Made by a program: the position numbers and the translations under genes. DNA of 64,000 nt from Minisyncoccota bacterium (GTDB lineage: Bacteria > Patescibacteriota > Minisyncoccia > 2-02-FULL-40-12 > GWA2-44-9). The notes beneath the pieces were generated by a model. That model did not search any database and was not told the origin of the DNA. It was given only the letters and a program-made list of their open reading frames with translations. Positions within the stretch are counted from its first letter, which is position 1. Each line of letters begins with the position of its first letter. Positions 1-64,000 of the stretch are shown piece after piece. The DNA lies in assembly GCA_018062285.1 (NCBI GenBank), contig JAGOSO010000002.1:3164-67163 (forward strand). Reading direction: 5' to 3'.

Positions 1-21
1 ACAATGATTATCGAGATCATT

Positions 22-1053
22 TTATTTCAAGCTATCCTGAAAGAGTTTTTTTATCTCGCTGAAATTGCCAACTTTTGGAAGTAGTATATATGCGCCATTT
101 TCCTTGGAATCAACCACTAGGTTTTCTGTAGAGATGACAGTCTTTTTTATTTGGTCCATCTTCAGCTGGTTTGCAAGACTAATAAATTCATTTATATTCC
201 AAACCCCGATGTCTGTCTTAACATGACTCCTTACTGTTGTTAGGACAGAGAAGCTCTTCAGTGGATCACCCAAGAAGTTCAACTTCATTAATTTGTCTTT
301 TATTGCGAAAATAATCTGTTGTTGGCGTCTCGAGCGGTCAAAATCACTAGAAGTGTAACGAGAGCGGGCATAATATAGGGCAGACTGACCATCAAGATGA
401 TTTAAACCGGCAGGTAAAGAAAAACTTGCTCCCCATTGCTGAGTTTCGGTAAATGGAGCCACGAGAGTAACATCAATTCCACCCAAAGAATCGACAATTT
501 CTTTAAAAGAAGAGAAATCAAAAACAACAACTTGATCTATGTAGGTGCCAGTTATTTGAGAGATTTTATCTTTTATAAACTGGAGGCTATTGGAGCTGTG
601 ACTTAAGCCGTATTCATATGCAGAGTTTAATTTGGCCTTTTCTCGGTCGTGTATAGTGACAAACAAATCTCTGGGGATAGATATTAAAGATGATTTTTTG
701 GTGGTTTTATCATAACTAAAAACTTGTATTGAGTCAGTCAGTAGTGGGCCTCCATCTGAGGCATTAGCATCATCTAGACCACGAATACCAAGAACCAAAA
801 CATCAATACGGTTAGGATCTTTGTCTGGCATTGCATAATCTGGGTCGGGTGTAGTCAGGGGCAATATCTGAGTTCCATCCCTAAAACTAAATGGATTATT
901 GATACTAAACTGGTGATCGCTTTTGATCAAATAAAACAACCCAATGACTATTAAAACAGCCAAAATAATATATTTTTTTTCTGGTAATTTGCCCAAGAAT
1001 TTTTTCTTGGAAGGTTGTGTGTTTTCGGGCGATAGAAATGTGACAGGTTCCAT
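22..1053 (-). CDS. LytR/CpsA/Psr (LCP) family cell-envelope protein with N-terminal TM anchor
   Basis: 343-aa ORF; N-terminal hydrophobic helix followed by an extracellular domain with the composition and length typical of LCP phosphotransferases; located next to glycosyltransferase genes. Confidence 0.6.
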   Translation of the reverse strand: MEPVTFLSPENTQPSKKKFLGKLPEKKYIILAVLIVIGLFYLIKSDHQFSINNPFSFRDGTQILPLTTPDPDYAMPDKDPNRIDVLVLGIRGLDDANASDGGPLLTDSIQVFSYDKTTKKSSLISIPRDLFVTIHDREKAKLNSAYEYGLSHSSNSLQFIKDKISQITGTYIDQVVVFDFSSFKEIVDSLGGIDVTLVAPFTETQQWGASFSLPAGLNHLDGQSALYYARSRYTSSDFDRSRRQQQIIFAIKDKLMKLNFLGDPLKSFSVLTTVRSHVKTDIGVWNINEFISLANQLKMDQIKKTVISTENLVVDSKENGAYILLPKVGNFSEIKKLFQDSLK

Positions 1054-2081
1054 TATGAAAAATATGAGTGAATTTGTTGTGGTGTTGTCTTGCAGCCACC
1101 CATGATTGCCTCTCTTTTGCGCAACATTCGAGGGAGCATACGAAGAATGGTCGCGACTTCTGTAAGTACTGTAGTTTCAAAAACCAAGAGATACAAAAAC
1201 ATCATCATCTCACGCGGGACTATATATAAGCAGTCCTTCAGAATATTTATTGTATAATCATTTTTTATGATTGTACAGCGAATATTCCGCCATTCCAGCC
1301 GTCTTTTATTAAGCGGAATAGTGCGACGAATTCTTATGAAATCAAATATTCCACTTCGTGTCCTCTTTGTTGTTTGCCTGTCATGCCAAGCAATGGATGC
1401 GGGGTTGTATAAATGCTTCCACCCAGCCATTCTTAGTCGCCAAGCAACATCTAAATCCTCTGCATACCAAAAGAGGTCATGGTCAGCTATCTCGCCTAAT
1501 ATTTTAATGCTATGCAAAGCCTCGATTCTAAAAAAAGGCGCTGCACCTTCTGTTCCAAATATTTCTTGAGGTATATCAAATTGCCCCAAATCTTCTTGGC
1601 CGTGACCAATGTTTACCACTTTTCTTGAGCGAAAAATTTTAAAGCCACATGTATCAATTTTGGTGCCAAGTTCCGGCAGCCCTGAATTTAAATAGAACTG
1701 CAAAACCTTGGCTTGAAGAGCTCCTGACTTATCGTCTTTCTCCATGATCTCAACTGAATTATGAACGAAGTTTTTATCCAAAATAACATCGACAGATAAA
1801 AACAAAATATATCTTCCGGTAGATTGTTTGAGCAACTCTTCTTGGCCACCCCACATTCCGTGATTATGAGAGCTTTTGGTTATCGATATTTTTAAATTAT
1901 TATTTTTTAATTTCCATTCTTCAGCAATTTTTATTGTTTGGTCACTTGAACCGTTGTCCAAGATATTTATTTCAAAAGAATCCTTGTCATAGGTTTGGCG
2001 AGCGACGGAATCCAAGCAATGATTAATATATTTCCCCCCGTTTAAGACCACGAGATTAATTGAAACAATTGGCTTAGGCAT
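1053..2081 (-). CDS. Family 2 glycosyltransferase
   Basis: N-terminus VSINLVVLNGGKYINHCLDSVARQT...ILDNGSSDQT matches the GT2 (GT-A fold) DxD-type signature; start overlaps the stop of the upstream LCP gene. Confidence 0.75.
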   Translation of the reverse strand: MPKPIVSINLVVLNGGKYINHCLDSVARQTYDKDSFEINILDNGSSDQTIKIAEEWKLKNNNLKISITKSSHNHGMWGGQEELLKQSTGRYILFLSVDVILDKNFVHNSVEIMEKDDKSGALQAKVLQFYLNSGLPELGTKIDTCGFKIFRSRKVVNIGHGQEDLGQFDIPQEIFGTEGAAPFFRIEALHSIKILGEIADHDLFWYAEDLDVAWRLRMAGWKHLYNPASIAWHDRQTTKRTRSGIFDFIRIRRTIPLNKRRLEWRNIRCTIIKNDYTINILKDCLYIVPREMMMFLYLLVFETTVLTEVATILRMLPRMLRKREAIMGGCKTTPQQIHSYFS

Positions 2082-3639
2082 GAATATGGGCCTGAGTAGA
2101 AGCTATTGCTAAAGTGGCCACACAGAGAAGTAGGGCTCTTTCATCGAATATCGCAACATCGGTCATTAGATAAACAAGCACCCACGGGAAGGTGATCAGG
2201 AGTGTTCCGAAATAGGCCCTAAATAATGGATCTTGTGTTTTTACGAAGCGGTTATAGATTTGCTTCAATACCAAGGCTATAAAAGCAAGAAATACCAACA
2301 AGGCTGGAATACCCATTTCAGAAGCAACATGCAGGTAGATATTATGGGCGGAAGAACCAGCCTTAGTAAGTTTTATATCCTGATTTAATACAACTGGAAA
2401 ATTTCCGATACCCACCCCTGTCACAGGGTTTGCTTTAATAGAAATTAAACTTTTTTCCCAAATTTCAATTCGCTGACCGTTAGATGTTTCTCCAAAATCG
2501 ATTATTGATCTGATCCGTTGACCAAACAATAAATAATCCCCTTTCGAAACAAGAAATTGCGGTGAAGAAAAGATTGGGTAAGCTATTGCAAAAAGCATAA
2601 AGAAAAACAACAAGTAAGATGAGATGTACTTGAAAGAATTAGAATATTCTATTCCCGCCCCCTTGAAACGCATATACACCAGAACCAGAATAGACCAAGC
2701 AATCATCGATATACCGCCAGCCCAAATACCGCGAGTTCCAGATAGAATCATCATTAAAAATATTAAGGGTATCCACAAAACGGCAACTTTACCCCTAGTG
2801 AAAAGCATAGTCTTTAGTTTGGAAGCCTTACCCATTGGTTTTATTAAAACCCAAGCAAAGATTGCAGGCAGACCCAATAACAAGAAGATTGGGAATGAGT
2901 GGGAGTCAGGGAATAAAGAAAATACTCTTAGCGACAGCTGATCACCAAAATAAGCAAACCAAGTATTCCCCACATGCACCGCAATGTATGACCACAAATT
3001 ACCAAATTCACGAGCTTGAATCCCCTCGCCCCAAATTCTCATAAATTGATAGATGTCTATGAAGTAAGTGGAGACCACCTGAGCAACACCAACAAGGGTC
3101 ACAATAATCACTGGCACAGAAATGTTCTTTATTAAACGCTTAACAAACTCTTTGCTTCGAGGTGGATAAGCAATCACGATTCCAATCATTGCCGCATTGA
3201 AGAAGTAAATTATTCTCTTTAAGCCCTCGGCTCTATCGGGAGCATGCCAAAGAGATAAAACCGCTAACCACATTAAAATTTTCAATAAAGTTGCCCAAGG
3301 ATGTTCTTTTATGACGGCCCATGGTTTCTTAAAAAATAAAATTAACATTGAGCCAATATAGTGAAAGGTTTCTTTTTGGAATAACCATTTACAGAATAAA
3401 ACTATGGCCAATATCCTCCATTGATTTAAGTTGTCGTAGTTAGTTGTTAGGGGTATCGCGATAAATAAGGGAATGGACCGAACAAAAAATATCAAACCGT
3501 CTTCAACGGAAGTAAGAATGAAATATAATACCAATACTCCGGTTTCATAAATAACTAATTCTCGGGGTAGCCTCCCTATCAATACTGCCCCTACAAATAA
3601 TAAATGAAAGATGAAGAGAGGGTTCAGTATTTTACGCAT
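2074..3639 (-). CDS. Polytopic membrane protein, O-antigen ligase/Wzy-like polymerase
   Basis: 521 aa with >10 predicted TM helices and a large periplasmic loop; sits in a glycosyltransferase operon. Confidence 0.5.
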   Translation of the reverse strand: MRKILNPLFIFHLLFVGAVLIGRLPRELVIYETGVLVLYFILTSVEDGLIFFVRSIPLFIAIPLTTNYDNLNQWRILAIVLFCKWLFQKETFHYIGSMLILFFKKPWAVIKEHPWATLLKILMWLAVLSLWHAPDRAEGLKRIIYFFNAAMIGIVIAYPPRSKEFVKRLIKNISVPVIIVTLVGVAQVVSTYFIDIYQFMRIWGEGIQAREFGNLWSYIAVHVGNTWFAYFGDQLSLRVFSLFPDSHSFPIFLLLGLPAIFAWVLIKPMGKASKLKTMLFTRGKVAVLWIPLIFLMMILSGTRGIWAGGISMIAWSILVLVYMRFKGAGIEYSNSFKYISSYLLFFFMLFAIAYPIFSSPQFLVSKGDYLLFGQRIRSIIDFGETSNGQRIEIWEKSLISIKANPVTGVGIGNFPVVLNQDIKLTKAGSSAHNIYLHVASEMGIPALLVFLAFIALVLKQIYNRFVKTQDPLFRAYFGTLLITFPWVLVYLMTDVAIFDERALLLCVATLAIASTQAHIHA

Positions 3640-5623
3640 AGTTGGTTATCGTTTTGATTAAATTAATAAATCTCTCGGTGTGTGCTGACCAGGTGTATTT
3701 ATTTGCAATCTGTGGTGCTAGCCCTTTAATTTTCTCACGGAGTGCAGTATTTGTCATTGCCTCTCTCATTGCAGTTGCGATAGCTTCCACTGAATGAAGT
3801 TTTTCTACAAATATTGCTGCTTCACCGAATAATTCATGACCTAAAGGATTGTCAGCAACAATTGGGATGCTTCCTTGGGCCAAAGCCTCAAGTGGAGGCA
3901 AACCAAAAGCCTCACGAGATGATACGTAGATCGTAGCCAAGGCGTGAGAGTAAAGCTTGAGAAGTTGTTCTTGTGGCACATGCTCGTACCAGATAACTTT
4001 TTCTGAGCCAAGGTTTTTATTAATATCTGACAACAAAGTCTTTATTCTCGGCGGATTATATTTGTCTGGGCCAACGGCAATAAATTTTAAATTTGGGAAA
4101 TCAGACGATAACTTTTCAAAAGCCATTAAAGATTCTTTCAAATGACGTCTTGGGAATGCCTGTCCGACAAAAAGTAAATAATCCCCATTATCATTATTTA
4201 GTTCTGATTTTGGGTTATCAATGGCCAGGTGATTCACAATGATTCTTTCAGGATCGATACCAAATAGTCTGTGGAGTTCCTTTTTTGATGTTTCTGATAT
4301 GGCCATTATCTTGCTCGCCCACCAAACAGCCCAGGTTGTGAAAATACGATAAGCAATGCGATGTTGAATCTTTTGCTGTTTAGATCTCATCTCATAATAG
4401 ATGTCTTCGGTAAGCATCACTATTGATTTGCCAAAGAATATCACTGGCAACATATAATTTGGGAAAAACATAAAATCCAATCTCTCAAACCACAGTGTCA
4501 CTGGCAAAAACAAGTAGTAATACAAGACAAAAGACTTATGCTTGAATGGTTGTTCAATAATTTTCTTGTGGAATATTGGATTATCCAAGAAAGGTAATTT
4601 TGGAATTTCTGACTTAAAATAAAGGTGGAATTCAAAATCGTTGGCCAATTCTGGACGCATACCTATGTTTTCCAAAGTTTTTAAAACAATCTTCCCCACA
4701 CCCCACATCTCTCCTTCGATTTGTTCACATTCGATGCCGATCTTCTTTTTAGTGTTGATATGGCCCATCTGTTCCATGTAAAAATCGACCACCCCGGACA
4801 AGATCGCTCTGGATAGTTTGGGATTATCGCGAGTTACTATTTTAAAAATCTGATGCAGTGCAATAAGCACACTCCAAGGAACCGCTAAAATCTGAGTTAT
4901 GAGTGACCCATTCTTAAAATTAAAATATAATGCGTTGCGGTAATGATAGCGGTGCAACAATGGCCCACCCAATTCTTTCTTTGTGGTTGTTGAGAGTTTG
5001 TGGTGAACAATTGGGGCTCTTAAATAGTGTGTATCGATTCCAGCCTGCTGGGCTCTGAACGAATAATCAATATCCTCAAAATAAAGAAAATATTTTTCAT
5101 CCATGAAACCAATTTGCTGGAAAGCTTCTTTTGATATAGCCATACCTGCTCCAATAACATAACGATCCGAGACAATCTCGTTTGGGTTGTAGACGTGAAA
5201 ATCTTTTCTACTTGGTGTCTTGAGCCATGAAATCCGACCGCTATATGCAATATCACCGCTTTCTTCTTGAATTGGTAGTCCTGCTAATCCTGTTTTACCA
5301 GAAAGACCTTCGATCAGCTTATTGGAAAAATCAGAATCAACTGCGGTGTCATTGTTAATAAGCACTACCCAGTCCGCGCTATTCTTAAAAGCCTGAACAA
5401 CGCCAGATTTATTACCTGCAGCAAATCCAAGATTGGCCTCATTCTCAATTAAAGAAACATGCTCAATCCCACTTAGGCCTTTACGCAAATATTCTCTATC
5501 TTTAGAGTTGTTATCAACGACAATTAAACTAAAGTTTTCATTTAGTTGGTTTCTTACTGATTCCACTAACCCAAGAGTAGGCTCTGCCCCGTTATAATTA
5601 AGAGTTATGAGGACGACTTTCAT
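3632..5623 (-). CDS. Bifunctional glycosyltransferase (N-terminal GT2 domain + C-terminal GT1/GT4 domain)
   Basis: N-terminus MKVVLITLNYNGAEPTLGLVESVRNQ...VVDNNSKD (GT2); C-terminus EAFGLPPLEALAQGSIPIV (GT1 EX7E-like motif region). Confidence 0.7.
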   Translation of the reverse strand: MKVVLITLNYNGAEPTLGLVESVRNQLNENFSLIVVDNNSKDREYLRKGLSGIEHVSLIENEANLGFAAGNKSGVVQAFKNSADWVVLINNDTAVDSDFSNKLIEGLSGKTGLAGLPIQEESGDIAYSGRISWLKTPSRKDFHVYNPNEIVSDRYVIGAGMAISKEAFQQIGFMDEKYFLYFEDIDYSFRAQQAGIDTHYLRAPIVHHKLSTTTKKELGGPLLHRYHYRNALYFNFKNGSLITQILAVPWSVLIALHQIFKIVTRDNPKLSRAILSGVVDFYMEQMGHINTKKKIGIECEQIEGEMWGVGKIVLKTLENIGMRPELANDFEFHLYFKSEIPKLPFLDNPIFHKKIIEQPFKHKSFVLYYYLFLPVTLWFERLDFMFFPNYMLPVIFFGKSIVMLTEDIYYEMRSKQQKIQHRIAYRIFTTWAVWWASKIMAISETSKKELHRLFGIDPERIIVNHLAIDNPKSELNNDNGDYLLFVGQAFPRRHLKESLMAFEKLSSDFPNLKFIAVGPDKYNPPRIKTLLSDINKNLGSEKVIWYEHVPQEQLLKLYSHALATIYVSSREAFGLPPLEALAQGSIPIVADNPLGHELFGEAAIFVEKLHSVEAIATAMREAMTNTALREKIKGLAPQIANKYTWSAHTERFINLIKTITNYA

Positions 5624-5647
5624 GCATAAATACTAGCAAAAATAAGC

Positions 5648-7372
5648 CTATTTTTCAATCATCATGCGGGCGAGACGGATATCGTCGTAGGAATACATCC
5701 CATCGAATTCTTCGTATACGGGAGTTAGCTTGTCTGTATCAAGTTCGGCAAAAATAGATTGAATTTTAGGAAGTGCCTTCTTTAATTCTGGGGTTACCAA
5801 ACGCAATAGTTCTTCTTGTTTAATGTCTCCGATTTTTATCAACTCTTCGACATGATCAAAGATTGTTCTCTCTTTTAGGCCCCGCGCTTCTGCAATTTCA
5901 GGAATAGTCTTACCTTCTTTCCATAAAGTTAATGTTGCAGTATGCGTATCTATTTTTTCTCCCAAAGATTGCTCGTTTGGTTTTTGGATTTCTTCATCGC
6001 TCAGAGCTTCTAGACTGCCATCACACTTTAAAATAAAATTAACCTGTCTTTTTTGAACTTCATCTTCCGGCATGTTGGCGAACTCCTCTTGCGAGGTTGC
6101 CGAAGCCAATTGAAATTCTTTTTCCTTGGTAATAACATCTGGGTGGACCTGAAAAGCGCGTTGGTTCCAGCCAATCAGATGAACACCGGCCAAGCGCCGT
6201 ACGCGCGACAGGGCAACATAACCCTGTCCGTACTCAAAGACGTCACTTAAATCCATTACAGCCTCATCCAAACTCATTCCTTGGCTCTTGTGGACGGTTA
6301 TGGCCCAAGCCAAACGCAATGGGAACTGAGTAATGGTGGCTTTGGAGACTCCGCCCTCACTAATGCCCCATTCCATAGGCTCAGCTGTGACTAACCTGCC
6401 ATGGCGAGTGCGAATCATCGGATAATTGTCATCTTCACGGAAACCTTCGACTGTCCCGAGCGTGCCATTAACAAATCCGCCGCGAGGATTATTTTTCGTA
6501 AACATGACCGACGCACCAATTTTAAGATTTAAAAATTCTGGAGATAGACAGCCCTTGATTAAAGTTGCCACGAGTGGCGATGGCCCATAAGTACGCATCG
6601 GGAATTCCATCACCTCACCTGGTAATTGCGATAGCATGTCATTATTAACTAAATCGACATCAACATTATGAGAAAAAAGTTTAGGCGCATCAGTTGGCAC
6701 CTTGTCATAGGTTGTGCGTCTTTTTTCCACGTGAGCCACGTGCTTCATGCTAAAAGTATTATTTCTGATAGCCGAAAGAACACCAAGATAATCTTTGTCG
6801 TCTTGACGGTGCTGTTCTGATAGATAGCAAATAATTGGCCTAGATCTTGTCCAAGCCGATGAGTCATAAGAAAATCTAGCTTCTGGCTCATCCAATAAAA
6901 CTATTTGGTCTGGGTCTTCTTCTGTTTTGCGTTTAATAATCGGCGGCAACTGGAAGAAGTCTCCAACAAGAATAACTTGTAAGCCACCGAATGGTTCGTA
7001 GCTTTGGCGAGCTTCGCGGCAAACGGCTTCAACCATATCTAATGTCTTTGGCGCCAGCATTGAAACCTCGTCGATTATCAAAACATTAGTTTCTCTAATT
7101 CTTTTTCCAATGTGTTTGGCGGAGGCGACTCTCCGAATATCTTGCATATCTAGACTGTGGTGAATACCAATACCACTCCAAGAATGGATAGTCATACCAC
7201 CAATGTGTGTAGCAGCGATCCCTGTCGAGGCGGTAATAGCTGGCTCAATGCCGTGTCCACGCAAATAGCGCACGTATTCATTAATCGTGTAACTTTTACC
7301 CGCGCCAGGTTCTCCTGTCAGGAAAACATTTGCTCCGGTCTTTAAAATTGTGAGTGCCTCGGCTTGGGTCAT
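5648..7372 (-). CDS. Pif1/RecD-like SF1 DNA helicase with C-terminal HTH-like domain
   Basis: Walker A LTGEPGAGKSYT, Walker B LIIDEVSM, and C-terminal helicase motifs of the AAA_30/UvrD_C_2 type. Confidence 0.7.
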   Translation of the reverse strand: MTQAEALTILKTGANVFLTGEPGAGKSYTINEYVRYLRGHGIEPAITASTGIAATHIGGMTIHSWSGIGIHHSLDMQDIRRVASAKHIGKRIRETNVLIIDEVSMLAPKTLDMVEAVCREARQSYEPFGGLQVILVGDFFQLPPIIKRKTEEDPDQIVLLDEPEARFSYDSSAWTRSRPIICYLSEQHRQDDKDYLGVLSAIRNNTFSMKHVAHVEKRRTTYDKVPTDAPKLFSHNVDVDLVNNDMLSQLPGEVMEFPMRTYGPSPLVATLIKGCLSPEFLNLKIGASVMFTKNNPRGGFVNGTLGTVEGFREDDNYPMIRTRHGRLVTAEPMEWGISEGGVSKATITQFPLRLAWAITVHKSQGMSLDEAVMDLSDVFEYGQGYVALSRVRRLAGVHLIGWNQRAFQVHPDVITKEKEFQLASATSQEEFANMPEDEVQKRQVNFILKCDGSLEALSDEEIQKPNEQSLGEKIDTHTATLTLWKEGKTIPEIAEARGLKERTIFDHVEELIKIGDIKQEELLRLVTPELKKALPKIQSIFAELDTDKLTPVYEEFDGMYSYDDIRLARMMIEK

Positions 7373-7398
7373 ACGTTCGAGTATACCACTTCCAGGCC

Positions 7399-7974
7399 CT
7401 ATCTCTTAAATAGTTCTTCGGTTAGTTCGGTAACACCGATCTTTTTGTTAACAGAATATGGAATGATTCGATGGTCGCCAACGGCTTTTTGGAGCTCCTG
7501 CATCTTCTTTATGTAGACAGCATTTTTAATCTTATCGACTTTGTTAGCAACAATGAGAATGTTTTTATTACGCTCCTTGAGGCCACGGAGAATTTCTTTG
7601 TCGTTATCGGTCACACCAACTTCAGCATCGATAACCAAGAGAACTAATTTTTGTTGATAGTGAGAGTTGAATAAATACCAAAAGATAATTTTTTTAAGTT
7701 TATCTCGACCTTCCTCATTTGCTTTGGCGTAACCGTAGCCAGGCAAATCAACCAAATAGAAAGACTTATTTATTAAAAATAAATTTACTTCTTGAGTGCG
7801 CCCAGGGAAAGAACTAGTTTTGGCTAACCCTTTTTGCTTGGTCAAAGAATTAATGAGACTAGACTTGCCGACATTTGAACGGCCAATCAAGGCAATCTGG
7901 GCTCGGCCATCATCTAAGGCCTCGTCATCTCCGACTACACTCTTTACGAATTTTGCTGAAGTTATTGTTGGCAT
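7399..7974 (-). CDS. engB: Ribosome biogenesis GTP-binding protein EngB/YihA
   Basis: G1 motif GRSNVGKSSLINSLT; G3 DLPGYG; size 191 aa. Confidence 0.85.
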   Translation of the reverse strand: MPTITSAKFVKSVVGDDEALDDGRAQIALIGRSNVGKSSLINSLTKQKGLAKTSSFPGRTQEVNLFLINKSFYLVDLPGYGYAKANEEGRDKLKKIIFWYLFNSHYQQKLVLLVIDAEVGVTDNDKEILRGLKERNKNILIVANKVDKIKNAVYIKKMQELQKAVGDHRIIPYSVNKKIGVTELTEELFKR

Positions 7975-7985
7975 TTGAATTTATA

Positions 7986-8015
7986 AGAAAATTTGGGGGT
8001 CCCGCCGAAGCGAAA
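7986..8015 (-). terminator. Rho-independent terminator of the GC-rich cassette gene
   Basis: ttgggggt...acccccaa stem followed on the minus strand by attttctt. Confidence 0.5.
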
Positions 8016-8081
8016 CCCCCAAAGAAGATGGTCGACCCAAAGGGTGACTTACTGAAATATTGGAACTATAACTTTACTGAC

Positions 8082-8393
8082 TTAGTCCTGATGGGCGTCG
8101 GTGCCTGCCATGCGAAGACAGTCAGTTTCGGAATGCTTGGTCGTGCAAGTGCACGACCCGACGAACTCACACTTACCCATACCGAAGGGGCATCGTTCTC
8201 CGCCCTGTTCGGCCAACTCGACCCTGGTGTAACTGACGTGCGGCCCTTTGTGTTTGGGAACATCCACACGAGGGGTGAAACTCCCAAGCGCATGAAACAT
8301 GGCGAAGATGTCGGGACGAATCCCCTTCTCCGCTTCCATGATCTTGAGTGCCTCACGCCTATCCAGCTCGCGTTTGACTTGCCGACTTGCCAT
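8082..8393 (-). CDS. Hypothetical Cys-rich protein (approx. 103 aa) in a GC-rich cassette
   Basis: ORF MASRQVKRELDRREALKIMEAEKGIRPDIF...CPFGMGKCEFVGSCTCTT; GGAGG 7 nt upstream of the ATG; strongly GC-biased codons unlike the neighbours; own promoter and terminator. Confidence 0.55.
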   Translation of the reverse strand: MASRQVKRELDRREALKIMEAEKGIRPDIFAMFHALGSFTPRVDVPKHKGPHVSYTRVELAEQGGERCPFGMGKCEFVGSCTCTTKHSETDCLRMAGTDAHQD

Positions 8394-8450
8394 ATGCTTG
8401 CCTCCGAAGCATCTTTGTAGCGTTATAAGGGGCTGGGAACCCTCATAATA

Positions 8451-8479
8451 ACTATACACTCAATTCATGTGAGTGTCAA
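8451..8479 (-). promoter_or_regulatory. Sigma70-like promoter (TTGACA-17-TATAGT) for the 8082-8393 gene
   Basis: Minus-strand reading tctTTGACActcacatgaattgagtgTATAGT located about 60 nt upstream of the start. Confidence 0.5.
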
Positions 8480-8500
8480 AGACAAAAGTGGAGATTTAAA

Positions 8501-9379
8501 CTAGGCAGAAACGTAAGGACGGAGTTCTTTTTTGTGAGCTCTAGAACATTTAGTGCAAGCAATTACTTTTGTGGATGGTCGAGTAGAATCATCATTATAA
8601 AAATCTTCAGATGGTTTACCACAATATGAACAATGACCAACAATTTCTCGGTCTGGAGTATCTACGACTTCGGTGACAATACGATTATCAAAAACAAACA
8701 GTGAACCTTTGAAATGTTTATTGGGATACTTCTCCATGTAGGTATGGATGCCGTCTTTCAATTGATACAAATTATTGAATCCTTTTCCTTTCAAATAGCA
8801 GGTGGCTTTTTCGCAACGAATTCCGCCCGTGCAAACGGTTACGATCTTTTTGTTTTTTAATTCTTTAAGCTCTGGAAGCTTAGATGGTAAATCTCTAAAG
8901 TTTTTAAGCTTAGGATCAATCGTTCTTTCAAAACGACCAGCTTCAACTTCAAAATCATTTCTTAAATCTAGGACGACAAAATCCTTGTCTGTTTTGTATA
9001 GTTTTTCCAATTCTGCCGGAGTCAAAGCCTTGGCTGTGTCTTTTTTAATATTTAACTTGCCTACGCCAAGCGTAACCACTTCGGGTCGGATTTTAACTTG
9101 GAGTTTAGAAAAGGCATTACCAATACCAGCACTCTTTTTGAAAAGAATATCTTTGAATCGTGGCTGAGCATGTAGGACCCGCATGTATTTTTTAATATCT
9201 TCAGTCTTACCTTCTAGGGTTGAATTAATACCTTCTTCGGCAATCAAAAACCGCCCCTTAAGATTCAGGGATTCGCAAAGCGCTTTCTGGTCTTTCTTTA
9301 GTTTTTCAGGGTTTTTAATGCTGATAAACTTATAGAACAGGATAATTGTATATGGAGGGATGGCCTTCTTCATGGGCAT
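8501..9379 (-). CDS. trhO: Rhodanese-domain tRNA uridine(34) hydroxylase TrhO (YceA/UPF0176)
   Basis: UPF0176 N-terminal domain plus rhodanese active-site loop CTGGIRCEKA and a C-terminal Cys cluster. Confidence 0.75.
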   Translation of the reverse strand: MPMKKAIPPYTIILFYKFISIKNPEKLKKDQKALCESLNLKGRFLIAEEGINSTLEGKTEDIKKYMRVLHAQPRFKDILFKKSAGIGNAFSKLQVKIRPEVVTLGVGKLNIKKDTAKALTPAELEKLYKTDKDFVVLDLRNDFEVEAGRFERTIDPKLKNFRDLPSKLPELKELKNKKIVTVCTGGIRCEKATCYLKGKGFNNLYQLKDGIHTYMEKYPNKHFKGSLFVFDNRIVTEVVDTPDREIVGHCSYCGKPSEDFYNDDSTRPSTKVIACTKCSRAHKKELRPYVSA

Positions 9380-9381
9380 TA

Positions 9382-9678
9382 TTATACTATCTCTAGAACC
9401 TTTTGGCGAGACTCTCGGCCTGATTTAATTTTAATTTTAGCCTGAGGCACCTTAAGATGTTCGGCAACAACCCTAATCACCGCATCATTGGCTTTGCCAT
9501 CAACGGCAGGTTCTTTGACCCAAACATAATAAAAATCCATCAATATTTTGGTGTTACGAGTATTCATGGCCGGTTCTCCGGCTCTTTCAATGAATTCTTT
9601 TTTGGCCGAGGCCTTAACTTTTACTAAAATTTTCATTTTATTTAACAAATAACAGTAATGGCAATATGCCACCGGCAA
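9382..9678 (-). CDS. DUF167/YggU family protein
   Basis: ILVKVKASAKKE...KANDAVIRVVAEHLKVPQAKIKIKSGRESRQKVLEI matches the YggU pattern. Confidence 0.7.
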   Translation of the reverse strand: MPVAYCHYCYLLNKMKILVKVKASAKKEFIERAGEPAMNTRNTKILMDFYYVWVKEPAVDGKANDAVIRVVAEHLKVPQAKIKIKSGRESRQKVLEIV

Positions 9679-10123
9679 TAATCAGCGAGACAGGAAATAT
9701 GAACTTAATAATTTGTTCAGCGACTGTCTTTGGTTCGTAAATCAAATTTATTAAACTATAAACAAAAAGCAAAACAACCATTAGCGCAAAATAAGTTAAC
9801 GAGGCAAGAGTTGAAACCGGTGCCACCATTATTCCTACCGCATTAATGAAAGCCATATTACCAAAAATGTTAGTAACATACCCAAGATGATTCCAGAGCC
9901 GCACTTCTTTTTTGTAACCCGTCTTGGCATAGGCCAAACAAGACATAAAAAGCATCGGTACAGCCAGAGTCAATTGAGTGGTAACAATCAAGCTGTATTT
10001 AGCTTGATCTAAAAAAATAATAGTTAGTACCAAAACAAGGCTAGCAAGCATCACTCCATTAATAGCGACTCTCATGGCTGCTTTATCTGCGTTTGGTTTA
10101 TATAATTCAGCGGATTCAATCAT
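9638..10123 (-). CDS. Hypothetical integral membrane protein (4-5 TM)
   Basis: Hydrophobic 161-aa ORF; no recognisable motif. Confidence 0.4.
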   Translation of the reverse strand: MIESAELYKPNADKAAMRVAINGVMLASLVLVLTIIFLDQAKYSLIVTTQLTLAVPMLFMSCLAYAKTGYKKEVRLWNHLGYVTNIFGNMAFINAVGIMVAPVSTLASLTYFALMVVLLFVYSLINLIYEPKTVAEQIIKFIFPVSLIIAGGILPLLLFVK

Positions 10124-10133
10124 GTTATTTAAT

Positions 10134-10436
10134 TTAAGCTTTGGGTTTATCTAATTTATGCAAGCCGATTGCTTTGACCCCGAAATAAACGACAAAAGCG
10201 ATTACCAAAAAATCTATCACGACACTTAATAAATCACCGTACATAATTTGGGCTGAGCCAATTCCAAACGATGCATTCTTTAAACCACTGGTCGAACCAA
10301 GGGCCACACTCAATAGCGGATTAACAATATCCACGACTATTGCCGCGACAACCTTCGACACCGCACCTCCAAGGATAAAACCTACAGCCAACCCTACGAC
10401 GCCCTGTTCTCTTATAAAATCAATGAATCCCCTCAT
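10134..10436 (-). CDS. mscL: Large-conductance mechanosensitive channel MscL
   Basis: MRGFIDFIREQGVVGLAVGFILGGAVSKVV... canonical MscL N-terminus and TM1. Confidence 0.85.
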   Translation of the reverse strand: MRGFIDFIREQGVVGLAVGFILGGAVSKVVAAIVVDIVNPLLSVALGSTSGLKNASFGIGSAQIMYGDLLSVVIDFLVIAFVVYFGVKAIGLHKLDKPKA

Positions 10437-10499
10437 AGAATTTAAGTTAGTTTATTAAGCCCAGTATATCATTATTTTAAAATATGAATAATTAAAAAA

Positions 10500-10533
10500 G
10501 GCTGGTGATCGTGCCTTAGCACGATCACCAGCC
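10500..10533 (-). terminator. Rho-independent terminator (perfect 15-bp stem) of paralog 1; identical copy at 10997-11030 for paralog 2
   Basis: ggctggtgatcgtgc-cttag-cacgatcaccagcc followed on the minus strand by a T-run. Confidence 0.7.
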
Positions 10534-10547
10534 GTGACGCCGAGCTG

Positions 10548-10886
10548 CTACATCATCCAGGCCATGAAGAAATCCATGTACGAAAGATTGTTCACCAGCA
10601 CAGTCAAGCCGTCACACTTGTCGGCAAATGAATTGCCCATGAAGTCGTTCATCAGCCAGGCAGCGTACCGCTCCTCGCGGTCAGCCCCGTAGTAGTGACA
10701 GTTGTGCCCGTCGATCACGACGTCCGTTCTTCCGATCGCCCAAATAAGGCGGATGAGCGTCCCGTCCTGATCAACGAAAGCAATCTCTCCATCCGTGGAC
10801 GCCGCCTGCAGGGAGGAGGTGGCGATTGGGGCGGCCATGACCAGGGCCACCATCAGAGCAAGAACCAACTTTCTCAAACGTTTCAT
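10548..10886 (-). CDS. Small secreted Cys-containing protein, tandem paralog 1 (signal peptide; C-terminus ...FFMAWMM)
   Basis: MKRLRKLVLALMVALVMAAPIATSSLQAAS signal peptide; GC-rich; GAGGG SD; the tool's longer ORF to 11027 runs into the upstream promoter, so the start is placed at MKRLRK. Confidence 0.6.
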   Translation of the reverse strand: MKRLRKLVLALMVALVMAAPIATSSLQAASTDGEIAFVDQDGTLIRLIWAIGRTDVVIDGHNCHYYGADREERYAAWLMNDFMGNSFADKCDGLTVLVNNLSYMDFFMAWMM

Positions 10887-10941
10887 TTGCTTTCCCTCAC
10901 GAAAATACTGGGCCCAACCGGTAGGACTCAGTAGTTTCAAT

Positions 10942-10970
10942 ATTATAGCCGATAGACCCGAAATGGTCAA
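10942..10970 (-). promoter_or_regulatory. Sigma70 consensus-like promoter TTGACC-17-TATAAT for paralog 1
   Basis: Minus-strand TTGACCatttcgggtctatcggcTATAAT about 55 nt upstream of the ATG. Confidence 0.6.
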
Positions 10971-11046
10971 TTGTGGATTATTTTTAAGTATTAAAAAAGG
11001 CTGGTGATCGTGCCTTAGCACGATCACCAGCCGTGACGCCGAGCTG

Positions 11047-11370
11047 CTACATCATCCACCACCAGAAGTTCATGGCCTCGAGGTTGTCGATCATCAGGTT
11101 GATGTCATCGCACTTGTCGGCGAAGTCATTGCCGCGCAAGTCGTTCACCAGCCAGGCAGCATACCGCCAGGCTCTTTCCGGGCCGTAGTACTGGCACTGG
11201 ACGCCGTCAATGATCACAGCCTTTGACTGCTTGTAGATGACAACCAGACGCCCCTGATCATCGACGAAAGAGACCTCGTCGCTGGAGGCGCGAACGGTCG
11301 TGGTGGTGACTGTGCCGGCCATGAAAAGGGCCACCATCAGAGCAAGAACCAGCTTTCTCAGACGTTTCAT
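11047..11370 (-). CDS. Small secreted Cys-containing protein, tandem paralog 2 (C-terminus ...NFWWWMM)
   Basis: About 45% identical to paralog 1 with the same signal peptide MKRLRKLVLALMVALFMAG and conserved DGxxCxYYG...YAAWLxND...FADKCD core. Confidence 0.6.
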   Translation of the reverse strand: MKRLRKLVLALMVALFMAGTVTTTTVRASSDEVSFVDDQGRLVVIYKQSKAVIIDGVQCQYYGPERAWRYAAWLVNDLRGNDFADKCDDINLMIDNLEAMNFWWWMM

Positions 11371-11425
11371 TTGCTTTCCCTCACGAAAATACTGGGCCCA
11401 ACCGGTAGGACTCAGTAGCTTGTTT

Positions 11426-11454
11426 ATTATAGACCATAGCTAGAAAATAGTCAA
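11426..11454 (-). promoter_or_regulatory. Sigma70 consensus-like promoter TTGACT-17-TATAAT for paralog 2
   Basis: Minus-strand TTGACTattttctagctatggtcTATAAT at the equivalent position of the duplicated unit. Confidence 0.6.
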
Positions 11455-11508
11455 TAGGGGCCAATAATACAAAAATTAAAGGCCCTATTCTTTACTATTT
11501 AAAATAAA

Positions 11509-11751
11509 TTACCGATGAGGGCAGCCGGCCCAGCAACATGGACGACGCATTCCGCCCTTCATTTTTGAGATCGCTTTTTCGATACGAATATTTCTTGTCT
11601 CGGCTTTCTTGCCCGAAATCACCCAGCAAATCCATTCATTCTTAGCTAAGGGCGTAATGCTATTCCACAATGCCTGCACTCTCTCAATCGAACCAATCGC
11701 CTCTTTCAAGTCGCTTGGTAGTTTATGCGGTGTTTGTGTTTGGCTCGGCAT
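11509..11751 (-). CDS. YdeI/OmpD-associated (OmdA) family protein
   Basis: LKEAIGSIERVQALWNSITPLAKNEWICWVISGKKAETRNIRIEKAISKM matches the YdeI/OmdA pattern. Confidence 0.6.
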   Translation of the reverse strand: MPSQTQTPHKLPSDLKEAIGSIERVQALWNSITPLAKNEWICWVISGKKAETRNIRIEKAISKMKGGMRRPCCWAGCPHR

Positions 11752-11861
11752 AGCTGTGGAATTATTTAAATAATCTTATCATTTTTTACAGTAATTAAAG
11801 AGCCCGTGACGAGCCGTGAATAAAATCACGGACTCTTTCACGGGCTACGCCTCCAGCGGGC

Positions 11862-12014
11862 TTACGACAACAGCTTGTCGCGGACGAAGTAGTAGTAATA
11901 CTTCCCGCTATAGTAAAAAACAGTGACGAGCGTCCACCGCTCCTTGCCCAGTTCGTTCAACTGTTCAACTGATGCGGTGGGGGCGGTTGTTTCCAAAACC
12001 ATGTACTCTTTCAT
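11862..12014 (-). CDS. DUF4177-like small protein (50 aa; below the ORF-track cutoff)
   Basis: Translated by hand: MKEYMVLETTAPTASVEQLNELGKERWTLVTVFYYSGKYYYYFVRDKLLS. This fits the DUF4177 M-x-YK/M-V...G-W-x-LV pattern. GC-rich; hairpin agcccgtga...tcacgggct downstream. Confidence 0.45.
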   Translation of the reverse strand: MKEYMVLETTAPTASVEQLNELGKERWTLVTVFYYSGKYYYYFVRDKLLS

Positions 12015-12200
12015 CTGTTCCTCCTAGGGCCAGATACGGCCTCTGGTGATCGAAACGTTTCCTCTCTCGAGCGTACTATAAATATAGCACATTTAGTGCC
12101 ATAAGTCAAGTTTGGAATTGAGAGATGAAAAGAGGTTTAAAAATCAGCCCCTTCATATTACTTTCCATAAGTTTTTTCAACGGCTCAAGGGGTTGAGCCG

Positions 12201-12488
12201 TTAGATTTTTTCGTAGAAGACGGCGTTGCCGGTGGTGCCGACTTGGCGAATCTTGCCCTGCTTTTCCAGTTCATCCAAATACCTCGTCACCGTCGCATCC
12301 GACACCCCCAAAGCCTGCTGAACTTCATTATTGGTCACCCTCCCCGCCCCAACCATCACCAAAATCTTCTCCAAATTCTTTTTCTTTTCCTCAACCTGCT
12401 TCTCCCCAAAACCAACCCCCGTACCATTCCTCTTCCCAACCATATACCCAATCACCGCCCCAACAACTAAATAGATTATGTTAGACAT
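12201..12488 (-). CDS. Membrane-anchored winged-helix (HTH) DNA-binding protein
   Basis: MSNIIYLVVGAVIGYMVGK TM helix then VTNNEVQQALGVSDATVTRYLDELEKQGKIRQVG wHTH; GC-rich; the ORF-track start at 12581 lacks support, so the start is placed at MSNII. Confidence 0.5.
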   Translation of the reverse strand: MSNIIYLVVGAVIGYMVGKRNGTGVGFGEKQVEEKKKNLEKILVMVGAGRVTNNEVQQALGVSDATVTRYLDELEKQGKIRQVGTTGNAVFYEKI

Positions 12489-12710
12489 GGATTTTATTAA
12501 AATAGTTATCAACAGTTGGCAGTTAATGCCAGTCTCGTACAATGTGTGTGAGCAGTCAGTGACAGAGACTGCTAAGTACATTCTGACAGAACAATCATAG
12601 ACAAACGTAGTGTTGCTAGCAAATGCTGGCGAGAGGATTCGACTTACGTTCGATCGGTTTTGTTGTACTTCAGTTTAACAAAGTACTGTCTGTAAGTACT
12701 TCACAAACCG

Positions 12711-12917
12711 ATGCCCTATTACACTCGTAATACTGGTAAAGCATGGACTCCACAAGAAGAAATGCTTATGAGACTTTATGCTCGGCAGAACATGCCGACC
12801 AGAGTCATTGGGATGAAGCTGGGCCGCACAGAAAGTGCAGTCTACGCGAAAGCTTCAGAATTGAATCTTTCACTTCATCCAATAAACCAGTCCCCGTACA
12901 ATAGACTTCAAAAGTAA
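12711..12917 (+). CDS. Small HTH/Myb-SANT-like putative DNA-binding protein
   Basis: WTPQEEMLMRLYARQNMPTRVIGMKLGRTESAVYAKASEL; divergent from the 12201-12488 gene; followed by a terminator. Confidence 0.4.
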   Translation: MPYYTRNTGKAWTPQEEMLMRLYARQNMPTRVIGMKLGRTESAVYAKASELNLSLHPINQSPYNRLQK

Positions 12918-12919
12918 GT

Positions 12920-12952
12920 CTCTCGAACTCCGCCCACCAGGCGGAGTTCTTG
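12920..12952 (+). terminator. Rho-independent terminator
   Basis: gaactccgcc-cacc-aggcggagttc followed by ttgtg. Confidence 0.5.
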
Positions 12953-13077
12953 TGTAAATAGATGTTATCATTTTAAAGGTTCTGATCCAGATGCTTGTCC
13001 ACACTTGTGGCCACCTATTGATTTACCGATTACATACACAATTATGACACCAATGACTAAGTAGGTTGTGTCGATAA

Positions 13078-14019
13078 TTAGATCTCTTCCTTAAATTTAA
13101 TGTATGCCTGTTGAATTATGTATAAACCATACTCAAGTTCTTTTTCGTTTGAAATTTCAATTGACGAAATATGTTGATTGTAGTGTTTCATACTGTTTTC
13201 GTTGTAAAAAACTTTATGTTCTGGATCTTTAAAATCTTTTGGCTGAGCTCGAGTAAAATCGATTTTGAGCTTACTTCCAAGCACGTGACAGTATAAGACA
13301 TTTTTTAAGTTGCCTGGCAGCTGGAAAGAAATATAAGATTTTGTCGGATGCGGCATCAGACTGGAGTCAAGGGCAGAAAGCCTGTCTTTCATCTGTTCAT
13401 ATAACTTTTTACCCATTCCCGACGGCCGACTCTTTAAGTAATCTTCTTCAGAGTAAGTTCTTACTTGTCTGGAAACCTTCCGCACTTCACTATCTGTAAT
13501 ACCCAAACTCTCTATGGACGCTTTGGCTCCAGTCTTCTTGATCTGAGAATATTCAATGAGATCTCCTTCGTATCGTGTGACTTCCCACAATTCAATAGGT
13601 AGGTCTCTAAAATTAATTGCTTCAAGTTGGTAGGGAGTAAAAGATCTAGTCAAAAAAATGACCTTCATTTGAGACCAGTCGAAGTCAGACTTCCCCCTCT
13701 TCTCTTGAAATTTTTTATTAAATTCTAAAACAAATTCCGCTTGGTTGTTAAGTATTAGCGATAGATAGGCAAAGCCTTGGTCAATCACACTAAAACTTCT
13801 TTCTCTTTTATATTCAATGACCACGAAAGTATTCAGACTGGGATCGTATGCCAAAGTATCTATGCGCAGACCATTGTGTTGGAATTCAGTCGCAATAAAT
13901 TCTAAGCCAAATATTTCTTTAATATTTTTTTCGGTCAACTCCTGCAAGTCCTTCTCTAGCCTAAAGGGCGCTTCTCTTATTAAACCGATTTTTTCTTGTT
14001 GTTTTTTAAATAAAGACAT
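13078..14019 (-). CDS. PD-(D/E)xK nuclease-fold protein (NucS/DUF91-like N-terminal domain + uncharacterised C-terminal domain)
   Basis: GLRIDTLAYDPSLNTFVVIEYKRER reproduces the D...(D/E)xK NucS/DUF91 core (IDxLAxDxxGxxVVIExKR); immediately downstream of hsdR. Confidence 0.5.
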   Translation of the reverse strand: MSLFKKQQEKIGLIREAPFRLEKDLQELTEKNIKEIFGLEFIATEFQHNGLRIDTLAYDPSLNTFVVIEYKRERSFSVIDQGFAYLSLILNNQAEFVLEFNKKFQEKRGKSDFDWSQMKVIFLTRSFTPYQLEAINFRDLPIELWEVTRYEGDLIEYSQIKKTGAKASIESLGITDSEVRKVSRQVRTYSEEDYLKSRPSGMGKKLYEQMKDRLSALDSSLMPHPTKSYISFQLPGNLKNVLYCHVLGSKLKIDFTRAQPKDFKDPEHKVFYNENSMKHYNQHISSIEISNEKELEYGLYIIQQAYIKFKEEI

Positions 14020-14021
14020 AA

Positions 14022-16355
14022 TTATTTATATAACAGTTTTTGGAAGCCAAAGAAAATTGATCGAATTTCAATAACTTCACCGAGCTCTTGTTCTGCATTA
14101 GCAATGGCATGATATTTCAAATTCAAGAGTATTGGTAATTTATCTTCGCCCAATTCTTCAACGCCTTTTTCCTGATACTTAGCCAAAGCAAATTCAATGA
14201 AATCTCTCTGCTTTTCATTTAAGCCGTCGAGGATGTTGTACTTATTGTTTTGAATTCTCTCAACTCGACTTATTGGTTGTAAAGCAAAAGCGATGTAGCC
14301 AAGTACATCGAATAAGTCACTGTTCTCCGCATTAACTATTTTCTGTATAGATTCAAGTTGTTCCTTGCCGTAACCCATCTCACCTAGTTTTTCAAGCAAA
14401 GCTTTTCTAGTTTGGGGGTTTGACCATATCTCTCTTAGTTGCTTTTCGTCTTTAAATAGATCTGGCAACGCTCCGTAAAGACTATTCAAAAATTCTTCGG
14501 TTGATATTGGCTTACCATCCGCACTCCAAAACGAGGTTGAGATCATGTGCTGTATTTCTCTCTCTTTGCCATCTCGAAGCTTTATTTTTAGTTTCTCTGC
14601 TGGGGGTGGTGGAAGTACTTCACAAACACAAGGTCTCTGACCGCATACTTCACAAATTCGAGGTTCAGTTGGTGGCTTAGTCTCATCTTCGGTTGTTTGA
14701 TCAATTGGTTCTCCGTCCCACTCGGGATCTAGGAAGTGGTGATACGCGTCCACGAAATCTATAATTGTGAAATATTCTTTCCCATCAAACAATCTAGTAC
14801 CACGACCAATAATCTGCTTAAACTCAATCATCGAATTTACAGGCCTCATTAATACAATATTTCTTACATTGCGAGCATCGACACCAGTAGAAAGTTTTTG
14901 TGAAGTGGTAAGGATAGTTGGGATAGACTTTTCGTTATCTTGGAACTGACGAAGATATTCTTCGCCTAAAAATCCGTCATTGGCGGTAACTCGCACACAA
15001 TAATTTGGATCTGAACTTTTCTTGTGCTTGTTTATAAAATCACGAACAAGAAGCGCGTGACCTTGTGTAGCGCAAAATACGATGGTTTTTTCATTCTGGT
15101 TTATTTCATTCAGAAATACTTTTACTCGATTTTCTTCTCGTTCACGAATGTGGATGTTCCCTCGAGCAAAATCATCTTCTTTGTAAATCTTTCCTTCCTC
15201 AACCTCTCCCTCAACCACAGTGTCATCCGAAGTATAAATATATTCATCCAGCGTCGTTTTAATACGCTTTACTTTGAATGGTGTAAGGAATCCATCGTTA
15301 ATTCCTTCTTTGAGTGAATAGATATATACCGGCTCGCCAAAATATTTATAGGTATCTACGTTATCAATTCTTTTTGGCGTTGCAGTAAGACCAAGCTGTA
15401 CCGCAGAAGAAAAATATTCCAGAATACCTCTCCAGTTTGATTCGTCGTTTGCCCCGCCCCTGTGACACTCGTCAATGATTATTAAATCAAAGTAATCTTT
15501 TGGATATTCACCAAAGTAAGGAGTTTCATCTGGGCCACTCATGAAAGTTTGGAAGATGGCAAAGAAGATACTTCCATTCATTGGAACGCCACCCTTCTTG
15601 CGAATATCATTGGGCGTAATGCGAACCAGTGCATCCTCAGGAAAAGCGCTGAAAGCATTAAACGCTTGATCGGCTAAGATATTTCTATCTGCCAAGAAAA
15701 GAATTCGAGGCTGTCTCTTACCATCTCGACTGATATTCCATCTGCTCTGGAATAGTTTCCATGCGATTTGAAAAGCTATGAATGTTTTGCCCGTACCAGT
15801 TGCTAATGTAAGCAATACTCGAGGCTTCTCTTCTGCGACAGCATCCATCACTCGGTTAACTGCTATTTCTTGATAGTAACGAGCTGATTTACTACCATTA
15901 ACATCTTCGAATGCAACATCTGAAAACTTGTTCTTCCACTCATTCTGTTCAGAATAAATTTTATTAAATAATTCCTCTGGGGTTGGGAAAGTAATAACCG
16001 GCCCTTCGATACCATTCTTCATGTCTATCTCATGGATTTCGTGTCCATTGGTTGAATAAGAAAAAGCCACCTGAAGCTTACCGGCGTACGTTTTTGCTTG
16101 TTGTACACCTTCAGTAGGTGCTAGGGACTCTTTCTTTGCCTCAATTACGGCAAGTTTTCTGTTTTTATATACCAAGACATAATCAGCAATTTCCGGCTTT
16201 TGAGGTACGCCGCCCATTTCAATCTTTCCTGGAGATATACGAAATTCTCGATGGACTTTGGACCCTTCAATAACACCCCAGCCAGATTCCTTGAGTTTTG
16301 GATCTATATATTCAGCTCTAGTTTCGGATTCATTCATGTACTTGACATTATACAA
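14022..16355 (-). CDS. hsdR: Type I restriction enzyme R subunit HsdR
   Basis: N-terminal nuclease region, SF2 helicase motifs LTLATGTGKTFIAFQ (motif I) and IIIDECHRG (DEAH); 777 aa. Confidence 0.85.
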   Translation of the reverse strand: MYNVKYMNESETRAEYIDPKLKESGWGVIEGSKVHREFRISPGKIEMGGVPQKPEIADYVLVYKNRKLAVIEAKKESLAPTEGVQQAKTYAGKLQVAFSYSTNGHEIHEIDMKNGIEGPVITFPTPEELFNKIYSEQNEWKNKFSDVAFEDVNGSKSARYYQEIAVNRVMDAVAEEKPRVLLTLATGTGKTFIAFQIAWKLFQSRWNISRDGKRQPRILFLADRNILADQAFNAFSAFPEDALVRITPNDIRKKGGVPMNGSIFFAIFQTFMSGPDETPYFGEYPKDYFDLIIIDECHRGGANDESNWRGILEYFSSAVQLGLTATPKRIDNVDTYKYFGEPVYIYSLKEGINDGFLTPFKVKRIKTTLDEYIYTSDDTVVEGEVEEGKIYKEDDFARGNIHIREREENRVKVFLNEINQNEKTIVFCATQGHALLVRDFINKHKKSSDPNYCVRVTANDGFLGEEYLRQFQDNEKSIPTILTTSQKLSTGVDARNVRNIVLMRPVNSMIEFKQIIGRGTRLFDGKEYFTIIDFVDAYHHFLDPEWDGEPIDQTTEDETKPPTEPRICEVCGQRPCVCEVLPPPPAEKLKIKLRDGKEREIQHMISTSFWSADGKPISTEEFLNSLYGALPDLFKDEKQLREIWSNPQTRKALLEKLGEMGYGKEQLESIQKIVNAENSDLFDVLGYIAFALQPISRVERIQNNKYNILDGLNEKQRDFIEFALAKYQEKGVEELGEDKLPILLNLKYHAIANAEQELGEVIEIRSIFFGFQKLLYK

Positions 16356-16357
16356 TA

Positions 16358-17500
16358 TTATAGTCCATTTGAAAAGGCTTTGTCGAGTATGGATTTCTTT
16401 AATTCATCAATACTCTCAAGCTTTTGTTTGTAGAGGGACTCTAATTCCTGAGTCTTTTCAGAAAGCTGATCGAGTTTTTTAACAATTATTTTTTGTTGGA
16501 CTAGTGGAGAAATTGGAATTTCAATACTTTCAATTTGAGTCTTATTTATAGAATTAAATACCGCACCGGAATTTCCAATCAACTGATCTTCGAACATTTT
16601 AAAAAAATAAAAAAGAAAATCCCTATCAATTTCATCACCAACCCTAATAGCAGCTAAACCACGCCCAATACAAATTTTTTCAGTAGCAAAGTTTGTTGGT
16701 CCCACAGGTGCCCTGACTGACATTAAAATGTCTCCTTTTTCAGCTTCCTTTGTAACTTGAGTAGTCCAAACTGTTGGTTTTTTTAAAAAAATATCTCCAA
16801 AATCTTTTTTACCTTGATAGAAAGGTAACCCTTGACCTAATTTATTATAAAATTTACCTTCAGGTGATTGTCCTGCGATTACTTTACAAGTTTGACCTAT
16901 TTTTTTAACTTCCCAACTCTTACCTAGATTACAAAAAACATTATTTAAATAGGACTCAAAAAGCTCTTTTGAATTTTGCAAATTATTTTCCGTATTTTCT
17001 TTTGCTATTTCTAGATTTTTAAAAGTCTCATCGAGAATTTTTACAATTCTTTTTTGTTCTTGTAGAGATTCTGGAAAAGAAATCTGTATTTGCTTAAGGT
17101 TGTCATTATAAAGTCGAGAAATTGTAGCACCTTTAGTAGAATTCCAATCACAAACCTCGTAAAAGTAGTATAGATAGTCGTTTAATACTTGTTTTTCATC
17201 ATTATCAATCCATACAATATTTGAATCTTGAAAATATGCTGGCTTACCATCATACCTGACCCGTCTTCCAATTGTTCCAGATGCAGAAATAAGGATATCC
17301 CCTTTTTTGGGGAACGAAAATTTATTATGAAACTCGTTATATATTTCTTCAGAAATAAAGGCATCTGGTTCCTTACCAAAAGTTCCAATTTTATAAAATG
17401 GAATATCTCCAATTTTTTTCGTCTGGTCTTTAAATATCCTTTTACACATTGATATCTTACCAATATCTCCGAGTTTTTTTGTTTGCCAGTTAGTTTTCAT
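16358..17500 (-). CDS. hsdS: Type I restriction-modification specificity subunit HsdS (two target-recognition domains)
   Basis: Duplicated TRD architecture with conserved central and C-terminal coiled-coil spacer (LESLYKQKLESIDELKKSIL). Confidence 0.8.
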   Translation of the reverse strand: MKTNWQTKKLGDIGKISMCKRIFKDQTKKIGDIPFYKIGTFGKEPDAFISEEIYNEFHNKFSFPKKGDILISASGTIGRRVRYDGKPAYFQDSNIVWIDNDEKQVLNDYLYYFYEVCDWNSTKGATISRLYNDNLKQIQISFPESLQEQKRIVKILDETFKNLEIAKENTENNLQNSKELFESYLNNVFCNLGKSWEVKKIGQTCKVIAGQSPEGKFYNKLGQGLPFYQGKKDFGDIFLKKPTVWTTQVTKEAEKGDILMSVRAPVGPTNFATEKICIGRGLAAIRVGDEIDRDFLFYFFKMFEDQLIGNSGAVFNSINKTQIESIEIPISPLVQQKIIVKKLDQLSEKTQELESLYKQKLESIDELKKSILDKAFSNGL

Positions 17501-17502
17501 AA

Positions 17503-18924
17503 TTACAGAAGTTCTAACATGTACTCAATTCCTTTCTTTAGTTCTGATTCATTAATTTTAGGTTTAGTTGAATTGTAATGATTGATACCATTTCTGATTT
17601 CAGTTATAAATGTTATCTCATCAGGATGACCTTTCCAGGCTCTGTCTTTTTTAATTTTTTTACTCTGTAAATTTGTAAACAAATAATTCTGATCAAATAG
17701 TTTCACAGAAGTTCTATTACTATCACCTGCATCTTCATCTATATATCTTTCATGTAATATTCCATATAGTTGATTAAAATAATCACTTGATGGTATTCCA
17801 AAAACTTCATAGTTAACTGAAGCATAGGTTGATATATTTTTATCAAACTTCTCTATACTTGTTTTATTTGTCTTATCGCTCTTAATCACTTTATAATTTC
17901 TAGATAAATCATTTTTATCTATCATATAGTTTGAGTGGGTAGCAAAAAGACAAATATTATTTTCACCTTGAGATATCTTAACTAGCTCAGACAAGAAATA
18001 TTCTTGGGCCTGCGGATGCAGATGTGTTTCTGGTTCATCCAATAATATCAATGAATCAGAAAGCTCTTTAGTCTCTCTTTGAGATGAAACATTCAACAAA
18101 AAAGATACGAACTGTTTAAATCCATCGCTCCTTTGAACTGTTGTTCTAGGTCTTCCATTTGGATCATTAACATGAAAATTAATTATGTCTCCTGATATAT
18201 CAAAAGTTATGGTAATTGGATGGTTTGGCCAGACTTGTTTTATTAACTCTGTCACCTTAACACCCAGATCAGTCCGTAGAACTTGTCTCTCTGTAGAGTC
18301 CGTAGATATTTCCTGAATTTTCGATTGAATTTTATCTTTTGTATCTAATCCTAGTAATGAAAAACAATTCTTTAAGGGGATAGAAACATTGTCAGGATCA
18401 GCAGAAAAAGCACTCAGACTTATTTCCTTATTTATCAAATATTTATCTTCGGATTTCCAGAAAATAGTGTAATGAGTTTTTTTATAAATATGATCCTTTA
18501 ACAAACTTTCAATATTATCTTTTTGATCAGATTTTATATAAGCGCAAGCAAGAGATATGTTTTTTGTAAGAGATGGGTACTCAAAATTTACATACAGGGT
18601 CACTGATTTTAATTCTTCGTTTGAAATCCCTGATTCTGGAAAGCTTTCTAGAATTATTTTTATAGATTCAGAGATTTCTTCATCTGATTGTTCGTAAACA
18701 AAAACAACTGTAATCGGATTAGGTTTATTATGAAAATCTCCTATTTCAGGTTTTATATTTGTATGATCATCTAACAACGCCAACGCCTTTAAAAAACTAC
18801 TCTTGCCAGCCTCATTAATACCAATCAATCCGTATGTAAAACTACCATCATCCTGTGGTTGTATTTCAAACGGCGCATCTTCAATGCTTCTATAATTTTT
18901 AATTCTAACTGATTTTAATTTCAT
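17503..18924 (-). CDS. ABC-type ATPase fused to a C-terminal HEPN-like domain (PrrC/RloC-like anticodon-nuclease architecture) embedded in the type I RM operon
   Basis: Walker A GLIGINEAGKSSFLKAL, Walker B/D-loop LILLDEPETHLHPQAQ, H-loop LFATHS; C-terminal EIRNGINHY fits the HEPN R-x4-H motif; position between hsdM and hsdS mirrors the E. coli prrC locus. Confidence 0.55.
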   Translation of the reverse strand: MKLKSVRIKNYRSIEDAPFEIQPQDDGSFTYGLIGINEAGKSSFLKALALLDDHTNIKPEIGDFHNKPNPITVVFVYEQSDEEISESIKIILESFPESGISNEELKSVTLYVNFEYPSLTKNISLACAYIKSDQKDNIESLLKDHIYKKTHYTIFWKSEDKYLINKEISLSAFSADPDNVSIPLKNCFSLLGLDTKDKIQSKIQEISTDSTERQVLRTDLGVKVTELIKQVWPNHPITITFDISGDIINFHVNDPNGRPRTTVQRSDGFKQFVSFLLNVSSQRETKELSDSLILLDEPETHLHPQAQEYFLSELVKISQGENNICLFATHSNYMIDKNDLSRNYKVIKSDKTNKTSIEKFDKNISTYASVNYEVFGIPSSDYFNQLYGILHERYIDEDAGDSNRTSVKLFDQNYLFTNLQSKKIKKDRAWKGHPDEITFITEIRNGINHYNSTKPKINESELKKGIEYMLELL

Positions 18925-18928
18925 AGTT

Positions 18929-20446
18929 TTAAATTAATTCACTTAATTCGCTCATGATTTTTATTACTTCTTTATCAAGTGAAGCAATTTCTTTAATAAT
19001 TTCTTTTGGAGACCTCACTGCGACCTTATCTAGCTTATTGGGATTTTTCACTGAAAGATCGTGTGTCTTCTGATCCACTTCAGATACATTTATAGTCCAA
19101 GAATTTTTTGAATCTACTCTTGTCTTGTAAAGTTCCACAAACTCAGACAAATCTTGCTCGCTGAGAGGATTAGTTTTACCAAGATTTCTATCAAGATTAA
19201 GGTGGTAATACCATATTTTCTTAGTTGGACTACCTTTTTTGAAAAATAGGATTACAGTTTTAACACCTGCTTGAAATACACCTCCCGGCAAATCAAGGAC
19301 TGTATGCAAGTCGCAACTATTTAAAAGTTCTTTTCGTAAATTGGCAGCCTTGTCTTCCGATAAAAAGGTGTTTTTTATAACAATGCCTGCGCGACCACCA
19401 GCTCTAAGCTTTTTAATAAAGTGTTGTAGGAACAGATAGGCTGTCTCTCCGCTTTTTATCGGAAAGTTTTGCTGTATTTCTTTTCGCTCACCACCACCAA
19501 ATGGTGGATTAGCTAATATCACATCAAATCTATCCTTCTCTTGTATGTCTGTAATGTTTTCTGACAGCGTGTTGGTGTGAATAATATTTGGCGCATCAAT
19601 ACCATGAAGAATCATGTTCATGACACCAATGATGTATGGAAGAGTTATTTTTTCTTTACCATAAAAAGTTTTTTCTTGTAGAACCTGCCAATCCTTTGAA
19701 GAAAGTTTCTCTCTTTTCTCCGTCATGTGATCATAAGCCTCTATAAGAAAGCCAGCTGATCCGCAGGCGCCATCGTATACAGTTTCCCCAATTTTAGGAT
19801 CTACTAATTCAACGATCGCACGAATAAGAGGGCGTGGAGTGTAATATTGCCCACCATCACGTCCGGCATTACCCATTTTTGCTATCTTACTCTCATAGAG
19901 GTGAGAAAGTTCATGCTTTTCTTCATTCGATTGAAAATGTAAGACATTTACAATATTAAGAATTTCTCTAAGGGCATAGCCACTTTTAATTTTATTCTTA
20001 AGCTCACTAAATATTTCACCGATTTTATACTCAATGGTGTTTGGATTCTCTGCACTAAATTTCCTGAGGTATGGAAAAAGTTTTTGATCAACAAAAGAAT
20101 TTAAATCTGCGCCAGTGAGTGCTTTGTTATAATCGATCTTCTCTTCTTTGTTCATGGGGCATGCCCAATTGCTCCATCTATAATCTGGTTCAAGTATGAA
20201 ATCATATTTTTTGCCAGCAAGTCTGGCTGCTTTTCCTTTCTCAATTTCTAAATCATCCAGATATTTTAAAAATATAATCCAGGAAGTTTGCTCTATATAA
20301 TCCATCGCGCCGCCAGCGTTATCGTTCTTAAGTATATTGTCTATATTTTTGAATGCCTGTTCGAACATAATACCCAAATCATGCTCTTTTTTAAGGTTTT
20401 TATCAATCCTTCGACTTTGCTCAGGACAAGTGGCCCAACGGCTCAA
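18929..20446 (-). CDS. hsdM: Type I RM N6-adenine DNA methyltransferase HsdM
   Basis: HsdM N-terminal domain (WIIFLKYLDD), SAM motif I DGACGSAGFL and catalytic NPPFGG; the annotated start is a TTG inside a palindrome, and an internal ATG (MFEQAF) is an alternative. Confidence 0.85.
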   Translation of the reverse strand: MSRWATCPEQSRRIDKNLKKEHDLGIMFEQAFKNIDNILKNDNAGGAMDYIEQTSWIIFLKYLDDLEIEKGKAARLAGKKYDFILEPDYRWSNWACPMNKEEKIDYNKALTGADLNSFVDQKLFPYLRKFSAENPNTIEYKIGEIFSELKNKIKSGYALREILNIVNVLHFQSNEEKHELSHLYESKIAKMGNAGRDGGQYYTPRPLIRAIVELVDPKIGETVYDGACGSAGFLIEAYDHMTEKREKLSSKDWQVLQEKTFYGKEKITLPYIIGVMNMILHGIDAPNIIHTNTLSENITDIQEKDRFDVILANPPFGGGERKEIQQNFPIKSGETAYLFLQHFIKKLRAGGRAGIVIKNTFLSEDKAANLRKELLNSCDLHTVLDLPGGVFQAGVKTVILFFKKGSPTKKIWYYHLNLDRNLGKTNPLSEQDLSEFVELYKTRVDSKNSWTINVSEVDQKTHDLSVKNPNKLDKVAVRSPKEIIKEIASLDKEVIKIMSELSELI

Positions 20447-20531
20447 CCGGTTGAGCCGTTGCCCAAACCAAGCTTAGCCTTTCTCTTTTTATCGCTTGAA
20501 AGACACTCTGTAATACCCAAAAGGAGCGAGG

Positions 20532-20625
20532 GCCAAGTCAAAACTGACTGTCGCAGGCCGGGCAGGCCGGAGTTCTAAGCGGAAAAGTCAGCAGACTTTT
20601 AACGCGGGTCAGTTTTGGCTTGGGC
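20532..20625. repeat. Structured repeat element copy R1 (outer stem + conserved core gcggaaaagtcagcagacttttaacgcgggtc)
   Basis: Outer stem gccaagtcaaaactgac/gtcagttttggcttgg encloses the conserved core; the second copy is at 25965-26040. Confidence 0.6.
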
Positions 20626-20634
20626 TGAGCGATG

Positions 20635-21015
20635 TCACTCATGTTTGAGCCGTTTGCGAAGCTCTCGGTAATCCGGAAACTGTTGAGCGACTAAATCCCA
20701 GAAGTTCTGGGAGTGGTTGAATTCTTTGAGGTGGCAGAGTTCGTGGACGATAATGTAATCGGCAAGACGTGGTTCCATTAGAGCCAAGCGATAACTAAAA
20801 TTAAGATTGCCACGACGGGAACAACTCCCCCAACGAGTCTTCTGATTACGGATAGCAACTTTATTGTATTTAAAATTATATAATTGATTAAAATATTCTA
20901 ATCTCTCATGGACTAGTTTGCGGGCCGATTCTTTGTGAGCCAAATATTCCTTGCGTGGTGGCCTCGGCCTTGAAACTCTAACCCTCCGCCACACTATTTT
21001 AAATCTGGTAAACAT
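20635..21015 (-). CDS. DUF45/YgjP-like (WLM/SprT-like) predicted zinc metallohydrolase
   Basis: HEXXH zinc motif IIVHELCHLKEFNH near the C-terminus; this family is frequently linked to type I RM loci. Confidence 0.65.
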   Translation of the reverse strand: MFTRFKIVWRRVRVSRPRPPRKEYLAHKESARKLVHERLEYFNQLYNFKYNKVAIRNQKTRWGSCSRRGNLNFSYRLALMEPRLADYIIVHELCHLKEFNHSQNFWDLVAQQFPDYRELRKRLKHE

Positions 21016-21085
21016 CAGGAAATTTTAACATAAAAAAAAGATCCCCTCCGGCACGCATTGCGCACCGAAGGGGTAAGGGAAGGAA

Positions 21086-21571
21086 CTAGCTGGCCGTTTC
21101 GGCTGACTCGGGCTGGTACTCGACCATGAGTCGCCGGCCGGGTCTGTCGTAGATGACATGGTTAAGTTCTACGACCTTCGGATTCTGCCCCAGATCGAAG
21201 CGGATGGAAATATCCGCCTCATCCCGCTTCACTTTGGCTTCCGTCATCATCTGACGGACGAGGGCCAACATCGGGCTGGAGATGCCGTCGTTGCGCCAGC
21301 AGGAATCGTGGTTGGACATGACCTCCCACGAGTCCAGATGATCGAAGCGAGCGTTAACCGCATCAGTGATGTTCCACCCGACCTTCGTGTAGTTCTGGGG
21401 CCGGTGGAACAGAAGATGGGCGATCTTCTGGTGGGAGCGGGCGGAGCTGCCCCGGCGAGAGACGCGAACGTCGAACGCCATGACCAACACCTTCTTCTCG
21501 CCACTCCCCCGCGGGAGCATTGCCTCAACGATTGTCGAGGCAACTTCCTCGAAATCCATGTTCAAAGCCAT
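21086..21571 (-). CDS. Hypothetical protein (GC-rich island gene 1 of 8)
   Basis: 161-aa ORF with AAGGAGG 8 nt upstream of the ATG; the overlapping opposite-strand ORFs are rejected as GC-driven artefacts. Confidence 0.5.
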   Translation of the reverse strand: MALNMDFEEVASTIVEAMLPRGSGEKKVLVMAFDVRVSRRGSSARSHQKIAHLLFHRPQNYTKVGWNITDAVNARFDHLDSWEVMSNHDSCWRNDGISSPMLALVRQMMTEAKVKRDEADISIRFDLGQNPKVVELNHVIYDRPGRRLMVEYQPESAETAS

Positions 21572-21700
21572 CTGCTGTGCCTCCTTAGGCGTTAAAAGAA
21601 CGTATATAAATTATACCATAGTTTATATTAAAAAGCAAGTGCTAGTTTTTGAGTAAAAAAGAGCCCCCTCGGCACGCAATGCGTACCGAAGGGGTAATGA

Positions 21701-22204
21701 TTAGAGATCGTGGATGACGATCGTGGGAGCGGGAGCATTGTCCCACTTCTGCTTGATTCGCTTGAGCTCTTCTTCAACGGCCAACCCGACGCCCTCATCG
21801 ACAGACCAGAGAACATCGTTGTTGATGTCGAACCAGAGATTGAAACGATTCTCGTACGGACTGGGGGTCTTGAGACCGAGCTTGAATTCAAGGGCCTCAC
21901 GGAAGAGAGGAGCTGACTTGAAACGCATGGTCTCGTCCACAGCGACACGCTGGATGAGTTCCTGATAGCCGGTGAAATTGAATCCCCGGCCAGCAATGAC
22001 TTCCACCTTGATCACGGCTTCGCCAAAAATGATTGTCGTCTCAATGCGCGTGATACCTTTGGCAAAGATCCGTTTGAGCGACGACGGTCGAGAGCCCAAT
22101 TCAAACTCGGCGGCTCCCATGTTGTCGTACTCAATCTTTCCCCTTTCCTTGCTGGGGTCAAAGGCGCAACGCTGAATATAACGCGGATAAGCTAACTCGG
22201 GCAT
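21701..22204 (-). CDS. Hypothetical protein, paralog family A copy 1
   Basis: MPELAYPRYIQRCAF...GRGFNF...ETMRFKSAPLF...EFKLGLKTP...NLWFDINNDVLW; AAGGAGA SD; about 50% identical to 22614-23075. Confidence 0.55.
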   Translation of the reverse strand: MPELAYPRYIQRCAFDPSKERGKIEYDNMGAAEFELGSRPSSLKRIFAKGITRIETTIIFGEAVIKVEVIAGRGFNFTGYQELIQRVAVDETMRFKSAPLFREALEFKLGLKTPSPYENRFNLWFDINNDVLWSVDEGVGLAVEEELKRIKQKWDNAPAPTIVIHDL

Positions 22205-22333
22205 GTTGCCTGTCTCCTTGTGGGAAAGAACTCCCGTATTATATACCAAAATTTACAGCAAAAGGCAATCAAAAATTTTGTACAAAAAATGCCCGCTCGC
22301 AAGGACCAGTGGGGTCGATGCGAGACGGGCGTG

Positions 22334-22576
22334 TTAGTGATTGCCAAAAAATAACATGGCAAGCACGACGAGGACGATGATCCCCACGGCAAGTGGGTAC
22401 CGGTTGGCGGTGCGATTAGCCGCACGGCCACTGGCCCGACCAACGTGTCGGACACCGTTCCCTGCCACTCGGCCGACTCCACGAGCGAATCGGTTGGCAG
22501 AATCGGGGCCTCCGAAAATCATCCGAAAGCCATAAATCACGATGGCGAGAACGAGCAGTGAACCAAGCAAGGGCAT
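22334..22576 (-). CDS. Small two-TM membrane protein
   Basis: MPLLGSLLVLAIVIYGF...YPLAVGIIVLVVLAMLFF; GGAGGT SD. Confidence 0.5.
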   Translation of the reverse strand: MPLLGSLLVLAIVIYGFRMIFGGPDSANRFARGVGRVAGNGVRHVGRASGRAANRTANRYPLAVGIIVLVVLAMLFFGNH

Positions 22577-22613
22577 AAGTACCTCCGGCGGGTTAGATTG
22601 TTAAGTTTCTGAA

Positions 22614-23075
22614 TCAGCTGATACCAGCTGTGGGGCGGGCCTGCCATCTCTCTCTGATGAGATTGAGCGAGGCAGACAGTCCAACGGCTTCGATGGTCCA
22701 GAGAACATCATTCTCGATGTCGAACCAAACGTTGACTCGAGGCTGATAAGCGGTGGGCCTCTTCAGCCCGAGCTTGAATTCAATCTCGTCTTTGAATCGA
22801 GGTGCGGCGGCGAACCGCATGGTGCTGTCGGTGGCAATTCGCTCGATGTGCCCCTGATAGCTGACGAGATCGAATCCGCGCGAACCAACCAGCTCGATAG
22901 GCACAACACTGCCGGTGTTGAAACGGATCCCCGTCTGGAATTGAACAATTCCTTTTTCGAAAATCCGCCTCAACGAATTCTGGGTGCCCCACTGGAAATC
23001 GGAGATGCCCATATCGTCGAACCTGAGTTTCCCATCTTTCAAAGTGCAACGCTGAATCAAACGCGGTCTCTTCAT
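22614..23075 (-). CDS. Hypothetical protein, paralog family A copy 2
   Basis: MKRPRLIQRCTL...GSRGFDL...STMRFAAAPRF...EFKLGLKRP...NVWFDIENDVLW aligns with copy 1. Confidence 0.55.
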   Translation of the reverse strand: MKRPRLIQRCTLKDGKLRFDDMGISDFQWGTQNSLRRIFEKGIVQFQTGIRFNTGSVVPIELVGSRGFDLVSYQGHIERIATDSTMRFAAAPRFKDEIEFKLGLKRPTAYQPRVNVWFDIENDVLWTIEAVGLSASLNLIRERWQARPTAGIS

Positions 23076-23106
23076 TACCAGTATCCTTATCTGGTCCTAG
23101 AAGATT

Positions 23107-23607
23107 CTAGAACGATGTTTTTTGTCGAACCTCTTCGAGCATTCGGTCAAATTCTTCTTCCGTCATCTGTTTCAGGTGTGCTGACAAGTCTTCTGTCCCC
23201 TCTGGCCATTCAAAGATGTTTCCCTCTCGACCAGCCAGTGAATCAAATTGGTTCTTCGTGAGGAAATTGCCGACGGAGAAAGCGTCCAGATTGAACACTG
23301 CTCCACGGGATATTAACCCAACTTCGATACCAAGAGACTCATTGATATACATCAGGCGAGGGTGAACATAAACCTTGTGCCGTGGAAGTTGGAGCCAGAT
23401 TTTCTTGAGGAGGTCGAGATCGGTCACGATGACCGGACAACCAATTTCCCAAAGAACATCATCCACCCCCAAGACTACTGGCCACACCTCATCTTCTGGC
23501 AAATCCGCAATGAGCATCATGAAGGAATACCCGATACGGTATCCAGACTGATCCCCCTTTAGTACTGCCCTGAGATTTCTTGGCTTGTCTACCCTTTCTG
23601 AATACAT
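23107..23607 (-). CDS. Hypothetical protein, paralog family B copy 1
   Basis: VDKPRNLRAVLKGDQSGYRIGYSFMMLIADLPED...; AAGGAG SD; shares its N-terminal pattern with 23725-24183. Confidence 0.5.
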   Translation of the reverse strand: MYSERVDKPRNLRAVLKGDQSGYRIGYSFMMLIADLPEDEVWPVVLGVDDVLWEIGCPVIVTDLDLLKKIWLQLPRHKVYVHPRLMYINESLGIEVGLISRGAVFNLDAFSVGNFLTKNQFDSLAGREGNIFEWPEGTEDLSAHLKQMTEEEFDRMLEEVRQKTSF

Positions 23608-23724
23608 CGAATAACTCCTTATCTATATTATAGCACGTTTTAAATAAAAATCAATAGAAATAAAAAAGCCGCCCACCAGAGGTGTCCGATGGGACAGCTC
23701 TTGAATGGACGGCGTATGGGTTGC

Positions 23725-24183
23725 TTAGGCCTGATACTTCTTGCTGGCCTCGGCAATCATCTTGAGAAAATTTATTTCAGACATCGGAGTGAGAAGAACC
23801 AGCGTCGGATGCCACATGAAAGGGCGACCCTGTTGGGAGATAAGGTGCGTGAAAAGTTCGGGTGTGAGGATTTCTTCAACTTGGCAGAATTCTGGCGAGT
23901 TGGAGACTGGGGCTTGGAGTCCCAGAAGTAGATTGACATAAGCCAATCTCTCAACAACTTTGCTTGGAGCTGGGGGCATCAGTTGCCACACTCGCTGGAT
24001 CACCTCAAATTCTGTGGCCCACACGACTGATCTTGTTCGCATGTAGACCGAGCGAAAATCTTGGTCCCCGCAATGATCGAACATCAAAGAGAAAACTTTC
24101 ATCAATCGGTAACCGCTTTGGACACCATCGATGATTTCTTGCAGATTCTTGGGTCGAGAAGACCCTCTGTCAACGACTTCCAT
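23725..24183 (-). CDS. Hypothetical protein, paralog family B copy 2
   Basis: VDRGSSRPKNLQEIIDGVQSGYRLMKVFSLMFDHCGD... same RxxPxNLxxxxxGxQSGYR...F..M..D core as copy 1. Confidence 0.5.
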   Translation of the reverse strand: MEVVDRGSSRPKNLQEIIDGVQSGYRLMKVFSLMFDHCGDQDFRSVYMRTRSVVWATEFEVIQRVWQLMPPAPSKVVERLAYVNLLLGLQAPVSNSPEFCQVEEILTPELFTHLISQQGRPFMWHPTLVLLTPMSEINFLKMIAEASKKYQA

Positions 24184-24198
24184 TATTCCTGCCCCCCT

Positions 24199-24729
24199 CT
24201 AGTTGATATGGGTCAACAAGCCGATGGCCTGAGACCAACCATAGATCTGTTCGGTCTTACCGAAGAAATGCTCGAACTCGGCCACCTCATGAATTTTGGG
24301 GTTAAACAAGAAGAGACGCATCCCCATACCAATGAGTGACCCCAACGCCTCGAGATGATCATCAATGTAGTGAGTCAACTCAAGGTCCCGACACAGAGCA
24401 GCCTTCTCGGCCCGCTCTCGACAGTAGTGAACACGGGCCGACGAATTCGGAATCCCTGTTTTCGCATACAGCTGGTGGTAATCCAGCCAGTGGTGGGTTT
24501 TGGTTCGGATGTCACCGTCGCGCTCTCGTGAGATCAGATGAACACGTCCGGCGAACGGCCCAGAGTTCAGATGACCCAAGACACCGAATACGCCGAAGGT
24601 CGGGAGGGCCTGAAGATAGTTCGGTCCTTTGAACAAGGCAGAGCCTTCGCCCCTAGCGTTGTCGATGACGACCCCACTGATATCCACGCCCAACACAGCC
24701 CTTCTTCCTGACAAATCTGCACCTGACAT
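24199..24729 (-). CDS. Putative HAD-superfamily 5'(3')-deoxyribonucleotidase-like protein
   Basis: N-terminal RRAVLGVDISGVVIDN resembles HAD motif I of the NT5C family (DMDGVLxDF); later K...W...H...IDDH region; AAGGAG SD. Confidence 0.35.
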   Translation of the reverse strand: MSGADLSGRRAVLGVDISGVVIDNARGEGSALFKGPNYLQALPTFGVFGVLGHLNSGPFAGRVHLISRERDGDIRTKTHHWLDYHQLYAKTGIPNSSARVHYCRERAEKAALCRDLELTHYIDDHLEALGSLIGMGMRLFLFNPKIHEVAEFEHFFGKTEQIYGWSQAIGLLTHIN

Positions 24730-24785
24730 ATGACTTCTCCTTGACCAATATTAAAACACAATTAAGACAATATTGCAAATAATAC

Positions 24786-25934
24786 CTAGGCTTCCACCAA
24801 TTCTTTAATTTCTTTTTCGAATCTATGAGCGCTAAAAAGTGAAGCTTGATTTTTTATTATTTCGGAATTGTAATTACTGTAGTTATTATTTAAACGGCGA
24901 ACCGCATCCGCCAAGGCTTCTGGTATTGGATCGTCAAAGAATTCACCAGTTTGGCCTTCTCGTAATGTTTCTGTCGCTCCCCCTTTGCGTAATGCCACAA
25001 CTGGTTTACCAAAAGACATGGCTTCAATTGGAGTCAGCCCAAAATCCTCTTCCTGAGGCATTATGAAAGCCCTACAGTGCGCGTAAGCTTCGGCCACAGC
25101 AGAATCATCCTGCTCTCCCAAAAAAGTTACCCTAGGGCCCGCCATGTGCTCAAGTCGCTTTCTATCTGGTCCATCACCAATAACAACCAATGGAAAATTT
25201 AACTTATTAAAAGCCTCAATTGCGATATCGATATTTTTATACGCATGAAGACGCGAAACGATCAAATAGTAATCCTGACTAGAGAATCGCGAACTTAGAC
25301 CACGAGGAGACGCGTCAAAATCCTGCTGGATTTTGCGCTCATTCTCAGCCCGTCGGCTTCCGATAGCTCCTCCTTGCTCTAAGCTCGCGATTCCTGGATA
25401 TATTACGACTGAATCTTTGCGATAATATTTTTTGATACGAGATTGGACAACTTGGGAGATGGCGACAAATTGGTCGACGCGATCTGCAGAAGCGCGATCC
25501 CAGAGACGCAAGAAATGTTGATACAAAATACCAAAGATTGATAACTCTTTCCCTTTGGCATATTCCGCGTGCCAGTCCCAAAGCATTCGAGTGGGGCTAT
25601 AGCAATAACAAATATGTTTGGTTGATGGTTTTAAAATTAAGCCCTTAGAAAAAACCGCCGAAGAAGATAATACTTTTTCAAATTCTGACAAATCAAAAGA
25701 CTCAACTGCGGTTGGCATTAACCACCCAAAGAGAACATATGTTTTTGAGATAAAAGGAATCTTCTGGAGGAAGCTCGCACGGATGTCGGCATCCGGCAAC
25801 CACCTATCCACAAACTTCTTATCATAAAAAAGAGTATAGATTGGAGCGTCTGGAAAAATTCTATGCAACTCAATCAAAACTCTCTCCGCTCCGCTTATAT
25901 TTTTTAACCAATCATGAACAATCGCTAATCGCAT
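24786..25934 (-). CDS. Family 1 (GT4-like) glycosyltransferase
   Basis: C-terminal EDFGLTPIEAMSFGKPVVALRKGGATETL (GT1 E-x7-E region); 382 aa. Confidence 0.75.
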   Translation of the reverse strand: MRLAIVHDWLKNISGAERVLIELHRIFPDAPIYTLFYDKKFVDRWLPDADIRASFLQKIPFISKTYVLFGWLMPTAVESFDLSEFEKVLSSSAVFSKGLILKPSTKHICYCYSPTRMLWDWHAEYAKGKELSIFGILYQHFLRLWDRASADRVDQFVAISQVVQSRIKKYYRKDSVVIYPGIASLEQGGAIGSRRAENERKIQQDFDASPRGLSSRFSSQDYYLIVSRLHAYKNIDIAIEAFNKLNFPLVVIGDGPDRKRLEHMAGPRVTFLGEQDDSAVAEAYAHCRAFIMPQEEDFGLTPIEAMSFGKPVVALRKGGATETLREGQTGEFFDDPIPEALADAVRRLNNNYSNYNSEIIKNQASLFSAHRFEKEIKELVEA

Positions 25935-25964
25935 ATTTATAGATAATTAGTTTTTAATTCTCGA

Positions 25965-26040
25965 GACCAAGCCGACCGTCGCAGGCGGGTAGCCGAGGGC
26001 AGAGCGGAAAAGTCAGCAGACTTTTAACGCGGGTCGGCGC
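25965..26040. repeat. Structured repeat element copy R2
   Basis: Outer stem gccgacc/ggtcggc (different sequence, pairing maintained) encloses gtcgcagg...gcggaaaagtcagcagacttttaacgcgggtc, which is identical to R1's core. Confidence 0.6.
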
Positions 26041-26099
26041 GTATTGAGGATTAAAAACTAGTCTCCTATTTTTATCATATTTATTGAGAGGGTTCATTA

Positions 26100-26128
26100 T
26101 TGACATAATTACAAAAATAGCGTAATAT
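26100..26128 (+). promoter_or_regulatory. Sigma70-like promoter TTGACA-17-TAATAT
   Basis: ttgacataattacaaaaatagcgtaatat about 25 nt upstream of the ATG at 26151, followed by a gggaga SD. Confidence 0.45.
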
Positions 26129-26150
26129 AATTAATTGGGAGATTGGATAT

Positions 26151-26384
26151 ATGGCAGAAGTTTTAGAACTAGTTTTTGCAATGATCGGTCTTGGAACAGT
26201 GCTCTGGTTGGCCTCGGCATTTTTTGTTGGGGTTGGCCAAGGGGCTCGATATCGTTTTCGTGATCGCATACGCGAGTTCCAGATTCGCTTTGAACGACCA
26301 ATCAGGTTTGCATTGCGCAGAGGACGGCGTATCATTTTACCAAGGCCTGAGGATACTTACCTTTACAAAAAGGAGAAGCGCTGA
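26151..26384 (+). CDS. Small membrane protein (one TM, basic C-terminus)
   Basis: MAEVLELVFAMIGLGTVLWLASAFFVGVG; GC-rich; its stop overlaps the start of the receiver gene (ATGA). Confidence 0.45.
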   Translation: MAEVLELVFAMIGLGTVLWLASAFFVGVGQGARYRFRDRIREFQIRFERPIRFALRRGRRIILPRPEDTYLYKKEKR

Positions 26385-26734
26385 TGAAGATGTTGGCTGT
26401 GGAAGATGATGTAGCAATTCGCCATCTCTTGCCGCGCATTCTCGAGCTCAATGGCTATGAAGTGACCATCGCTTCTAACGCCAAAGAGGCCCTCGAGAAA
26501 TTCAAGGAAGAGAAGTTCGACGTAGTCCTTACCGACTACCACATGCCGCCAGGAATGAACGGAATCAGTCTGGCTGAAGCCATCAAGACGATCAACCCCA
26601 AGACACCAGTCGTCCTGATGTCGGGCCACCCGCCCGACCAGAAGCCCCAGTGCGTCGACTTATTGCTCATGAAGCCCTTGCGCAAGCAAGAGCGAGCTCT
26701 CATCGACGAACTGGTCTCACGACAAAACCCGTAG
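26384..26734 (+). CDS. Stand-alone response-regulator receiver domain (CheY-like)
   Basis: MKMLAVEDDVAIRHLL...DVVLTDYHMPPGMNG...VVLMSGH: phospho-acceptor Asp, T/S and K positions of REC domains; no output domain; GC-rich. Confidence 0.7.
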   Translation: MKMLAVEDDVAIRHLLPRILELNGYEVTIASNAKEALEKFKEEKFDVVLTDYHMPPGMNGISLAEAIKTINPKTPVVLMSGHPPDQKPQCVDLLLMKPLRKQERALIDELVSRQNP

Positions 26735-26736
26735 AA

Positions 26737-26775
26737 CTGCCGTCCCACTGGGCCCGCAAGTTCTGCGGGTCCTTT
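26737..26775 (+). terminator. Rho-independent terminator
   Basis: gggcccgcaagttctgcgggtcc followed by ttttattta. Confidence 0.55.
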
Positions 26776-26789
26776 TATTTATAGAGATA

Positions 26790-27791
26790 CTACTTCTTGG
26801 CCATCACGTTCTTCTTGTAGGTGCCGAGGTTTTCTAAGACAATGCCTGTGCCCCGAGCCACACAGAATAATGGGTCATCGGCGATGCGAGCAGGTACACC
26901 GGTGATTTTTGTAATCAAAATATCAATGTGTTTAAGCAGTGCTCCACCACCCGAGATAACAATCCCCTTGTCCATAATATCTGAACAAAGTTCAGGCGGA
27001 GTTACTTCAAGAACGGTTTTAATAATTTGAATAATTTCACGAAGATGATCAGACAAAGCCTCGGTAATTTCGTTTGAGGTGACTTCAATCGTCTTGGGAT
27101 AGCCGGTTGTCAAATCACGACCCTTGATACTGATTTTTTCTTCGACAGTAGTTTTTGTAGCACTACCAATATTTATCTTTATGAGTTCGGCGGTTCGTTC
27201 ACCAATAGCAAGGCCGTGTTTCTTTTTAATGTAATCAACAATAGCTTGGTCCAATTTATTGCCACCAATACGCACTGATTGAGCACTAACAATCCCACCC
27301 AAAGAGATAACAGCTAATTCGGTGGTTCCTCCACCAATATTTAAAATCATATTGCCCGAAGCACTGTTAATCGGGATCTTGGCACCGATAGCAGCAAGGA
27401 CTGGTTCTTTAACCAAGTAGACCTCCTTGGCTCCCGCCCGCAATCCCGCCTCCATGACCGCCCGACGTTCGGTTGAAGTAATCCCAGCAGGAACAGAAAT
27501 CAAAACTTCAGGCTTAAAGAAGCGCCAAGCACCGCTCGCTTTTTTTATAAAATAACGAAGCATGGCACCAGTGACTCGATAGTCCGCAATGGCCCCATCA
27601 ACTAATGGCTTTGAAACAATAATACTTTCGGGGGCACGGCCAATCATTTCTTTTGCCTCAGCTCCGACGGCTAAAATTTTATTATCTAAGACAGAAATTG
27701 CCACGACAGATGGCTCATTAATAACAATCCCTTTTTGAGGAAGGAAGACAACGGTATTTGTAGTTCCAAGATCAATTCCAATACTTCTCAT
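26790..27791 (-). CDS. mreB: Rod-shape determining actin homolog MreB
   Basis: MRSIGIDLGTTNTVVF... phosphate-1 motif and overall 333-aa MreB pattern. Confidence 0.9.
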   Translation of the reverse strand: MRSIGIDLGTTNTVVFLPQKGIVINEPSVVAISVLDNKILAVGAEAKEMIGRAPESIIVSKPLVDGAIADYRVTGAMLRYFIKKASGAWRFFKPEVLISVPAGITSTERRAVMEAGLRAGAKEVYLVKEPVLAAIGAKIPINSASGNMILNIGGGTTELAVISLGGIVSAQSVRIGGNKLDQAIVDYIKKKHGLAIGERTAELIKINIGSATKTTVEEKISIKGRDLTTGYPKTIEVTSNEITEALSDHLREIIQIIKTVLEVTPPELCSDIMDKGIVISGGGALLKHIDILITKITGVPARIADDPLFCVARGTGIVLENLGTYKKNVMAKK

Positions 27792-27852
27792 AGATATAAT
27801 TTATAACTTGTTTTCGCTTGGAAGGCAATTGACTATGTGCTAGAATATCCGC

Positions 27853-28707
27853 ATGACTAGAACTACCCGAAGGGTGCTTTTTTACTGCTCAATCGCTCTA
27901 TTTATGGCTGTCAGCTATATTGCATTGGTTTATGCTCAGGGCTACCAATACAGCTTCAGCGAGCGCAAATTCGTCCGTAGTGGCGCGCTTTATGTTAAGG
28001 CCAACACTTCTGCTTCGGTTTATCTCGATGGGAAATTAAAAGACAACACATCACTAATTGGAAACTCTGTGAGTATTGGGAACTTAAAGCCCGCAACCTA
28101 TTCGATCAGCGTTGAAAAAAACGGCTGGTCTTCATGGCAGAAAAAAACTACTATTGTCGCTGGATTTGTTGAAGATTTTAATCATGTAATGCTCCTGCCT
28201 CAAACCGGCCAAGACAAAGAAAACGTTAAAAAAGAAATCCAAGATTTATTGTATCCTGTTGTTGCATCAGCATCAAAAACTCCTACCCCGACCCCAAGCC
28301 CTACCCCAAAAAATAAAACAAAAACAAAACCCACCCCATCGCCTACCCCAACACCACTTCCAACACCCGATATGACTAAACCATATTACATGGATAAGGG
28401 TTCTTTATACGTAAACGTTTCTGACGGTCCAGCCATCAGGCTGGCTGGTGATGTAAAAGCTGTTCCCTCAGAAGATGGTCAAAAATTAGCCTGGTTCACC
28501 GAGGGTCAACTTTGGGTCTATTGGTTCACCAACACCAACTACCAACCTGTTCATTATGCTGGTGATGTTGCTCTCGTTGCCCATTTTAATCATCCAATCA
28601 AAGCTATCCAGTGGTTCAGAGACAACGATCACATCGCCCTTGATGCTGGCGGTCTAAAAGTTATCGAGATAGATACTCGGCCAGGTTTAAATATTATCAA
28701 CTTCTAA
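27853..28707 (+). CDS. Secreted/membrane-anchored protein with PEGA-like beta domain and Pro/Thr-rich linker
   Basis: N-terminal TM; YVKANTSASVYLDGKLKDNTSLIGNSVSIGNLKPATYSISVEKNGWSSW resembles PEGA; PTPTPSPTPKNKTKTKPTPSPTPTPLPTP linker. Confidence 0.45.
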   Translation: MTRTTRRVLFYCSIALFMAVSYIALVYAQGYQYSFSERKFVRSGALYVKANTSASVYLDGKLKDNTSLIGNSVSIGNLKPATYSISVEKNGWSSWQKKTTIVAGFVEDFNHVMLLPQTGQDKENVKKEIQDLLYPVVASASKTPTPTPSPTPKNKTKTKPTPSPTPTPLPTPDMTKPYYMDKGSLYVNVSDGPAIRLAGDVKAVPSEDGQKLAWFTEGQLWVYWFTNTNYQPVHYAGDVALVAHFNHPIKAIQWFRDNDHIALDAGGLKVIEIDTRPGLNIINF

Positions 28708-28735
28708 ATTAAAAGGCCTCACATAAAGTGTGGCC

Positions 28736-28957
28736 TTAGGGCTTCTCACAAAACTTGCCAATTCGCGCGAAGCGGACTGGCGATTTTTCGATCATTGTTT
28801 TCAAATTACTAATGAGATCTTCTTCGTTTGGAATTTCGATTCTCTGGCCTTCTGTGTAAGCTGGTTCCATTTGGAACGGGTAGCCGAAATGATCCGCAGC
28901 ATGGATGGCGCTTGCCAAGTCATGAGCATCGATAAAAAAGTACTCCGTCTGTGACAT
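28736..28957 (-). CDS. Hypothetical small protein (73 aa), GC-rich
   Basis: MSQTEYFFIDAHDLASAIHAADHFGYPFQMEP...; protein-like composition, in contrast to the overlapping plus-strand ORF. Confidence 0.4.
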   Translation of the reverse strand: MSQTEYFFIDAHDLASAIHAADHFGYPFQMEPAYTEGQRIEIPNEEDLISNLKTMIEKSPVRFARIGKFCEKP

Positions 28958-29062
28958 CTGCGAACCTCCAAGAATTTAGTATATCTCAAAAATAATGCTG
29001 GTCAATTAAAAAAGACTTGGGCCACAATGGGCGCCCAAGTCTTGAGAAAAATCTTCCGCAAT

Positions 29063-29893
29063 TCAGATATGTGGAGTGCTACCACCCACAACCATGCCAC
29101 ACACCGGACACTTCTCTCCGACGTTGGCGCTGAGTCCGCAGTAATCGCAGGGTTTTTCCGGTTTTTTGGGAACAATGATCTCGTCCTTAAAACCGGTGTC
29201 GTCGACAATACCCCCACAATTCCCACACTCGCTCAACCACCTGGCGCTGTGGCCACAGTTCGGACATTCCATTAATTCATCAATGGGAACACCTGCCCCG
29301 AGAGCCCTTGGTTTGGGCTCATTAGCAAGGATGGGCCTTTCGACAGAATCGATCAATGAGCCCCAGTCAAACTTGACCCGAGTCGGCAGAATGAAAGTCC
29401 CAGAGATTTGAGACTCGACAATGTGCCTCATAAGACCAAAGGTCTCGTTATACCGGTCGACACCTTCTTTGATCTCGTACAAGAGACGGGCCCTCTGGTC
29501 ACGCAGGGCAAGAACCTCGGGTGTTTCAGTGGCCGAGACCTTCTCTTTGGGGATAGCCTTGAACTGGCCCATCAAACTCTCGATGGCGCCGACCATCTGA
29601 TCGTGCTTTTTGTCGACATTCTCCTGGGTGATGAACTCTCGCACGGTTCGACAGTACATCGACCGATCAGAGTCATTTGTGTGGGTCAGGTCCATACTCA
29701 GACCTGCAAAAAAACCAAGGAGAACAGCAGTGCTCAAAATTGCAAAATAACCTGGGCCCCAATGCATGCCGGCCATCTTCATGGCAAAGATCGCAACCAT
29801 TCCGAACGGTACTGCCGCCCATCTCATCATCACAAGAACTCCCGAATGCCTACTGTGTCTGGCCTTAAAAACCAGATAGGGCTCCCCGCCCAT
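29063..29893 (-). CDS. Membrane protein with C-terminal multi-CxxC zinc-ribbon region, GC-rich
   Basis: Two TM helices near the N-terminus; C-terminus CPNCGH...CGNCGG...CDYCG...CPVCG (four CxxC pairs); the true start may be an internal Met. Confidence 0.45.
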   Translation of the reverse strand: MGGEPYLVFKARHSRHSGVLVMMRWAAVPFGMVAIFAMKMAGMHWGPGYFAILSTAVLLGFFAGLSMDLTHTNDSDRSMYCRTVREFITQENVDKKHDQMVGAIESLMGQFKAIPKEKVSATETPEVLALRDQRARLLYEIKEGVDRYNETFGLMRHIVESQISGTFILPTRVKFDWGSLIDSVERPILANEPKPRALGAGVPIDELMECPNCGHSARWLSECGNCGGIVDDTGFKDEIIVPKKPEKPCDYCGLSANVGEKCPVCGMVVGGSTPHI

Positions 29894-29979
29894 ATAAGCT
29901 TTAATATAATAGCCTAAATATAGAAAAAGTCAATCAAAAAACAAACAGCCCACCGATACTGGTGGGCTGTTTGTACGTA

Positions 29980-30549
29980 TTAACGTTTGTTCCACTGAGG
30001 TGCTTTGCGAGCTTTCTTGAGACCGTACTTACGGCGTTCCTTGGCGCGTGAGTCGCGGGTGAGGAAACCAGATTTCTTGAGCTTCTTGCGGAAGTTTCCG
30101 TCAAAGAGTTCGAGAGCTCGGGAGATACCATGCTTGATGGCACCAGCCTGACCAGCGATACCACCACCATTTACTAAGACTGTAGCTTTGAAACGATTTA
30201 AAGATTTAAGTTTGCGGAGTGGAGATTCAACGATATGCTGCAAGTTTACATCACTGAAGTAATCGGTGTAGTTTTTGCCGTTTACAACAACGATAGCTTT
30301 TTCTTCGCCAGCAACGTCAGTTGATTTCTTGGTGAATAAACGGACACGAGCAATTGATTCTTTGCGTCGGCCGACAGTTTCATAATATTTCTCTGGACCC
30401 TTTTCATCGGTAACTTCGATGGTTGGGACATAATCATCAGAATCATCTTCTTCTACAATGCCCATGGATTGAGGCTTAACCAAAACTTCTTCTGGTTGAG
30501 CAATAACTGGGGCTTTCTTTTTAATTGTCTTGGTTGGCTTAATAGGCAT
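29980..30549 (-). CDS. rpsI: 30S ribosomal protein S9 with ~60-aa N-terminal extension
   Basis: C-terminal GGGIAGQAGAIKHGISRAL...SRAKERRKYGLKKARKAPQWNKR is canonical S9. Confidence 0.85.
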   Translation of the reverse strand: MPIKPTKTIKKKAPVIAQPEEVLVKPQSMGIVEEDDSDDYVPTIEVTDEKGPEKYYETVGRRKESIARVRLFTKKSTDVAGEEKAIVVVNGKNYTDYFSDVNLQHIVESPLRKLKSLNRFKATVLVNGGGIAGQAGAIKHGISRALELFDGNFRKKLKKSGFLTRDSRAKERRKYGLKKARKAPQWNKR

Positions 30550-30554
30550 ACTGA

Positions 30555-30896
30555 TTAGTTAAATTTAAGATTCAAAATGATTTTGTCGCGGGTTTTATTC
30601 TTTGGCAACATTCGATAAACGATATGGCGCAAAACCTCTTGTGGGTCTTTCTCCCATTCATCACCAAGATTACGAGCGCGAATACCACCGTGATAACCAG
30701 AATAGTGGAAATAGGTTTTCTGATCAAGCTTGTTGCCAGTGAATTTGGCAGCTTTCAAGTTTGAAATAACAACTTCTACATTGGCCATCTTTTCAGGGGC
30801 ATATGATGGAAGGTGTTTGCCACGCAAAGCATGAGCAACTTGGGTTGCGATTCGGCCTAATGCTTGGTTTGTGGCGTCGATTTGATAAATAGTCAT
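30555..30896 (-). CDS. rplM: 50S ribosomal protein L13 (short form)
   Basis: MTIYQIDATNQALGRIATQVAHALRGKH matches the L13 N-terminus; S9-L13 synteny. Confidence 0.8.
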   Translation of the reverse strand: MTIYQIDATNQALGRIATQVAHALRGKHLPSYAPEKMANVEVVISNLKAAKFTGNKLDQKTYFHYSGYHGGIRARNLGDEWEKDPQEVLRHIVYRMLPKNKTRDKIILNLKFN

Positions 30897-30903
30897 GGTC
30901 GTA

Positions 30904-31269
30904 TTATTTGGCGGTAGTTACAAAATCAGTGAATTCAATTAAAGCCATCTCAGCTCCATCGCTTGGGCGCTGGCCAAGTCTAATGATACGGGTGTAACCA
31001 CCTTTGCGGTCGGCATTGCTTGTAGCAATTTCGTTCATTAACTTCTTGGTAGCTTTTTCGCCAACATGACCGAGCAATTCACGGTGAGCATTCAAATTCT
31101 TTCTCTTGGCGAGGGTGATCAATTTTTCAACAACCTGAGACAAAGATTTTGCTTTGGCTTGAGTGGTTTTTATTTGACCATGATCAATCAAAGCTGTCGC
31201 CAACGATTTGTACATCGCTGTGCGGACTTTGCGGTCTCGGCCGAATTTTCGTTGATTACCTCGTTTCAT
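30904..31269 (-). CDS. rplQ: 50S ribosomal protein L17
   Basis: MKRGNQRKFGRDRKVRTAMYKSLATALIDHGQIKTT...; rpoA-rplQ synteny. Confidence 0.85.
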   Translation of the reverse strand: MKRGNQRKFGRDRKVRTAMYKSLATALIDHGQIKTTQAKAKSLSQVVEKLITLAKRKNLNAHRELLGHVGEKATKKLMNEIATSNADRKGGYTRIIRLGQRPSDGAEMALIEFTDFVTTAK

Positions 31270-31271
31270 GT

Positions 31272-32009
31272 TTATTTATCTGATTTAGTCTTTTTTGCTT
31301 TGGCTTCTTTCTTTTCAGAAACTTCAGGAACTTCTACTTCATTTACCACACGGAAGTGATTTAGTAAAATCTCGGAAGCCTGTTTCATTGCCAATTCTGG
31401 TTCCATCGATCCATCGGTTTCTACTTCCATAGTAACTTTATTGAAGTCGATTCTTTGACCAACACGAACATCTTCGATTTTGAAGTTTACCAAACGAACA
31501 GGAGAAAAGACAGCGTCGATGGCAATTACACCAATGGCGAGCTTGTCGTTCTTACGCTGTTCAACTGGAACATATCCAACACCCTTTTCAACGTCGATTT
31601 CCATAACAAAATCCATCTTCTTGTCAGTCAAAGTGGCAATGTGCTGGTCGGTGTTGATGACTTCAACATCAGAATTAGTTTTGATATCGGCTGCAGTAAC
31701 TTCTTTGTCGCCTTTAACTTCGAGAGTTAATTTAACAGGGCCATCAGTGTGTAATCGGAACTTAATCTTCTTAACGTTCATGATTATCTGAATGACATCT
31801 TCCTGAACACCATCGATACTTGAGAATTCATGATCAACACCTTTGATCTTGATAGCAGTGATAGCAGCACCTTCAAGAGATGACAACAAAACACGGCGAA
31901 GTGGGTTCGCAATGGTGGCTCCATAACCCGGCATAAGTGGGCTAATTTCAAAAGTGGCGCGACTGCCTTCTTTTGCTATTACTTTGATTTGTTCTGGTGT
32001 CTGTATCAT
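31272..32009 (-). CDS. rpoA: DNA-directed RNA polymerase alpha subunit, N-terminal domain only (245 aa, no alpha-CTD)
   Basis: RpoA NTD pattern (FEISPLMPGYGATIANPLRRVLLSSLEGAAITAIKIKGVDHEF); ends with a short Lys-rich tail (SEKKEAKAKKTKSDK); rplQ begins 3 nt downstream, so there is no room for a CTD. Confidence 0.8.
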   Translation of the reverse strand: MIQTPEQIKVIAKEGSRATFEISPLMPGYGATIANPLRRVLLSSLEGAAITAIKIKGVDHEFSSIDGVQEDVIQIIMNVKKIKFRLHTDGPVKLTLEVKGDKEVTAADIKTNSDVEVINTDQHIATLTDKKMDFVMEIDVEKGVGYVPVEQRKNDKLAIGVIAIDAVFSPVRLVNFKIEDVRVGQRIDFNKVTMEVETDGSMEPELAMKQASEILLNHFRVVNEVEVPEVSEKKEAKAKKTKSDK

Positions 32010-32059
32010 GTGTTTTTTGTGAAATGCGGGTTAATAATCCCCAACATGCCACATATTAA

Positions 32060-32695
32060 TTACCTACTGTAATACTCAATGATTGCTTGCAGGTCAGTTG
32101 CGCCAACGCCGCTCTCTTCAACTGTGACCATGCCCTTAACTTTGGCTGTCATTTTTTCTTTGTTTAATTCAATCCAGCTTGGTGCATCATGCTTAGGAAA
32201 CCAAGTTGGGACAAGATTCATGAAGTAGTTACTCTTCTTACTGCCTTCGCGGATAGAGATAACATCACCAATACGAACCTGATATGAAGGAATACTGACT
32301 TTTTTGTCATTAACCAAGATGTGGCCATGATTTACAACCTGACGAGCTTGGTCGCGAGATTGAGCAAAGCCCATACGATAAACCGTATTATCAAGACGAT
32401 GTTCAAGAGAGTTGATAATAGAAGCGTAAGAATCCTTATGGGAAGCTTCTGCGCCTTTTACGTAGCCCTTAAACTGCTTCTCGAGCATGCGATAAGTATT
32501 ACGAACCTTTTGCTTTGATTTTAATTGCTGACCGAACTCTGAAAGTTTGCGAGTTGGCTTATGGCCATGAATACCAGGAGCGTAAGGCTTCTTGGTGATA
32601 GCAGTTTTGCCGAGTTGAGAACGCAAACCCTTGATGCCGATTTTCTCGCCAATGCGTCGTTCAATTCGTTCTTTTGGTCCTGTATAGCGTGCCAT
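32060..32695 (-). CDS. rpsD: 30S ribosomal protein S4
   Basis: MARYTGPKERIERRIG... S4 N-terminus and S4 RNA-binding domain. Confidence 0.9.
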   Translation of the reverse strand: MARYTGPKERIERRIGEKIGIKGLRSQLGKTAITKKPYAPGIHGHKPTRKLSEFGQQLKSKQKVRNTYRMLEKQFKGYVKGAEASHKDSYASIINSLEHRLDNTVYRMGFAQSRDQARQVVNHGHILVNDKKVSIPSYQVRIGDVISIREGSKKSNYFMNLVPTWFPKHDAPSWIELNKEKMTAKVKGMVTVEESGVGATDLQAIIEYYSR

Positions 32696-32713
32696 ATTAG
32701 TTTATATAAATGA

Positions 32714-33157
32714 TTAGACTCGTCTTGGTTTAGGTCTGCGAACACCGTTGTGTGCGATTGGGGTAGCGTCCATGATTGAAAGAACGTTTAAACCAGTACT
32801 GGCCAAGCCACGGATAGCTGACTCACGGCCTGGGCCGACACCTTTGATAACGATTTTAATGTTTGCAAGATTGTATTTCTTGGTCTTTTCAAAGCAATCC
32901 TTAGCAACCATGTTGGCTGCATATGGAGTGGATTTCTTGCTTCCCTTGAATCCGAGTAAACCAGCAGATGAGAAACCAATTACTTGACCGACGTTATCAG
33001 CGATAGAAATAATGGTGTTGTTGTAGGAAACGTTAACTGTAGCGATACCATTGAGAACCTGCTTCTTGGCAGAACCTTTCTTGGTTGCGACAACAGCGGC
33101 CTCTTTTGGGGCTTCGATAACGTCTGCTTCCATTGTTACTACTTTAGTCTTTGCCAT
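32714..33157 (-). CDS. rpsK: 30S ribosomal protein S11
   Basis: Canonical S11 core (ATFNNTIVTITD-like NNTIISIADNVGQV; C-terminal DATPIAHNGVRRPKPRRV). Confidence 0.9.
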   Translation of the reverse strand: MAKTKVVTMEADVIEAPKEAAVVATKKGSAKKQVLNGIATVNVSYNNTIISIADNVGQVIGFSSAGLLGFKGSKKSTPYAANMVAKDCFEKTKKYNLANIKIVIKGVGPGRESAIRGLASTGLNVLSIMDATPIAHNGVRRPKPRRV

Positions 33158-33169
33158 GTTTAATTAAGT

Positions 33170-33556
33170 TTATGTCTTTTCACCACTTGCCTTGCGTCCT
33201 GAACCCATGGTCTTACGGACGTTACCGCGCAAAGTGCGTGAATTGGTCTTACTGCGGCCATGAATAGGCAAACGACGTGCGTGTCGATTACCGCGCCATG
33301 AACCGATTTCTTTCAAACGTTTAATGTTTTGGCTGACTTCTTTGCGAAGGTCGCCCTCTACTCTGTAGCTCTTTTCTAAAATCTTTGTAATCTTGTTGAG
33401 CTCATCAGCAGTTAAATCCTTAGCTCTCTTGTCTAAATCGATACCAGCAGAACGGAGAACCAAAACGCTAGTGGTATGGCCAACGCCATATACATACGCT
33501 AGAGCGAATTCGATTTTCTTGTTATCTGGAATGTTGATACCTAAGATACGTGGCAT
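33170..33556 (-). CDS. rpsM: 30S ribosomal protein S13
   Basis: MPRILGINIPDNKKIEFALAYVYGVG... Confidence 0.9.
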   Translation of the reverse strand: MPRILGINIPDNKKIEFALAYVYGVGHTTSVLVLRSAGIDLDKRAKDLTADELNKITKILEKSYRVEGDLRKEVSQNIKRLKEIGSWRGNRHARRLPIHGRSKTNSRTLRGNVRKTMGSGRKASGEKT

Positions 33557-33570
33557 ATATTATATAAATT

Positions 33571-33684
33571 CTAGCCTTGGCGTTGTTTATGTTTTGGATT
33601 CTTGCAGATGCAATACAACCGACCTTTGCGTCGGACTAATTTGCAACTATTGCACATAACTTTTACTGATGCTCGTACTTTCAT
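33571..33684 (-). CDS. rpmJ: 50S ribosomal protein L36 (37 aa; below the ORF-track cutoff)
   Basis: Translated by hand: [37 protein letters not shown], the canonical L36 C-x2-C...C-x-C zinc ribbon; located between infA and rpsM as in most bacteria. Confidence 0.85.
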
Positions 33685-33687
33685 AGT

Positions 33688-33927
33688 TTAGTATCTATAA
33701 ACAATCCTGCCTCGGGTTCCATCCGGAGATAGTTCCACTGCGACACGATCGCCGATCATGACCTTGATGTAATGGAGGCGCATTTTACCCGCAAGGTACA
33801 CAAGTACCTCTCGGCCGTCTTCCAGTTTAACCTTAAACTTGGTATCCGGTAATGCCTCTATAATCTGGGCATTTAATTTTTCTTTTGGGTCTGTGGTCAA
33901 ATGTGTTACTGAAAAAAAGACGTCCAC
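33688..33927 (-). CDS. infA: Translation initiation factor IF-1
   Basis: S1-like OB fold; ...[48 protein letters not shown]. Confidence 0.9.
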
Positions 33928-34023
33928 TAAACGTGGGCATCGGAGAAGCTCCTACGCCACTTAGTAATCGTGGTCAATTCAGTCCTTATATACTATCAAA
34001 TCCGAATAAGAGAGTCAATACCA

Positions 34024-35892
34024 CTAATAACTAAGCTCTACACGGACTTTATCTTGGCTCTTTGGGATAGAGCGGACCCAGAAAGGAGACAGGGAAACAT
34101 GGGCCGAAGAGATACCGCTTATAGAACTTAGGTAGGCTTTCATGTCAGCGTCATTTTTACCCAACAAGTCGCTAACTATCTTGTCTTTATCAACTTTGGA
34201 ATAACCTGGACCAGTAATATGGACAGTAAAAGATAAGCCATTTTTGGCATCATCCCACTTAGGGTTTTCGTAAACAATAGTAAGTTTTTCTGGCAAAACG
34301 GTCATATTTTTTTGGCTATCTATGTATTGAGCCACCAGAACTTGGATATCTGACTCTTTAAAACCAACAGTCTTAAGACTGCCAGTCAAGCTCAATTTAA
34401 AAGTGTTGGCCTTAGCGTCGACTTGGCTAGTGGAAGTAGCATCTCCGATGGCAATTTGGCTGTCATTCAATATCTTAAGGCCACTAATCTGAGAATTTAA
34501 ATCATCTTTAATATTGTTGGTGAGCTGGTCGGTTAAAGTTTTTTTGGCGGTGCTTAGGTCACTGTCAGTCACAACGGTTGATTGGCCACTAGTGCCACCT
34601 AGGAATTGAGTGGTTGATTGGCCATATATCTTTGCAAATTTGTTTGTGTCCCCTTTTTCTTTAAAAGCCGGGACGGTAAATAGACCAACGGCAACGTTGT
34701 ATTCAGAACCGGCTTTGTCGGCGATCACTTGAACATCTTTACTGCCGGGGATTAACTTACCTCCCACAGTCTTACTGGCGGGAACATTGATTGAAGTTAA
34801 GGTATGAAAAATGTGATGATCCGATGACTCAAAGCGGGTTGTAGCGATTAGTTGTTGGTCAGAAGTAAGTTCGTTGTAAACAGTAATTGTGCCACGAGCC
34901 TTTTGCGCCACATCAACATGTCCGGTGGCCGGAAAATCCTGAGAAAGAGATTTGGGGATATTGAATAGCTGTCCAGGAACGGCCAAATTAGCCAAGTTGA
35001 CGGCTGAGGTGCTATCAGAAGCAAAAACATTAATACTCACATCTAGGGTTTGGCTAGCCGGTTTGATTGTGACTTGAGCCTTGCCTGTAGTGACAAAGAC
35101 AACGATACCAAGAATAACCACAGCAACACAGGCCATGGCGACTAAGGCAACTCGATGAGTTGGTCGATTGGAACGTCTAGAGCCACTCGAAGCTTTAGGA
35201 ATAAAATTAGATAAAGTCTTACGAGAACGCTGAAACCAACTAGCCATAGCTAATTTGGGAGCAACTTCTTCTGAGGGTCGAGAACTCCAAACACTTCTAA
35301 TTTCTTGAAGAGCATGATGTTCGGTTGGCTCATAATCGAAAGCAACATCGACCGGAATAGCTTTTTCTTTTACGCCAGAGACCTTAACGCTATGTTGGTT
35401 TTTGACCTCAGGAACAAAAATATCATCAAGTCGGCGCTCATTTACTGGCTCTTCGAGACCAAAATCATCATCTTCGACCTCTTCTTCTTTTGCCATAGCA
35501 GTAGTAGAAATTGAATCAGAATCTATTGCAGGCTCAGCATAAAAACTTTCTATCTCGTTTACCACGTCAATTGATCCCGTATCATGCGGGGCAACCTTGC
35601 TACTATGAGAAACTTTTTTAGAAACCGGAGCCCTAGCAAGCAAAACGTCAAACTTGTATTTCTTGGCCATCTCATTTAATTCTGGGCTAGAACACAAAAA
35701 AGAGACCGACTTACCAAGAGTGCGACACTCATCTTTCAGAGAAGCAAAATGGTCTTCTTTTTTAAACGCCTTAGCGCTTTTGGGCAAAACAAATATTACT
35801 TCGTCGGCCGATGTAGCCTTAAAGAGATCCATAATCTCTTGAAACGAATCATCCTTGAGAACATTTATAATCTTCGTAGAAGACATGTCCAA
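34024..35892 (-). CDS. Hypothetical membrane protein (cytoplasmic N-domain, acidic linker, single TM, large extracytoplasmic Ser/Thr-rich domain)
   Basis: 622 aa; TM VALVAMACVAVVILGIVVFVTTG; no recognisable catalytic motif. Confidence 0.4.
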   Translation of the reverse strand: MDMSSTKIINVLKDDSFQEIMDLFKATSADEVIFVLPKSAKAFKKEDHFASLKDECRTLGKSVSFLCSSPELNEMAKKYKFDVLLARAPVSKKVSHSSKVAPHDTGSIDVVNEIESFYAEPAIDSDSISTTAMAKEEEVEDDDFGLEEPVNERRLDDIFVPEVKNQHSVKVSGVKEKAIPVDVAFDYEPTEHHALQEIRSVWSSRPSEEVAPKLAMASWFQRSRKTLSNFIPKASSGSRRSNRPTHRVALVAMACVAVVILGIVVFVTTGKAQVTIKPASQTLDVSINVFASDSTSAVNLANLAVPGQLFNIPKSLSQDFPATGHVDVAQKARGTITVYNELTSDQQLIATTRFESSDHHIFHTLTSINVPASKTVGGKLIPGSKDVQVIADKAGSEYNVAVGLFTVPAFKEKGDTNKFAKIYGQSTTQFLGGTSGQSTVVTDSDLSTAKKTLTDQLTNNIKDDLNSQISGLKILNDSQIAIGDATSTSQVDAKANTFKLSLTGSLKTVGFKESDIQVLVAQYIDSQKNMTVLPEKLTIVYENPKWDDAKNGLSFTVHITGPGYSKVDKDKIVSDLLGKNDADMKAYLSSISGISSAHVSLSPFWVRSIPKSQDKVRVELSY

Positions 35893-35908
35893 TTAATATA
35901 CCACAATC

Positions 35909-36871
35909 TTACTGAAAAGTGTATTCAACAGTTGATAGATAATCCACAAGTTCTTGAGATGTTTTTATGCCCATCAATTTATCACGGAAAGTTTTGGCTC
36001 CTTCAAAATCGTTGATGTAAATCTTTATGAATCTTTTCATGACATCGAAGTTTTTATCAGTGCCCCAAAGCTCTACAAAATTTTCAATATGCTTCTTCAA
36101 TAAAGCAATTCTTTCTTTAGCTGTTTTATCCTTATGATCCACCTCTCGATTAAAGAACCAAGGGTTATGGAAGATACCTCGACCAACCATAATACCGTCC
36201 ATGCCGGATTCCTTGGCTTTTTCTAGACCATCAGTGTAACTTGCCACATCCCCATTCCCTATTATAGGAATAGCCTTGGCATGGGCCATATCGGCAACCT
36301 GCTTGGCCAATTCCCAATGGGCTGGTTCTTTGGACATTTCCTTCATGGTTCGCAAATGCACCAGCAAAGCATCTGGTTCAGCGTCTATGACCTTTTGAAT
36401 CCAAGTTAAATCAATTTCATTAAAACCTAATCGAGTTTTTACAGATACGGGCATGTCACCAGCACCACGTTTTGTTTCTTTGATAATTTCCACTGCTAAC
36501 TCTGGGCGCTTACACAACGAAATCCCCGCTCCTTGTTTCATAATCTTTCTATCCGGACAGCCCATATTAATATCAATTCCATCAAAACCTAATTCTTTAA
36601 CCAATTTAGCAACTTCATAAAATTGAGCAGGATTTGAACCAAAGACCTGAGCCACAATTGGTCTTTCGTTTTCTTTAAATTTTAAATGGGGCAGAAGTTT
36701 GGGTCGGCCTTTTTCTGAACACAATCCTGCCACTGAAACAAATTCAGTATAAAAAACATCCGGCCGGCCGGCCTCAACAATAATCTGCCTAAACGCCAAA
36801 TCAGTCACATCAGCCATCGGTGCCAAAACAAAAAAAGGCTTCTTTAAATTTTTCCAGAAATTTTGACGCAT
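35909..36871 (-). CDS. dus: tRNA-dihydrouridine synthase (Dus family)
   Basis: FVLAPMADVTDLAFRQI..., TIM-barrel FMN-binding pattern, catalytic Cys in GCP context. Confidence 0.85.
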   Translation of the reverse strand: MRQNFWKNLKKPFFVLAPMADVTDLAFRQIIVEAGRPDVFYTEFVSVAGLCSEKGRPKLLPHLKFKENERPIVAQVFGSNPAQFYEVAKLVKELGFDGIDINMGCPDRKIMKQGAGISLCKRPELAVEIIKETKRGAGDMPVSVKTRLGFNEIDLTWIQKVIDAEPDALLVHLRTMKEMSKEPAHWELAKQVADMAHAKAIPIIGNGDVASYTDGLEKAKESGMDGIMVGRGIFHNPWFFNREVDHKDKTAKERIALLKKHIENFVELWGTDKNFDVMKRFIKIYINDFEGAKTFRDKLMGIKTSQELVDYLSTVEYTFQ

Positions 36872-36909
36872 TGCGAAATTTATATTATTGTAACCTCAGG
36901 AGACTTACC

Positions 36910-37239
36910 GTGTCAAAACCCGTTGAGTATCTAGGCACTCGCTTGAATAAATGGCTAGAAGCCCATGAAACAGTCTTATCAGGACTGGGCTGGGGAGCTG
37001 TATATCTCTGGGCCGGAATCTTCCTGTCCTTAATATTTGTTCGAATTTTCACTTATGGAACAAGGTTTGAAGATCCCACTTGGGCCTACCTTGTTTATAT
37101 CGGAATCACGCCGATCTTCGTCTATGCGGCATTCCTGATGTTGTGCATGATCGGTCTCATCGTCTGGGTGATCGACGAAGGTCTAACCGAGATGGTGGAA
37201 TCAATCCGTGGACTCTTCCACAAAAGCGCGGCTAACTAG
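36910..37239 (+). CDS. Hypothetical small membrane protein (GTG start after aggaga SD)
   Basis: Three TM helices; the longer ATG-initiated ORF from 36820 would overlap dus on the opposite strand, so the start is placed at the GTG. Confidence 0.35.
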   Translation: MSKPVEYLGTRLNKWLEAHETVLSGLGWGAVYLWAGIFLSLIFVRIFTYGTRFEDPTWAYLVYIGITPIFVYAAFLMLCMIGLIVWVIDEGLTEMVESIRGLFHKSAAN

Positions 37240-37252
37240 CCGCGCGTTTTAT

Positions 37253-38956
37253 TTATTCTACAACAGCCCTGATACGACGATTACCACCGGAGACACTTTC
37301 TTCTTTGGTGATGGTAATTTTACCGATAGCACCAGTGTGAGTGACGTGAGGGCCACCACAGAGCTCACGAGAGAAATAATTCCCTTCTATACCGATTGAG
37401 TAAACCTTAACGCGGGAACCGTATTTATGCTTGAAAGCACCAGAAGCACCAGATTCAAAAGCTTTATCGACGTCCATCTCCTCAAATGAAACTGGTAAAT
37501 CTTTGGCCACGACTTCGTTGGCAACATCTTGAGCCTGTTTTATTTCTTCTGGAGTTATCTTGCGTGGGAAGTTGAAGTCAAAACGTAAACGCTCAACGCT
37601 AATATCTGAACCAGCTTGTGGTAGTTTTTGGCCGAGAACTTTTTCTAATGCAGCAACAACTACGTGAGTAGCAGTATGTAAGCGAGTTTTCTTTTCAATT
37701 TCAGCAGAGTCAGCACCACTAATATCGCCAGAAACAATTCCGTGACCTCCAAACTTCTTTTCAGCACCAGCGCGAGAAATTTCTTTAGCTTTTTCTAATT
37801 CTTTTTCAAAACTTTCACGAGTTAAGTCTTTAGCCTTATCAGCACCGACTTCTTTAATGATTTCGTAGGGTAAACCAAAACTTTCATACAATTTAAAGGC
37901 GGACAGACCATCAAAATGTTCCACCTTTTCCATTTCCTTCAAACCATTACGGAAAGTCTTTTGGAATTTATCATTCTCTTTATTAAATTCAGAAACAATC
38001 AAATCCCTATTCAGGTTTGGATAGTAAGGAGAATAAGCCGAAACAAACTCTTCAAAAATCTTAACCAAAGTCTCTACGGAAATATTATTTAAATAAGCCT
38101 GTACAATGGCTCGACGCAACAATCGACGCAAAACATAGCCCTGTTCTTTGTTGGATGGGGTAATGCTGTCGCTCAACATAAAAGTTGAAGCTCGGAGATG
38201 GTCAGCAATGATGCGACGAGTCCTGTCGCTCGCTTCGATTGGAAGAAGGTTCATGGCTGGAGAGAATAAATCAGTACTGAAAATAGTTTCTTTGTCTTGA
38301 ACCACCATAGCCAAACGTTCCAAGCCCATGCCGGTATCAATCCCCTGTGTCTTTAATTTTTCTAGTTTACCTTCAGGGCTTTGGAAGTATTCATTAAAAA
38401 CAACATTCCAGACTTCTAGCCCATTAACATAAATCTCAGTGGTTGGACCACAAGGACCTTCGTTGCCGGTTGGTCCCCAGAAGTTATCAGCACGACCAAA
38501 TTTCTTAACAACAATATTTGAATCAATTGATTTCCAAATTTCTTCCGATTCAACATCGGCTGGAACATCGCCCTCACCAGCAAAAACAGAAACATAATCA
38601 ATTGTTAGGGCCATCTCTTTGGTTATGAATTCGTGGGCGTATTGAATCGCTTCTTTTTTCCAATAACCACCAAAACTAAAGTTGCCCAACATTTCAAAGA
38701 AAGTTAGATGAGATGCATCACCAACTTCATCAATATCAGAAGTACGAATACATTTCTGGATTGAAGTTGTGCTCAATGAACCAAAATCTTTCTGGGCGTC
38801 AGCGACACCAGTATAATACTGTTTAAACTGTTGCATTCCGGCAGTCGTAAACAACACTGACTGATCGGATGGTAACAACGACGAAGACGGCACGGCCTTG
38901 TGCCCCTTTGATTCAAAGTATTTAATAAATTTTTCTCGTATCTCTTGTTGTGTCAT
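37253..38956 (-). CDS. alaS: Alanine--tRNA ligase, compact form (catalytic + editing domains, no C-Ala domain)
   Basis: N-terminal class II motifs (FTTAGMQQFK), editing-domain HxxxH/CGGxH signatures (HTATHVV...CGGPHV); only 567 aa. Confidence 0.8.
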   Translation of the reverse strand: MTQQEIREKFIKYFESKGHKAVPSSSLLPSDQSVLFTTAGMQQFKQYYTGVADAQKDFGSLSTTSIQKCIRTSDIDEVGDASHLTFFEMLGNFSFGGYWKKEAIQYAHEFITKEMALTIDYVSVFAGEGDVPADVESEEIWKSIDSNIVVKKFGRADNFWGPTGNEGPCGPTTEIYVNGLEVWNVVFNEYFQSPEGKLEKLKTQGIDTGMGLERLAMVVQDKETIFSTDLFSPAMNLLPIEASDRTRRIIADHLRASTFMLSDSITPSNKEQGYVLRRLLRRAIVQAYLNNISVETLVKIFEEFVSAYSPYYPNLNRDLIVSEFNKENDKFQKTFRNGLKEMEKVEHFDGLSAFKLYESFGLPYEIIKEVGADKAKDLTRESFEKELEKAKEISRAGAEKKFGGHGIVSGDISGADSAEIEKKTRLHTATHVVVAALEKVLGQKLPQAGSDISVERLRFDFNFPRKITPEEIKQAQDVANEVVAKDLPVSFEEMDVDKAFESGASGAFKHKYGSRVKVYSIGIEGNYFSRELCGGPHVTHTGAIGKITITKEESVSGGNRRIRAVVE

Positions 38957-38962
38957 ATTTTA

Positions 38963-39010
38963 AAAATTGAGTTACTGACTTGTGTGTGTCACAAGTCAGT
39001 AACGATTCAG
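38963..39010 (-). terminator. Rho-independent terminator (13-bp perfect stem)
   Basis: gttactgacttgtg-tgtg-tcacaagtcagtaac followed on the minus strand by tcaatttttaaaat. Confidence 0.6.
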
Positions 39011-39021
39011 ATTGACGACTA

Positions 39022-39228
39022 TCAGTAATGGATTCTATCGTGCTCTTTGAGCATCTTTCGGAACCGAGATCGAGCAGATACCAAATCGCGGCGAAAGGTC
39101 TTGTCGCCTCTCTTGAGAGCACCCAACTGCTCTTTCATGTTGATGTGACCAATGGTGGCTCCGACTGAACGAATTGCGTGAATGATCAGATGCCGACTCG
39201 AATTACTCGTCAAAGCCTTTTTGGCCAT
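39022..39228 (-). CDS. Hypothetical small basic protein (68 aa), GC-rich
   Basis: AAGGAG SD; MAKKALTSNSSRHLIIHAIRSVGATIGHINMKEQ...; own terminator. Confidence 0.4.
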   Translation of the reverse strand: MAKKALTSNSSRHLIIHAIRSVGATIGHINMKEQLGALKRGDKTFRRDLVSARSRFRKMLKEHDRIHY

Positions 39229-39298
39229 GAGCTAACTCCTTACGTATATCCTAACAAAAACAAGCCTTTTCGGCAAAGAAAAATAGTCTAATTTTAAT

Positions 39299-39327
39299 TT
39301 GACAAATCGCCTCTTTTTTGCTATAAT
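39299..39327 (+). promoter_or_regulatory. Perfect sigma70 consensus promoter TTGACA-17-TATAAT
   Basis: ttgacaaatcgcctcttttttgctataat about 70 nt upstream of the 39399 start codon. Confidence 0.6.
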
Positions 39328-39398
39328 TATATGACAGGCTAACCGCCTGTTTTCTTTAACAAACCAACGCAACAAAACGCCCAAGAAAGGGGTGGCAA

Positions 39399-40865
39399 GT
39401 GAAGAAATCGATTACGTTTTACATCGTGACGGGGATTCTCCTCGCCGGTGCCGTGACTCACGCCATGTGGCGGAGCATGCGGAATACGGCCGGTGATCCC
39501 GACCCAACCCACTACATCTACATGTCGCCTGTTGAGCGAACCACCGAGTTCAACTCGCTCAACGACCAGCTCAAGACAACTAATGCAAACGCCGTCACGC
39601 CGGAAGAGTACTTCCGGACACTGATGAGGTTTGCACGTCTCAACGATGCGATGCGACGCGCTGAATTGGAAGGAACCAAATCCGACAAGCTCAGTACGGC
39701 ATCCGGACCCAAGGGCTACTCTGCTATGGGACTGAGCGATGATCGACAGTCACTACAGTTCCTCCAAAACGAATACGTCAACCATGCATATCGGGCGTTG
39801 ACGAACTCAGACGGAGGAAGGGTCGAAAAAGCTCGGAAAGACTCAGGCGTCGAACCCCAGATGTACTCTCACGCAATGCCGTTCGATCCATTCACGGGCA
39901 GATCGTGGGCCATCGTTTACTTCGCTGGTCTCTTTCTGGCTTTCGGCCATTTCCATATTCGCAACCAGAAGCTCGGCGGGAACATCCTCCTTGCATCTGA
40001 CCCGCGATTCTGGCTCTGGTTGAGTATTTGGATGTTTGGCCTGTTCCGCTACCCCACAGCAATCGATGTGAAATATCAGTTGCTTCGGGCAAAGCGATTC
40101 GCGACGTTCCTTCTCTCGACATGTCTTCCCCTTACCGCCGCCGCGTGCGCTGGTAAGCAAGTGAAGGTTCCAGGAGGGAAGCAGAACACCCCGCGAACGT
40201 TGCATGTCGACACTTCGACAACGACGTGGCCGGACTACGTCGGGATGAACGGTGCAGTGTTTCATCCCGCGACTGTTCAGCACTCAGTTGCTACGGCGTC
40301 GCTAGGCAAGGCCTACGTCGGGACGTTCTTGTCCGCACCTCTCGCCCAGCGCGATCTCACTCCGAACTTCGGAAATGAAGTCGATCTGTTCGGCGGGGTG
40401 AACGGCCAAACACGTGGCATCAGCTGGAACATCGATGTGAACTACGTCGGTGTCACACCTGTCGCCAAACACGCTGGAGATGCGTTCGTCGTCTCGTTGA
40501 CGGCCAAGCGCAACTTCAAAATCGGAGCCAACAGCACACTGACTCCGTCGATGACATTCCAACGTGCGATGCCGGTCAATGGACCGACACCCGGCGCTGG
40601 AAACTTCCTCCGAGGGAAAATCGGTTGGGGGCTGAATAAGTCATCGTGGTCACTCGGCGCCGACGCCGAGCTGGCTCACGATAGTGGCGCGTTCGGGTTC
40701 AACCCCGGATACTTCACGAGGCTCGGAGCCAACATCGGGCGCGCTTTCAACAAAAAGTTGCGTCTCGACCTGCCGATCAAGCTTGATCAACCTCTCTCCC
40801 ATTTCGGTGACGGTCGCAAGACTGAATTCCGAATGGGGCTCACGCTGAGTTACGCGATTCGATAG
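39399..40865 (+). CDS. Hypothetical GC-rich membrane protein (N-terminal TM, central hydrophobic segment with lipobox-like LTAAAC, C-terminal beta-rich Gly/Asn-rich domain)
   Basis: 488-aa ORF; C-terminal half has alternating hydrophobic/polar beta-strand-like pattern ending ...FRMGLTLSYAIR. Confidence 0.45.
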   Translation: MKKSITFYIVTGILLAGAVTHAMWRSMRNTAGDPDPTHYIYMSPVERTTEFNSLNDQLKTTNANAVTPEEYFRTLMRFARLNDAMRRAELEGTKSDKLSTASGPKGYSAMGLSDDRQSLQFLQNEYVNHAYRALTNSDGGRVEKARKDSGVEPQMYSHAMPFDPFTGRSWAIVYFAGLFLAFGHFHIRNQKLGGNILLASDPRFWLWLSIWMFGLFRYPTAIDVKYQLLRAKRFATFLLSTCLPLTAAACAGKQVKVPGGKQNTPRTLHVDTSTTTWPDYVGMNGAVFHPATVQHSVATASLGKAYVGTFLSAPLAQRDLTPNFGNEVDLFGGVNGQTRGISWNIDVNYVGVTPVAKHAGDAFVVSLTAKRNFKIGANSTLTPSMTFQRAMPVNGPTPGAGNFLRGKIGWGLNKSSWSLGADAELAHDSGAFGFNPGYFTRLGANIGRAFNKKLRLDLPIKLDQPLSHFGDGRKTEFRMGLTLSYAIR

Positions 40866-40875
40866 TCTCACTCAT

Positions 40876-40925
40876 CCGGCGCGGATGGGTGTGGACCTAT
40901 CCGCGCCGGACAACCTCCGGCGCTT
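40876..40925 (+). terminator. Hairpin terminator
   Basis: tccggcgcggat...atccgcgccgga inverted repeat directly after the 40865 stop. Confidence 0.5.
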
Positions 40926-41237
40926 TTTAATTTAAAAAATAAAGCGGGCTCAAGAGCCCGCTCGATGTGTCTTCCCGAAAACCGGGACTTCTTTTGCCGA
41001 GAGTTCACTAACCACTCTCCGATGTTGCTCAAGAAGAGCGATTCTGCGCTTCAGAAGAATAATTGCATCGTCACGCTCACGAAGCTGACGATTTTTTATT
41101 TGAATGATTCCTCTCATCTTCAGAAAAAATTTCAAAGAACGAAAACTTCCTTTTTCCAATATCGTCACCTCCATTTATTATTTATAAAAAAATAATCCCC
41201 ACACTACAAGAAAAATCTGTGCATAAGTCGCCCAAAA

Positions 41238-44200
41238 TTAGTTCATCATTTTGCGGAGAGCGCAGTATTCACATTTTTTATCGTCACAAAAAGTATTCCA
41301 GAACTTAAGACCAAGAATTTCGTCAGCCACAAACATAATTTGTTCGGTAAGTTGGGCAACCTCTTCATCGGTAATGACAAAAGCTTCTTTTTTGAATCTG
41401 CCTTTTTCATCGGGTTCAATAAAGTCAATCTCGCCAGATTCCATGGTAAATTTTTTACCATCATCAAACTTGCTCAATAATAATTTATAAAAAACGAGCT
41501 GGCGCTTTATGTTGCCTTCTGAACTCTTTGTTGTGCCCTCGATATCACCCCTAGTTTTTGGTTTAGATGTTTTATAGTCAACCACTCGAACACTCTTGCC
41601 ATCACTTAATTCTATTTTATCCAATTTGCCTGTAATGCGAACATCTTCTGACAAAACGATACCCTTAACATTAAACTCTGTGAGAACATTTGTGTTCCAG
41701 GAGTCTTTATATGTTTCATACCAACCACCTAAGGCCAACTTGCCTTTTTCAGTGCATTCGGCCAAATCGGCATCACTCAACGGTTCTTTTGCTAAATATT
41801 CTAGGAATTTTTCATAAAACCAAGAACTTGATGGCAATTTTGTTTTGGCTTGATCAAACAAATCTTTTAAAGCACCGTGTACAGCAGTACCGTACATTTG
41901 GTGCTTGGATTTTGCTTTTGGGATACGTAATAAGTTTGTATAGAAATAATTCCAAGGACAAGTCAGGTAGTTGTTTAGACCGGTAACAGACAAACCATAA
42001 GTCGTAAATATTCTTTTTATAAATTCTTTGTTTTTTATGTCAGGCTCTTTCTCGATTGGGGCAGTAAACATGAAGTCTTTCTGGCGAGACAGTTCTTTTT
42101 GGATTGTATCTGTATCTATCGCCTCAACCAGCTCGGGCTTAATCTCGGCTATAAATTGTGTTGGTAGTTGTTGTTGACCGCCACTATTTTCTGAAGCATA
42201 AGTAATGGCAACCTCTTTTCTGGCCCGGGTCAAAGAAACATAGAACAACCGACGCTCATCGTCTTCACTAGTCCCTTTTTCTGGAATATCTCCCGCTAAA
42301 GCAAAAACCCTATCGGGAAGTGAAATTAATTGTGGCCGACGTTTATTCCCCCAATGGCCATCGAAGGCATTAACAATATAAACACAATCAAATTCTTGGC
42401 CCTTAGAGCGATGGGCGGTCATTAAACGAACCTTGCCAATGGCACCGTGAGAAGAACGTTTGAGTAAAATATTATGAGTACGAAGAGTATCGAGATATTC
42501 TAAAAATCCGGCCAAAGAAAAATCTTTATGGCGCATCACCAGCGCCTGCAATTCACTGAACAAACTATTTACTCGATCAAGTTTTTCTCCGGCATCAACT
42601 TTATTTAAAATCGAAGCAAGGAAACCTGACTCACGAATAATAATCTCAAAACACTGTTCAGCGTTTTCGTTTTTAGCTATCGTTGCCCACTTGGACAGAT
42701 TTTCATAATATTCCGAAATCTTGTGTGGCTTTTCTAGATCTAAACCACTCAAATGTTCGACCGACTTAACAACCAAATACGGAGAGATTCTTTTTTCATT
42801 AGCATGAGCAATTACATTATAAATATCTAATGGATTAATCCCCAAAAAATCTATATGCAAAGATTCCAGCAAAAGATCAACTGAGCCAAAATTAACAGCT
42901 GCTTTGAAAAGCAATAAAAGCTTCCTAATATCAGAATCAGACATAATATCCTGATCAGATTCAATCACATAAGGGATTCCAATTTTTTCAAAAGCGCGGG
43001 CGATTTCACCTGCGTCCCTATTCTCTCTATACAAAACGGCTATTTCTTCAGCTGGCATACCTTCTTTGATGTGCTTTTGAATATCATGCGCTAAAAAGTA
43101 TAGCTCTTCGACAGGTTTTGAAAAAGCGCCTAAGCGAATCTTGTCTAAGCCTGTTTTTTTATTTTGAGATTTTAATTCTTTTGGACCAGCCAAAACACTG
43201 TGAGCGGCATCGAGAATAGATTGATGAGATCGATAGTTGTCTTCAAGCACAATCAACTTGGCATTGTGGTACAACTTCTGCATATGTAAAAAATTCTCTA
43301 AAGAAGCTCCTTGAAACCTAAAGATGGCTTGTTTTTCATCTCCCACCACAAACAAATTTGGGTCCGGATGGAAATTACACAACAACTCAATCAATTTATT
43401 TTGTGCATTGTTTGTATCCTGGTGCTCATCAACCAAAATATACTGATACTGTTCTTGAAGTTGCAACAACAAACTACCGTTCCCAGATAGTTCTTCGACA
43501 ACTTCCATAATCATGTCGCTAAAATCGTAATACTTTTTTTCAGCTAAAGTTTTTTGGTAATACCAATAAACTTCGGCCAATTCAATATTTTTACTAATTT
43601 GTTTCTGTAGTTTCTGGTAATCGCCCTTCATTTTACCCTTGTGGGCGCCTTTCTCATGATAAAGATCTTCGATATTAGCAAAAGCTTGTTCCTCGGCCAC
43701 CATTATTTTTCTGAACTTATCCGGAGAGATACCCTCACGCTTCAATTCATTAATTGAAGACATAATCGGCCTAATATAATAGAGGGGGTCACCGAAAGGT
43801 TTCAATTCGTGTAAAGAAAGTTCGCTTATGGCTTGTTCTATAATTTTTACCTGATCAACTTCGGTGATGCTTTCTGAGCCGATAATTTTAGAAAATGAAC
43901 TTGGGTTTTGCTTAATAACATCATTACAGAATCCATGGAAAGTACTGATCGAGACACGATAGGCCGGCGCACCAATCATGTCGGCCAAACGACGACGCAT
44001 TTCTGCAGCACCAGCCTCAGTGAAAGTCAGAGCCAAAATATTCTCCGGCTCAGCTTGAGTCTTTAATAAAATATTAGCAATCCGAAGAGTGAGAATTTTG
44101 GTCTTACCAGTGCCAGGCCCAGCCACAACCATGACTGGCCCCTCAATGGAATCCACCGCCTCTTTCTGGGCCTTGTTTAACTGTTTGTAGTGTTTCTCAA

Positions 44201-44264
44201 ATTCTGTCATTAAAACAATAATACCATTTTTAAAAATAAAGGCCGACTCTCGTCGGCCGGGCAC
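41238..44264 (-). CDS. UvrD/PcrA-family SF1 helicase fused to C-terminal RecB-like PD-(D/E)xK nuclease with Cys cluster (AddA-like)
   Basis: Motif I VMVVAGPGTGKTKIL, motif II VDEHQDTN; C-terminal nuclease-like region and Cys cluster (...TFCDDKKCEYCALRK). Confidence 0.7.
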   Translation of the reverse strand: MPGRRESAFIFKNGIIVLMTEFEKHYKQLNKAQKEAVDSIEGPVMVVAGPGTGKTKILTLRIANILLKTQAEPENILALTFTEAGAAEMRRRLADMIGAPAYRVSISTFHGFCNDVIKQNPSSFSKIIGSESITEVDQVKIIEQAISELSLHELKPFGDPLYYIRPIMSSINELKREGISPDKFRKIMVAEEQAFANIEDLYHEKGAHKGKMKGDYQKLQKQISKNIELAEVYWYYQKTLAEKKYYDFSDMIMEVVEELSGNGSLLLQLQEQYQYILVDEHQDTNNAQNKLIELLCNFHPDPNLFVVGDEKQAIFRFQGASLENFLHMQKLYHNAKLIVLEDNYRSHQSILDAAHSVLAGPKELKSQNKKTGLDKIRLGAFSKPVEELYFLAHDIQKHIKEGMPAEEIAVLYRENRDAGEIARAFEKIGIPYVIESDQDIMSDSDIRKLLLLFKAAVNFGSVDLLLESLHIDFLGINPLDIYNVIAHANEKRISPYLVVKSVEHLSGLDLEKPHKISEYYENLSKWATIAKNENAEQCFEIIIRESGFLASILNKVDAGEKLDRVNSLFSELQALVMRHKDFSLAGFLEYLDTLRTHNILLKRSSHGAIGKVRLMTAHRSKGQEFDCVYIVNAFDGHWGNKRRPQLISLPDRVFALAGDIPEKGTSEDDERRLFYVSLTRARKEVAITYASENSGGQQQLPTQFIAEIKPELVEAIDTDTIQKELSRQKDFMFTAPIEKEPDIKNKEFIKRIFTTYGLSVTGLNNYLTCPWNYFYTNLLRIPKAKSKHQMYGTAVHGALKDLFDQAKTKLPSSSWFYEKFLEYLAKEPLSDADLAECTEKGKLALGGWYETYKDSWNTNVLTEFNVKGIVLSEDVRITGKLDKIELSDGKSVRVVDYKTSKPKTRGDIEGTTKSSEGNIKRQLVFYKLLLSKFDDGKKFTMESGEIDFIEPDEKGRFKKEAFVITDEEVAQLTEQIMFVADEILGLKFWNTFCDDKKCEYCALRKMMN

Positions 44265-44272
44265 CTTGATGG

Positions 44273-44467
44273 CTAGCGCAGAAGAAGCACTTCAAGAACT
44301 TCCGGCTGTTTATCGCCGTAACCAGTGCCATCGCAATATTGGCACGGGATCCAAGCACCAACGACAGCCGGGTTCAACCTGAAGCCGTTGAAACATTGAG
44401 GACAAAAATTGCTGTAATGTTTCCAGCGATCCTTTTGGGTAACCACCGGAGCATCATTCTGATCCAT
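44273..44467 (-). CDS. Small zinc-ribbon protein (64 aa)
   Basis: CPQC...CQYC pairs; GAGGTG SD before the internal ATG (MDQNDAPV), which is preferred over the tool's upstream start. Confidence 0.4.
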   Translation of the reverse strand: MDQNDAPVVTQKDRWKHYSNFCPQCFNGFRLNPAVVGAWIPCQYCDGTGYGDKQPEVLEVLLLR

Positions 44468-44533
44468 AAGCACCTCACTATTGAAGATACAATTGATTAG
44501 CAATTACGTCAATAATCTGCTACAATCAATAAA

Positions 44534-45505
44534 ATGCTTATAGATGACATCACAATCAGGGTAATGGCCGGAGATGGCGGAGACGGTACTGTTTCTTTTA
44601 ATAAGAATATGATGTCTCTTGGACCAACTGGTGCCATGGGTGGCGTAGGTGGCCAAGTCTATGTTGAAGGGGTTGCTGACCTCGGTGCTTTGTTGCGCTT
44701 AAGACATAGCAAGGTTTTCAAAGCCGAAAACGGCAAGGTTGGTGGACGCCAATTTAATGATGGCCACGATGGAGCTGATTTGATCATTCAAGTTCCCGTT
44801 GGTACTGTTGTTCATAATTTAGACACAAAAACAGACACCGAAATTACCCAAATTGGAGAAAAGGTAATGATTGCTCGTGGTGGCCGTGGTGGTAAGGGCA
44901 ATTACCATTTCCGCTCCTCAGTAAACACTAGCCCTAAAGAATTCCAAAAAGGAGAACCAGGAGAAAAATACACCATTCGATTAGAGCTCAAACTTATCGC
45001 TGACGTTGGTTTGATTGGTTTACCTAACGCCGGCAAATCATCTCTATTAAATGAACTAACCCGAGCCAAGAGTAAGGTTGCCAACTATGCCTTCACAACA
45101 CTTGAACCTCACTTGGGTGTTTATTATGATTTAATTCTCGCCGACGTTCCTGGTATCATCGAAGGCGCTTCAACGGGAAAAGGTCTAGGGGTAAAATTCT
45201 TGCGCCACGTTGAACGCACTAATACCCTTTTCCATTTATTGTCAGCCGAATCTGTCGATCCTGTCGGAGATTATGAAGTAATTAGAGGAGAACTTGGGGC
45301 ATACAACCCAACACTACTAAAAAAGAAAGAATATTTATTCATATCAAAATCAGATATGTTGCCAGCACCGGAATTAAAGAAATTGGTGACCAAATTAAAA
45401 AAGAAAAACACAACGGTTACGCCACTGTCAATTCATGACGAAGACAGCCTGGAAAAAGTAAAGAAAATTCTAAACACTATCGCAGATAAGAAAACAGCCC
45501 GCTAG
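44534..45505 (+). CDS. obg: GTPase Obg/CgtA
   Basis: Obg fold N-terminus (Gly-rich GDGGDGTVSF...GGVGG), G domain GLPNAGKSSLL. Confidence 0.9.
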   Translation: MLIDDITIRVMAGDGGDGTVSFNKNMMSLGPTGAMGGVGGQVYVEGVADLGALLRLRHSKVFKAENGKVGGRQFNDGHDGADLIIQVPVGTVVHNLDTKTDTEITQIGEKVMIARGGRGGKGNYHFRSSVNTSPKEFQKGEPGEKYTIRLELKLIADVGLIGLPNAGKSSLLNELTRAKSKVANYAFTTLEPHLGVYYDLILADVPGIIEGASTGKGLGVKFLRHVERTNTLFHLLSAESVDPVGDYEVIRGELGAYNPTLLKKKEYLFISKSDMLPAPELKKLVTKLKKKNTTVTPLSIHDEDSLEKVKKILNTIADKKTAR

Positions 45506-45530
45506 GGGCTGTTTTCTTATCTTTAATTTT
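45506..45530 (+). terminator. Rho-independent terminator
   Basis: aaaacagcccgctaggggctgttttc. Confidence 0.6.
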
Positions 45531-45999
45531 TAGTACCATCTAGCTTATTAATAATTTTTAGTATCAAGTCATTTTGATTTTCCAAGTGCTGAAGAATAGT
45601 TTCAATCTCTTCTTCGGCCTGCACATTCACCTCGAAGTCTGCTTCCGCTCTTGTCTCGGCGTGCTTACCTTGTAAATTTTGACCTACCATAATCAATGGC
45701 AACAACATCAACTGAATCATGTTGGATATAAAAAGCCAAAGGACAAATGCTGGGTATGGATCAAATCGCATCTCCACAGGAGCAAGGAGATTCCACAAAA
45801 GCCAACCAATAGTCCAGGCTACCACAATCAAGAAAAAACCCATTGTGCCAATGGTTTTTGTGACAGAAAGAGCAATCTTCTCCAGCAAAGAAAGCTTTTC
45901 CTTATGTTCTATGTTTGGGTTACGTACCGGACGACGCTTCTCGCGAAGCTCGCTAACAGATAAAGGATTATGAATAGACATAACAAAACAATACCACAC
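45523..45999 (-). CDS. DUF1003-like membrane protein
   Basis: Two TM helices flanked by the conserved DUF1003 pattern (DP..F..L.....Q........Q); the start may be the internal MSIHNPL. Confidence 0.45.
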   Translation of the reverse strand: MWYCFVMSIHNPLSVSELREKRRPVRNPNIEHKEKLSLLEKIALSVTKTIGTMGFFLIVVAWTIGWLLWNLLAPVEMRFDPYPAFVLWLFISNMIQLMLLPLIMVGQNLQGKHAETRAEADFEVNVQAEEEIETILQHLENQNDLILKIINKLDGTKN

Positions 46000-46031
46000 C
46001 TTGGGCAGAATATATCCACACCCAAAATAAA

Positions 46032-46406
46032 CTAGCGAGAGCGATAAAACAAATAAATCAAAGAACCTGAGATATCCGCCACTAAATCCCGAAGAGTATC
46101 CGACAAATCACCACCATAAAAATATTTTAAGAATTTTGGAAGATAGACAGGAGAATAAACAGAAGACAGATGTTCAGCGATTTCCCAAGCTATTCCGACA
46201 GTAGACACAACCCCAATTATGGCCAGCCAAAAACCTAAACTTTTTTTAGAGGAATAATTTTTAGAAAATAATGGCTCAAATAACCATGCGACAGCAATCC
46301 CACCAATAACATGACACACCTTATCACTATAAGGTATATGTGTGGCCAATAGAGAAATGGCAATCAAGATAAACCCCAGAATCGCAAACTCGATTAGTCT
46401 TTTCAT
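46032..46406 (-). CDS. VanZ-like membrane protein
   Basis: Four TM helices and DKVCHV motif (DKxxHF of VanZ family). Confidence 0.5.
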   Translation of the reverse strand: MKRLIEFAILGFILIAISLLATHIPYSDKVCHVIGGIAVAWLFEPLFSKNYSSKKSLGFWLAIIGVVSTVGIAWEIAEHLSSVYSPVYLPKFLKYFYGGDLSDTLRDLVADISGSLIYLFYRSR

Positions 46407-47173
46407 TAAGTAATGGATCGATACCTATTTACTGCTAAGGGTACGAATACCACAATTATACCAACTATCCATAATAATGAGAACCAGATATTGTTGCCAA
46501 CTGGGAGCCCGAGGGTTAAAGCTCGGACAGTATTAACGGTATAAGTGATCGGGTTATGCTCAGCAAAAGCACGAATAGCAGAAGACATGCTTTCAACTGG
46601 AACGAAAATTGAACTACCAAAAGCTAATGGGAATACCCAAATAAAACCAGCAACCTGAGCAGTTTCTGGGGTTTTAACGGCTAAACCAATGGTTGCTGAC
46701 ACCCAAGAAAAGGCATAGCCAAACAAAAGGATTAAAGACAATGCGCCCATAAAATTAAAGATGCCGTGATCGATTCTAAAACCAACAAACAAACCAGCAA
46801 TGGTCATAAGAATAACAACAAATAAATTACGCAAAAGATCAGAGATTGTTCGTCCGGCCAACACGGCCAAACGAGACATCGGCAAAGAGCGGAAACGGTC
46901 AATCATGCCACGAGACAAATCATCAACCAAACCAATACCAGTCTGAGTAGCACCAAACAAAACTGTTTGGACCAAGATGCCTGGCAATAAATAGTTGATG
47001 TAGTTTTCTACACCAGTTTTAATTGCACCTCCAAAGACATAGGTAAACAATAACAACATCATCACAGGCTGTATTGTAGAAAAAACTAGGAGCTGAGGCA
47101 TGCGAGTGAACTTGACCAAGTTTCTTTTGGTCATAACTCGAACATCGGAAAATGTATTTGAGAAATTATTCAT
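46406..47173 (-). CDS. ABC-2 type transporter permease
   Basis: Six TM helices, ABC-2 family pattern; overlaps the ATPase gene. Confidence 0.75.
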   Translation of the reverse strand: MNNFSNTFSDVRVMTKRNLVKFTRMPQLLVFSTIQPVMMLLLFTYVFGGAIKTGVENYINYLLPGILVQTVLFGATQTGIGLVDDLSRGMIDRFRSLPMSRLAVLAGRTISDLLRNLFVVILMTIAGLFVGFRIDHGIFNFMGALSLILLFGYAFSWVSATIGLAVKTPETAQVAGFIWVFPLAFGSSIFVPVESMSSAIRAFAEHNPITYTVNTVRALTLGLPVGNNIWFSLLWIVGIIVVFVPLAVNRYRSIT

Positions 47174-47175
47174 AT

Positions 47176-48288
47176 TTATTCAGCACTGTGGCCGGTCAAA
47201 GCCATAAATACATCGTCCAAACTTGGACGACGCAAAACAATGTCGTTAATTTTTATATTAGCAGCATCTAATTCGCGGACAACATCAACCAGGACGGCTG
47301 CACCACCACTCACTGGCATTGTAATAATATCTGAATCTTCCTTTATGTGAGCTAATTCACTGCCAAACGGGGAAATTATAGAGACTGCTTCTTGAATCTT
47401 TTCTCGGTCTGAAACATGAAGTTCGACAACATCTCCCCCAACCTGACTTTTTAATTCATCGGCTGTCCCTTGAGCAATGATACGACCATGGTCAATCACC
47501 AAAATCTTGTCAGCCAATTGATCTGCTTCCTCTAAATACTGAGTAGTCAAAACGACTGTCGTGCCATCTTTTACCAATTCTCTAATAACATGCCACAAAG
47601 CAAAGCGGCCACGTGGGTCTAAACCAGTTGTGGGTTCATCCAAGAATAGGACTTTAGGATTTATAACTAAACTAGCCGCCAAATCCAACCTTCGGCGCAT
47701 GCCGCCTGAATATGTTTTAAGAATACGATCACCAGCATCATTCAAATCAAACTGAGTAAGAAGTTCAGCCGCACGGCGACGAGAATCAGCTACAGATAAA
47801 TGGTATAAGCGACCCACCATTTCTAAATTTTCTCGGCCTGTTAAATTGTCATCGACAGCCGCATACTGACCAGCCAAACCAATAACAGAGCGGAGCTTGT
47901 TGGCGTCACGTACAACATCAAAACCGGCAACACGAGCAGAACCACTTTCTGGCGTTAGTAATGTGGTCAGGATCCTAACAGTGGTTGTTTTGCCAGCGCC
48001 GTTTGGACCAAGAATAGCAGTCACACTCCCACGCTTAACATCAAAGCTAACATTATCTAATGCCCTAAAGGTCTTATTATATGTTTTAGAAAGGTTGCGA
48101 GCCGTAACAATATTTTCAGCTGAATCCAAAGAAGCTTCTGGTCGAGTTAGTTCCATGTGCTCCAAAAATATATTAGTAAGGTCGTTAACCTGCCAACCAG
48201 CCGCTGTCAGACTGTCGATTATTTGTTTATTCGACAATCCAAGATTCCGAGCATCTTCTACGTATGAAATTAAAGGGTGATTAGCCAT
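47176..48288 (-). CDS. ABC transporter ATP-binding protein (DrrA-like) with ~60-aa N-terminal extension
   Basis: Walker A GPNGAGKTT, signature YSGGMRRRL, Walker B LFLDEPTTGLD. Confidence 0.85.
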   Translation of the reverse strand: MANHPLISYVEDARNLGLSNKQIIDSLTAAGWQVNDLTNIFLEHMELTRPEASLDSAENIVTARNLSKTYNKTFRALDNVSFDVKRGSVTAILGPNGAGKTTTVRILTTLLTPESGSARVAGFDVVRDANKLRSVIGLAGQYAAVDDNLTGRENLEMVGRLYHLSVADSRRRAAELLTQFDLNDAGDRILKTYSGGMRRRLDLAASLVINPKVLFLDEPTTGLDPRGRFALWHVIRELVKDGTTVVLTTQYLEEADQLADKILVIDHGRIIAQGTADELKSQVGGDVVELHVSDREKIQEAVSIISPFGSELAHIKEDSDIITMPVSGGAAVLVDVVRELDAANIKINDIVLRRPSLDDVFMALTGHSAE

Positions 48289-48369
48289 GTTTATGTGTTA
48301 CTTAAGAGTCTATTAGTATACCAGAAACTGGCCTAAATATCAAGGCCAGTTTTAAATACCAAAAATAAG

Positions 48370-49119
48370 CTAGTCCTTACTTCCTTTTGTAGATTCCGTC
48401 GAGTCGCAACGAGACTTAATGTCTTCTAAGAGATGCTCGGACAAACGAAATTCTGCATCTTTTTGCTTAACTGTATTTAAAATATCTTTGCAAAATTTAC
48501 CACGCACATCCTTACTGTCTTCCAATCTTTGAACCCGACCAAGAACTCCTTCCACCTCATTTTGAAAATCTTTATTCAAACGATCAATTCGTTTTTGATT
48601 ACTGATCGATGTATCTATTTTGACATGGTCCGCATCTTTTATTTCATTTTTTATTGGAGTTTCCTCAGGTTTATTTTTAACGACTGAACTAGGAGTGGGC
48701 TGAATAGATTCTTGTGGTGTGTTTTTGTGTTGCAAATTTTCATTTTCCAACTCAACCACTTCTTGTAAGCGCCGAGTAGCAAAAACACGGTGAAGCTCCA
48801 CTTGCTTAACTGGCGAACTTGCTTTCAATCTCACCTGCTCACTAACACGCTTAAAATCATAAAGAGGATGGGCCACAGAAACATCACTAACATCAGCAAA
48901 AACCGACAAACCCGTAACCATGGACAACGCAACCACAGCAAAAACTGTCGCGTACTTCATTAAATGATAATGCTTAATTACGCTGGCACTGTTTCTCTGC
49001 TGAGACATTAATACAAACTTTTCTTTAGTTGAATTCAAAAATGTTTTGTCTGGCTGAACATAAGAACGCAAACTACGTTTGAGTTTCCATATAGCTAATT
49101 GTTCTTTAATAAAATTCAT
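48370..49119 (-). CDS. Putative anti-sigma factor (single-TM, downstream of and translationally coupled to ECF sigma)
   Basis: ATGA overlap with sigma gene; TM helix VFAVVALSMVTGLSVFA; no enzymatic motif. Confidence 0.45.
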   Translation of the reverse strand: MNFIKEQLAIWKLKRSLRSYVQPDKTFLNSTKEKFVLMSQQRNSASVIKHYHLMKYATVFAVVALSMVTGLSVFADVSDVSVAHPLYDFKRVSEQVRLKASSPVKQVELHRVFATRRLQEVVELENENLQHKNTPQESIQPTPSSVVKNKPEETPIKNEIKDADHVKIDTSISNQKRIDRLNKDFQNEVEGVLGRVQRLEDSKDVRGKFCKDILNTVKQKDAEFRLSEHLLEDIKSRCDSTESTKGSKD

Positions 49120-49652
49120 TATTTTAAATACGGGATAAGCCTCTTACGCAAACGATGAATAGCCACACGTAAAGAAGACTCTGACTTACCTGTCACCTTT
49201 GCCAAATCTGCATAAGACATATCGGCAACAAAATGGTGTTCAAATAATTCTTGCTCCTCTTGTGAAAACTTTTCAACGATCTCCATTATTTCTCGAATCT
49301 TAGCCGTTCCATCTGAACTAGCTTTGTCTTCGGCAATATTTCCCCCTTCTTCTGGTAAGTCGGCAAGATATGAAGGTTTCTTTAAGCGAAAATAATCTAT
49401 TGCTGAATTTCTGGCAATCTGCCAAATCCATGCAGTAAAGTTTCCGGTTCCTCTATTGAATTGTTCGATACTTTTAACAACTTTTAAAAAAACTTCTTGA
49501 GTTAAATCTTGAGCAACTTCTTTGTGCCGAACCCTAGCCATAAAAAAAGCATAAATCGGTTTAGAAAAATGGTCAAATATTTTCCCCGCAGAAGCAGAAT
49601 CTCCTTTTTGGAGGGCCTCGGCTTCTTTGTTAAAAGAGTCTTTGGGCACCAT
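49119..49652 (-). CDS. ECF-type RNA polymerase sigma-70 factor
   Basis: Region 2 (DLTQEVFLKVVKSIEQF...AWIWQIARN) and region 4 HTH (DLAKVTGKSESSLRVAIHRLRKRL). Confidence 0.85.
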   Translation of the reverse strand: MVPKDSFNKEAEALQKGDSASAGKIFDHFSKPIYAFFMARVRHKEVAQDLTQEVFLKVVKSIEQFNRGTGNFTAWIWQIARNSAIDYFRLKKPSYLADLPEEGGNIAEDKASSDGTAKIREIMEIVEKFSQEEQELFEHHFVADMSYADLAKVTGKSESSLRVAIHRLRKRLIPYLK

Positions 49653-49811
49653 AGTATATACGTTTGGATGTGACCTATTGTTTCTCGCCTTCTAGCTTCT
49701 AGAATACCATGTTTTGCTTGATTTTTCAACACAAATACTCTCTGGCCCGGTTCCTGTTATCTCTAAAATACAAAATGCCCGCTCTTTCGATGGGGCATTT
49801 TGTATTTAATG

Positions 49812-49884
49812 GGGGGATAACGGGAATCGAACCCGTGACCGCGCTGCCACAGAGCGCTGTGATAACCGCTTCACCATATCCCCC
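49812..49884 (-). tRNA. tRNA-His (GTG) with genomically encoded G-1
   Basis: Hand-folded cloverleaf: acceptor ggggata/tatcccc with extra 5' G, D-stem gtga/tcac, anticodon loop cTGTGgc, T-arm acggg-ttcgatt-cccgt, discriminator C. Confidence 0.8.
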
Positions 49885-50006
49885 AATATTAACTACGGAC
49901 TTAATACGTCCTTCTATTATATCGTATTTTATTGCATAAATCCAGGGGTAAAGTTATCCATGCTTTACGTTTTGGCTTTTTTAACGTAGAATTCAATAGC
50001 TACGAT

Positions 50007-50081
50007 GCTCTCGTAGCTTAATGGATAAAGCAGGACTCTTCTAAGGTCTTGATGGGGGTTCGATTCCCTCCGGGAGCACCA
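50007..50081 (+). tRNA. tRNA-Arg (TCT), CCA encoded
   Basis: Acceptor gctctcg/cgggagc, D-arm gctt-aatggata-aagc, anticodon loop cttcTaa, T-loop ttcgatt, 3' acca. Confidence 0.8.
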
Positions 50082-50101
50082 GAGAGGCAATAGAGCAATA
50101 T

Positions 50102-50172
50102 CGGGCCGTTGTGTAACGGTAGCACGCATGATTTGGGATCATGTAGTCCGGGTTCAAATCCCGGCGGCCCGA
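50102..50172 (+). tRNA. tRNA-Pro (TGG)
   Basis: Acceptor cgggccg/cggcccg, anticodon stem catga/tcatg with loop ttTGGga, T-arm ccggg-ttcaaat-cccgg. Confidence 0.8.
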
Positions 50173-50180
50173 CAAGTTAG

Positions 50181-50214
50181 ATCTGAACGGCTCAAGTGGT
50201 TGAGCCGTTCAGAT
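50181..50214. repeat. Palindromic element copy 3 (atctGAACGGCTCAA-gtgg-TTGAGCCGTTCagat) between tRNA-Pro and tRNA-Gly
   Basis: 15-bp perfect inverted repeat; core shared with copies at 12179-12202 and 20437-20460. Confidence 0.7.
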
Positions 50215-50218
50215 TAAG

Positions 50219-50292
50219 GCGGGATTCGTATATCGGTAATACATGAGTTTTCCAAACTCAAGAGACGGGTTCGACTCCCGTATCCCGCTCCA
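50219..50292 (+). tRNA. tRNA-Gly (TCC), CCA encoded
   Basis: Acceptor gcgggat/atcccgc, anticodon stem tgagt/actca with loop ttTCCaa, T-arm acggg-ttcgact-cccgt, followed by terminator aaaaaacagg...ctgtttttt. Confidence 0.8.
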
Positions 50293-50402
50293 AAGAAAAA
50301 ACAGGCCATTAGTGTCTGTTTTTTCTTTGGAGCCAAAAGTAAGGATAATGCCACTGCTACGTCATATGTATTAGGCCCTCCATAAAATACAGGCCAACCA
50401 CC

Positions 50403-50900
50403 ATGAACCGTAACATTTTAATAGCCTCATCCATTGTCCTAATGTTTGGTTTTGCAGCGATATTAACCCTAAGCAACAAGGCACCCAACGACACTTCAAT
50501 CAGTGTTACTCCAACCCAAACACCAGCCCCCATAAAACGTATTGAGATCACATTAGGGCAACAAACATTATCCTATTATTCTGACGACACTTTGGTTAAT
50601 ACGATAAAAATTTCATCTGGTCTTCCAAGAACACCGACCCCAATCGGAACCTTTACTGTGCTGGACAAGATCCCAACAAAAGATTACATAGGCAAAAACT
50701 TGGATGGCACATGGTACGACCTCAAAAACACACAATGGAATTTAAGATTTTCTAATCTTGGGTATTACATTCACGGCGCATATTGGCATAACAATTTTGG
50801 CCACCCGATGAGTCATGGCTGTATTAATGTCTCCTATGCCGACATGCCTCAATTGTATGAATTTGCCGACCTTGGTACACTTATTGTCATAAAACAATAA
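50403..50900 (+). CDS. L,D-transpeptidase (YkuD domain) with signal peptide
   Basis: Catalytic HGCINVSY motif (His...Cys of YkuD); N-terminal signal/TM. Confidence 0.8.
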   Translation: MNRNILIASSIVLMFGFAAILTLSNKAPNDTSISVTPTQTPAPIKRIEITLGQQTLSYYSDDTLVNTIKISSGLPRTPTPIGTFTVLDKIPTKDYIGKNLDGTWYDLKNTQWNLRFSNLGYYIHGAYWHNNFGHPMSHGCINVSYADMPQLYEFADLGTLIVIKQ

Positions 50901-50913
50901 GCTGGTCTGCAAA

Positions 50914-51168
50914 ATGCCAACCAAGAAAAACAGATTCAACTTCGTTTCCGATGAGGTCAAACAAAAGCACATCCAAAATATAATTGGTTTCTTTAAATCT
51001 GAAAGAGATGAAGAAATTGGTGTTATTGCCGCCGAACAAATCCTAGACTTCTTTATTGAAAATATAGGTGAAGACATCTACCGCAAAGCCATCAAAGATT
51101 CTCAAAAAATTATCAAAGAAAAATTAGAAGATATGGGAATAGAAATCGAAAGCTTATCCATCAAATAA
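50914..51168 (+). CDS. DUF2164-like small protein
   Basis: 84 aa; ...GVIAAEQILDFFIENIGEDIYRKAI...; followed by terminator acagcccgatatcgggctgt. Confidence 0.4.
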   Translation: MPTKKNRFNFVSDEVKQKHIQNIIGFFKSERDEEIGVIAAEQILDFFIENIGEDIYRKAIKDSQKIIKEKLEDMGIEIESLSIK

Positions 51169-51203
51169 ATACAGCCCGATATCGGGCTGTATTTATTTGA
51201 TAT

Positions 51204-51809
51204 TTATTCTTTATCAGCAAACACCACGAGTCTCTTTGAATAGCTTTCAGAAACCTTATCCCAAACACCTTCGCAAGTTATAAGATTCAAATGGGCCTTA
51301 CCGTCATTAGAAACAAAAACGGACGAAGCATCGGCTTCTGGTTCAAAATGCTTAATTTCTTTTACTACAAAGCTAATGATTCCCCCATCATAATTTTCTA
51401 CCGAAATCTTATCTCCTATCTTTAATTTATTAAGATTATCGAATACCGAACTTCCTCCTTTTTTAAGTAAGCCATAATGCCCATCAATAACAGCACTACC
51501 TATTTCTCCTGGACGCTTACCCAAAGAGAACCAGCCGACATTCCCCACAACCACCGGAACCCCCATAGCGCCCGCGGCTGTTAAACCAACGTTCTCAACA
51601 AGAGAATCTACGCCAATAATTGGAATTCTCAATCTTAAAGGCAAGCTTCCCTTGCCTTGATTTGGCAAATTTAAAAAATTTTTAGCAAGTGGCTCTGCGC
51701 TATTTTTAAACAACAAACTTGGTGCAGAAAAAATTAAAATTAGGCCAACCAATAAACCAAAGCTAAATAATAGCAGGGCCTTATTTAGCTTTGGTTTATT
51801 AAGCTTCAT
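51204..51809 (-). CDS. Sortase family transpeptidase
   Basis: N-terminal TM, catalytic His in VIDGHYG and Cys in LNLITCEG (TLxTC motif). Confidence 0.75.
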   Translation of the reverse strand: MKLNKPKLNKALLLFSFGLLVGLILIFSAPSLLFKNSAEPLAKNFLNLPNQGKGSLPLRLRIPIIGVDSLVENVGLTAAGAMGVPVVVGNVGWFSLGKRPGEIGSAVIDGHYGLLKKGGSSVFDNLNKLKIGDKISVENYDGGIISFVVKEIKHFEPEADASSVFVSNDGKAHLNLITCEGVWDKVSESYSKRLVVFADKE

Positions 51810-51812
51810 TTT

Positions 51813-51965
51813 TTAGCGCAAGATCTTTTCGCCTTTGATAACCCTAAGGAGAATCACAACAACAGCAAACACAAGAAGAACATGGATAAGAGCACCAGCG
51901 ACAGGGAAAATTATAAAACCGAAAAACCATAGAACCAAAAGAATAATGGCAATATTTAATAACAT
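51813..51965 (-). CDS. lmo0937-like small membrane protein (50 aa; below the ORF-track cutoff)
   Basis: Translated by hand: MLLNIAIILLVLWFFGFIIFPVAGALIHVLLVFAVVVILLRVIKGEKILR, the characteristic two-helix family pattern. Confidence 0.5.
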   Translation of the reverse strand: MLLNIAIILLVLWFFGFIIFPVAGALIHVLLVFAVVVILLRVIKGEKILR

Positions 51966-51977
51966 ATAGTTTGTGAT

Positions 51978-52979
51978 TTAGTTAGTTTGTAGCTTTTTAA
52001 ATACGATACTCGAGACCACAAACAATGAGAGTAGCCCAAAGATTAAAGCCGTGACAGAAGAACCACTGGAGGTTGGTCCCACTCCTGCGTTAGGAAGCTG
52101 CGGAATTGGCGTCACAGAAGGGGTTGGAGTACTAGGAGGTAATAATGCTGGCGTTGGGGTACTAGTCGGGAAAGGGGTTGAGTTTGGTGTCGGAGTTAAA
52201 GTTGCAACTGGTGTGGGTGTGAGACTTGGGATTGGGGTAGGAGTTGGTGTCGATGTTGGGATTGGGGTAGGAGTTGAAAGAATGCAAGAAGGTTTAGTTA
52301 TTGGACTAGTATCCAATGTGACCGCACCATTACGGGCAAAGACTCTACCATTCACAGAGGCGCCAGTCGTAGCCGTTATGGAGGTTAGAGCGACGAGGTT
52401 ACCAACGAAATTAGAATTTGTGCCTAAGGTCGCTGATGAAGCGACCTGCCAAAAAACATTACAAGCTTGAGCGCCATTAATCAAATTGATTCTACTCCCG
52501 CTCGACGTGGTCAAAGAAGAACCCACCTGAAAAATAAAGACAGCGTTCGGATTTCCTTGTCCATCAAGAGTCAAGGTGCCAGTGAGGCCTAAAGAAGAGT
52601 TTGAATTATAAACACCTGGCACCAAAGTTAAGCCACCCAAATCACCAGAAACTGTTGAGGTTGATGCTTGAGACGCAAGAGAATTATAAGCCGTAACAAT
52701 ATCTGTCATTGCCTGAGCCGCAGTAGCATCCGTTATGTGTTGAGTACCATTAACGATACCAGGCGGAAAACCCGTAACCGACGTACCTGGACTCAACCCC
52801 AGATCCCCATTCACTGTAGTTGAACCGGTATTTGTAATTGTAGACCCTCCAAGAACAGCAAAACTATCAGCGACACCCAAGCTAACTGTCGTGGCTGCAC
52901 CAGCCGTGAGGGATCCAAGTAAGCCTAGGCTAATAAGTGCTACAACCAATGCTAGTCCGACCTTTTTATGTTTCAACAT
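51978..52979 (-). CDS. Secreted DUF3494 (ice-binding-like) surface protein with Pro/Thr-rich stalk and LPNAG sortase-sorting signal
   Basis: Signal peptide; DUF3494 pattern ([14 protein letters not shown]...[11 protein letters not shown]...[14 protein letters not shown]); PTPxP repeats; C-terminal LPNAG + hydrophobic helix + KK. Confidence 0.7.
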
Positions 52980-53145
52980 ATATTTGTTAATTTTTTAAAC
53001 TCTTTAATTTAGTATGGCCCTAATCAAAGATAATGATATAGACTTGTCCACTGATACCTAAAACGTTTGAGACCGCAAAATATTACAGGGCGGGGGTATT
53101 GGCTTTATTCATTTTTTCTTTTTGATAGTTTGGTATACTGCGGAT

Positions 53146-54279
53146 ATGGAACCATTAGCCTCACAAATCAGACCCAAAGAACTGGCCGAATTTGTGGGCC
53201 AGCAACATTTAGTTGGGCCAGACAAGCCACTCTCAGTCGCCATCAGTAAGAAGCATTTATTTTCGTTCATTCTTTGGGGACCGCCTGGGGTTGGCAAAAC
53301 GACACTGGGCCGAATCTATGCCAATGCATTAAAGGCCGACTACCATGAACTCTCAGCTGTCTCTGCCGGCAAAGAAGACATTCGTAAAATAGTTGATGCA
53401 CCAGAAGGATTATTTGGGCCTAAAATTTTATTTCTAGACGAAATTCATCGTTTCAATAAAGCTCAGCAAGACTTCCTGCTCCCTTTTGTTGAATCAGGAA
53501 AATTAACCCTAATTGGCGCGACAACTGAAAATCCAAGTTTTGAAGTCATCCCCGCCCTTCTCTCTCGATGCCGAGTCTTTGTTTTAGAAGAATTAAACGA
53601 GGGCGACATGGCCACCATATTCAAACGTACGGGCCTCAAGATCCCCAAGGACGCATCGGATTGGCTAATCTCTATGGCTGGTGGTGATGCCCGCCAAGCC
53701 ATCACCATGCTCGAAAACACAAAACAACTTTATGATGGTATTACTTTAGAAAACCTAAAAAGCACCCTGCAATCAAAAACTTTACGTTATGACAAAAAAG
53801 GTGAGGAACATTACAACACCATAAGCGCTTTTATTAAAAGCATGCGAGCCAGTCAGCCAGATGCTGCACTCTACTATCTCGCACGAATGGTTGAATCTGG
53901 CGAAGACCCAAAGTTCATCGCCAGACGTATGGTTATTTTTGCTAGTGAAGATATTGGATTAAAGGACCCTAATGCTCTTGTTGTCGCCAATGCTGTTTTC
54001 CAAGCCGTTGATACCATAGGCATGCCGGAAGCTGGAATTAATCTTGGCCATGGTGTTGCCTATCTAAGCCTCGCCCCCAAAGATCGTTCAGCTCATGATG
54101 CATACAAAGAAGCTCTTGTCGATGCCAAACAATTAGGCAACTTGCCCATCCCGATGATTATACGTAATGCTCCAACCAAATTAATGAAAGATTTAGGTTA
54201 CGGCCAAGATTATGAAATATATACCAGCAAAGACCTTCTCCCAGAAAAATTAAAAGACAAGAAATACCTAAAAAAATAA
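53146..54279 (+). CDS. rarA: Replication-associated recombination protein A (RarA/MgsA AAA+ ATPase)
   Basis: Walker A GPPGVGKTT, Walker B LFLDEIHRFNK, sensor/arginine finger region, MgsA C-terminal domain; the tool start at 53122 is a TTG, so the first ATG is used. Confidence 0.85.
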   Translation: MEPLASQIRPKELAEFVGQQHLVGPDKPLSVAISKKHLFSFILWGPPGVGKTTLGRIYANALKADYHELSAVSAGKEDIRKIVDAPEGLFGPKILFLDEIHRFNKAQQDFLLPFVESGKLTLIGATTENPSFEVIPALLSRCRVFVLEELNEGDMATIFKRTGLKIPKDASDWLISMAGGDARQAITMLENTKQLYDGITLENLKSTLQSKTLRYDKKGEEHYNTISAFIKSMRASQPDAALYYLARMVESGEDPKFIARRMVIFASEDIGLKDPNALVVANAVFQAVDTIGMPEAGINLGHGVAYLSLAPKDRSAHDAYKEALVDAKQLGNLPIPMIIRNAPTKLMKDLGYGQDYEIYTSKDLLPEKLKDKKYLKK

Positions 54280-54287
54280 ACAGCCGA

Positions 54288-54707
54288 TTACTCGGCTGCC
54301 AAAAGAATACATTGGGTTATACAATCTGCCCACACCCGAACGTCAGCTTCAGCCAGTCCCAACTCTTCGATACACTGAGAAATTTCTTCTCGTGAGATGG
54401 TCACCTTCCAGCTCATGTTTGGGCCACTGCAAGTAACCAACATATCACGCGCAGCAAAAAGCATTAAGTGATACACGACAGGCATGACCCCATAGAGAGG
54501 GTTGAAATCAAGATCTTCCCCAAACCATTCTGGAAAAGAAACCCGTTTTGATGTGTCATAAAGAGCACAATCAAACAGTGGAGATCCTACACACCTTGCA
54601 ACAAGATGCTCTGGCATAAAAGACAGGAGCACAACCAAAAGCTTGTAACACTTTGGATTCACGGGAACCTCCAGAGCCCAATTGTACATGAGATCGTAAA
54701 AAATCAA
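54288..54707 (-). CDS. Hypothetical protein (139 aa)
   Basis: ORF only; no motif recognised. Confidence 0.3.
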   Translation of the reverse strand: MIFYDLMYNWALEVPVNPKCYKLLVVLLSFMPEHLVARCVGSPLFDCALYDTSKRVSFPEWFGEDLDFNPLYGVMPVVYHLMLFAARDMLVTCSGPNMSWKVTISREEISQCIEELGLAEADVRVWADCITQCILLAAE

Positions 54708-54772
54708 AGCCCCACCAATATGGTGGGGCTTTGATTTTTGAATTACTCGGATCCGAGATTCAAAACTGAAGA

Positions 54773-55057
54773 CTACATGATAGCTTCTTTCAAAAGCTTA
54801 CCAGGAGTGAAGCGAGGCTTCTTAGAGGCTTTGATGTGGATCGTTTCGCCAGTGCGAGGATTGCGTCCTTCGCGAGCTTTGCGATCGGCGACCTTAAAGA
54901 TACCAAAACCAGTAATGTTGACCTTATCTCCTTTGCGCATAACCTTGGTGACTTCTTCTACGAAGGCATCAATCCATGCGATACCATCTTTCTTGGAAAC
55001 ACCCATGCGTTCAGCCAAGATCTGTGCTAACTGACTCTTTTTTACAGCATTTGCCAT
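54773..55057 (-). CDS. hup: DNA-binding protein HU
   Basis: MANAVKKSQLAQILAERMGVSKKDG...GFGIFKV..R.AREGRNPRTGE canonical HU/IHF fold signature. Confidence 0.9.
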   Translation of the reverse strand: MANAVKKSQLAQILAERMGVSKKDGIAWIDAFVEEVTKVMRKGDKVNITGFGIFKVADRKAREGRNPRTGETIHIKASKKPRFTPGKLLKEAIM

Positions 55058-55290
55058 AGTATTTGTTTGATAATTTAATTGGTTATTATAGCAACAATCG
55101 ACCTTATTATTGCTTAGTCCTCACACCTATTTGATAGGTTGTGATGGATTTTCCTTGGTTTTTAAACCTAACTTCTTAATTCTCTAGGTTTTCCGCCAAA
55201 ATTGCAATAGGGGTGTTGATAATCAAGGTTTTTCGCTAGTTTGACAAAAACTTATTTTAATATTATTATAATTGCACAAGGAGAGACGAG

Positions 55291-55509
55291 ATGCCTAGAA
55301 AGACCCAGAGCAAAAGAGACAGGCTGTTCATTCAAGCAAGGAAACTCCGTGTAGCAAGAAGGTTCGACGTCAAGATACGGAAACACAAGAAAGTTGTCTT
55401 CGGAGGTGGCAATCGTTTTGTAGCAGAATGGGTAATGACCTATGATGCCACACCACTCAGAGACATTCGAAGAATGATCAAGCGGGCTGGCCAGAAGCCC
55501 TGCTGTTAG
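55291..55509 (+). CDS. Hypothetical small basic protein (72 aa)
   Basis: AAGGAGAG SD; upstream TTGACA-like -35 and AT-rich -10; pI clearly basic (R/K-rich). Confidence 0.4.
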   Translation: MPRKTQSKRDRLFIQARKLRVARRFDVKIRKHKKVVFGGGNRFVAEWVMTYDATPLRDIRRMIKRAGQKPCC

Positions 55510-55559
55510 CAATCGCCCATTCTCCGCACCATGGCCTGCCTCTCCGGCGGGCCGTTTTA

Positions 55560-55800
55560 ATTACAGAAACTCCTTGATAAGTAAAAGTTCACCATACGAA
55601 ACAAGATGCGAGCGAAGCCTAAACCCAATTCGAGACAATCGAGATGTTGCAGGAGTCAGCTAATATAATTAATGGCCAGCAGGCCAATTAGCTGACGAAC
55701 CTGCAATGCGAGCTTAGCTGAGACAAAACAAGGAGCTCGGAGAGTCCTTGTTTTGTCGGAGGCGTGTCGAGAATGGTTTGAGGCGAAGCGATTCTAGAGA
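55560..55800. other. ORF-free structured intergenic region between convergent genes (candidate small RNA and/or stacked terminators)
   Basis: Nested hairpins ttgcagg-[gtcagctaat...ggccagcaggcc...attagctgac]-cctgcaa and gacaaaacaagga...tccttgttttgtc; no ORF over 60 aa on either strand. Confidence 0.3.
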
Positions 55801-55812
55801 TGGTGACTAGGT

Positions 55813-57333
55813 TTAACGAGCGTACTCTAAGGCTCTCGTCTCCCGAATAACATTAACTCTAATTTCGCCAGGGTATTTCATTTCTTCTTCAATTTTCTTG
55901 GCAACGTCTTTGGCAAGCTTGATGGCACCTAAGTCATCGATACGAGTTGGGGTGACAAAAATACGTAATTCGCGACCGGCTTGGATAGCATAGGATTTTT
56001 CGACACCTTCAAAACTCTTAGCAATTCTTTCAAGTTCTTCTAAGCGCTTCAAATAGACCTCAACGGTATCTTTACGAGCACCTGGGCGAGCGCCAGAGAT
56101 GGCGTCAGCGGCCTGAACGATACGAGCTTCTAAGATTGAATATGGATATTCATCGTGGTGAGCTTCCATGGCCTGAATAACACGTGGATCAACATTAAAT
56201 TTCTGGAGAACCTTACGACCAATTTCAACGTGAGTACCCTGAACTTCATGGTCTAGAGCCTTACCGATGTCATGGAACAAAGCACCTCTCTTGGCCAACA
56301 TGACGTCAGCACCAAGTTCAGAAGCCAACATGCCAGCAATATGAGTCATCTCAACAGAGTGACGCAAAATATTTTGACCAAAACTAGTACGGAAAGCCAA
56401 GCGACCTAATAATAGAGTTAGTTTAGGATCAAAAGGACCAACGCCAGTTTCAAATAAAGCAGCCTCCCCTTCTTCTTTCATCTTGGCGTTCATCTCATCG
56501 TTAGCTTTTTGAACTTCTTCTTCAATCTTAGCAGGATGAATACGGCCATCAGCGATTAAGCGTTCAATGGCGATACGGGCAATCTGGCGACGAACTGGGT
56601 CAAAACCAGAAATAATCAAAGCTTCTGGGGTGTCATCGATAATGACATCAACGCCAGTTAATCTTTCGATAGCTTTAATGTTGCGTCCTTCTTTACCAAT
56701 AATCTTGCCTTTGACTTCATCGGAAGGAAGATTGACCACAGTCGTCATTGTGTCAGAGATATGGGAACCGGCATAACGCTGAACGGCTAGGGTTACAATT
56801 TCTTTGGCTTTCTTTTCTAATTCCTCTTTATTATCCGTATCAAGTTTGTGCATCTTACGATAAAGTTCATCCTTAGAATCTTCTTCAATCTTAGTAATTA
56901 ATTCGGTTTTTGCTGCCTCACGACCCAAACCGGCGACTCTTTCAAGTTCAATGATTTGTTTGGCATGAGTAGCTTCAACTTGAGACTTCAAAGCAACCAC
57001 TTCTGTGGCCTTTAACTTAAGTTGTTCTTTTTCCGATTCAATTTCTTTAGACTTTTGTTCCAACTCAGTCTCCTTGCGAGTCAATAAGCTTTCAATACGC
57101 GAAAGCTGAGCCGACCGCTCTTTTTCTTCTTTCTTGGATTCTTCTAGGGTCTTTAAGGCAGTATTCTTGGCTTCAAGGACTAAGTCTTGAGCCTGAGACT
57201 TGGCGTCAGTAAGTATTTGCTGAGCCTTAGATTCGGCATTAGAAGCCTTTTGGGAGGCCAAAAACTGTCGTGCAAAGTATCCTATCAGTAAGCCTAAAGA
57301 TGCCGCGATAAGTGCGGGCAAAATGATTGTCAT
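55813..57333 (-). CDS. rny: Ribonuclease Y
   Basis: N-terminal TM, coiled-coil, KH domain (GKIIGKEGRNIKAIE) and HD domain (HDIGK...HH). Confidence 0.9.
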   Translation of the reverse strand: MTIILPALIAASLGLLIGYFARQFLASQKASNAESKAQQILTDAKSQAQDLVLEAKNTALKTLEESKKEEKERSAQLSRIESLLTRKETELEQKSKEIESEKEQLKLKATEVVALKSQVEATHAKQIIELERVAGLGREAAKTELITKIEEDSKDELYRKMHKLDTDNKEELEKKAKEIVTLAVQRYAGSHISDTMTTVVNLPSDEVKGKIIGKEGRNIKAIERLTGVDVIIDDTPEALIISGFDPVRRQIARIAIERLIADGRIHPAKIEEEVQKANDEMNAKMKEEGEAALFETGVGPFDPKLTLLLGRLAFRTSFGQNILRHSVEMTHIAGMLASELGADVMLAKRGALFHDIGKALDHEVQGTHVEIGRKVLQKFNVDPRVIQAMEAHHDEYPYSILEARIVQAADAISGARPGARKDTVEVYLKRLEELERIAKSFEGVEKSYAIQAGRELRIFVTPTRIDDLGAIKLAKDVAKKIEEEMKYPGEIRVNVIRETRALEYAR

Positions 57334-57436
57334 TTGTTATTGGTAAAGTTAGAAAAACCATATTGGTACTTCTAGCTAATATTAAAGGAAATTTAACCCT
57401 ACTATACAGAAAAGGGCATCTTTAGGCAAACTCGAT

Positions 57437-57487
57437 GTCAACATAAATAAAAAGCTCCGGACAAGACCGAAGTCGGGTCAAACCCGG
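57437..57487 (-). terminator. Rho-independent terminator of the GC-rich two-gene islet
   Basis: gctccgg...ccggagc stem followed on the minus strand by tttttattt. Confidence 0.6.
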
Positions 57488-57513
57488 AGCTTCTAGTCTT
57501 GCACGGAGCGGCG

Positions 57514-57795
57514 TCAGCCGATCATGCCCCTCATGAGGTCGATAAGGCGATCGGCGCCAGATTGTTCATTGGAATGATCGCCCTGTTTTCCTTCGTCAGG
57601 AGCGGTCGCCATGGCATCAATAATGCTCAATGCTTCATGGCTAACTCCTTCTGGCAAATCAATGAGACAACTGCCATCACATGAGGTAACGACAAACTCG
57701 CCTTTGTTTCCAGTGGCGTGAATGTGCCAGTAAACACCTTTGGCCTTCGCGCACCAGACACCAACGCTTACCAACCGTCCTTTCAAACCAGACAT
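57514..57795 (-). CDS. Hypothetical protein (93 aa), GC-rich
   Basis: ATG start with AAAGGTG SD; MSGLKGRLVSVGVWCAKAKGVYWHIHATGNKGEFVVTSCDGSC... Confidence 0.4.
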   Translation of the reverse strand: MSGLKGRLVSVGVWCAKAKGVYWHIHATGNKGEFVVTSCDGSCLIDLPEGVSHEALSIIDAMATAPDEGKQGDHSNEQSGADRLIDLMRGMIG

Positions 57796-57811
57796 GACTA
57801 GACACCTTTCC

Positions 57812-58519
57812 TTAGGCCAAAGTTTCTGCTTTCAGACCACCCTTAGAGGACTGAAATTCTTCTTGGGCAGCAAGATCACGCTTCTTTGCGATCTCTTTGC
57901 AAACCCTCTTGCGCAAGGCTTCGATTTGCTCCCTTGAGCCCGACCGGCCACTGCCGGCAAACTCTTTGCAAAAACGAGACCAGTTTGATTCTACTTCTGC
58001 CGTCAGGTGCTTCATGGGCATATTGCAAAGAGCCTCGCCCCACAATTCCAAACCAACGAGATCAAGCACGTCACCATGATCTCTCATGGCCGAAGACAAG
58101 AAAGTCTCAAAGGCCATACTGGAACGCATATTGCTCAAGTCGGCACTGTTTGAAGTGGAAAGATTGGCCGCAATAGTGATCACGGACTTAGTCTGCAAAT
58201 TCGATGGCATGGAATAACGCACGCCGGTAGAAATCTTATTGGCAGACTCAAGGAGGGATGCAATCTCGGATTTCGCCTGGTCCATGAAATGCCGAGCATC
58301 CCAATCCAAAGCGAACACAAGCTGGACGTAATCACTACCTGTCCCCAACTGGTTGATCGCCATAACAAAGCGATCTCGGACAACATCAATCCTGTCTGCC
58401 GTAGAAAGAAACCAAGGCACCAAAATAAGTGCGGGCGCACCTTGGCCAGTCGTAACGGTGTAATCATGGGAGTGCTGAATTACCAAACGCTCCCGGGTAC
58501 CCTCTTCGTGTCTTCTCAT
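57812..58519 (-). CDS. Hypothetical protein (approx. 235 aa), GC-rich
   Basis: GGGAG SD before ATG (MRRHEEGTRERLVIQHSHDY...); the tool start at 58603 is a TTG with no SD. Confidence 0.4.
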   Translation of the reverse strand: MRRHEEGTRERLVIQHSHDYTVTTGQGAPALILVPWFLSTADRIDVVRDRFVMAINQLGTGSDYVQLVFALDWDARHFMDQAKSEIASLLESANKISTGVRYSMPSNLQTKSVITIAANLSTSNSADLSNMRSSMAFETFLSSAMRDHGDVLDLVGLELWGEALCNMPMKHLTAEVESNWSRFCKEFAGSGRSGSREQIEALRKRVCKEIAKKRDLAAQEEFQSSKGGLKAETLA

Positions 58520-58658
58520 TACTAACTCCCGACATCCACGCTCCAAGGCGCATCGTCTTAGGCCCCTATGGCCCAAAACTAGGATTTGCATATTATACAA
58601 CAAAAAGACTTTTCAGCAAAGGTTGGGTTGAGAGAGTTCAATCTGATATACTAATCAC

Positions 58659-60194
58659 ATGAGACCAATCGTACTTACAATTTTGGATGGATGGGGTTAT
58701 TCAAAAAATACTGGTGGCAATGCCATTACTAACGCCGGCACAGTAGCCCTAAATGAAATTCTGCAAAACTATCCATCAATGCTTCTTCAAGCATCGGGGC
58801 CAGCAGTTGGTATGACTTACGGTGAATCCGGCAACAGTGAAGTTGGTCACATGACTCTCGGCGCGGGTCGGGTAATCTTCCAGTACTTAACACGCATCAA
58901 CAAGGCCATTAAAAACGAAGAATTTTTCACTAACCCAGTCTTAATGGAGGCGGCAACTCACTCTAAGACCAATAACTCAACTTTTCACATCGTCGGCCTT
59001 TTAACTTCTGGTGCGGTGCATGCTCATTTGGATCATCTTGTTGCTCTGGTTAAATTTGCAAAAGACAACAACCTTCAATATAAAATACACTTGTTCACTG
59101 ACGGTCGTGATTCTGGCTTGAGAGAAGCTTCGGATACCCTACAAAAACTTTCTAACTCAATTGGTGGATTAGAAAACCTGGCTACAGTTATTGGTAGAGA
59201 TTTCTCCATGGACCGGAACAACAACTGGAACAAAACTGAAACAACTTACAACTTATTGACTCAAGGCGCTGGATTAAAAACTGAAAATATTTTTAAAGAA
59301 CTAGATGGGTGTTATGCAAAAGAATTACACGACGGAGATATTCCTGCTATCGTTGTAAACGAAGGGTTAATTAAGCCAAGCGACTCAATCATCTTCTTTA
59401 ATTTCCGTGAAGACTCAATGCGTCAAATTGTGGAATGTTTTACAGAAACACCTTTTGATAAATTTCAAAGGACATTACCAGAAAATCTTTATGTTGCAGG
59501 AATGACACGATACACTGAATCCCCGATCCTACACACCGTCTTCCCGCCACCAACAATTAATTATTGTTTGTCTGATGTTCTTAGTATAAACAAGAAGAAG
59601 CATCTCCATATCGCTGAAACAGAAAAATATGCCCATGTCACCTTCTTCTTTAACGGTCTAAGAAATGCTCCTTTTGAAGGAGAGACTGATTTTTTTATCC
59701 CATCCTTAGAAAACCCAATCGAACATCCAGGAATGCGCGCCATGGATATTGCCCAGAAAGTTTGCGAAGAGTTGGATGGCGGAGTTTATGATTTTTATGT
59801 AATTAACATCGCTAATGGTGACATTCTCGCCCATCTCGGCAACCTTGAGGCAGCCACCCAAGGTGTCAGGGCCGCCGACCAAGCAATCGGCATGATAAAA
59901 AATAAAGTTCTAGAAAAAGATGGGATCATGATAATCACAGCAGACCATGGCAATGTTGAATCTATGATATACAGAGGAACTGGATCTCAAGAAACTAAAC
60001 ATAACGATAGCCCAATACCATTTCATCTTATTGCCAAAGAATACCAAGGTGCCAGGACTCAAGACCAACTCACCAAATCCCTGGGACAGGCATCCGGACT
60101 ACTATCAGACGTTGCTCCAACCGTTCTTGATTTAATGCAAATTGAAAAGCCCGCCGAAATGACGGGCCAAAGCTTGTTGTCAGACCTCCTCTGA
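58659..60194 (+). CDS. gpmI: 2,3-bisphosphoglycerate-independent phosphoglycerate mutase
   Basis: MRPIVLTILDGWG... metal-binding Ser/Asp/His pattern of iPGM, 511 aa. Confidence 0.9.
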   Translation: MRPIVLTILDGWGYSKNTGGNAITNAGTVALNEILQNYPSMLLQASGPAVGMTYGESGNSEVGHMTLGAGRVIFQYLTRINKAIKNEEFFTNPVLMEAATHSKTNNSTFHIVGLLTSGAVHAHLDHLVALVKFAKDNNLQYKIHLFTDGRDSGLREASDTLQKLSNSIGGLENLATVIGRDFSMDRNNNWNKTETTYNLLTQGAGLKTENIFKELDGCYAKELHDGDIPAIVVNEGLIKPSDSIIFFNFREDSMRQIVECFTETPFDKFQRTLPENLYVAGMTRYTESPILHTVFPPPTINYCLSDVLSINKKKHLHIAETEKYAHVTFFFNGLRNAPFEGETDFFIPSLENPIEHPGMRAMDIAQKVCEELDGGVYDFYVINIANGDILAHLGNLEAATQGVRAADQAIGMIKNKVLEKDGIMIITADHGNVESMIYRGTGSQETKHNDSPIPFHLIAKEYQGARTQDQLTKSLGQASGLLSDVAPTVLDLMQIEKPAEMTGQSLLSDLL

Positions 60195-60554
60195 CGACTC
60201 TAGGAGGCGGGATATTTCACGACAAGCAACCTCCCAGAGCTTGCCACACTTAGAATCAAGCGTTAGGACCCTGCTTGGGGAAGACTCTAGACACCAAACA
60301 GAAATTGCATCTAACGCATATTCAAAATGCAGTAATGGCCAGTTCATCTGACGACCAATGGCACACTTTTCAGACAAAATTATCCGCAAAGTGGCAACCG
60401 GCGTAAACTGATCAACTAGACCAATACGAACAAGTTCTTCTAGCGTAACAAAAAGAGCTGTGACTCGGAGATTGTGCTCAACTTCTCCTTTTAAGGAACA
60501 CACAAATTCGAAAGTGCCGACATCTCTGGACCGCACACCACGGACCTGATCCAT
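60180..60554 (-). CDS. Hypothetical protein (124 aa)
   Basis: ORF only. Confidence 0.3.
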   Translation of the reverse strand: MDQVRGVRSRDVGTFEFVCSLKGEVEHNLRVTALFVTLEELVRIGLVDQFTPVATLRIILSEKCAIGRQMNWPLLHFEYALDAISVWCLESSPSRVLTLDSKCGKLWEVACREISRLLESSEEV

Positions 60555-60578
60555 TCAACACCGCCTAAATTTAAATTA

Positions 60579-61613
60579 TCACAGAATAATTCCTCCGCCA
60601 ATTAGTTGTCCACTTTTATAAAAAACGGCAGACTGACCAGACGTCACAGCTCTTTCTGGATTTATGAATTTAAGATTACCATTTTTATCTAAAACGGCTT
60701 TAGCTGATTTTGTTCGATAACGAACTTTCACATCCAGAGAAAGTGGTAAATTTTGTTTTTGAATCCAATTAAATTCACCAACTTTAGCCTCAGAGATGTT
60801 GGCTTCCGCATTATCTCCAACATAAATAATGTTTTTCTTAACGTCCTTACCGATGACATAATAAGGCCCACCGCCGTCTCTGATGTTTAAGCCATGGCGC
60901 TGACCAATCGTGTAATAATACACGCCATCATGTCCACCAATTTCTTTACCGTCCTTAATTATTTTCCCAGACTTAGGCTTAATATAAGTCAAAAGGAAAT
61001 CCTTCATGTCTAAGGGGCCGATAAAGCAAACTCCCTGACTATCTTTTTTAGTAGCATTGGGTAATTTAAACTTCTTGGCCAATTTTCGAACCTCTGGTTT
61101 CTCGAGGTCTCCGACAGGAAACAAGGAATGCTTAATTTGATCAGAGGTTAAGGTCCAAAGGAAATAACTTTGGTCTTTATTTTTATCTTTACCTTGAAAT
61201 AATTTGTCTCCCTTTTTAATTATGTAGTGGCCAGTGGCAATAAAATCTGCACCATCCTTGAGAGCCTTTTTTAAAAAAATCCCAAACTTAATTTCTTTAT
61301 TACACATAACATCCGGATTTGGAGTTCGACCGGCTTTGTATTCCCGAATCATGTAATCTGTTACTGACTTCTTGTATTCTTTAGAAAAATCCCAAGTCAA
61401 CAAAGGAATACCAAGAACATTGGCCGAACGCATAGCGTCCTCTCGGTCCTGTTTCCAAAGACAAAAATCTTCATCATCAAAGGGTTGCCATGGTTTCATA
61501 AAAACACCGACAACATTAAAACCTTGCTCTTTGAGCAAGGCAGCAGAAACGGAACTATCCACTCCGCCAGACATTCCCACGTATACAGTTTTTTGTTTAT
61601 TAGATCCGGCCAT
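60579..61613 (-). CDS. mnmA: tRNA-specific 2-thiouridylase MnmA
   Basis: PP-loop VYVGMSGGVDSSVSAALL, catalytic Cys regions, 344 aa. Confidence 0.9.
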   Translation of the reverse strand: MAGSNKQKTVYVGMSGGVDSSVSAALLKEQGFNVVGVFMKPWQPFDDEDFCLWKQDREDAMRSANVLGIPLLTWDFSKEYKKSVTDYMIREYKAGRTPNPDVMCNKEIKFGIFLKKALKDGADFIATGHYIIKKGDKLFQGKDKNKDQSYFLWTLTSDQIKHSLFPVGDLEKPEVRKLAKKFKLPNATKKDSQGVCFIGPLDMKDFLLTYIKPKSGKIIKDGKEIGGHDGVYYYTIGQRHGLNIRDGGGPYYVIGKDVKKNIIYVGDNAEANISEAKVGEFNWIQKQNLPLSLDVKVRYRTKSAKAVLDKNGNLKFINPERAVTSGQSAVFYKSGQLIGGGIIL

Positions 61614-61699
61614 TTATATTCTATATTATGCCAGAAAATCAGTGTTTTATCAAATAGAGAGCCCCGCCAATGGCGGGGACTCGATGTGTATGTGCCTGC

Positions 61700-62065
61700 T
61701 CAGGGTTTCCCGGATTTGTTTCGGAAAAAATTTCTACCACGAACCTGAACTGACATTCTTTCTTTGTGGCCCCTCTTGAATCCGAAGTCTCGAGAAGAGA
61801 AACGCTTGGTCGCTTCGACCTTCTCATCTCGGTTGAAGGTTTTTAGGTCGATGACCAGTGGCGGCTCACGCCGTTCGGGCTGAACCTGAAAAATCAGTCC
61901 AGTATCGGCATCTGCGGGGAAAGCCTTTTCCAGCGCTCGGAAGAGTGCGCGATGATCTGGGCGGTCAGCCCCCATAATCACGAACACCTTCTTTATACCC
62001 ACTTCTTCTTCGCTCAAATGAGTCTCCTGAATCTTAATTATATCACAATTAAACGCTTGAGTCAA
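61700..62065 (-). CDS. Hypothetical protein with basic C-terminal tail (121 aa)
   Basis: ORF only; overlaps the upstream gene by 17 nt; hairpin gagccccgcc-aatg-gcggggactc downstream. Confidence 0.3.
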   Translation of the reverse strand: MTQAFNCDIIKIQETHLSEEEVGIKKVFVIMGADRPDHRALFRALEKAFPADADTGLIFQVQPERREPPLVIDLKTFNRDEKVEATKRFSSRDFGFKRGHKERMSVQVRGRNFFRNKSGKP

Positions 62066-63374
62066 CCACTTGAGATGGGCGCTGACCCTGAAGCCAACGG
62101 AGCTTTGTTATATAACCCAAGGTCTCTGAAGCAAGGCCACCCTTTTTGGAACTAAGAGCATTAACCCAATCCTCTATGCTGGCTGCGATCGATGCAGTGA
62201 GACTCTTGGTAGCACGAGAGGGCGAACCATTATAGGAAGCAGCTAGGTATTCTTCTAGCCTTGGGTCATTCAAAACTTTTTGACCATGCGACCGAATCAA
62301 TCCTTTTAGATTTTCATCGTAAAGCAAAATAGCGGCTTTCATTGAATTCAAATGATCCGCCGCTCCTGCTTTAAAATCTTTAATAAGTTTTGCCGGGGGA
62401 TAATTCCTAACAATTGCAGCATATGTTTTGGGGGTAAATTGCAACCAACCGCAAGCACTCGAACTATTACAGGTAACACTGAATGCCTGATCTTGGTTAG
62501 AACCTATAATGACTTGGGCTCTCTCCACGGTGTTTTGCGGGTCGATTTCAAATTCAGTAAGGTCGGTCTGCTCAAGCAAAGGGATTCGACCAAAAAAATC
62601 GTGGTGAGTACCCCAAACATCAGAAACTAAAGTGTTTGGTATTGTGTTTGATTTAACTCCAGAGGCTCTAAGCTCATTAAAAGCTGTTGCAATAACACTA
62701 TTCGTGTAATCCGCCCCCGACTTAACAAGATCAGATGAATGAAGGTCTGGACTATAAGGAACATACAGCTGATATTTAATCGAACGTTGAGTCATGTAAA
62801 CTGTTTTCCCTTTTTGTTTTTGTGCAACCTTAGTATCTGTTTCATTCGGATAGACATTGGCAATCACAACACTATGGGCAGGCAAGTTGATTTTATAGGC
62901 AGTATTCCAGCCATTCCAAACTATCCCATTTGGTCGCTGAAGAATATCAATATTCCACCCAGAAGGTGGGATTAGTTCAATTCCGCGCTTGATTATTGTT
63001 ACAACTTGAATATTGCCTGAAACTGTATCCAGGACAGCTAGGGCGATTTGTTTTTCAGGTTCTTTGAAATTCTTTTTTGTTGGGGCCAGTTTATTATTGA
63101 CCAACATATATCTTGTTTCGCTGTAAGCTATGGGGTTATCTCCCACCTCGAGAATCACGTCTTTAAGTAGCCCTTTGGCTTCTTTTATTTTTTCACTCAT
63201 TACCCAAGGCACCGGAGTCGGAGAAGTAGACGGAATAATAATTTCTACTTGTTTTTTTGAAAATATGTTTTTAATTGAAGGTATAATTTGGGCGTGCACC
63301 TGAGTCAAACTAAAAGAAACCACAAAGACAACTCCCGCAGTAGTAACTAAAAATTTTAATTTATTTATTTTCAT
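62049..63374 (-). CDS. Secreted protein with SLT-like lytic transglycosylase region
   Basis: Signal peptide; ...CNSSSACGWLQFTPKTY... resembles the SLT-domain GLMQ(F/I)xPxT motif. Confidence 0.45.
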   Translation of the reverse strand: MKINKLKFLVTTAGVVFVVSFSLTQVHAQIIPSIKNIFSKKQVEIIIPSTSPTPVPWVMSEKIKEAKGLLKDVILEVGDNPIAYSETRYMLVNNKLAPTKKNFKEPEKQIALAVLDTVSGNIQVVTIIKRGIELIPPSGWNIDILQRPNGIVWNGWNTAYKINLPAHSVVIANVYPNETDTKVAQKQKGKTVYMTQRSIKYQLYVPYSPDLHSSDLVKSGADYTNSVIATAFNELRASGVKSNTIPNTLVSDVWGTHHDFFGRIPLLEQTDLTEFEIDPQNTVERAQVIIGSNQDQAFSVTCNSSSACGWLQFTPKTYAAIVRNYPPAKLIKDFKAGAADHLNSMKAAILLYDENLKGLIRSHGQKVLNDPRLEEYLAASYNGSPSRATKSLTASIAASIEDWVNALSSKKGGLASETLGYITKLRWLQGQRPSQVVDSSV

Positions 63375-63377
63375 TTT

Positions 63378-63920
63378 TTACAAACTTTGCTGAATTTGGG
63401 CGGCTAGATTTTGTACTGCGTTGGCATAATTTATACAAGCCTTATTTGTGCTTGTTGCACTACCACAATAGTACCTTTTTGATGCAGCAATTTCTCCGGC
63501 ACGATCCTTGCTGCTGGCTCCATCCTTTGCAAACTTTGTTGCGGCGGCAGTAAAAGCATCTTGAATGTTCCATGGATTAGCTGGATTATGGCCTGTTATT
63601 TGAGAAACCTTGTCTTTGTAACCCATCCAAGTTGAAGCAATAAACTGAGCTGGTCCCATTGCGCCACCCCAACCATATGGCTGTCCGCCGGAATATGTTT
63701 TTGGCCAACAAGAAACGCGAGTTGTGGATGGATTCAACCCCAACGAAGAAGTTATGGCAAGAAAAGGCTTAATGTCTCTCGTGGGGTTCATATTCCTTTT
63801 GGTTGGGGCCCCCGTGTCAATGTGTACGCCGTCGCCATTATCAAAATTTGTAACATAACATTTACCAACGTTCCCGCCACCAGGATTTAGAACAGCCGAC
63901 TCATGATCCATCTCTGCCAA
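63378..63920 (-). CDS. Lysozyme-like/lytic transglycosylase family protein (possibly 5'-partial; frame may continue to the window end)
   Basis: GGAMGPAQFIASTW motif (GxMQFxPSTW of MltB-like transglycosylases). Confidence 0.45.
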   Translation of the reverse strand: MAEMDHESAVLNPGGGNVGKCYVTNFDNGDGVHIDTGAPTKRNMNPTRDIKPFLAITSSLGLNPSTTRVSCWPKTYSGGQPYGWGGAMGPAQFIASTWMGYKDKVSQITGHNPANPWNIQDAFTAAATKFAKDGASSKDRAGEIAASKRYYCGSATSTNKACINYANAVQNLAAQIQQSL

Positions 63921-64000
63921 AAGAAAAGCGGGCCTGATACCTGTCGCTATCGCCGCAAGGTTCCCGTACTTTATTGCGTCTTCTACCGTGACCCCATTTT

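Follow-up and report, generated by a model that had tools for sequence, protein, structure and literature searches.

The islet described here lies at positions 21086-24729 of the window, the 64,000-nt stretch of DNA that was analysed. It is GC-rich, spans ~3.6 kb and carries seven ORFs, all on the minus strand; it is flanked by a GT4 glycosyltransferase gene on one side and, on the other, by a YgjP-like ORF and a type I R-M locus with the gene order hsdR-hsdS-AAA_15/AAA_21 ATPase-hsdM. The sequence-only reading had counted eight genes in this interval; its own list names seven, which is also the ORF count, and the possible eighth is the 126-aa YgjP-like ORF, which has a backbone-like GC3 of 0.43 and lies outside the islet coordinates. 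The genes and this flanking ORF are as follows.

24199..24729, minus strand: g7, 176 aa, putative HAD-like phosphatase; first gene of unit 1; GC3 0.63
23725..24183, minus strand: B2, 152 aa, family B copy 2; begins 15 nt downstream of g7; GC3 0.54
23107..23607, minus strand: B1, 166 aa, family B copy 1; acidic, pI 4.8
22614..23075, minus strand: A2, 153 aa, family A copy 2, in unit 2
22334..22576, minus strand: TM, 80 aa, pI 12; two TM segments in a hairpin, loop rich in Arg; final gene of unit 2
21701..22204, minus strand: A1, 167 aa from ATG, family A copy 1, monocistronic
21086..21571, minus strand: g1, 161 aa, unit 4; GC3 0.78, the islet maximum
20635..21015, minus strand: YgjP-like metallopeptidase, C-terminal half only (profile 108-206 of 207); flank outside the islet

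Windowed GC was 0.50-0.56 over 21.0-24.75 kb, versus ~0.42 in the backbone and 0.27-0.38 in the R-M locus, and the GC3 of the seven genes was 0.51-0.78 (mean 0.62), versus 0.40 (sd 0.09) for the other genes of the window. These values reproduced the abrupt GC switch noted earlier and supported the claim of a foreign composition, with the limit that the contrast appears exaggerated because the neighbouring R-M locus, with a GC3 of 0.21-0.34, is unusually AT-rich in its own right. Given the spread of GC3 among the islet genes, a single donor and a single event cannot be taken as given. The Shine-Dalgarno-like sites (AAGGAGG, AAGGAGA, GGAGGT, AAGGAG) at each start of these same-strand genes were also confirmed, as were the two tandem paralog pairs, A1/A2 (44% identity, E 6e-49) and B1/B2 (26% identity, E 2e-15).

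GC3-rich ORFs without a family match are also dispersed in the window (10548-11027, 29063-29893, 39399-40865, and 57812-58603), so that high GC may mark a gene class of this genome rather than one import, and the intergenic promoter/terminator spacers of the islet have a host-like GC of 0.40-0.47. Both observations, as well as the presence of family A as an ordinary chromosomal gene in other Patescibacteria, are consistent with native, lineage-specific genes that were inherited vertically in Pacebacteria and whose GC-rich codons reflect a fast-evolving or specially expressed class. We consider this rather unlikely, since the mean GC3 of the islet exceeds that of the backbone by >2 sd over an unbroken and sharply bounded block, B, g7, and TM have only near-identical copies among 5.8 billion proteins, and three of the families are found in phages.

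The abruptness of the shift, in a window that comes from a metagenome-assembled genome, could also point to an assembly chimera, that is, a GC-rich block of another organism misjoined to the contig, and an independent contig does terminate near both block edges. However, that contig, Logan L005, carries the whole block together with 183 codons of the AT-rich GT4 gene and all of YgjP, so that both islet/backbone junctions are reproduced in an independent assembly, and a second sample (L004) gives the central 1.6 kb of the islet at 99.4% identity. A chimera is thus very improbable.

The gene spacing, given earlier as 20-40 nt throughout, was short at three of the six junctions (15, 31, and 37 nt) and much longer at the other three (117, 129, and 129 nt). 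In each long junction an intrinsic terminator precedes a promoter-like -10 element, and the islet is thereby divided into four predicted transcription units, g7-B2, B1-A2-TM, A1, and g1, the last three being self-contained promoter-gene(s)-terminator units. No terminator was found between g7 and the GT4 gene upstream of it. All islet promoters and terminators are consensus matches predicted from the sequence, and the unit 2 hairpin was read by eye because its loop exceeds the limit of the terminator scanner. The signals are listed below.

23672..23693, minus strand: intrinsic terminator, end of unit 1 (g7-B2); 9-pair stem, then T-run
23627..23654, minus strand: sigma-70-like promoter of unit 2; TTGATT-16-TATAAT with TG
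22284..22330, minus strand: terminator-like hairpin, end of unit 2; GCCCGTCTCGCA...TGCGAGCGGGC, then T-run; read from the sequence
22238..22248, minus strand: extended -10-like element of unit 3; TGGTATATAAT, -35 weak; read from the sequence
21664..21694, minus strand: intrinsic terminator of unit 3, after A1
21610..21638, minus strand: promoter-like site of unit 4; TTGCTT-17-TGnTATAAT; read from the sequence
21043..21073, minus strand: intrinsic terminator of unit 4, after g1; second copy of a 43-nt repeat

The terminators after A1 and after g1 are 88% identical over 43 nt, a duplication with one copy on either side of g1.

Phage morons are autonomous promoter-gene-terminator inserts of deviating base composition, and were reportedly first described in the lambdoid phages HK97/HK022. 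The units B1-A2-TM, A1, and g1 resemble them in having their own predicted -10/-35-like promoter and Rho-independent terminator, and the islet resembles them in a composition unlike its surroundings (GC3 0.51-0.78 vs 0.40) and in three families with phage relatives. It differs in that it is not inserted between conserved phage or prophage genes, arrays several units back to back and resides in a CPR host chromosome with no phage core gene beside it. Among the ORFs of 20.6-26 kb, no integrase, recombinase, transposase, or phage structural or packaging gene was found, nor was any att site, mobility gene or tRNA flank that would explain the arrival of the islet (nearest tRNAs at 49.8-50.3 kb). 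A prophage or integrative element was rejected on the lack of an integrase/recombinase, a structural/packaging gene or an att repeat at a tRNA, in agreement with the earlier statement, made on the absence of integrase, transposase and phage structural genes, that no prophage can be recognised here. An integron cassette array was rejected as well: the islet lacks an integrase, its cassettes have their own predicted promoters, and the islet hairpins are read as terminators, not attC sites, because T-runs come next.

A ~100-nt structured palindromic element was observed in three copies, which bracket the islet and all lie within 5.5 kb.

20526..20630, minus strand: copy 1, between YgjP and hsdM
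25954..26055, minus strand: copy 2, just upstream of GT4
25287..25390, plus strand: copy 3, inverted; within the GT4 ORF, at the linker that joins its two GT domains

Copy 3 leaves the GT4 reading frame unbroken. Searched against Rfam, the element showed no sequence similarity to any family, and an interpretation of the copies as simple att duplications was rejected in favour of structured hairpin elements. Rickettsia palindromic elements and MITE-/REP-like repeats are short, dispersed, strongly hairpin-forming repeats; the element found here is like them in occurring in both orientations and with one copy in-frame within a protein gene, and differs in its three copies only, its CPR host and its lack of Rfam similarity. 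It is a candidate new small repeat or mobile element of CPR genomes.

None of the seven islet proteins matched Pfam, NCBIfam, PHROGs or PADLOC, in line with the earlier statement that none carries a motif assignable to a known family, and the seven-gene array as a whole was found nowhere else. Relatives in phage genomes were detected for three of the five islet gene families (A, g1, and g7), family A being present in other Patescibacteria chromosomes as well.

Family A is a ~150-aa domain with 773 representatives at E <=1e-3 (representative clusters), and a Pfam/PHROG search of 123 members gave no match. Its motifs are P-x-L-I-Q-R-C, Y-x-Y-M-G-S-x-E-F-E-x-G, and N-V-W-F-D-x-x-N-D-V-L-W; A1 and A2 both qualify as members, with family-profile scores of 228 and 219 bits, respectively, and are reciprocal best matches within the whole family. 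Conserved positions are Q8-R9, Y21-M-G-S-x-E26-F-E28-x-G30, E90, and W117-x-D119-x-x-N122, at five of which A2 deviates from the consensus (Y21D, S24I, E26D, E28Q, and E90A). A1 retains E26 and E28, both of which A2 has lost, and E90 is lost in both copies. This suggests that A1 is the copy nearer the consensus and A2 a diverged copy, predicted to be co-expressed with B1 and the membrane protein. The predicted alpha/beta structure is confident (pLDDT 95.5 for the AlphaFold model of A2) and has no structural neighbour in the PDB, and neither by fold nor by motif did the family match an enzyme.

Elsewhere, family A occurs as a single copy per genome or phage. In Patescibacteria these singletons adjoin core genes (gyrB/pheT, lepA, clpB, dnaB/recR, and nusA), the gene at the Lloydbacteria locus has a native-like composition, and members outside the islet are not in defence islands. 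The same array in a conserved non-defence context with native-like composition had been named beforehand as evidence against a defence role; such a setting was found for single family A genes only, the array being unique and family B unplaced. In IMG/VR, 29 contigs carry a family A member confirmed by the family HMM (E 1e-49 to 1e-14). The phage genes sit in replication, recombination, and nucleotide-metabolism modules, where their neighbours encode a GyrB-like topoisomerase, ATP-dependent DNA ligase, dCMP/dCTP deaminases, primase-helicase, Thg1, RtcB, Erf, exonuclease VIII, NinG/Rap, and methyltransferases. For A1/A2 themselves, the nearest relatives come from contigs that look cellular and not viral, and the label 'phage-type' accordingly refers to the family distribution and not to direct descent.

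The g1 family is phage-borne and has an invariant HDSCWR motif. Its homologs were found in Myxococcus phage Mx1 and five viral contigs, and on one viral contig of 75 kb the g1 homolog and a family A gene are 2.4 kb apart. For g7, the only detectable homolog beyond near-identical copies is gp107 of Arthrobacter phage Atuin (annotated 'phosphatase'; 26% identity, pairwise E 2e-11), whose gene adjoins that for ribonucleotide reductase (RNR). In this alignment of two sequences only, S67 (motif II), K109 (III), and D123-D124 (IV) are invariant, as is D16 of the motif I DxD, whose position +2 is occupied by Ser in g7 and by Gly in Atuin. In their order and spacing, D16, S67, K109, and D123-D124 resemble the motif residues of HAD phosphatases and NT5C nucleotidases, from which g7 differs in that the general acid/base at motif I Asp+2 is replaced. 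No HAD/NT5C profile of Pfam or NCBIfam matched g7 at E <=1, and its top PDB profile match was Pex22 (E 0.024). The earlier assignment of g7 as HAD/NT5C-like was thus upheld as far as HAD-like, by the Atuin homology and motifs I (nucleophile Asp only) to IV, and was not borne out by the HAD/NT5C profiles.

No relatives were detectable for B1/B2, and a search for phage or viral relatives of B1 found none; the sole other copy of B1 is 99% identical and comes from the second sample. TM likewise had no phage match and no detectable relatives, and its Pfam matches were sub-threshold only (TrbC/VirB2 pilin, E 0.036). The lack of relatives for B1/B2 and TM leaves nearly half of the islet unexplained.

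The islet had been likened earlier to an immunity/anti-defence array or a defence cassette, in which the ~150-aa paralogs would serve as an immunity, anti-restriction or anti-phage cassette within an R-M defence island. The islet adjoins the hsd genes, its composition is foreign and its tandem paralogs are diverged; a strong -10 element of its own is predicted for each cassette, and phages carry family A and g1 in their early regions, the usual site of anti-defence genes. Nevertheless, no PADLOC-DB v2 defence-system HMM matched any of the seven proteins at E <=1, no toxin gene or toxin/effector domain was found in or beside the islet, and family A in Patescibacteria is single-copy beside core genes. 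The islet proteins are not DNA mimics, only B1 being clearly acidic, and a GC3 gap of 0.3-0.4 as well as terminators separate the islet from the R-M locus. Since the two differ strongly in composition and form separate predicted transcription units, adjacency alone gives no functional link, and nothing supports a functional tie between them. With PADLOC empty, no toxin gene and family A in non-defence contexts, the earlier proposal was not sustained; we regard a defence array as unlikely, if still worth entertaining, and the islet as a weak lead to a defence system.

Polymorphic toxin systems have immunity-gene arrays, including orphan immunity clusters. The islet is like these in that its ~150-aa paralogs are tandem, diverged, cytoplasmic and foreign in composition, and differs in having no toxin gene and in that family A is single-copy elsewhere, in replication/core contexts. 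Such an immunity array was rejected, as there is no adjacent toxin gene and no match to an Imm/SUKH-type family or fold.

Patescibacteria commonly carry genomic islands, type I R-M islands among them, and gene duplication is rare in these bacteria (PMC12455944). The islet is like the islands of that report in its compositionally atypical, mostly hypothetical genes beside a type I R-M locus of likewise atypical composition, in a streamlined CPR genome, and differs in being tiny (3.6 kb), in having no integrase or mobility gene and in its two tandem paralog pairs (PMC12455944). Taken together, we cautiously favour, as somewhat probable, the reading that a Candidatus Pacebacteria (Patescibacteria/CPR) chromosome acquired the islet horizontally, as a moron-like block of phage-type accessory genes within a variable region. 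The seven genes, for small cytoplasmic or membrane proteins, would have come from a Patescibacterium of higher GC content or from its phage, and A1/A2 and B1/B2 may be the products of old duplications. The islet products would probably act on DNA/nucleotide metabolism or on a conserved replication/recombination partner, family A possibly through a conserved acidic site formed by the conserved positions given above; for family A this is a guess from gene neighbourhood and conserved residues alone.

A bolder proposal, which we hold to be distinctly unlikely, is that family A, probably with the g1 family, is a new-fold enzyme or regulator of DNA/nucleotide metabolism and that the islet is a small mobile block of cassettes, moved or rearranged by the flanking palindromic elements. 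If true, family A (and the g1 family) would be common to ultra-small Patescibacteria and a wide variety of phages, jumbo phages among them, and the cargo-plus-vehicle arrangement would be one not described before in CPR genomes.

Returning to the moron-like block, family A is a sizeable family absent from Pfam, NCBIfam, PHROGs, and PADLOC and common to phages and CPR bacteria, and its place in phage replication/recombination modules makes its function testable. The islet suggests that Patescibacteria retain imported phage-type genes in what are predicted to be independent expression units, and, as the genomes of these bacteria are tiny, each accessory gene kept is likely to matter.

The GC-rich islet on the minus strand at 21086-24729 was found to hold seven ORFs, one fewer than the eight genes that the sequence-only reading had counted there:

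24199-24729, minus strand: g7, ORF of 176 aa
23725-24183, minus strand: B2 (family B copy 2), ORF of 152 aa
23107-23607, minus strand: B1 (family B copy 1), ORF of 166 aa
22614-23075, minus strand: A2 (family A copy 2), ORF of 153 aa
22334-22576, minus strand: TM (two-TM protein), ORF of 80 aa
21701-22204, minus strand: A1 (family A copy 1), ORF of 167 aa
21086-21571, minus strand: g1, ORF of 161 aa

Windowed GC was 0.50-0.56 between 21.0 and 24.75 kb on a backbone of ~0.42, and the GC bias of the codons was confirmed by a GC3 of 0.51-0.78 (mean 0.62) in the seven ORFs vs 0.40 ± 0.09 in the rest of the window. A Shine-Dalgarno-like site precedes every start, and both proposed paralog pairs were recovered, A1/A2 with 44% identity (E 6e-49) and B1/B2 with 26% (E 2e-15). 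The supposed uniform spacing of 20-40 nt stood only roughly for three junctions (15, 31, and 37 nt) and failed at B2→B1, TM→A1, and A1→g1, which measure 117, 129, and 129 nt. That these genes are native to the genome is quite improbable; it is favored by other GC3-rich ORFs without family matches that are scattered through the window. Such ORFs (GC3 0.53-0.66) lie in the AT-richer backbone at 10548-11027, 29063-29893, 39399-40865, and 57812-58603, with no match in Pfam, and GC-rich genes of this kind seem to be strewn across the genome. A2 is identical to an NCBI protein encoded on a 139,872-bp contig of the source of the window, a metagenome-assembled genome labelled Candidatus Pacebacteria bacterium (Patescibacteria/CPR). 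Elsewhere in this genome, the product of 51978-52979 (minus strand) strongly matches the Ice-binding-like domain (PF11999, E 6e-68).

The islet is flanked by the following genes, and its upstream side also has a response regulator gene and mreB:

24786-25934: GT4 glycosyltransferase, upstream of the islet
20635-21015, minus strand: YgjP-like metallopeptidase fragment, downstream of the islet
18929-20446, minus strand: hsdM, type I R-M locus
17503-18924, minus strand: AAA_15/AAA_21 ATPase, type I R-M locus
16358-17500, minus strand: hsdS, type I R-M locus
14022-16355, minus strand: hsdR, type I R-M locus

The R-M locus, whose AbiEii-like ATPase gene separates hsdS from hsdM, is unusually AT-rich, and because its GC3 (0.21-0.34) is far under that of the backbone, the whole block is probably a separate import. 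The YgjP ORF comprises the C-terminal half only (profile positions 108-206 of 207), begins directly downstream of the g1 terminator, and lacks an obvious Shine-Dalgarno site; the arrival of the islet may have truncated it to this remnant.

In each of the three long spacers, a -10 element lies downstream of a G+C-rich hairpin and its T-run; from this, four transcription units are predicted, namely g7-B2, B1-A2-TM, A1, and g1, so that by sequence the cassettes are autonomous, the last three with promoters and terminators of their own. No terminator was found between GT4 and g7, and transcription from GT4 may thus continue into the g7-B2 unit. A1 and g1 are each followed by a terminator from a 43-nt direct repeat (21655-21697 and 21034-21076); its two copies flank g1, are 88% identical, and differ in ways that leave the hairpin intact. 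This arrangement points to insertion or duplication of the g1 cassette along with its terminator. An assembly chimera is unlikely as the origin of the block, since an independent Logan contig of 4755 bp (L005) carries the entire islet with 183 GT4 codons and all of YgjP, and a contig from another sample (L004) reproduces B2'-B1-A2-TM at 99.4% identity.

The earlier view that the islet proteins belong to no known family was borne out for all seven, as Pfam, NCBIfam, PHROGs, and PADLOC gave only chance-level matches at E ≤1. PDB sequence searches with g7, g1, and the family A and g7 profiles returned nothing significant. Profile-profile comparisons gave no A-B, A-g1, or B-g1 kinship, and therefore the 'DDVLW/NDVLW' peptide common to B1 and family A is no evidence for their homology. 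By tblastn, A2, B1, TM, and one long-form family A member had no matches among GenBank phages, nor had A2 among plasmids, and scans of viral contigs for the B and g7 families found none.

A weak tblastn match to g1 was found in Myxococcus phage Mx1, and an ORF 2.4 kb downstream of the family A gene on the viral contig IMGVR_UViG_3300005530_000004 also matches g1. The HDSCWR motif is invariant in the three-way alignment of these sequences, and a pattern scan placed this family on five viral contigs; by the Mx1 and viral-contig matches, the g1 family is phage-borne. On the 75-kb IMG/VR contig (L032:8001-11332), a family A gene, an ATP-dependent DNA ligase gene, and the g1-family gene lie within 3.4 kb on one strand. 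This is the sole site found outside the window that joins two islet families, and the A and g1 families thus co-occur at least twice. For g7, the only homolog besides near-identical copies was gp107 of Arthrobacter phage Atuin (26% identity), which is annotated as 'phosphatase' and adjoins ribonucleotide reductase genes. D16, S67, K109, and D123-D124 are retained in the alignment and follow one another as HAD motifs I-IV do; the motif I Asp+2 is absent, HAD profiles did not match g7, and its best PDB profile match was Pex22 (E 0.024). A HAD-like nature of g7 is plausible from this residue order. Relatives of B1/B2 and TM were found neither in 5.8 billion proteins nor in GenBank phages or IMG/VR. 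B1 and B2 are conserved over their full length and are therefore real genes. TM consists of two TM segments in a hairpin, with an Arg-rich loop and a pI of 12.

A word-indexed search returned only three distant relatives of family A, and an exhaustive profile search returned 773 representative clusters at E ≤1e-3 (183 of them at ≤1e-10). The conserved blocks are P-x-L-I-Q-R-C, Y-x-Y-M-G-S-x-E-F-E-x-G, and N-V-W-F-D-x-x-N-D-V-L-W. Pfam and PHROGs scans of 123 members gave single chance-level matches only. A very confident AlphaFold model built from a 123-sequence alignment (pLDDT 95.5, pTM 0.89) shows three beta-hairpins and four helices, and on this prediction the undescribed family A apparently has a new fold. 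At least 75% of 152 members, cellular and viral, conserve Q8, R9, Y21, M22, G23, S24, E26, F27, E28, G30, E90, W117, D119, and N122. A2 departs from the consensus at Y21, S24, E26, E28, and E90; A1, as judged by eye, keeps E26 and E28. A1 and A2 are reciprocal best matches within the family (142 bits vs ≤107 bits to any other member), and the relatives closest to the pair lie on contigs of cellular type; the duplications of A and B would be ancient. N-terminal TM helices or fusions occur in two of the 123 members (P0004 and P0012), and a conserved C-terminal extension of ~80 aa (…WLNP-x-EQ…GWFTL-x-x-L-x-x-W…) was seen in alignment A8 in the long-form members P0022, P0025, P0030-32, P0041, P0047, P0049, and P0058.

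Family A is single-copy amid core genes in two or more further Patescibacteria MAGs and on several metagenomic contigs whose gene content is similar: gyrB and pheT in Lloydbacteria (L003), lepA in L021/L022, clpB in L024, dnaB and recR in L025, nusA and clpB in L026, and RNase Y and HU in L023. Composition was compared for the Lloydbacteria locus, which agrees with its ~0.50-GC genome. A conserved partner gene was rejected for the chromosomal loci with a short ORF after the family A gene, as these downstream genes are mutually unrelated and do not encode membrane proteins. On an AT-rich metagenomic contig (33% GC; L019:1350-6453) that looks phage- or plasmid-like, a series of small same-strand ORFs precedes the family A gene and includes three tandem paralogs (MFE-x-IIDRNS-x-EYSRRF…).

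A narrow pattern gave zero viral matches, which proved a pattern artefact; an alignment of long-form members recovered 29 viral contigs from IMG/VR, 13-485 kb in length, each with one family A gene confirmed by the family HMM (E 1e-49 to 1e-14). Their recurrent or nearest neighbors encode a GyrB-like topoisomerase, ATP-dependent DNA ligase, dCMP and dCTP deaminases, Thg1, CCA-adding enzyme, primase-helicase, RtcB, Erf, exonuclease VIII, NinG/Rap, helicases, methyltransferases, and integrases. The viral setting is thus a replication, recombination, and nucleotide module. We infer that family A, via a conserved acidic patch, acts in DNA or nucleotide metabolism or contacts a conserved replication/recombination factor.

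The proposal of an immunity/anti-defence array or defence cassette was not upheld, and the islet is not recognisable as a defence system. It is unlikely that its genes serve defence or anti-defence: the only supports are adjacency to the R-M locus and the phage early regions that A and g1 inhabit, against which stands the absence of any defence-system signature. DNA-mimic anti-restriction proteins were ruled out by charge for most islet proteins.

YgjP, the islet, and GT4 are bracketed by three copies of a new structured palindromic element of ~100 nt:

20526-20630, minus strand: between YgjP and hsdM
25954-26055, minus strand: upstream of GT4
25287-25390, plus strand, inverted: inside GT4

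The two minus-strand copies match exactly over a 29-nt core, with zero such matches expected by chance. All three copies share one multi-stem fold with 97% of pair cells paired and double compensatory changes at 8 of 22 pairs, against 33-52% pairing in slid controls; because the alignment was made to fit the model, these figures lean toward structure. The copy in GT4 falls at aa ~181-215, in the segment that links the two Pfam GT domains, and leaves the frame unbroken; in a PDB alignment of GT4 sought as proof of in-frame insertion, the C-terminal domain alone aligned. L005, from an independent assembly, ends inside two element copies. The element had no match in Rfam and was not found in the viral contigs or plasmids searched; we take it to resemble Rickettsia palindromic elements or MITE/REP repeats.

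Collectively, the islet is a real, foreign, moron-like set of phage-type accessory genes, with a phage and Patescibacteria distribution for three of its five gene families. It resembles phage morons in layout and composition, but with no prophage around it the analogy does not extend to its setting. The islet presumably arrived by horizontal transfer, which is common in Patescibacteria and often occurs between them (PMC12455944). The main value of the finding lies in family A and the palindromic element.
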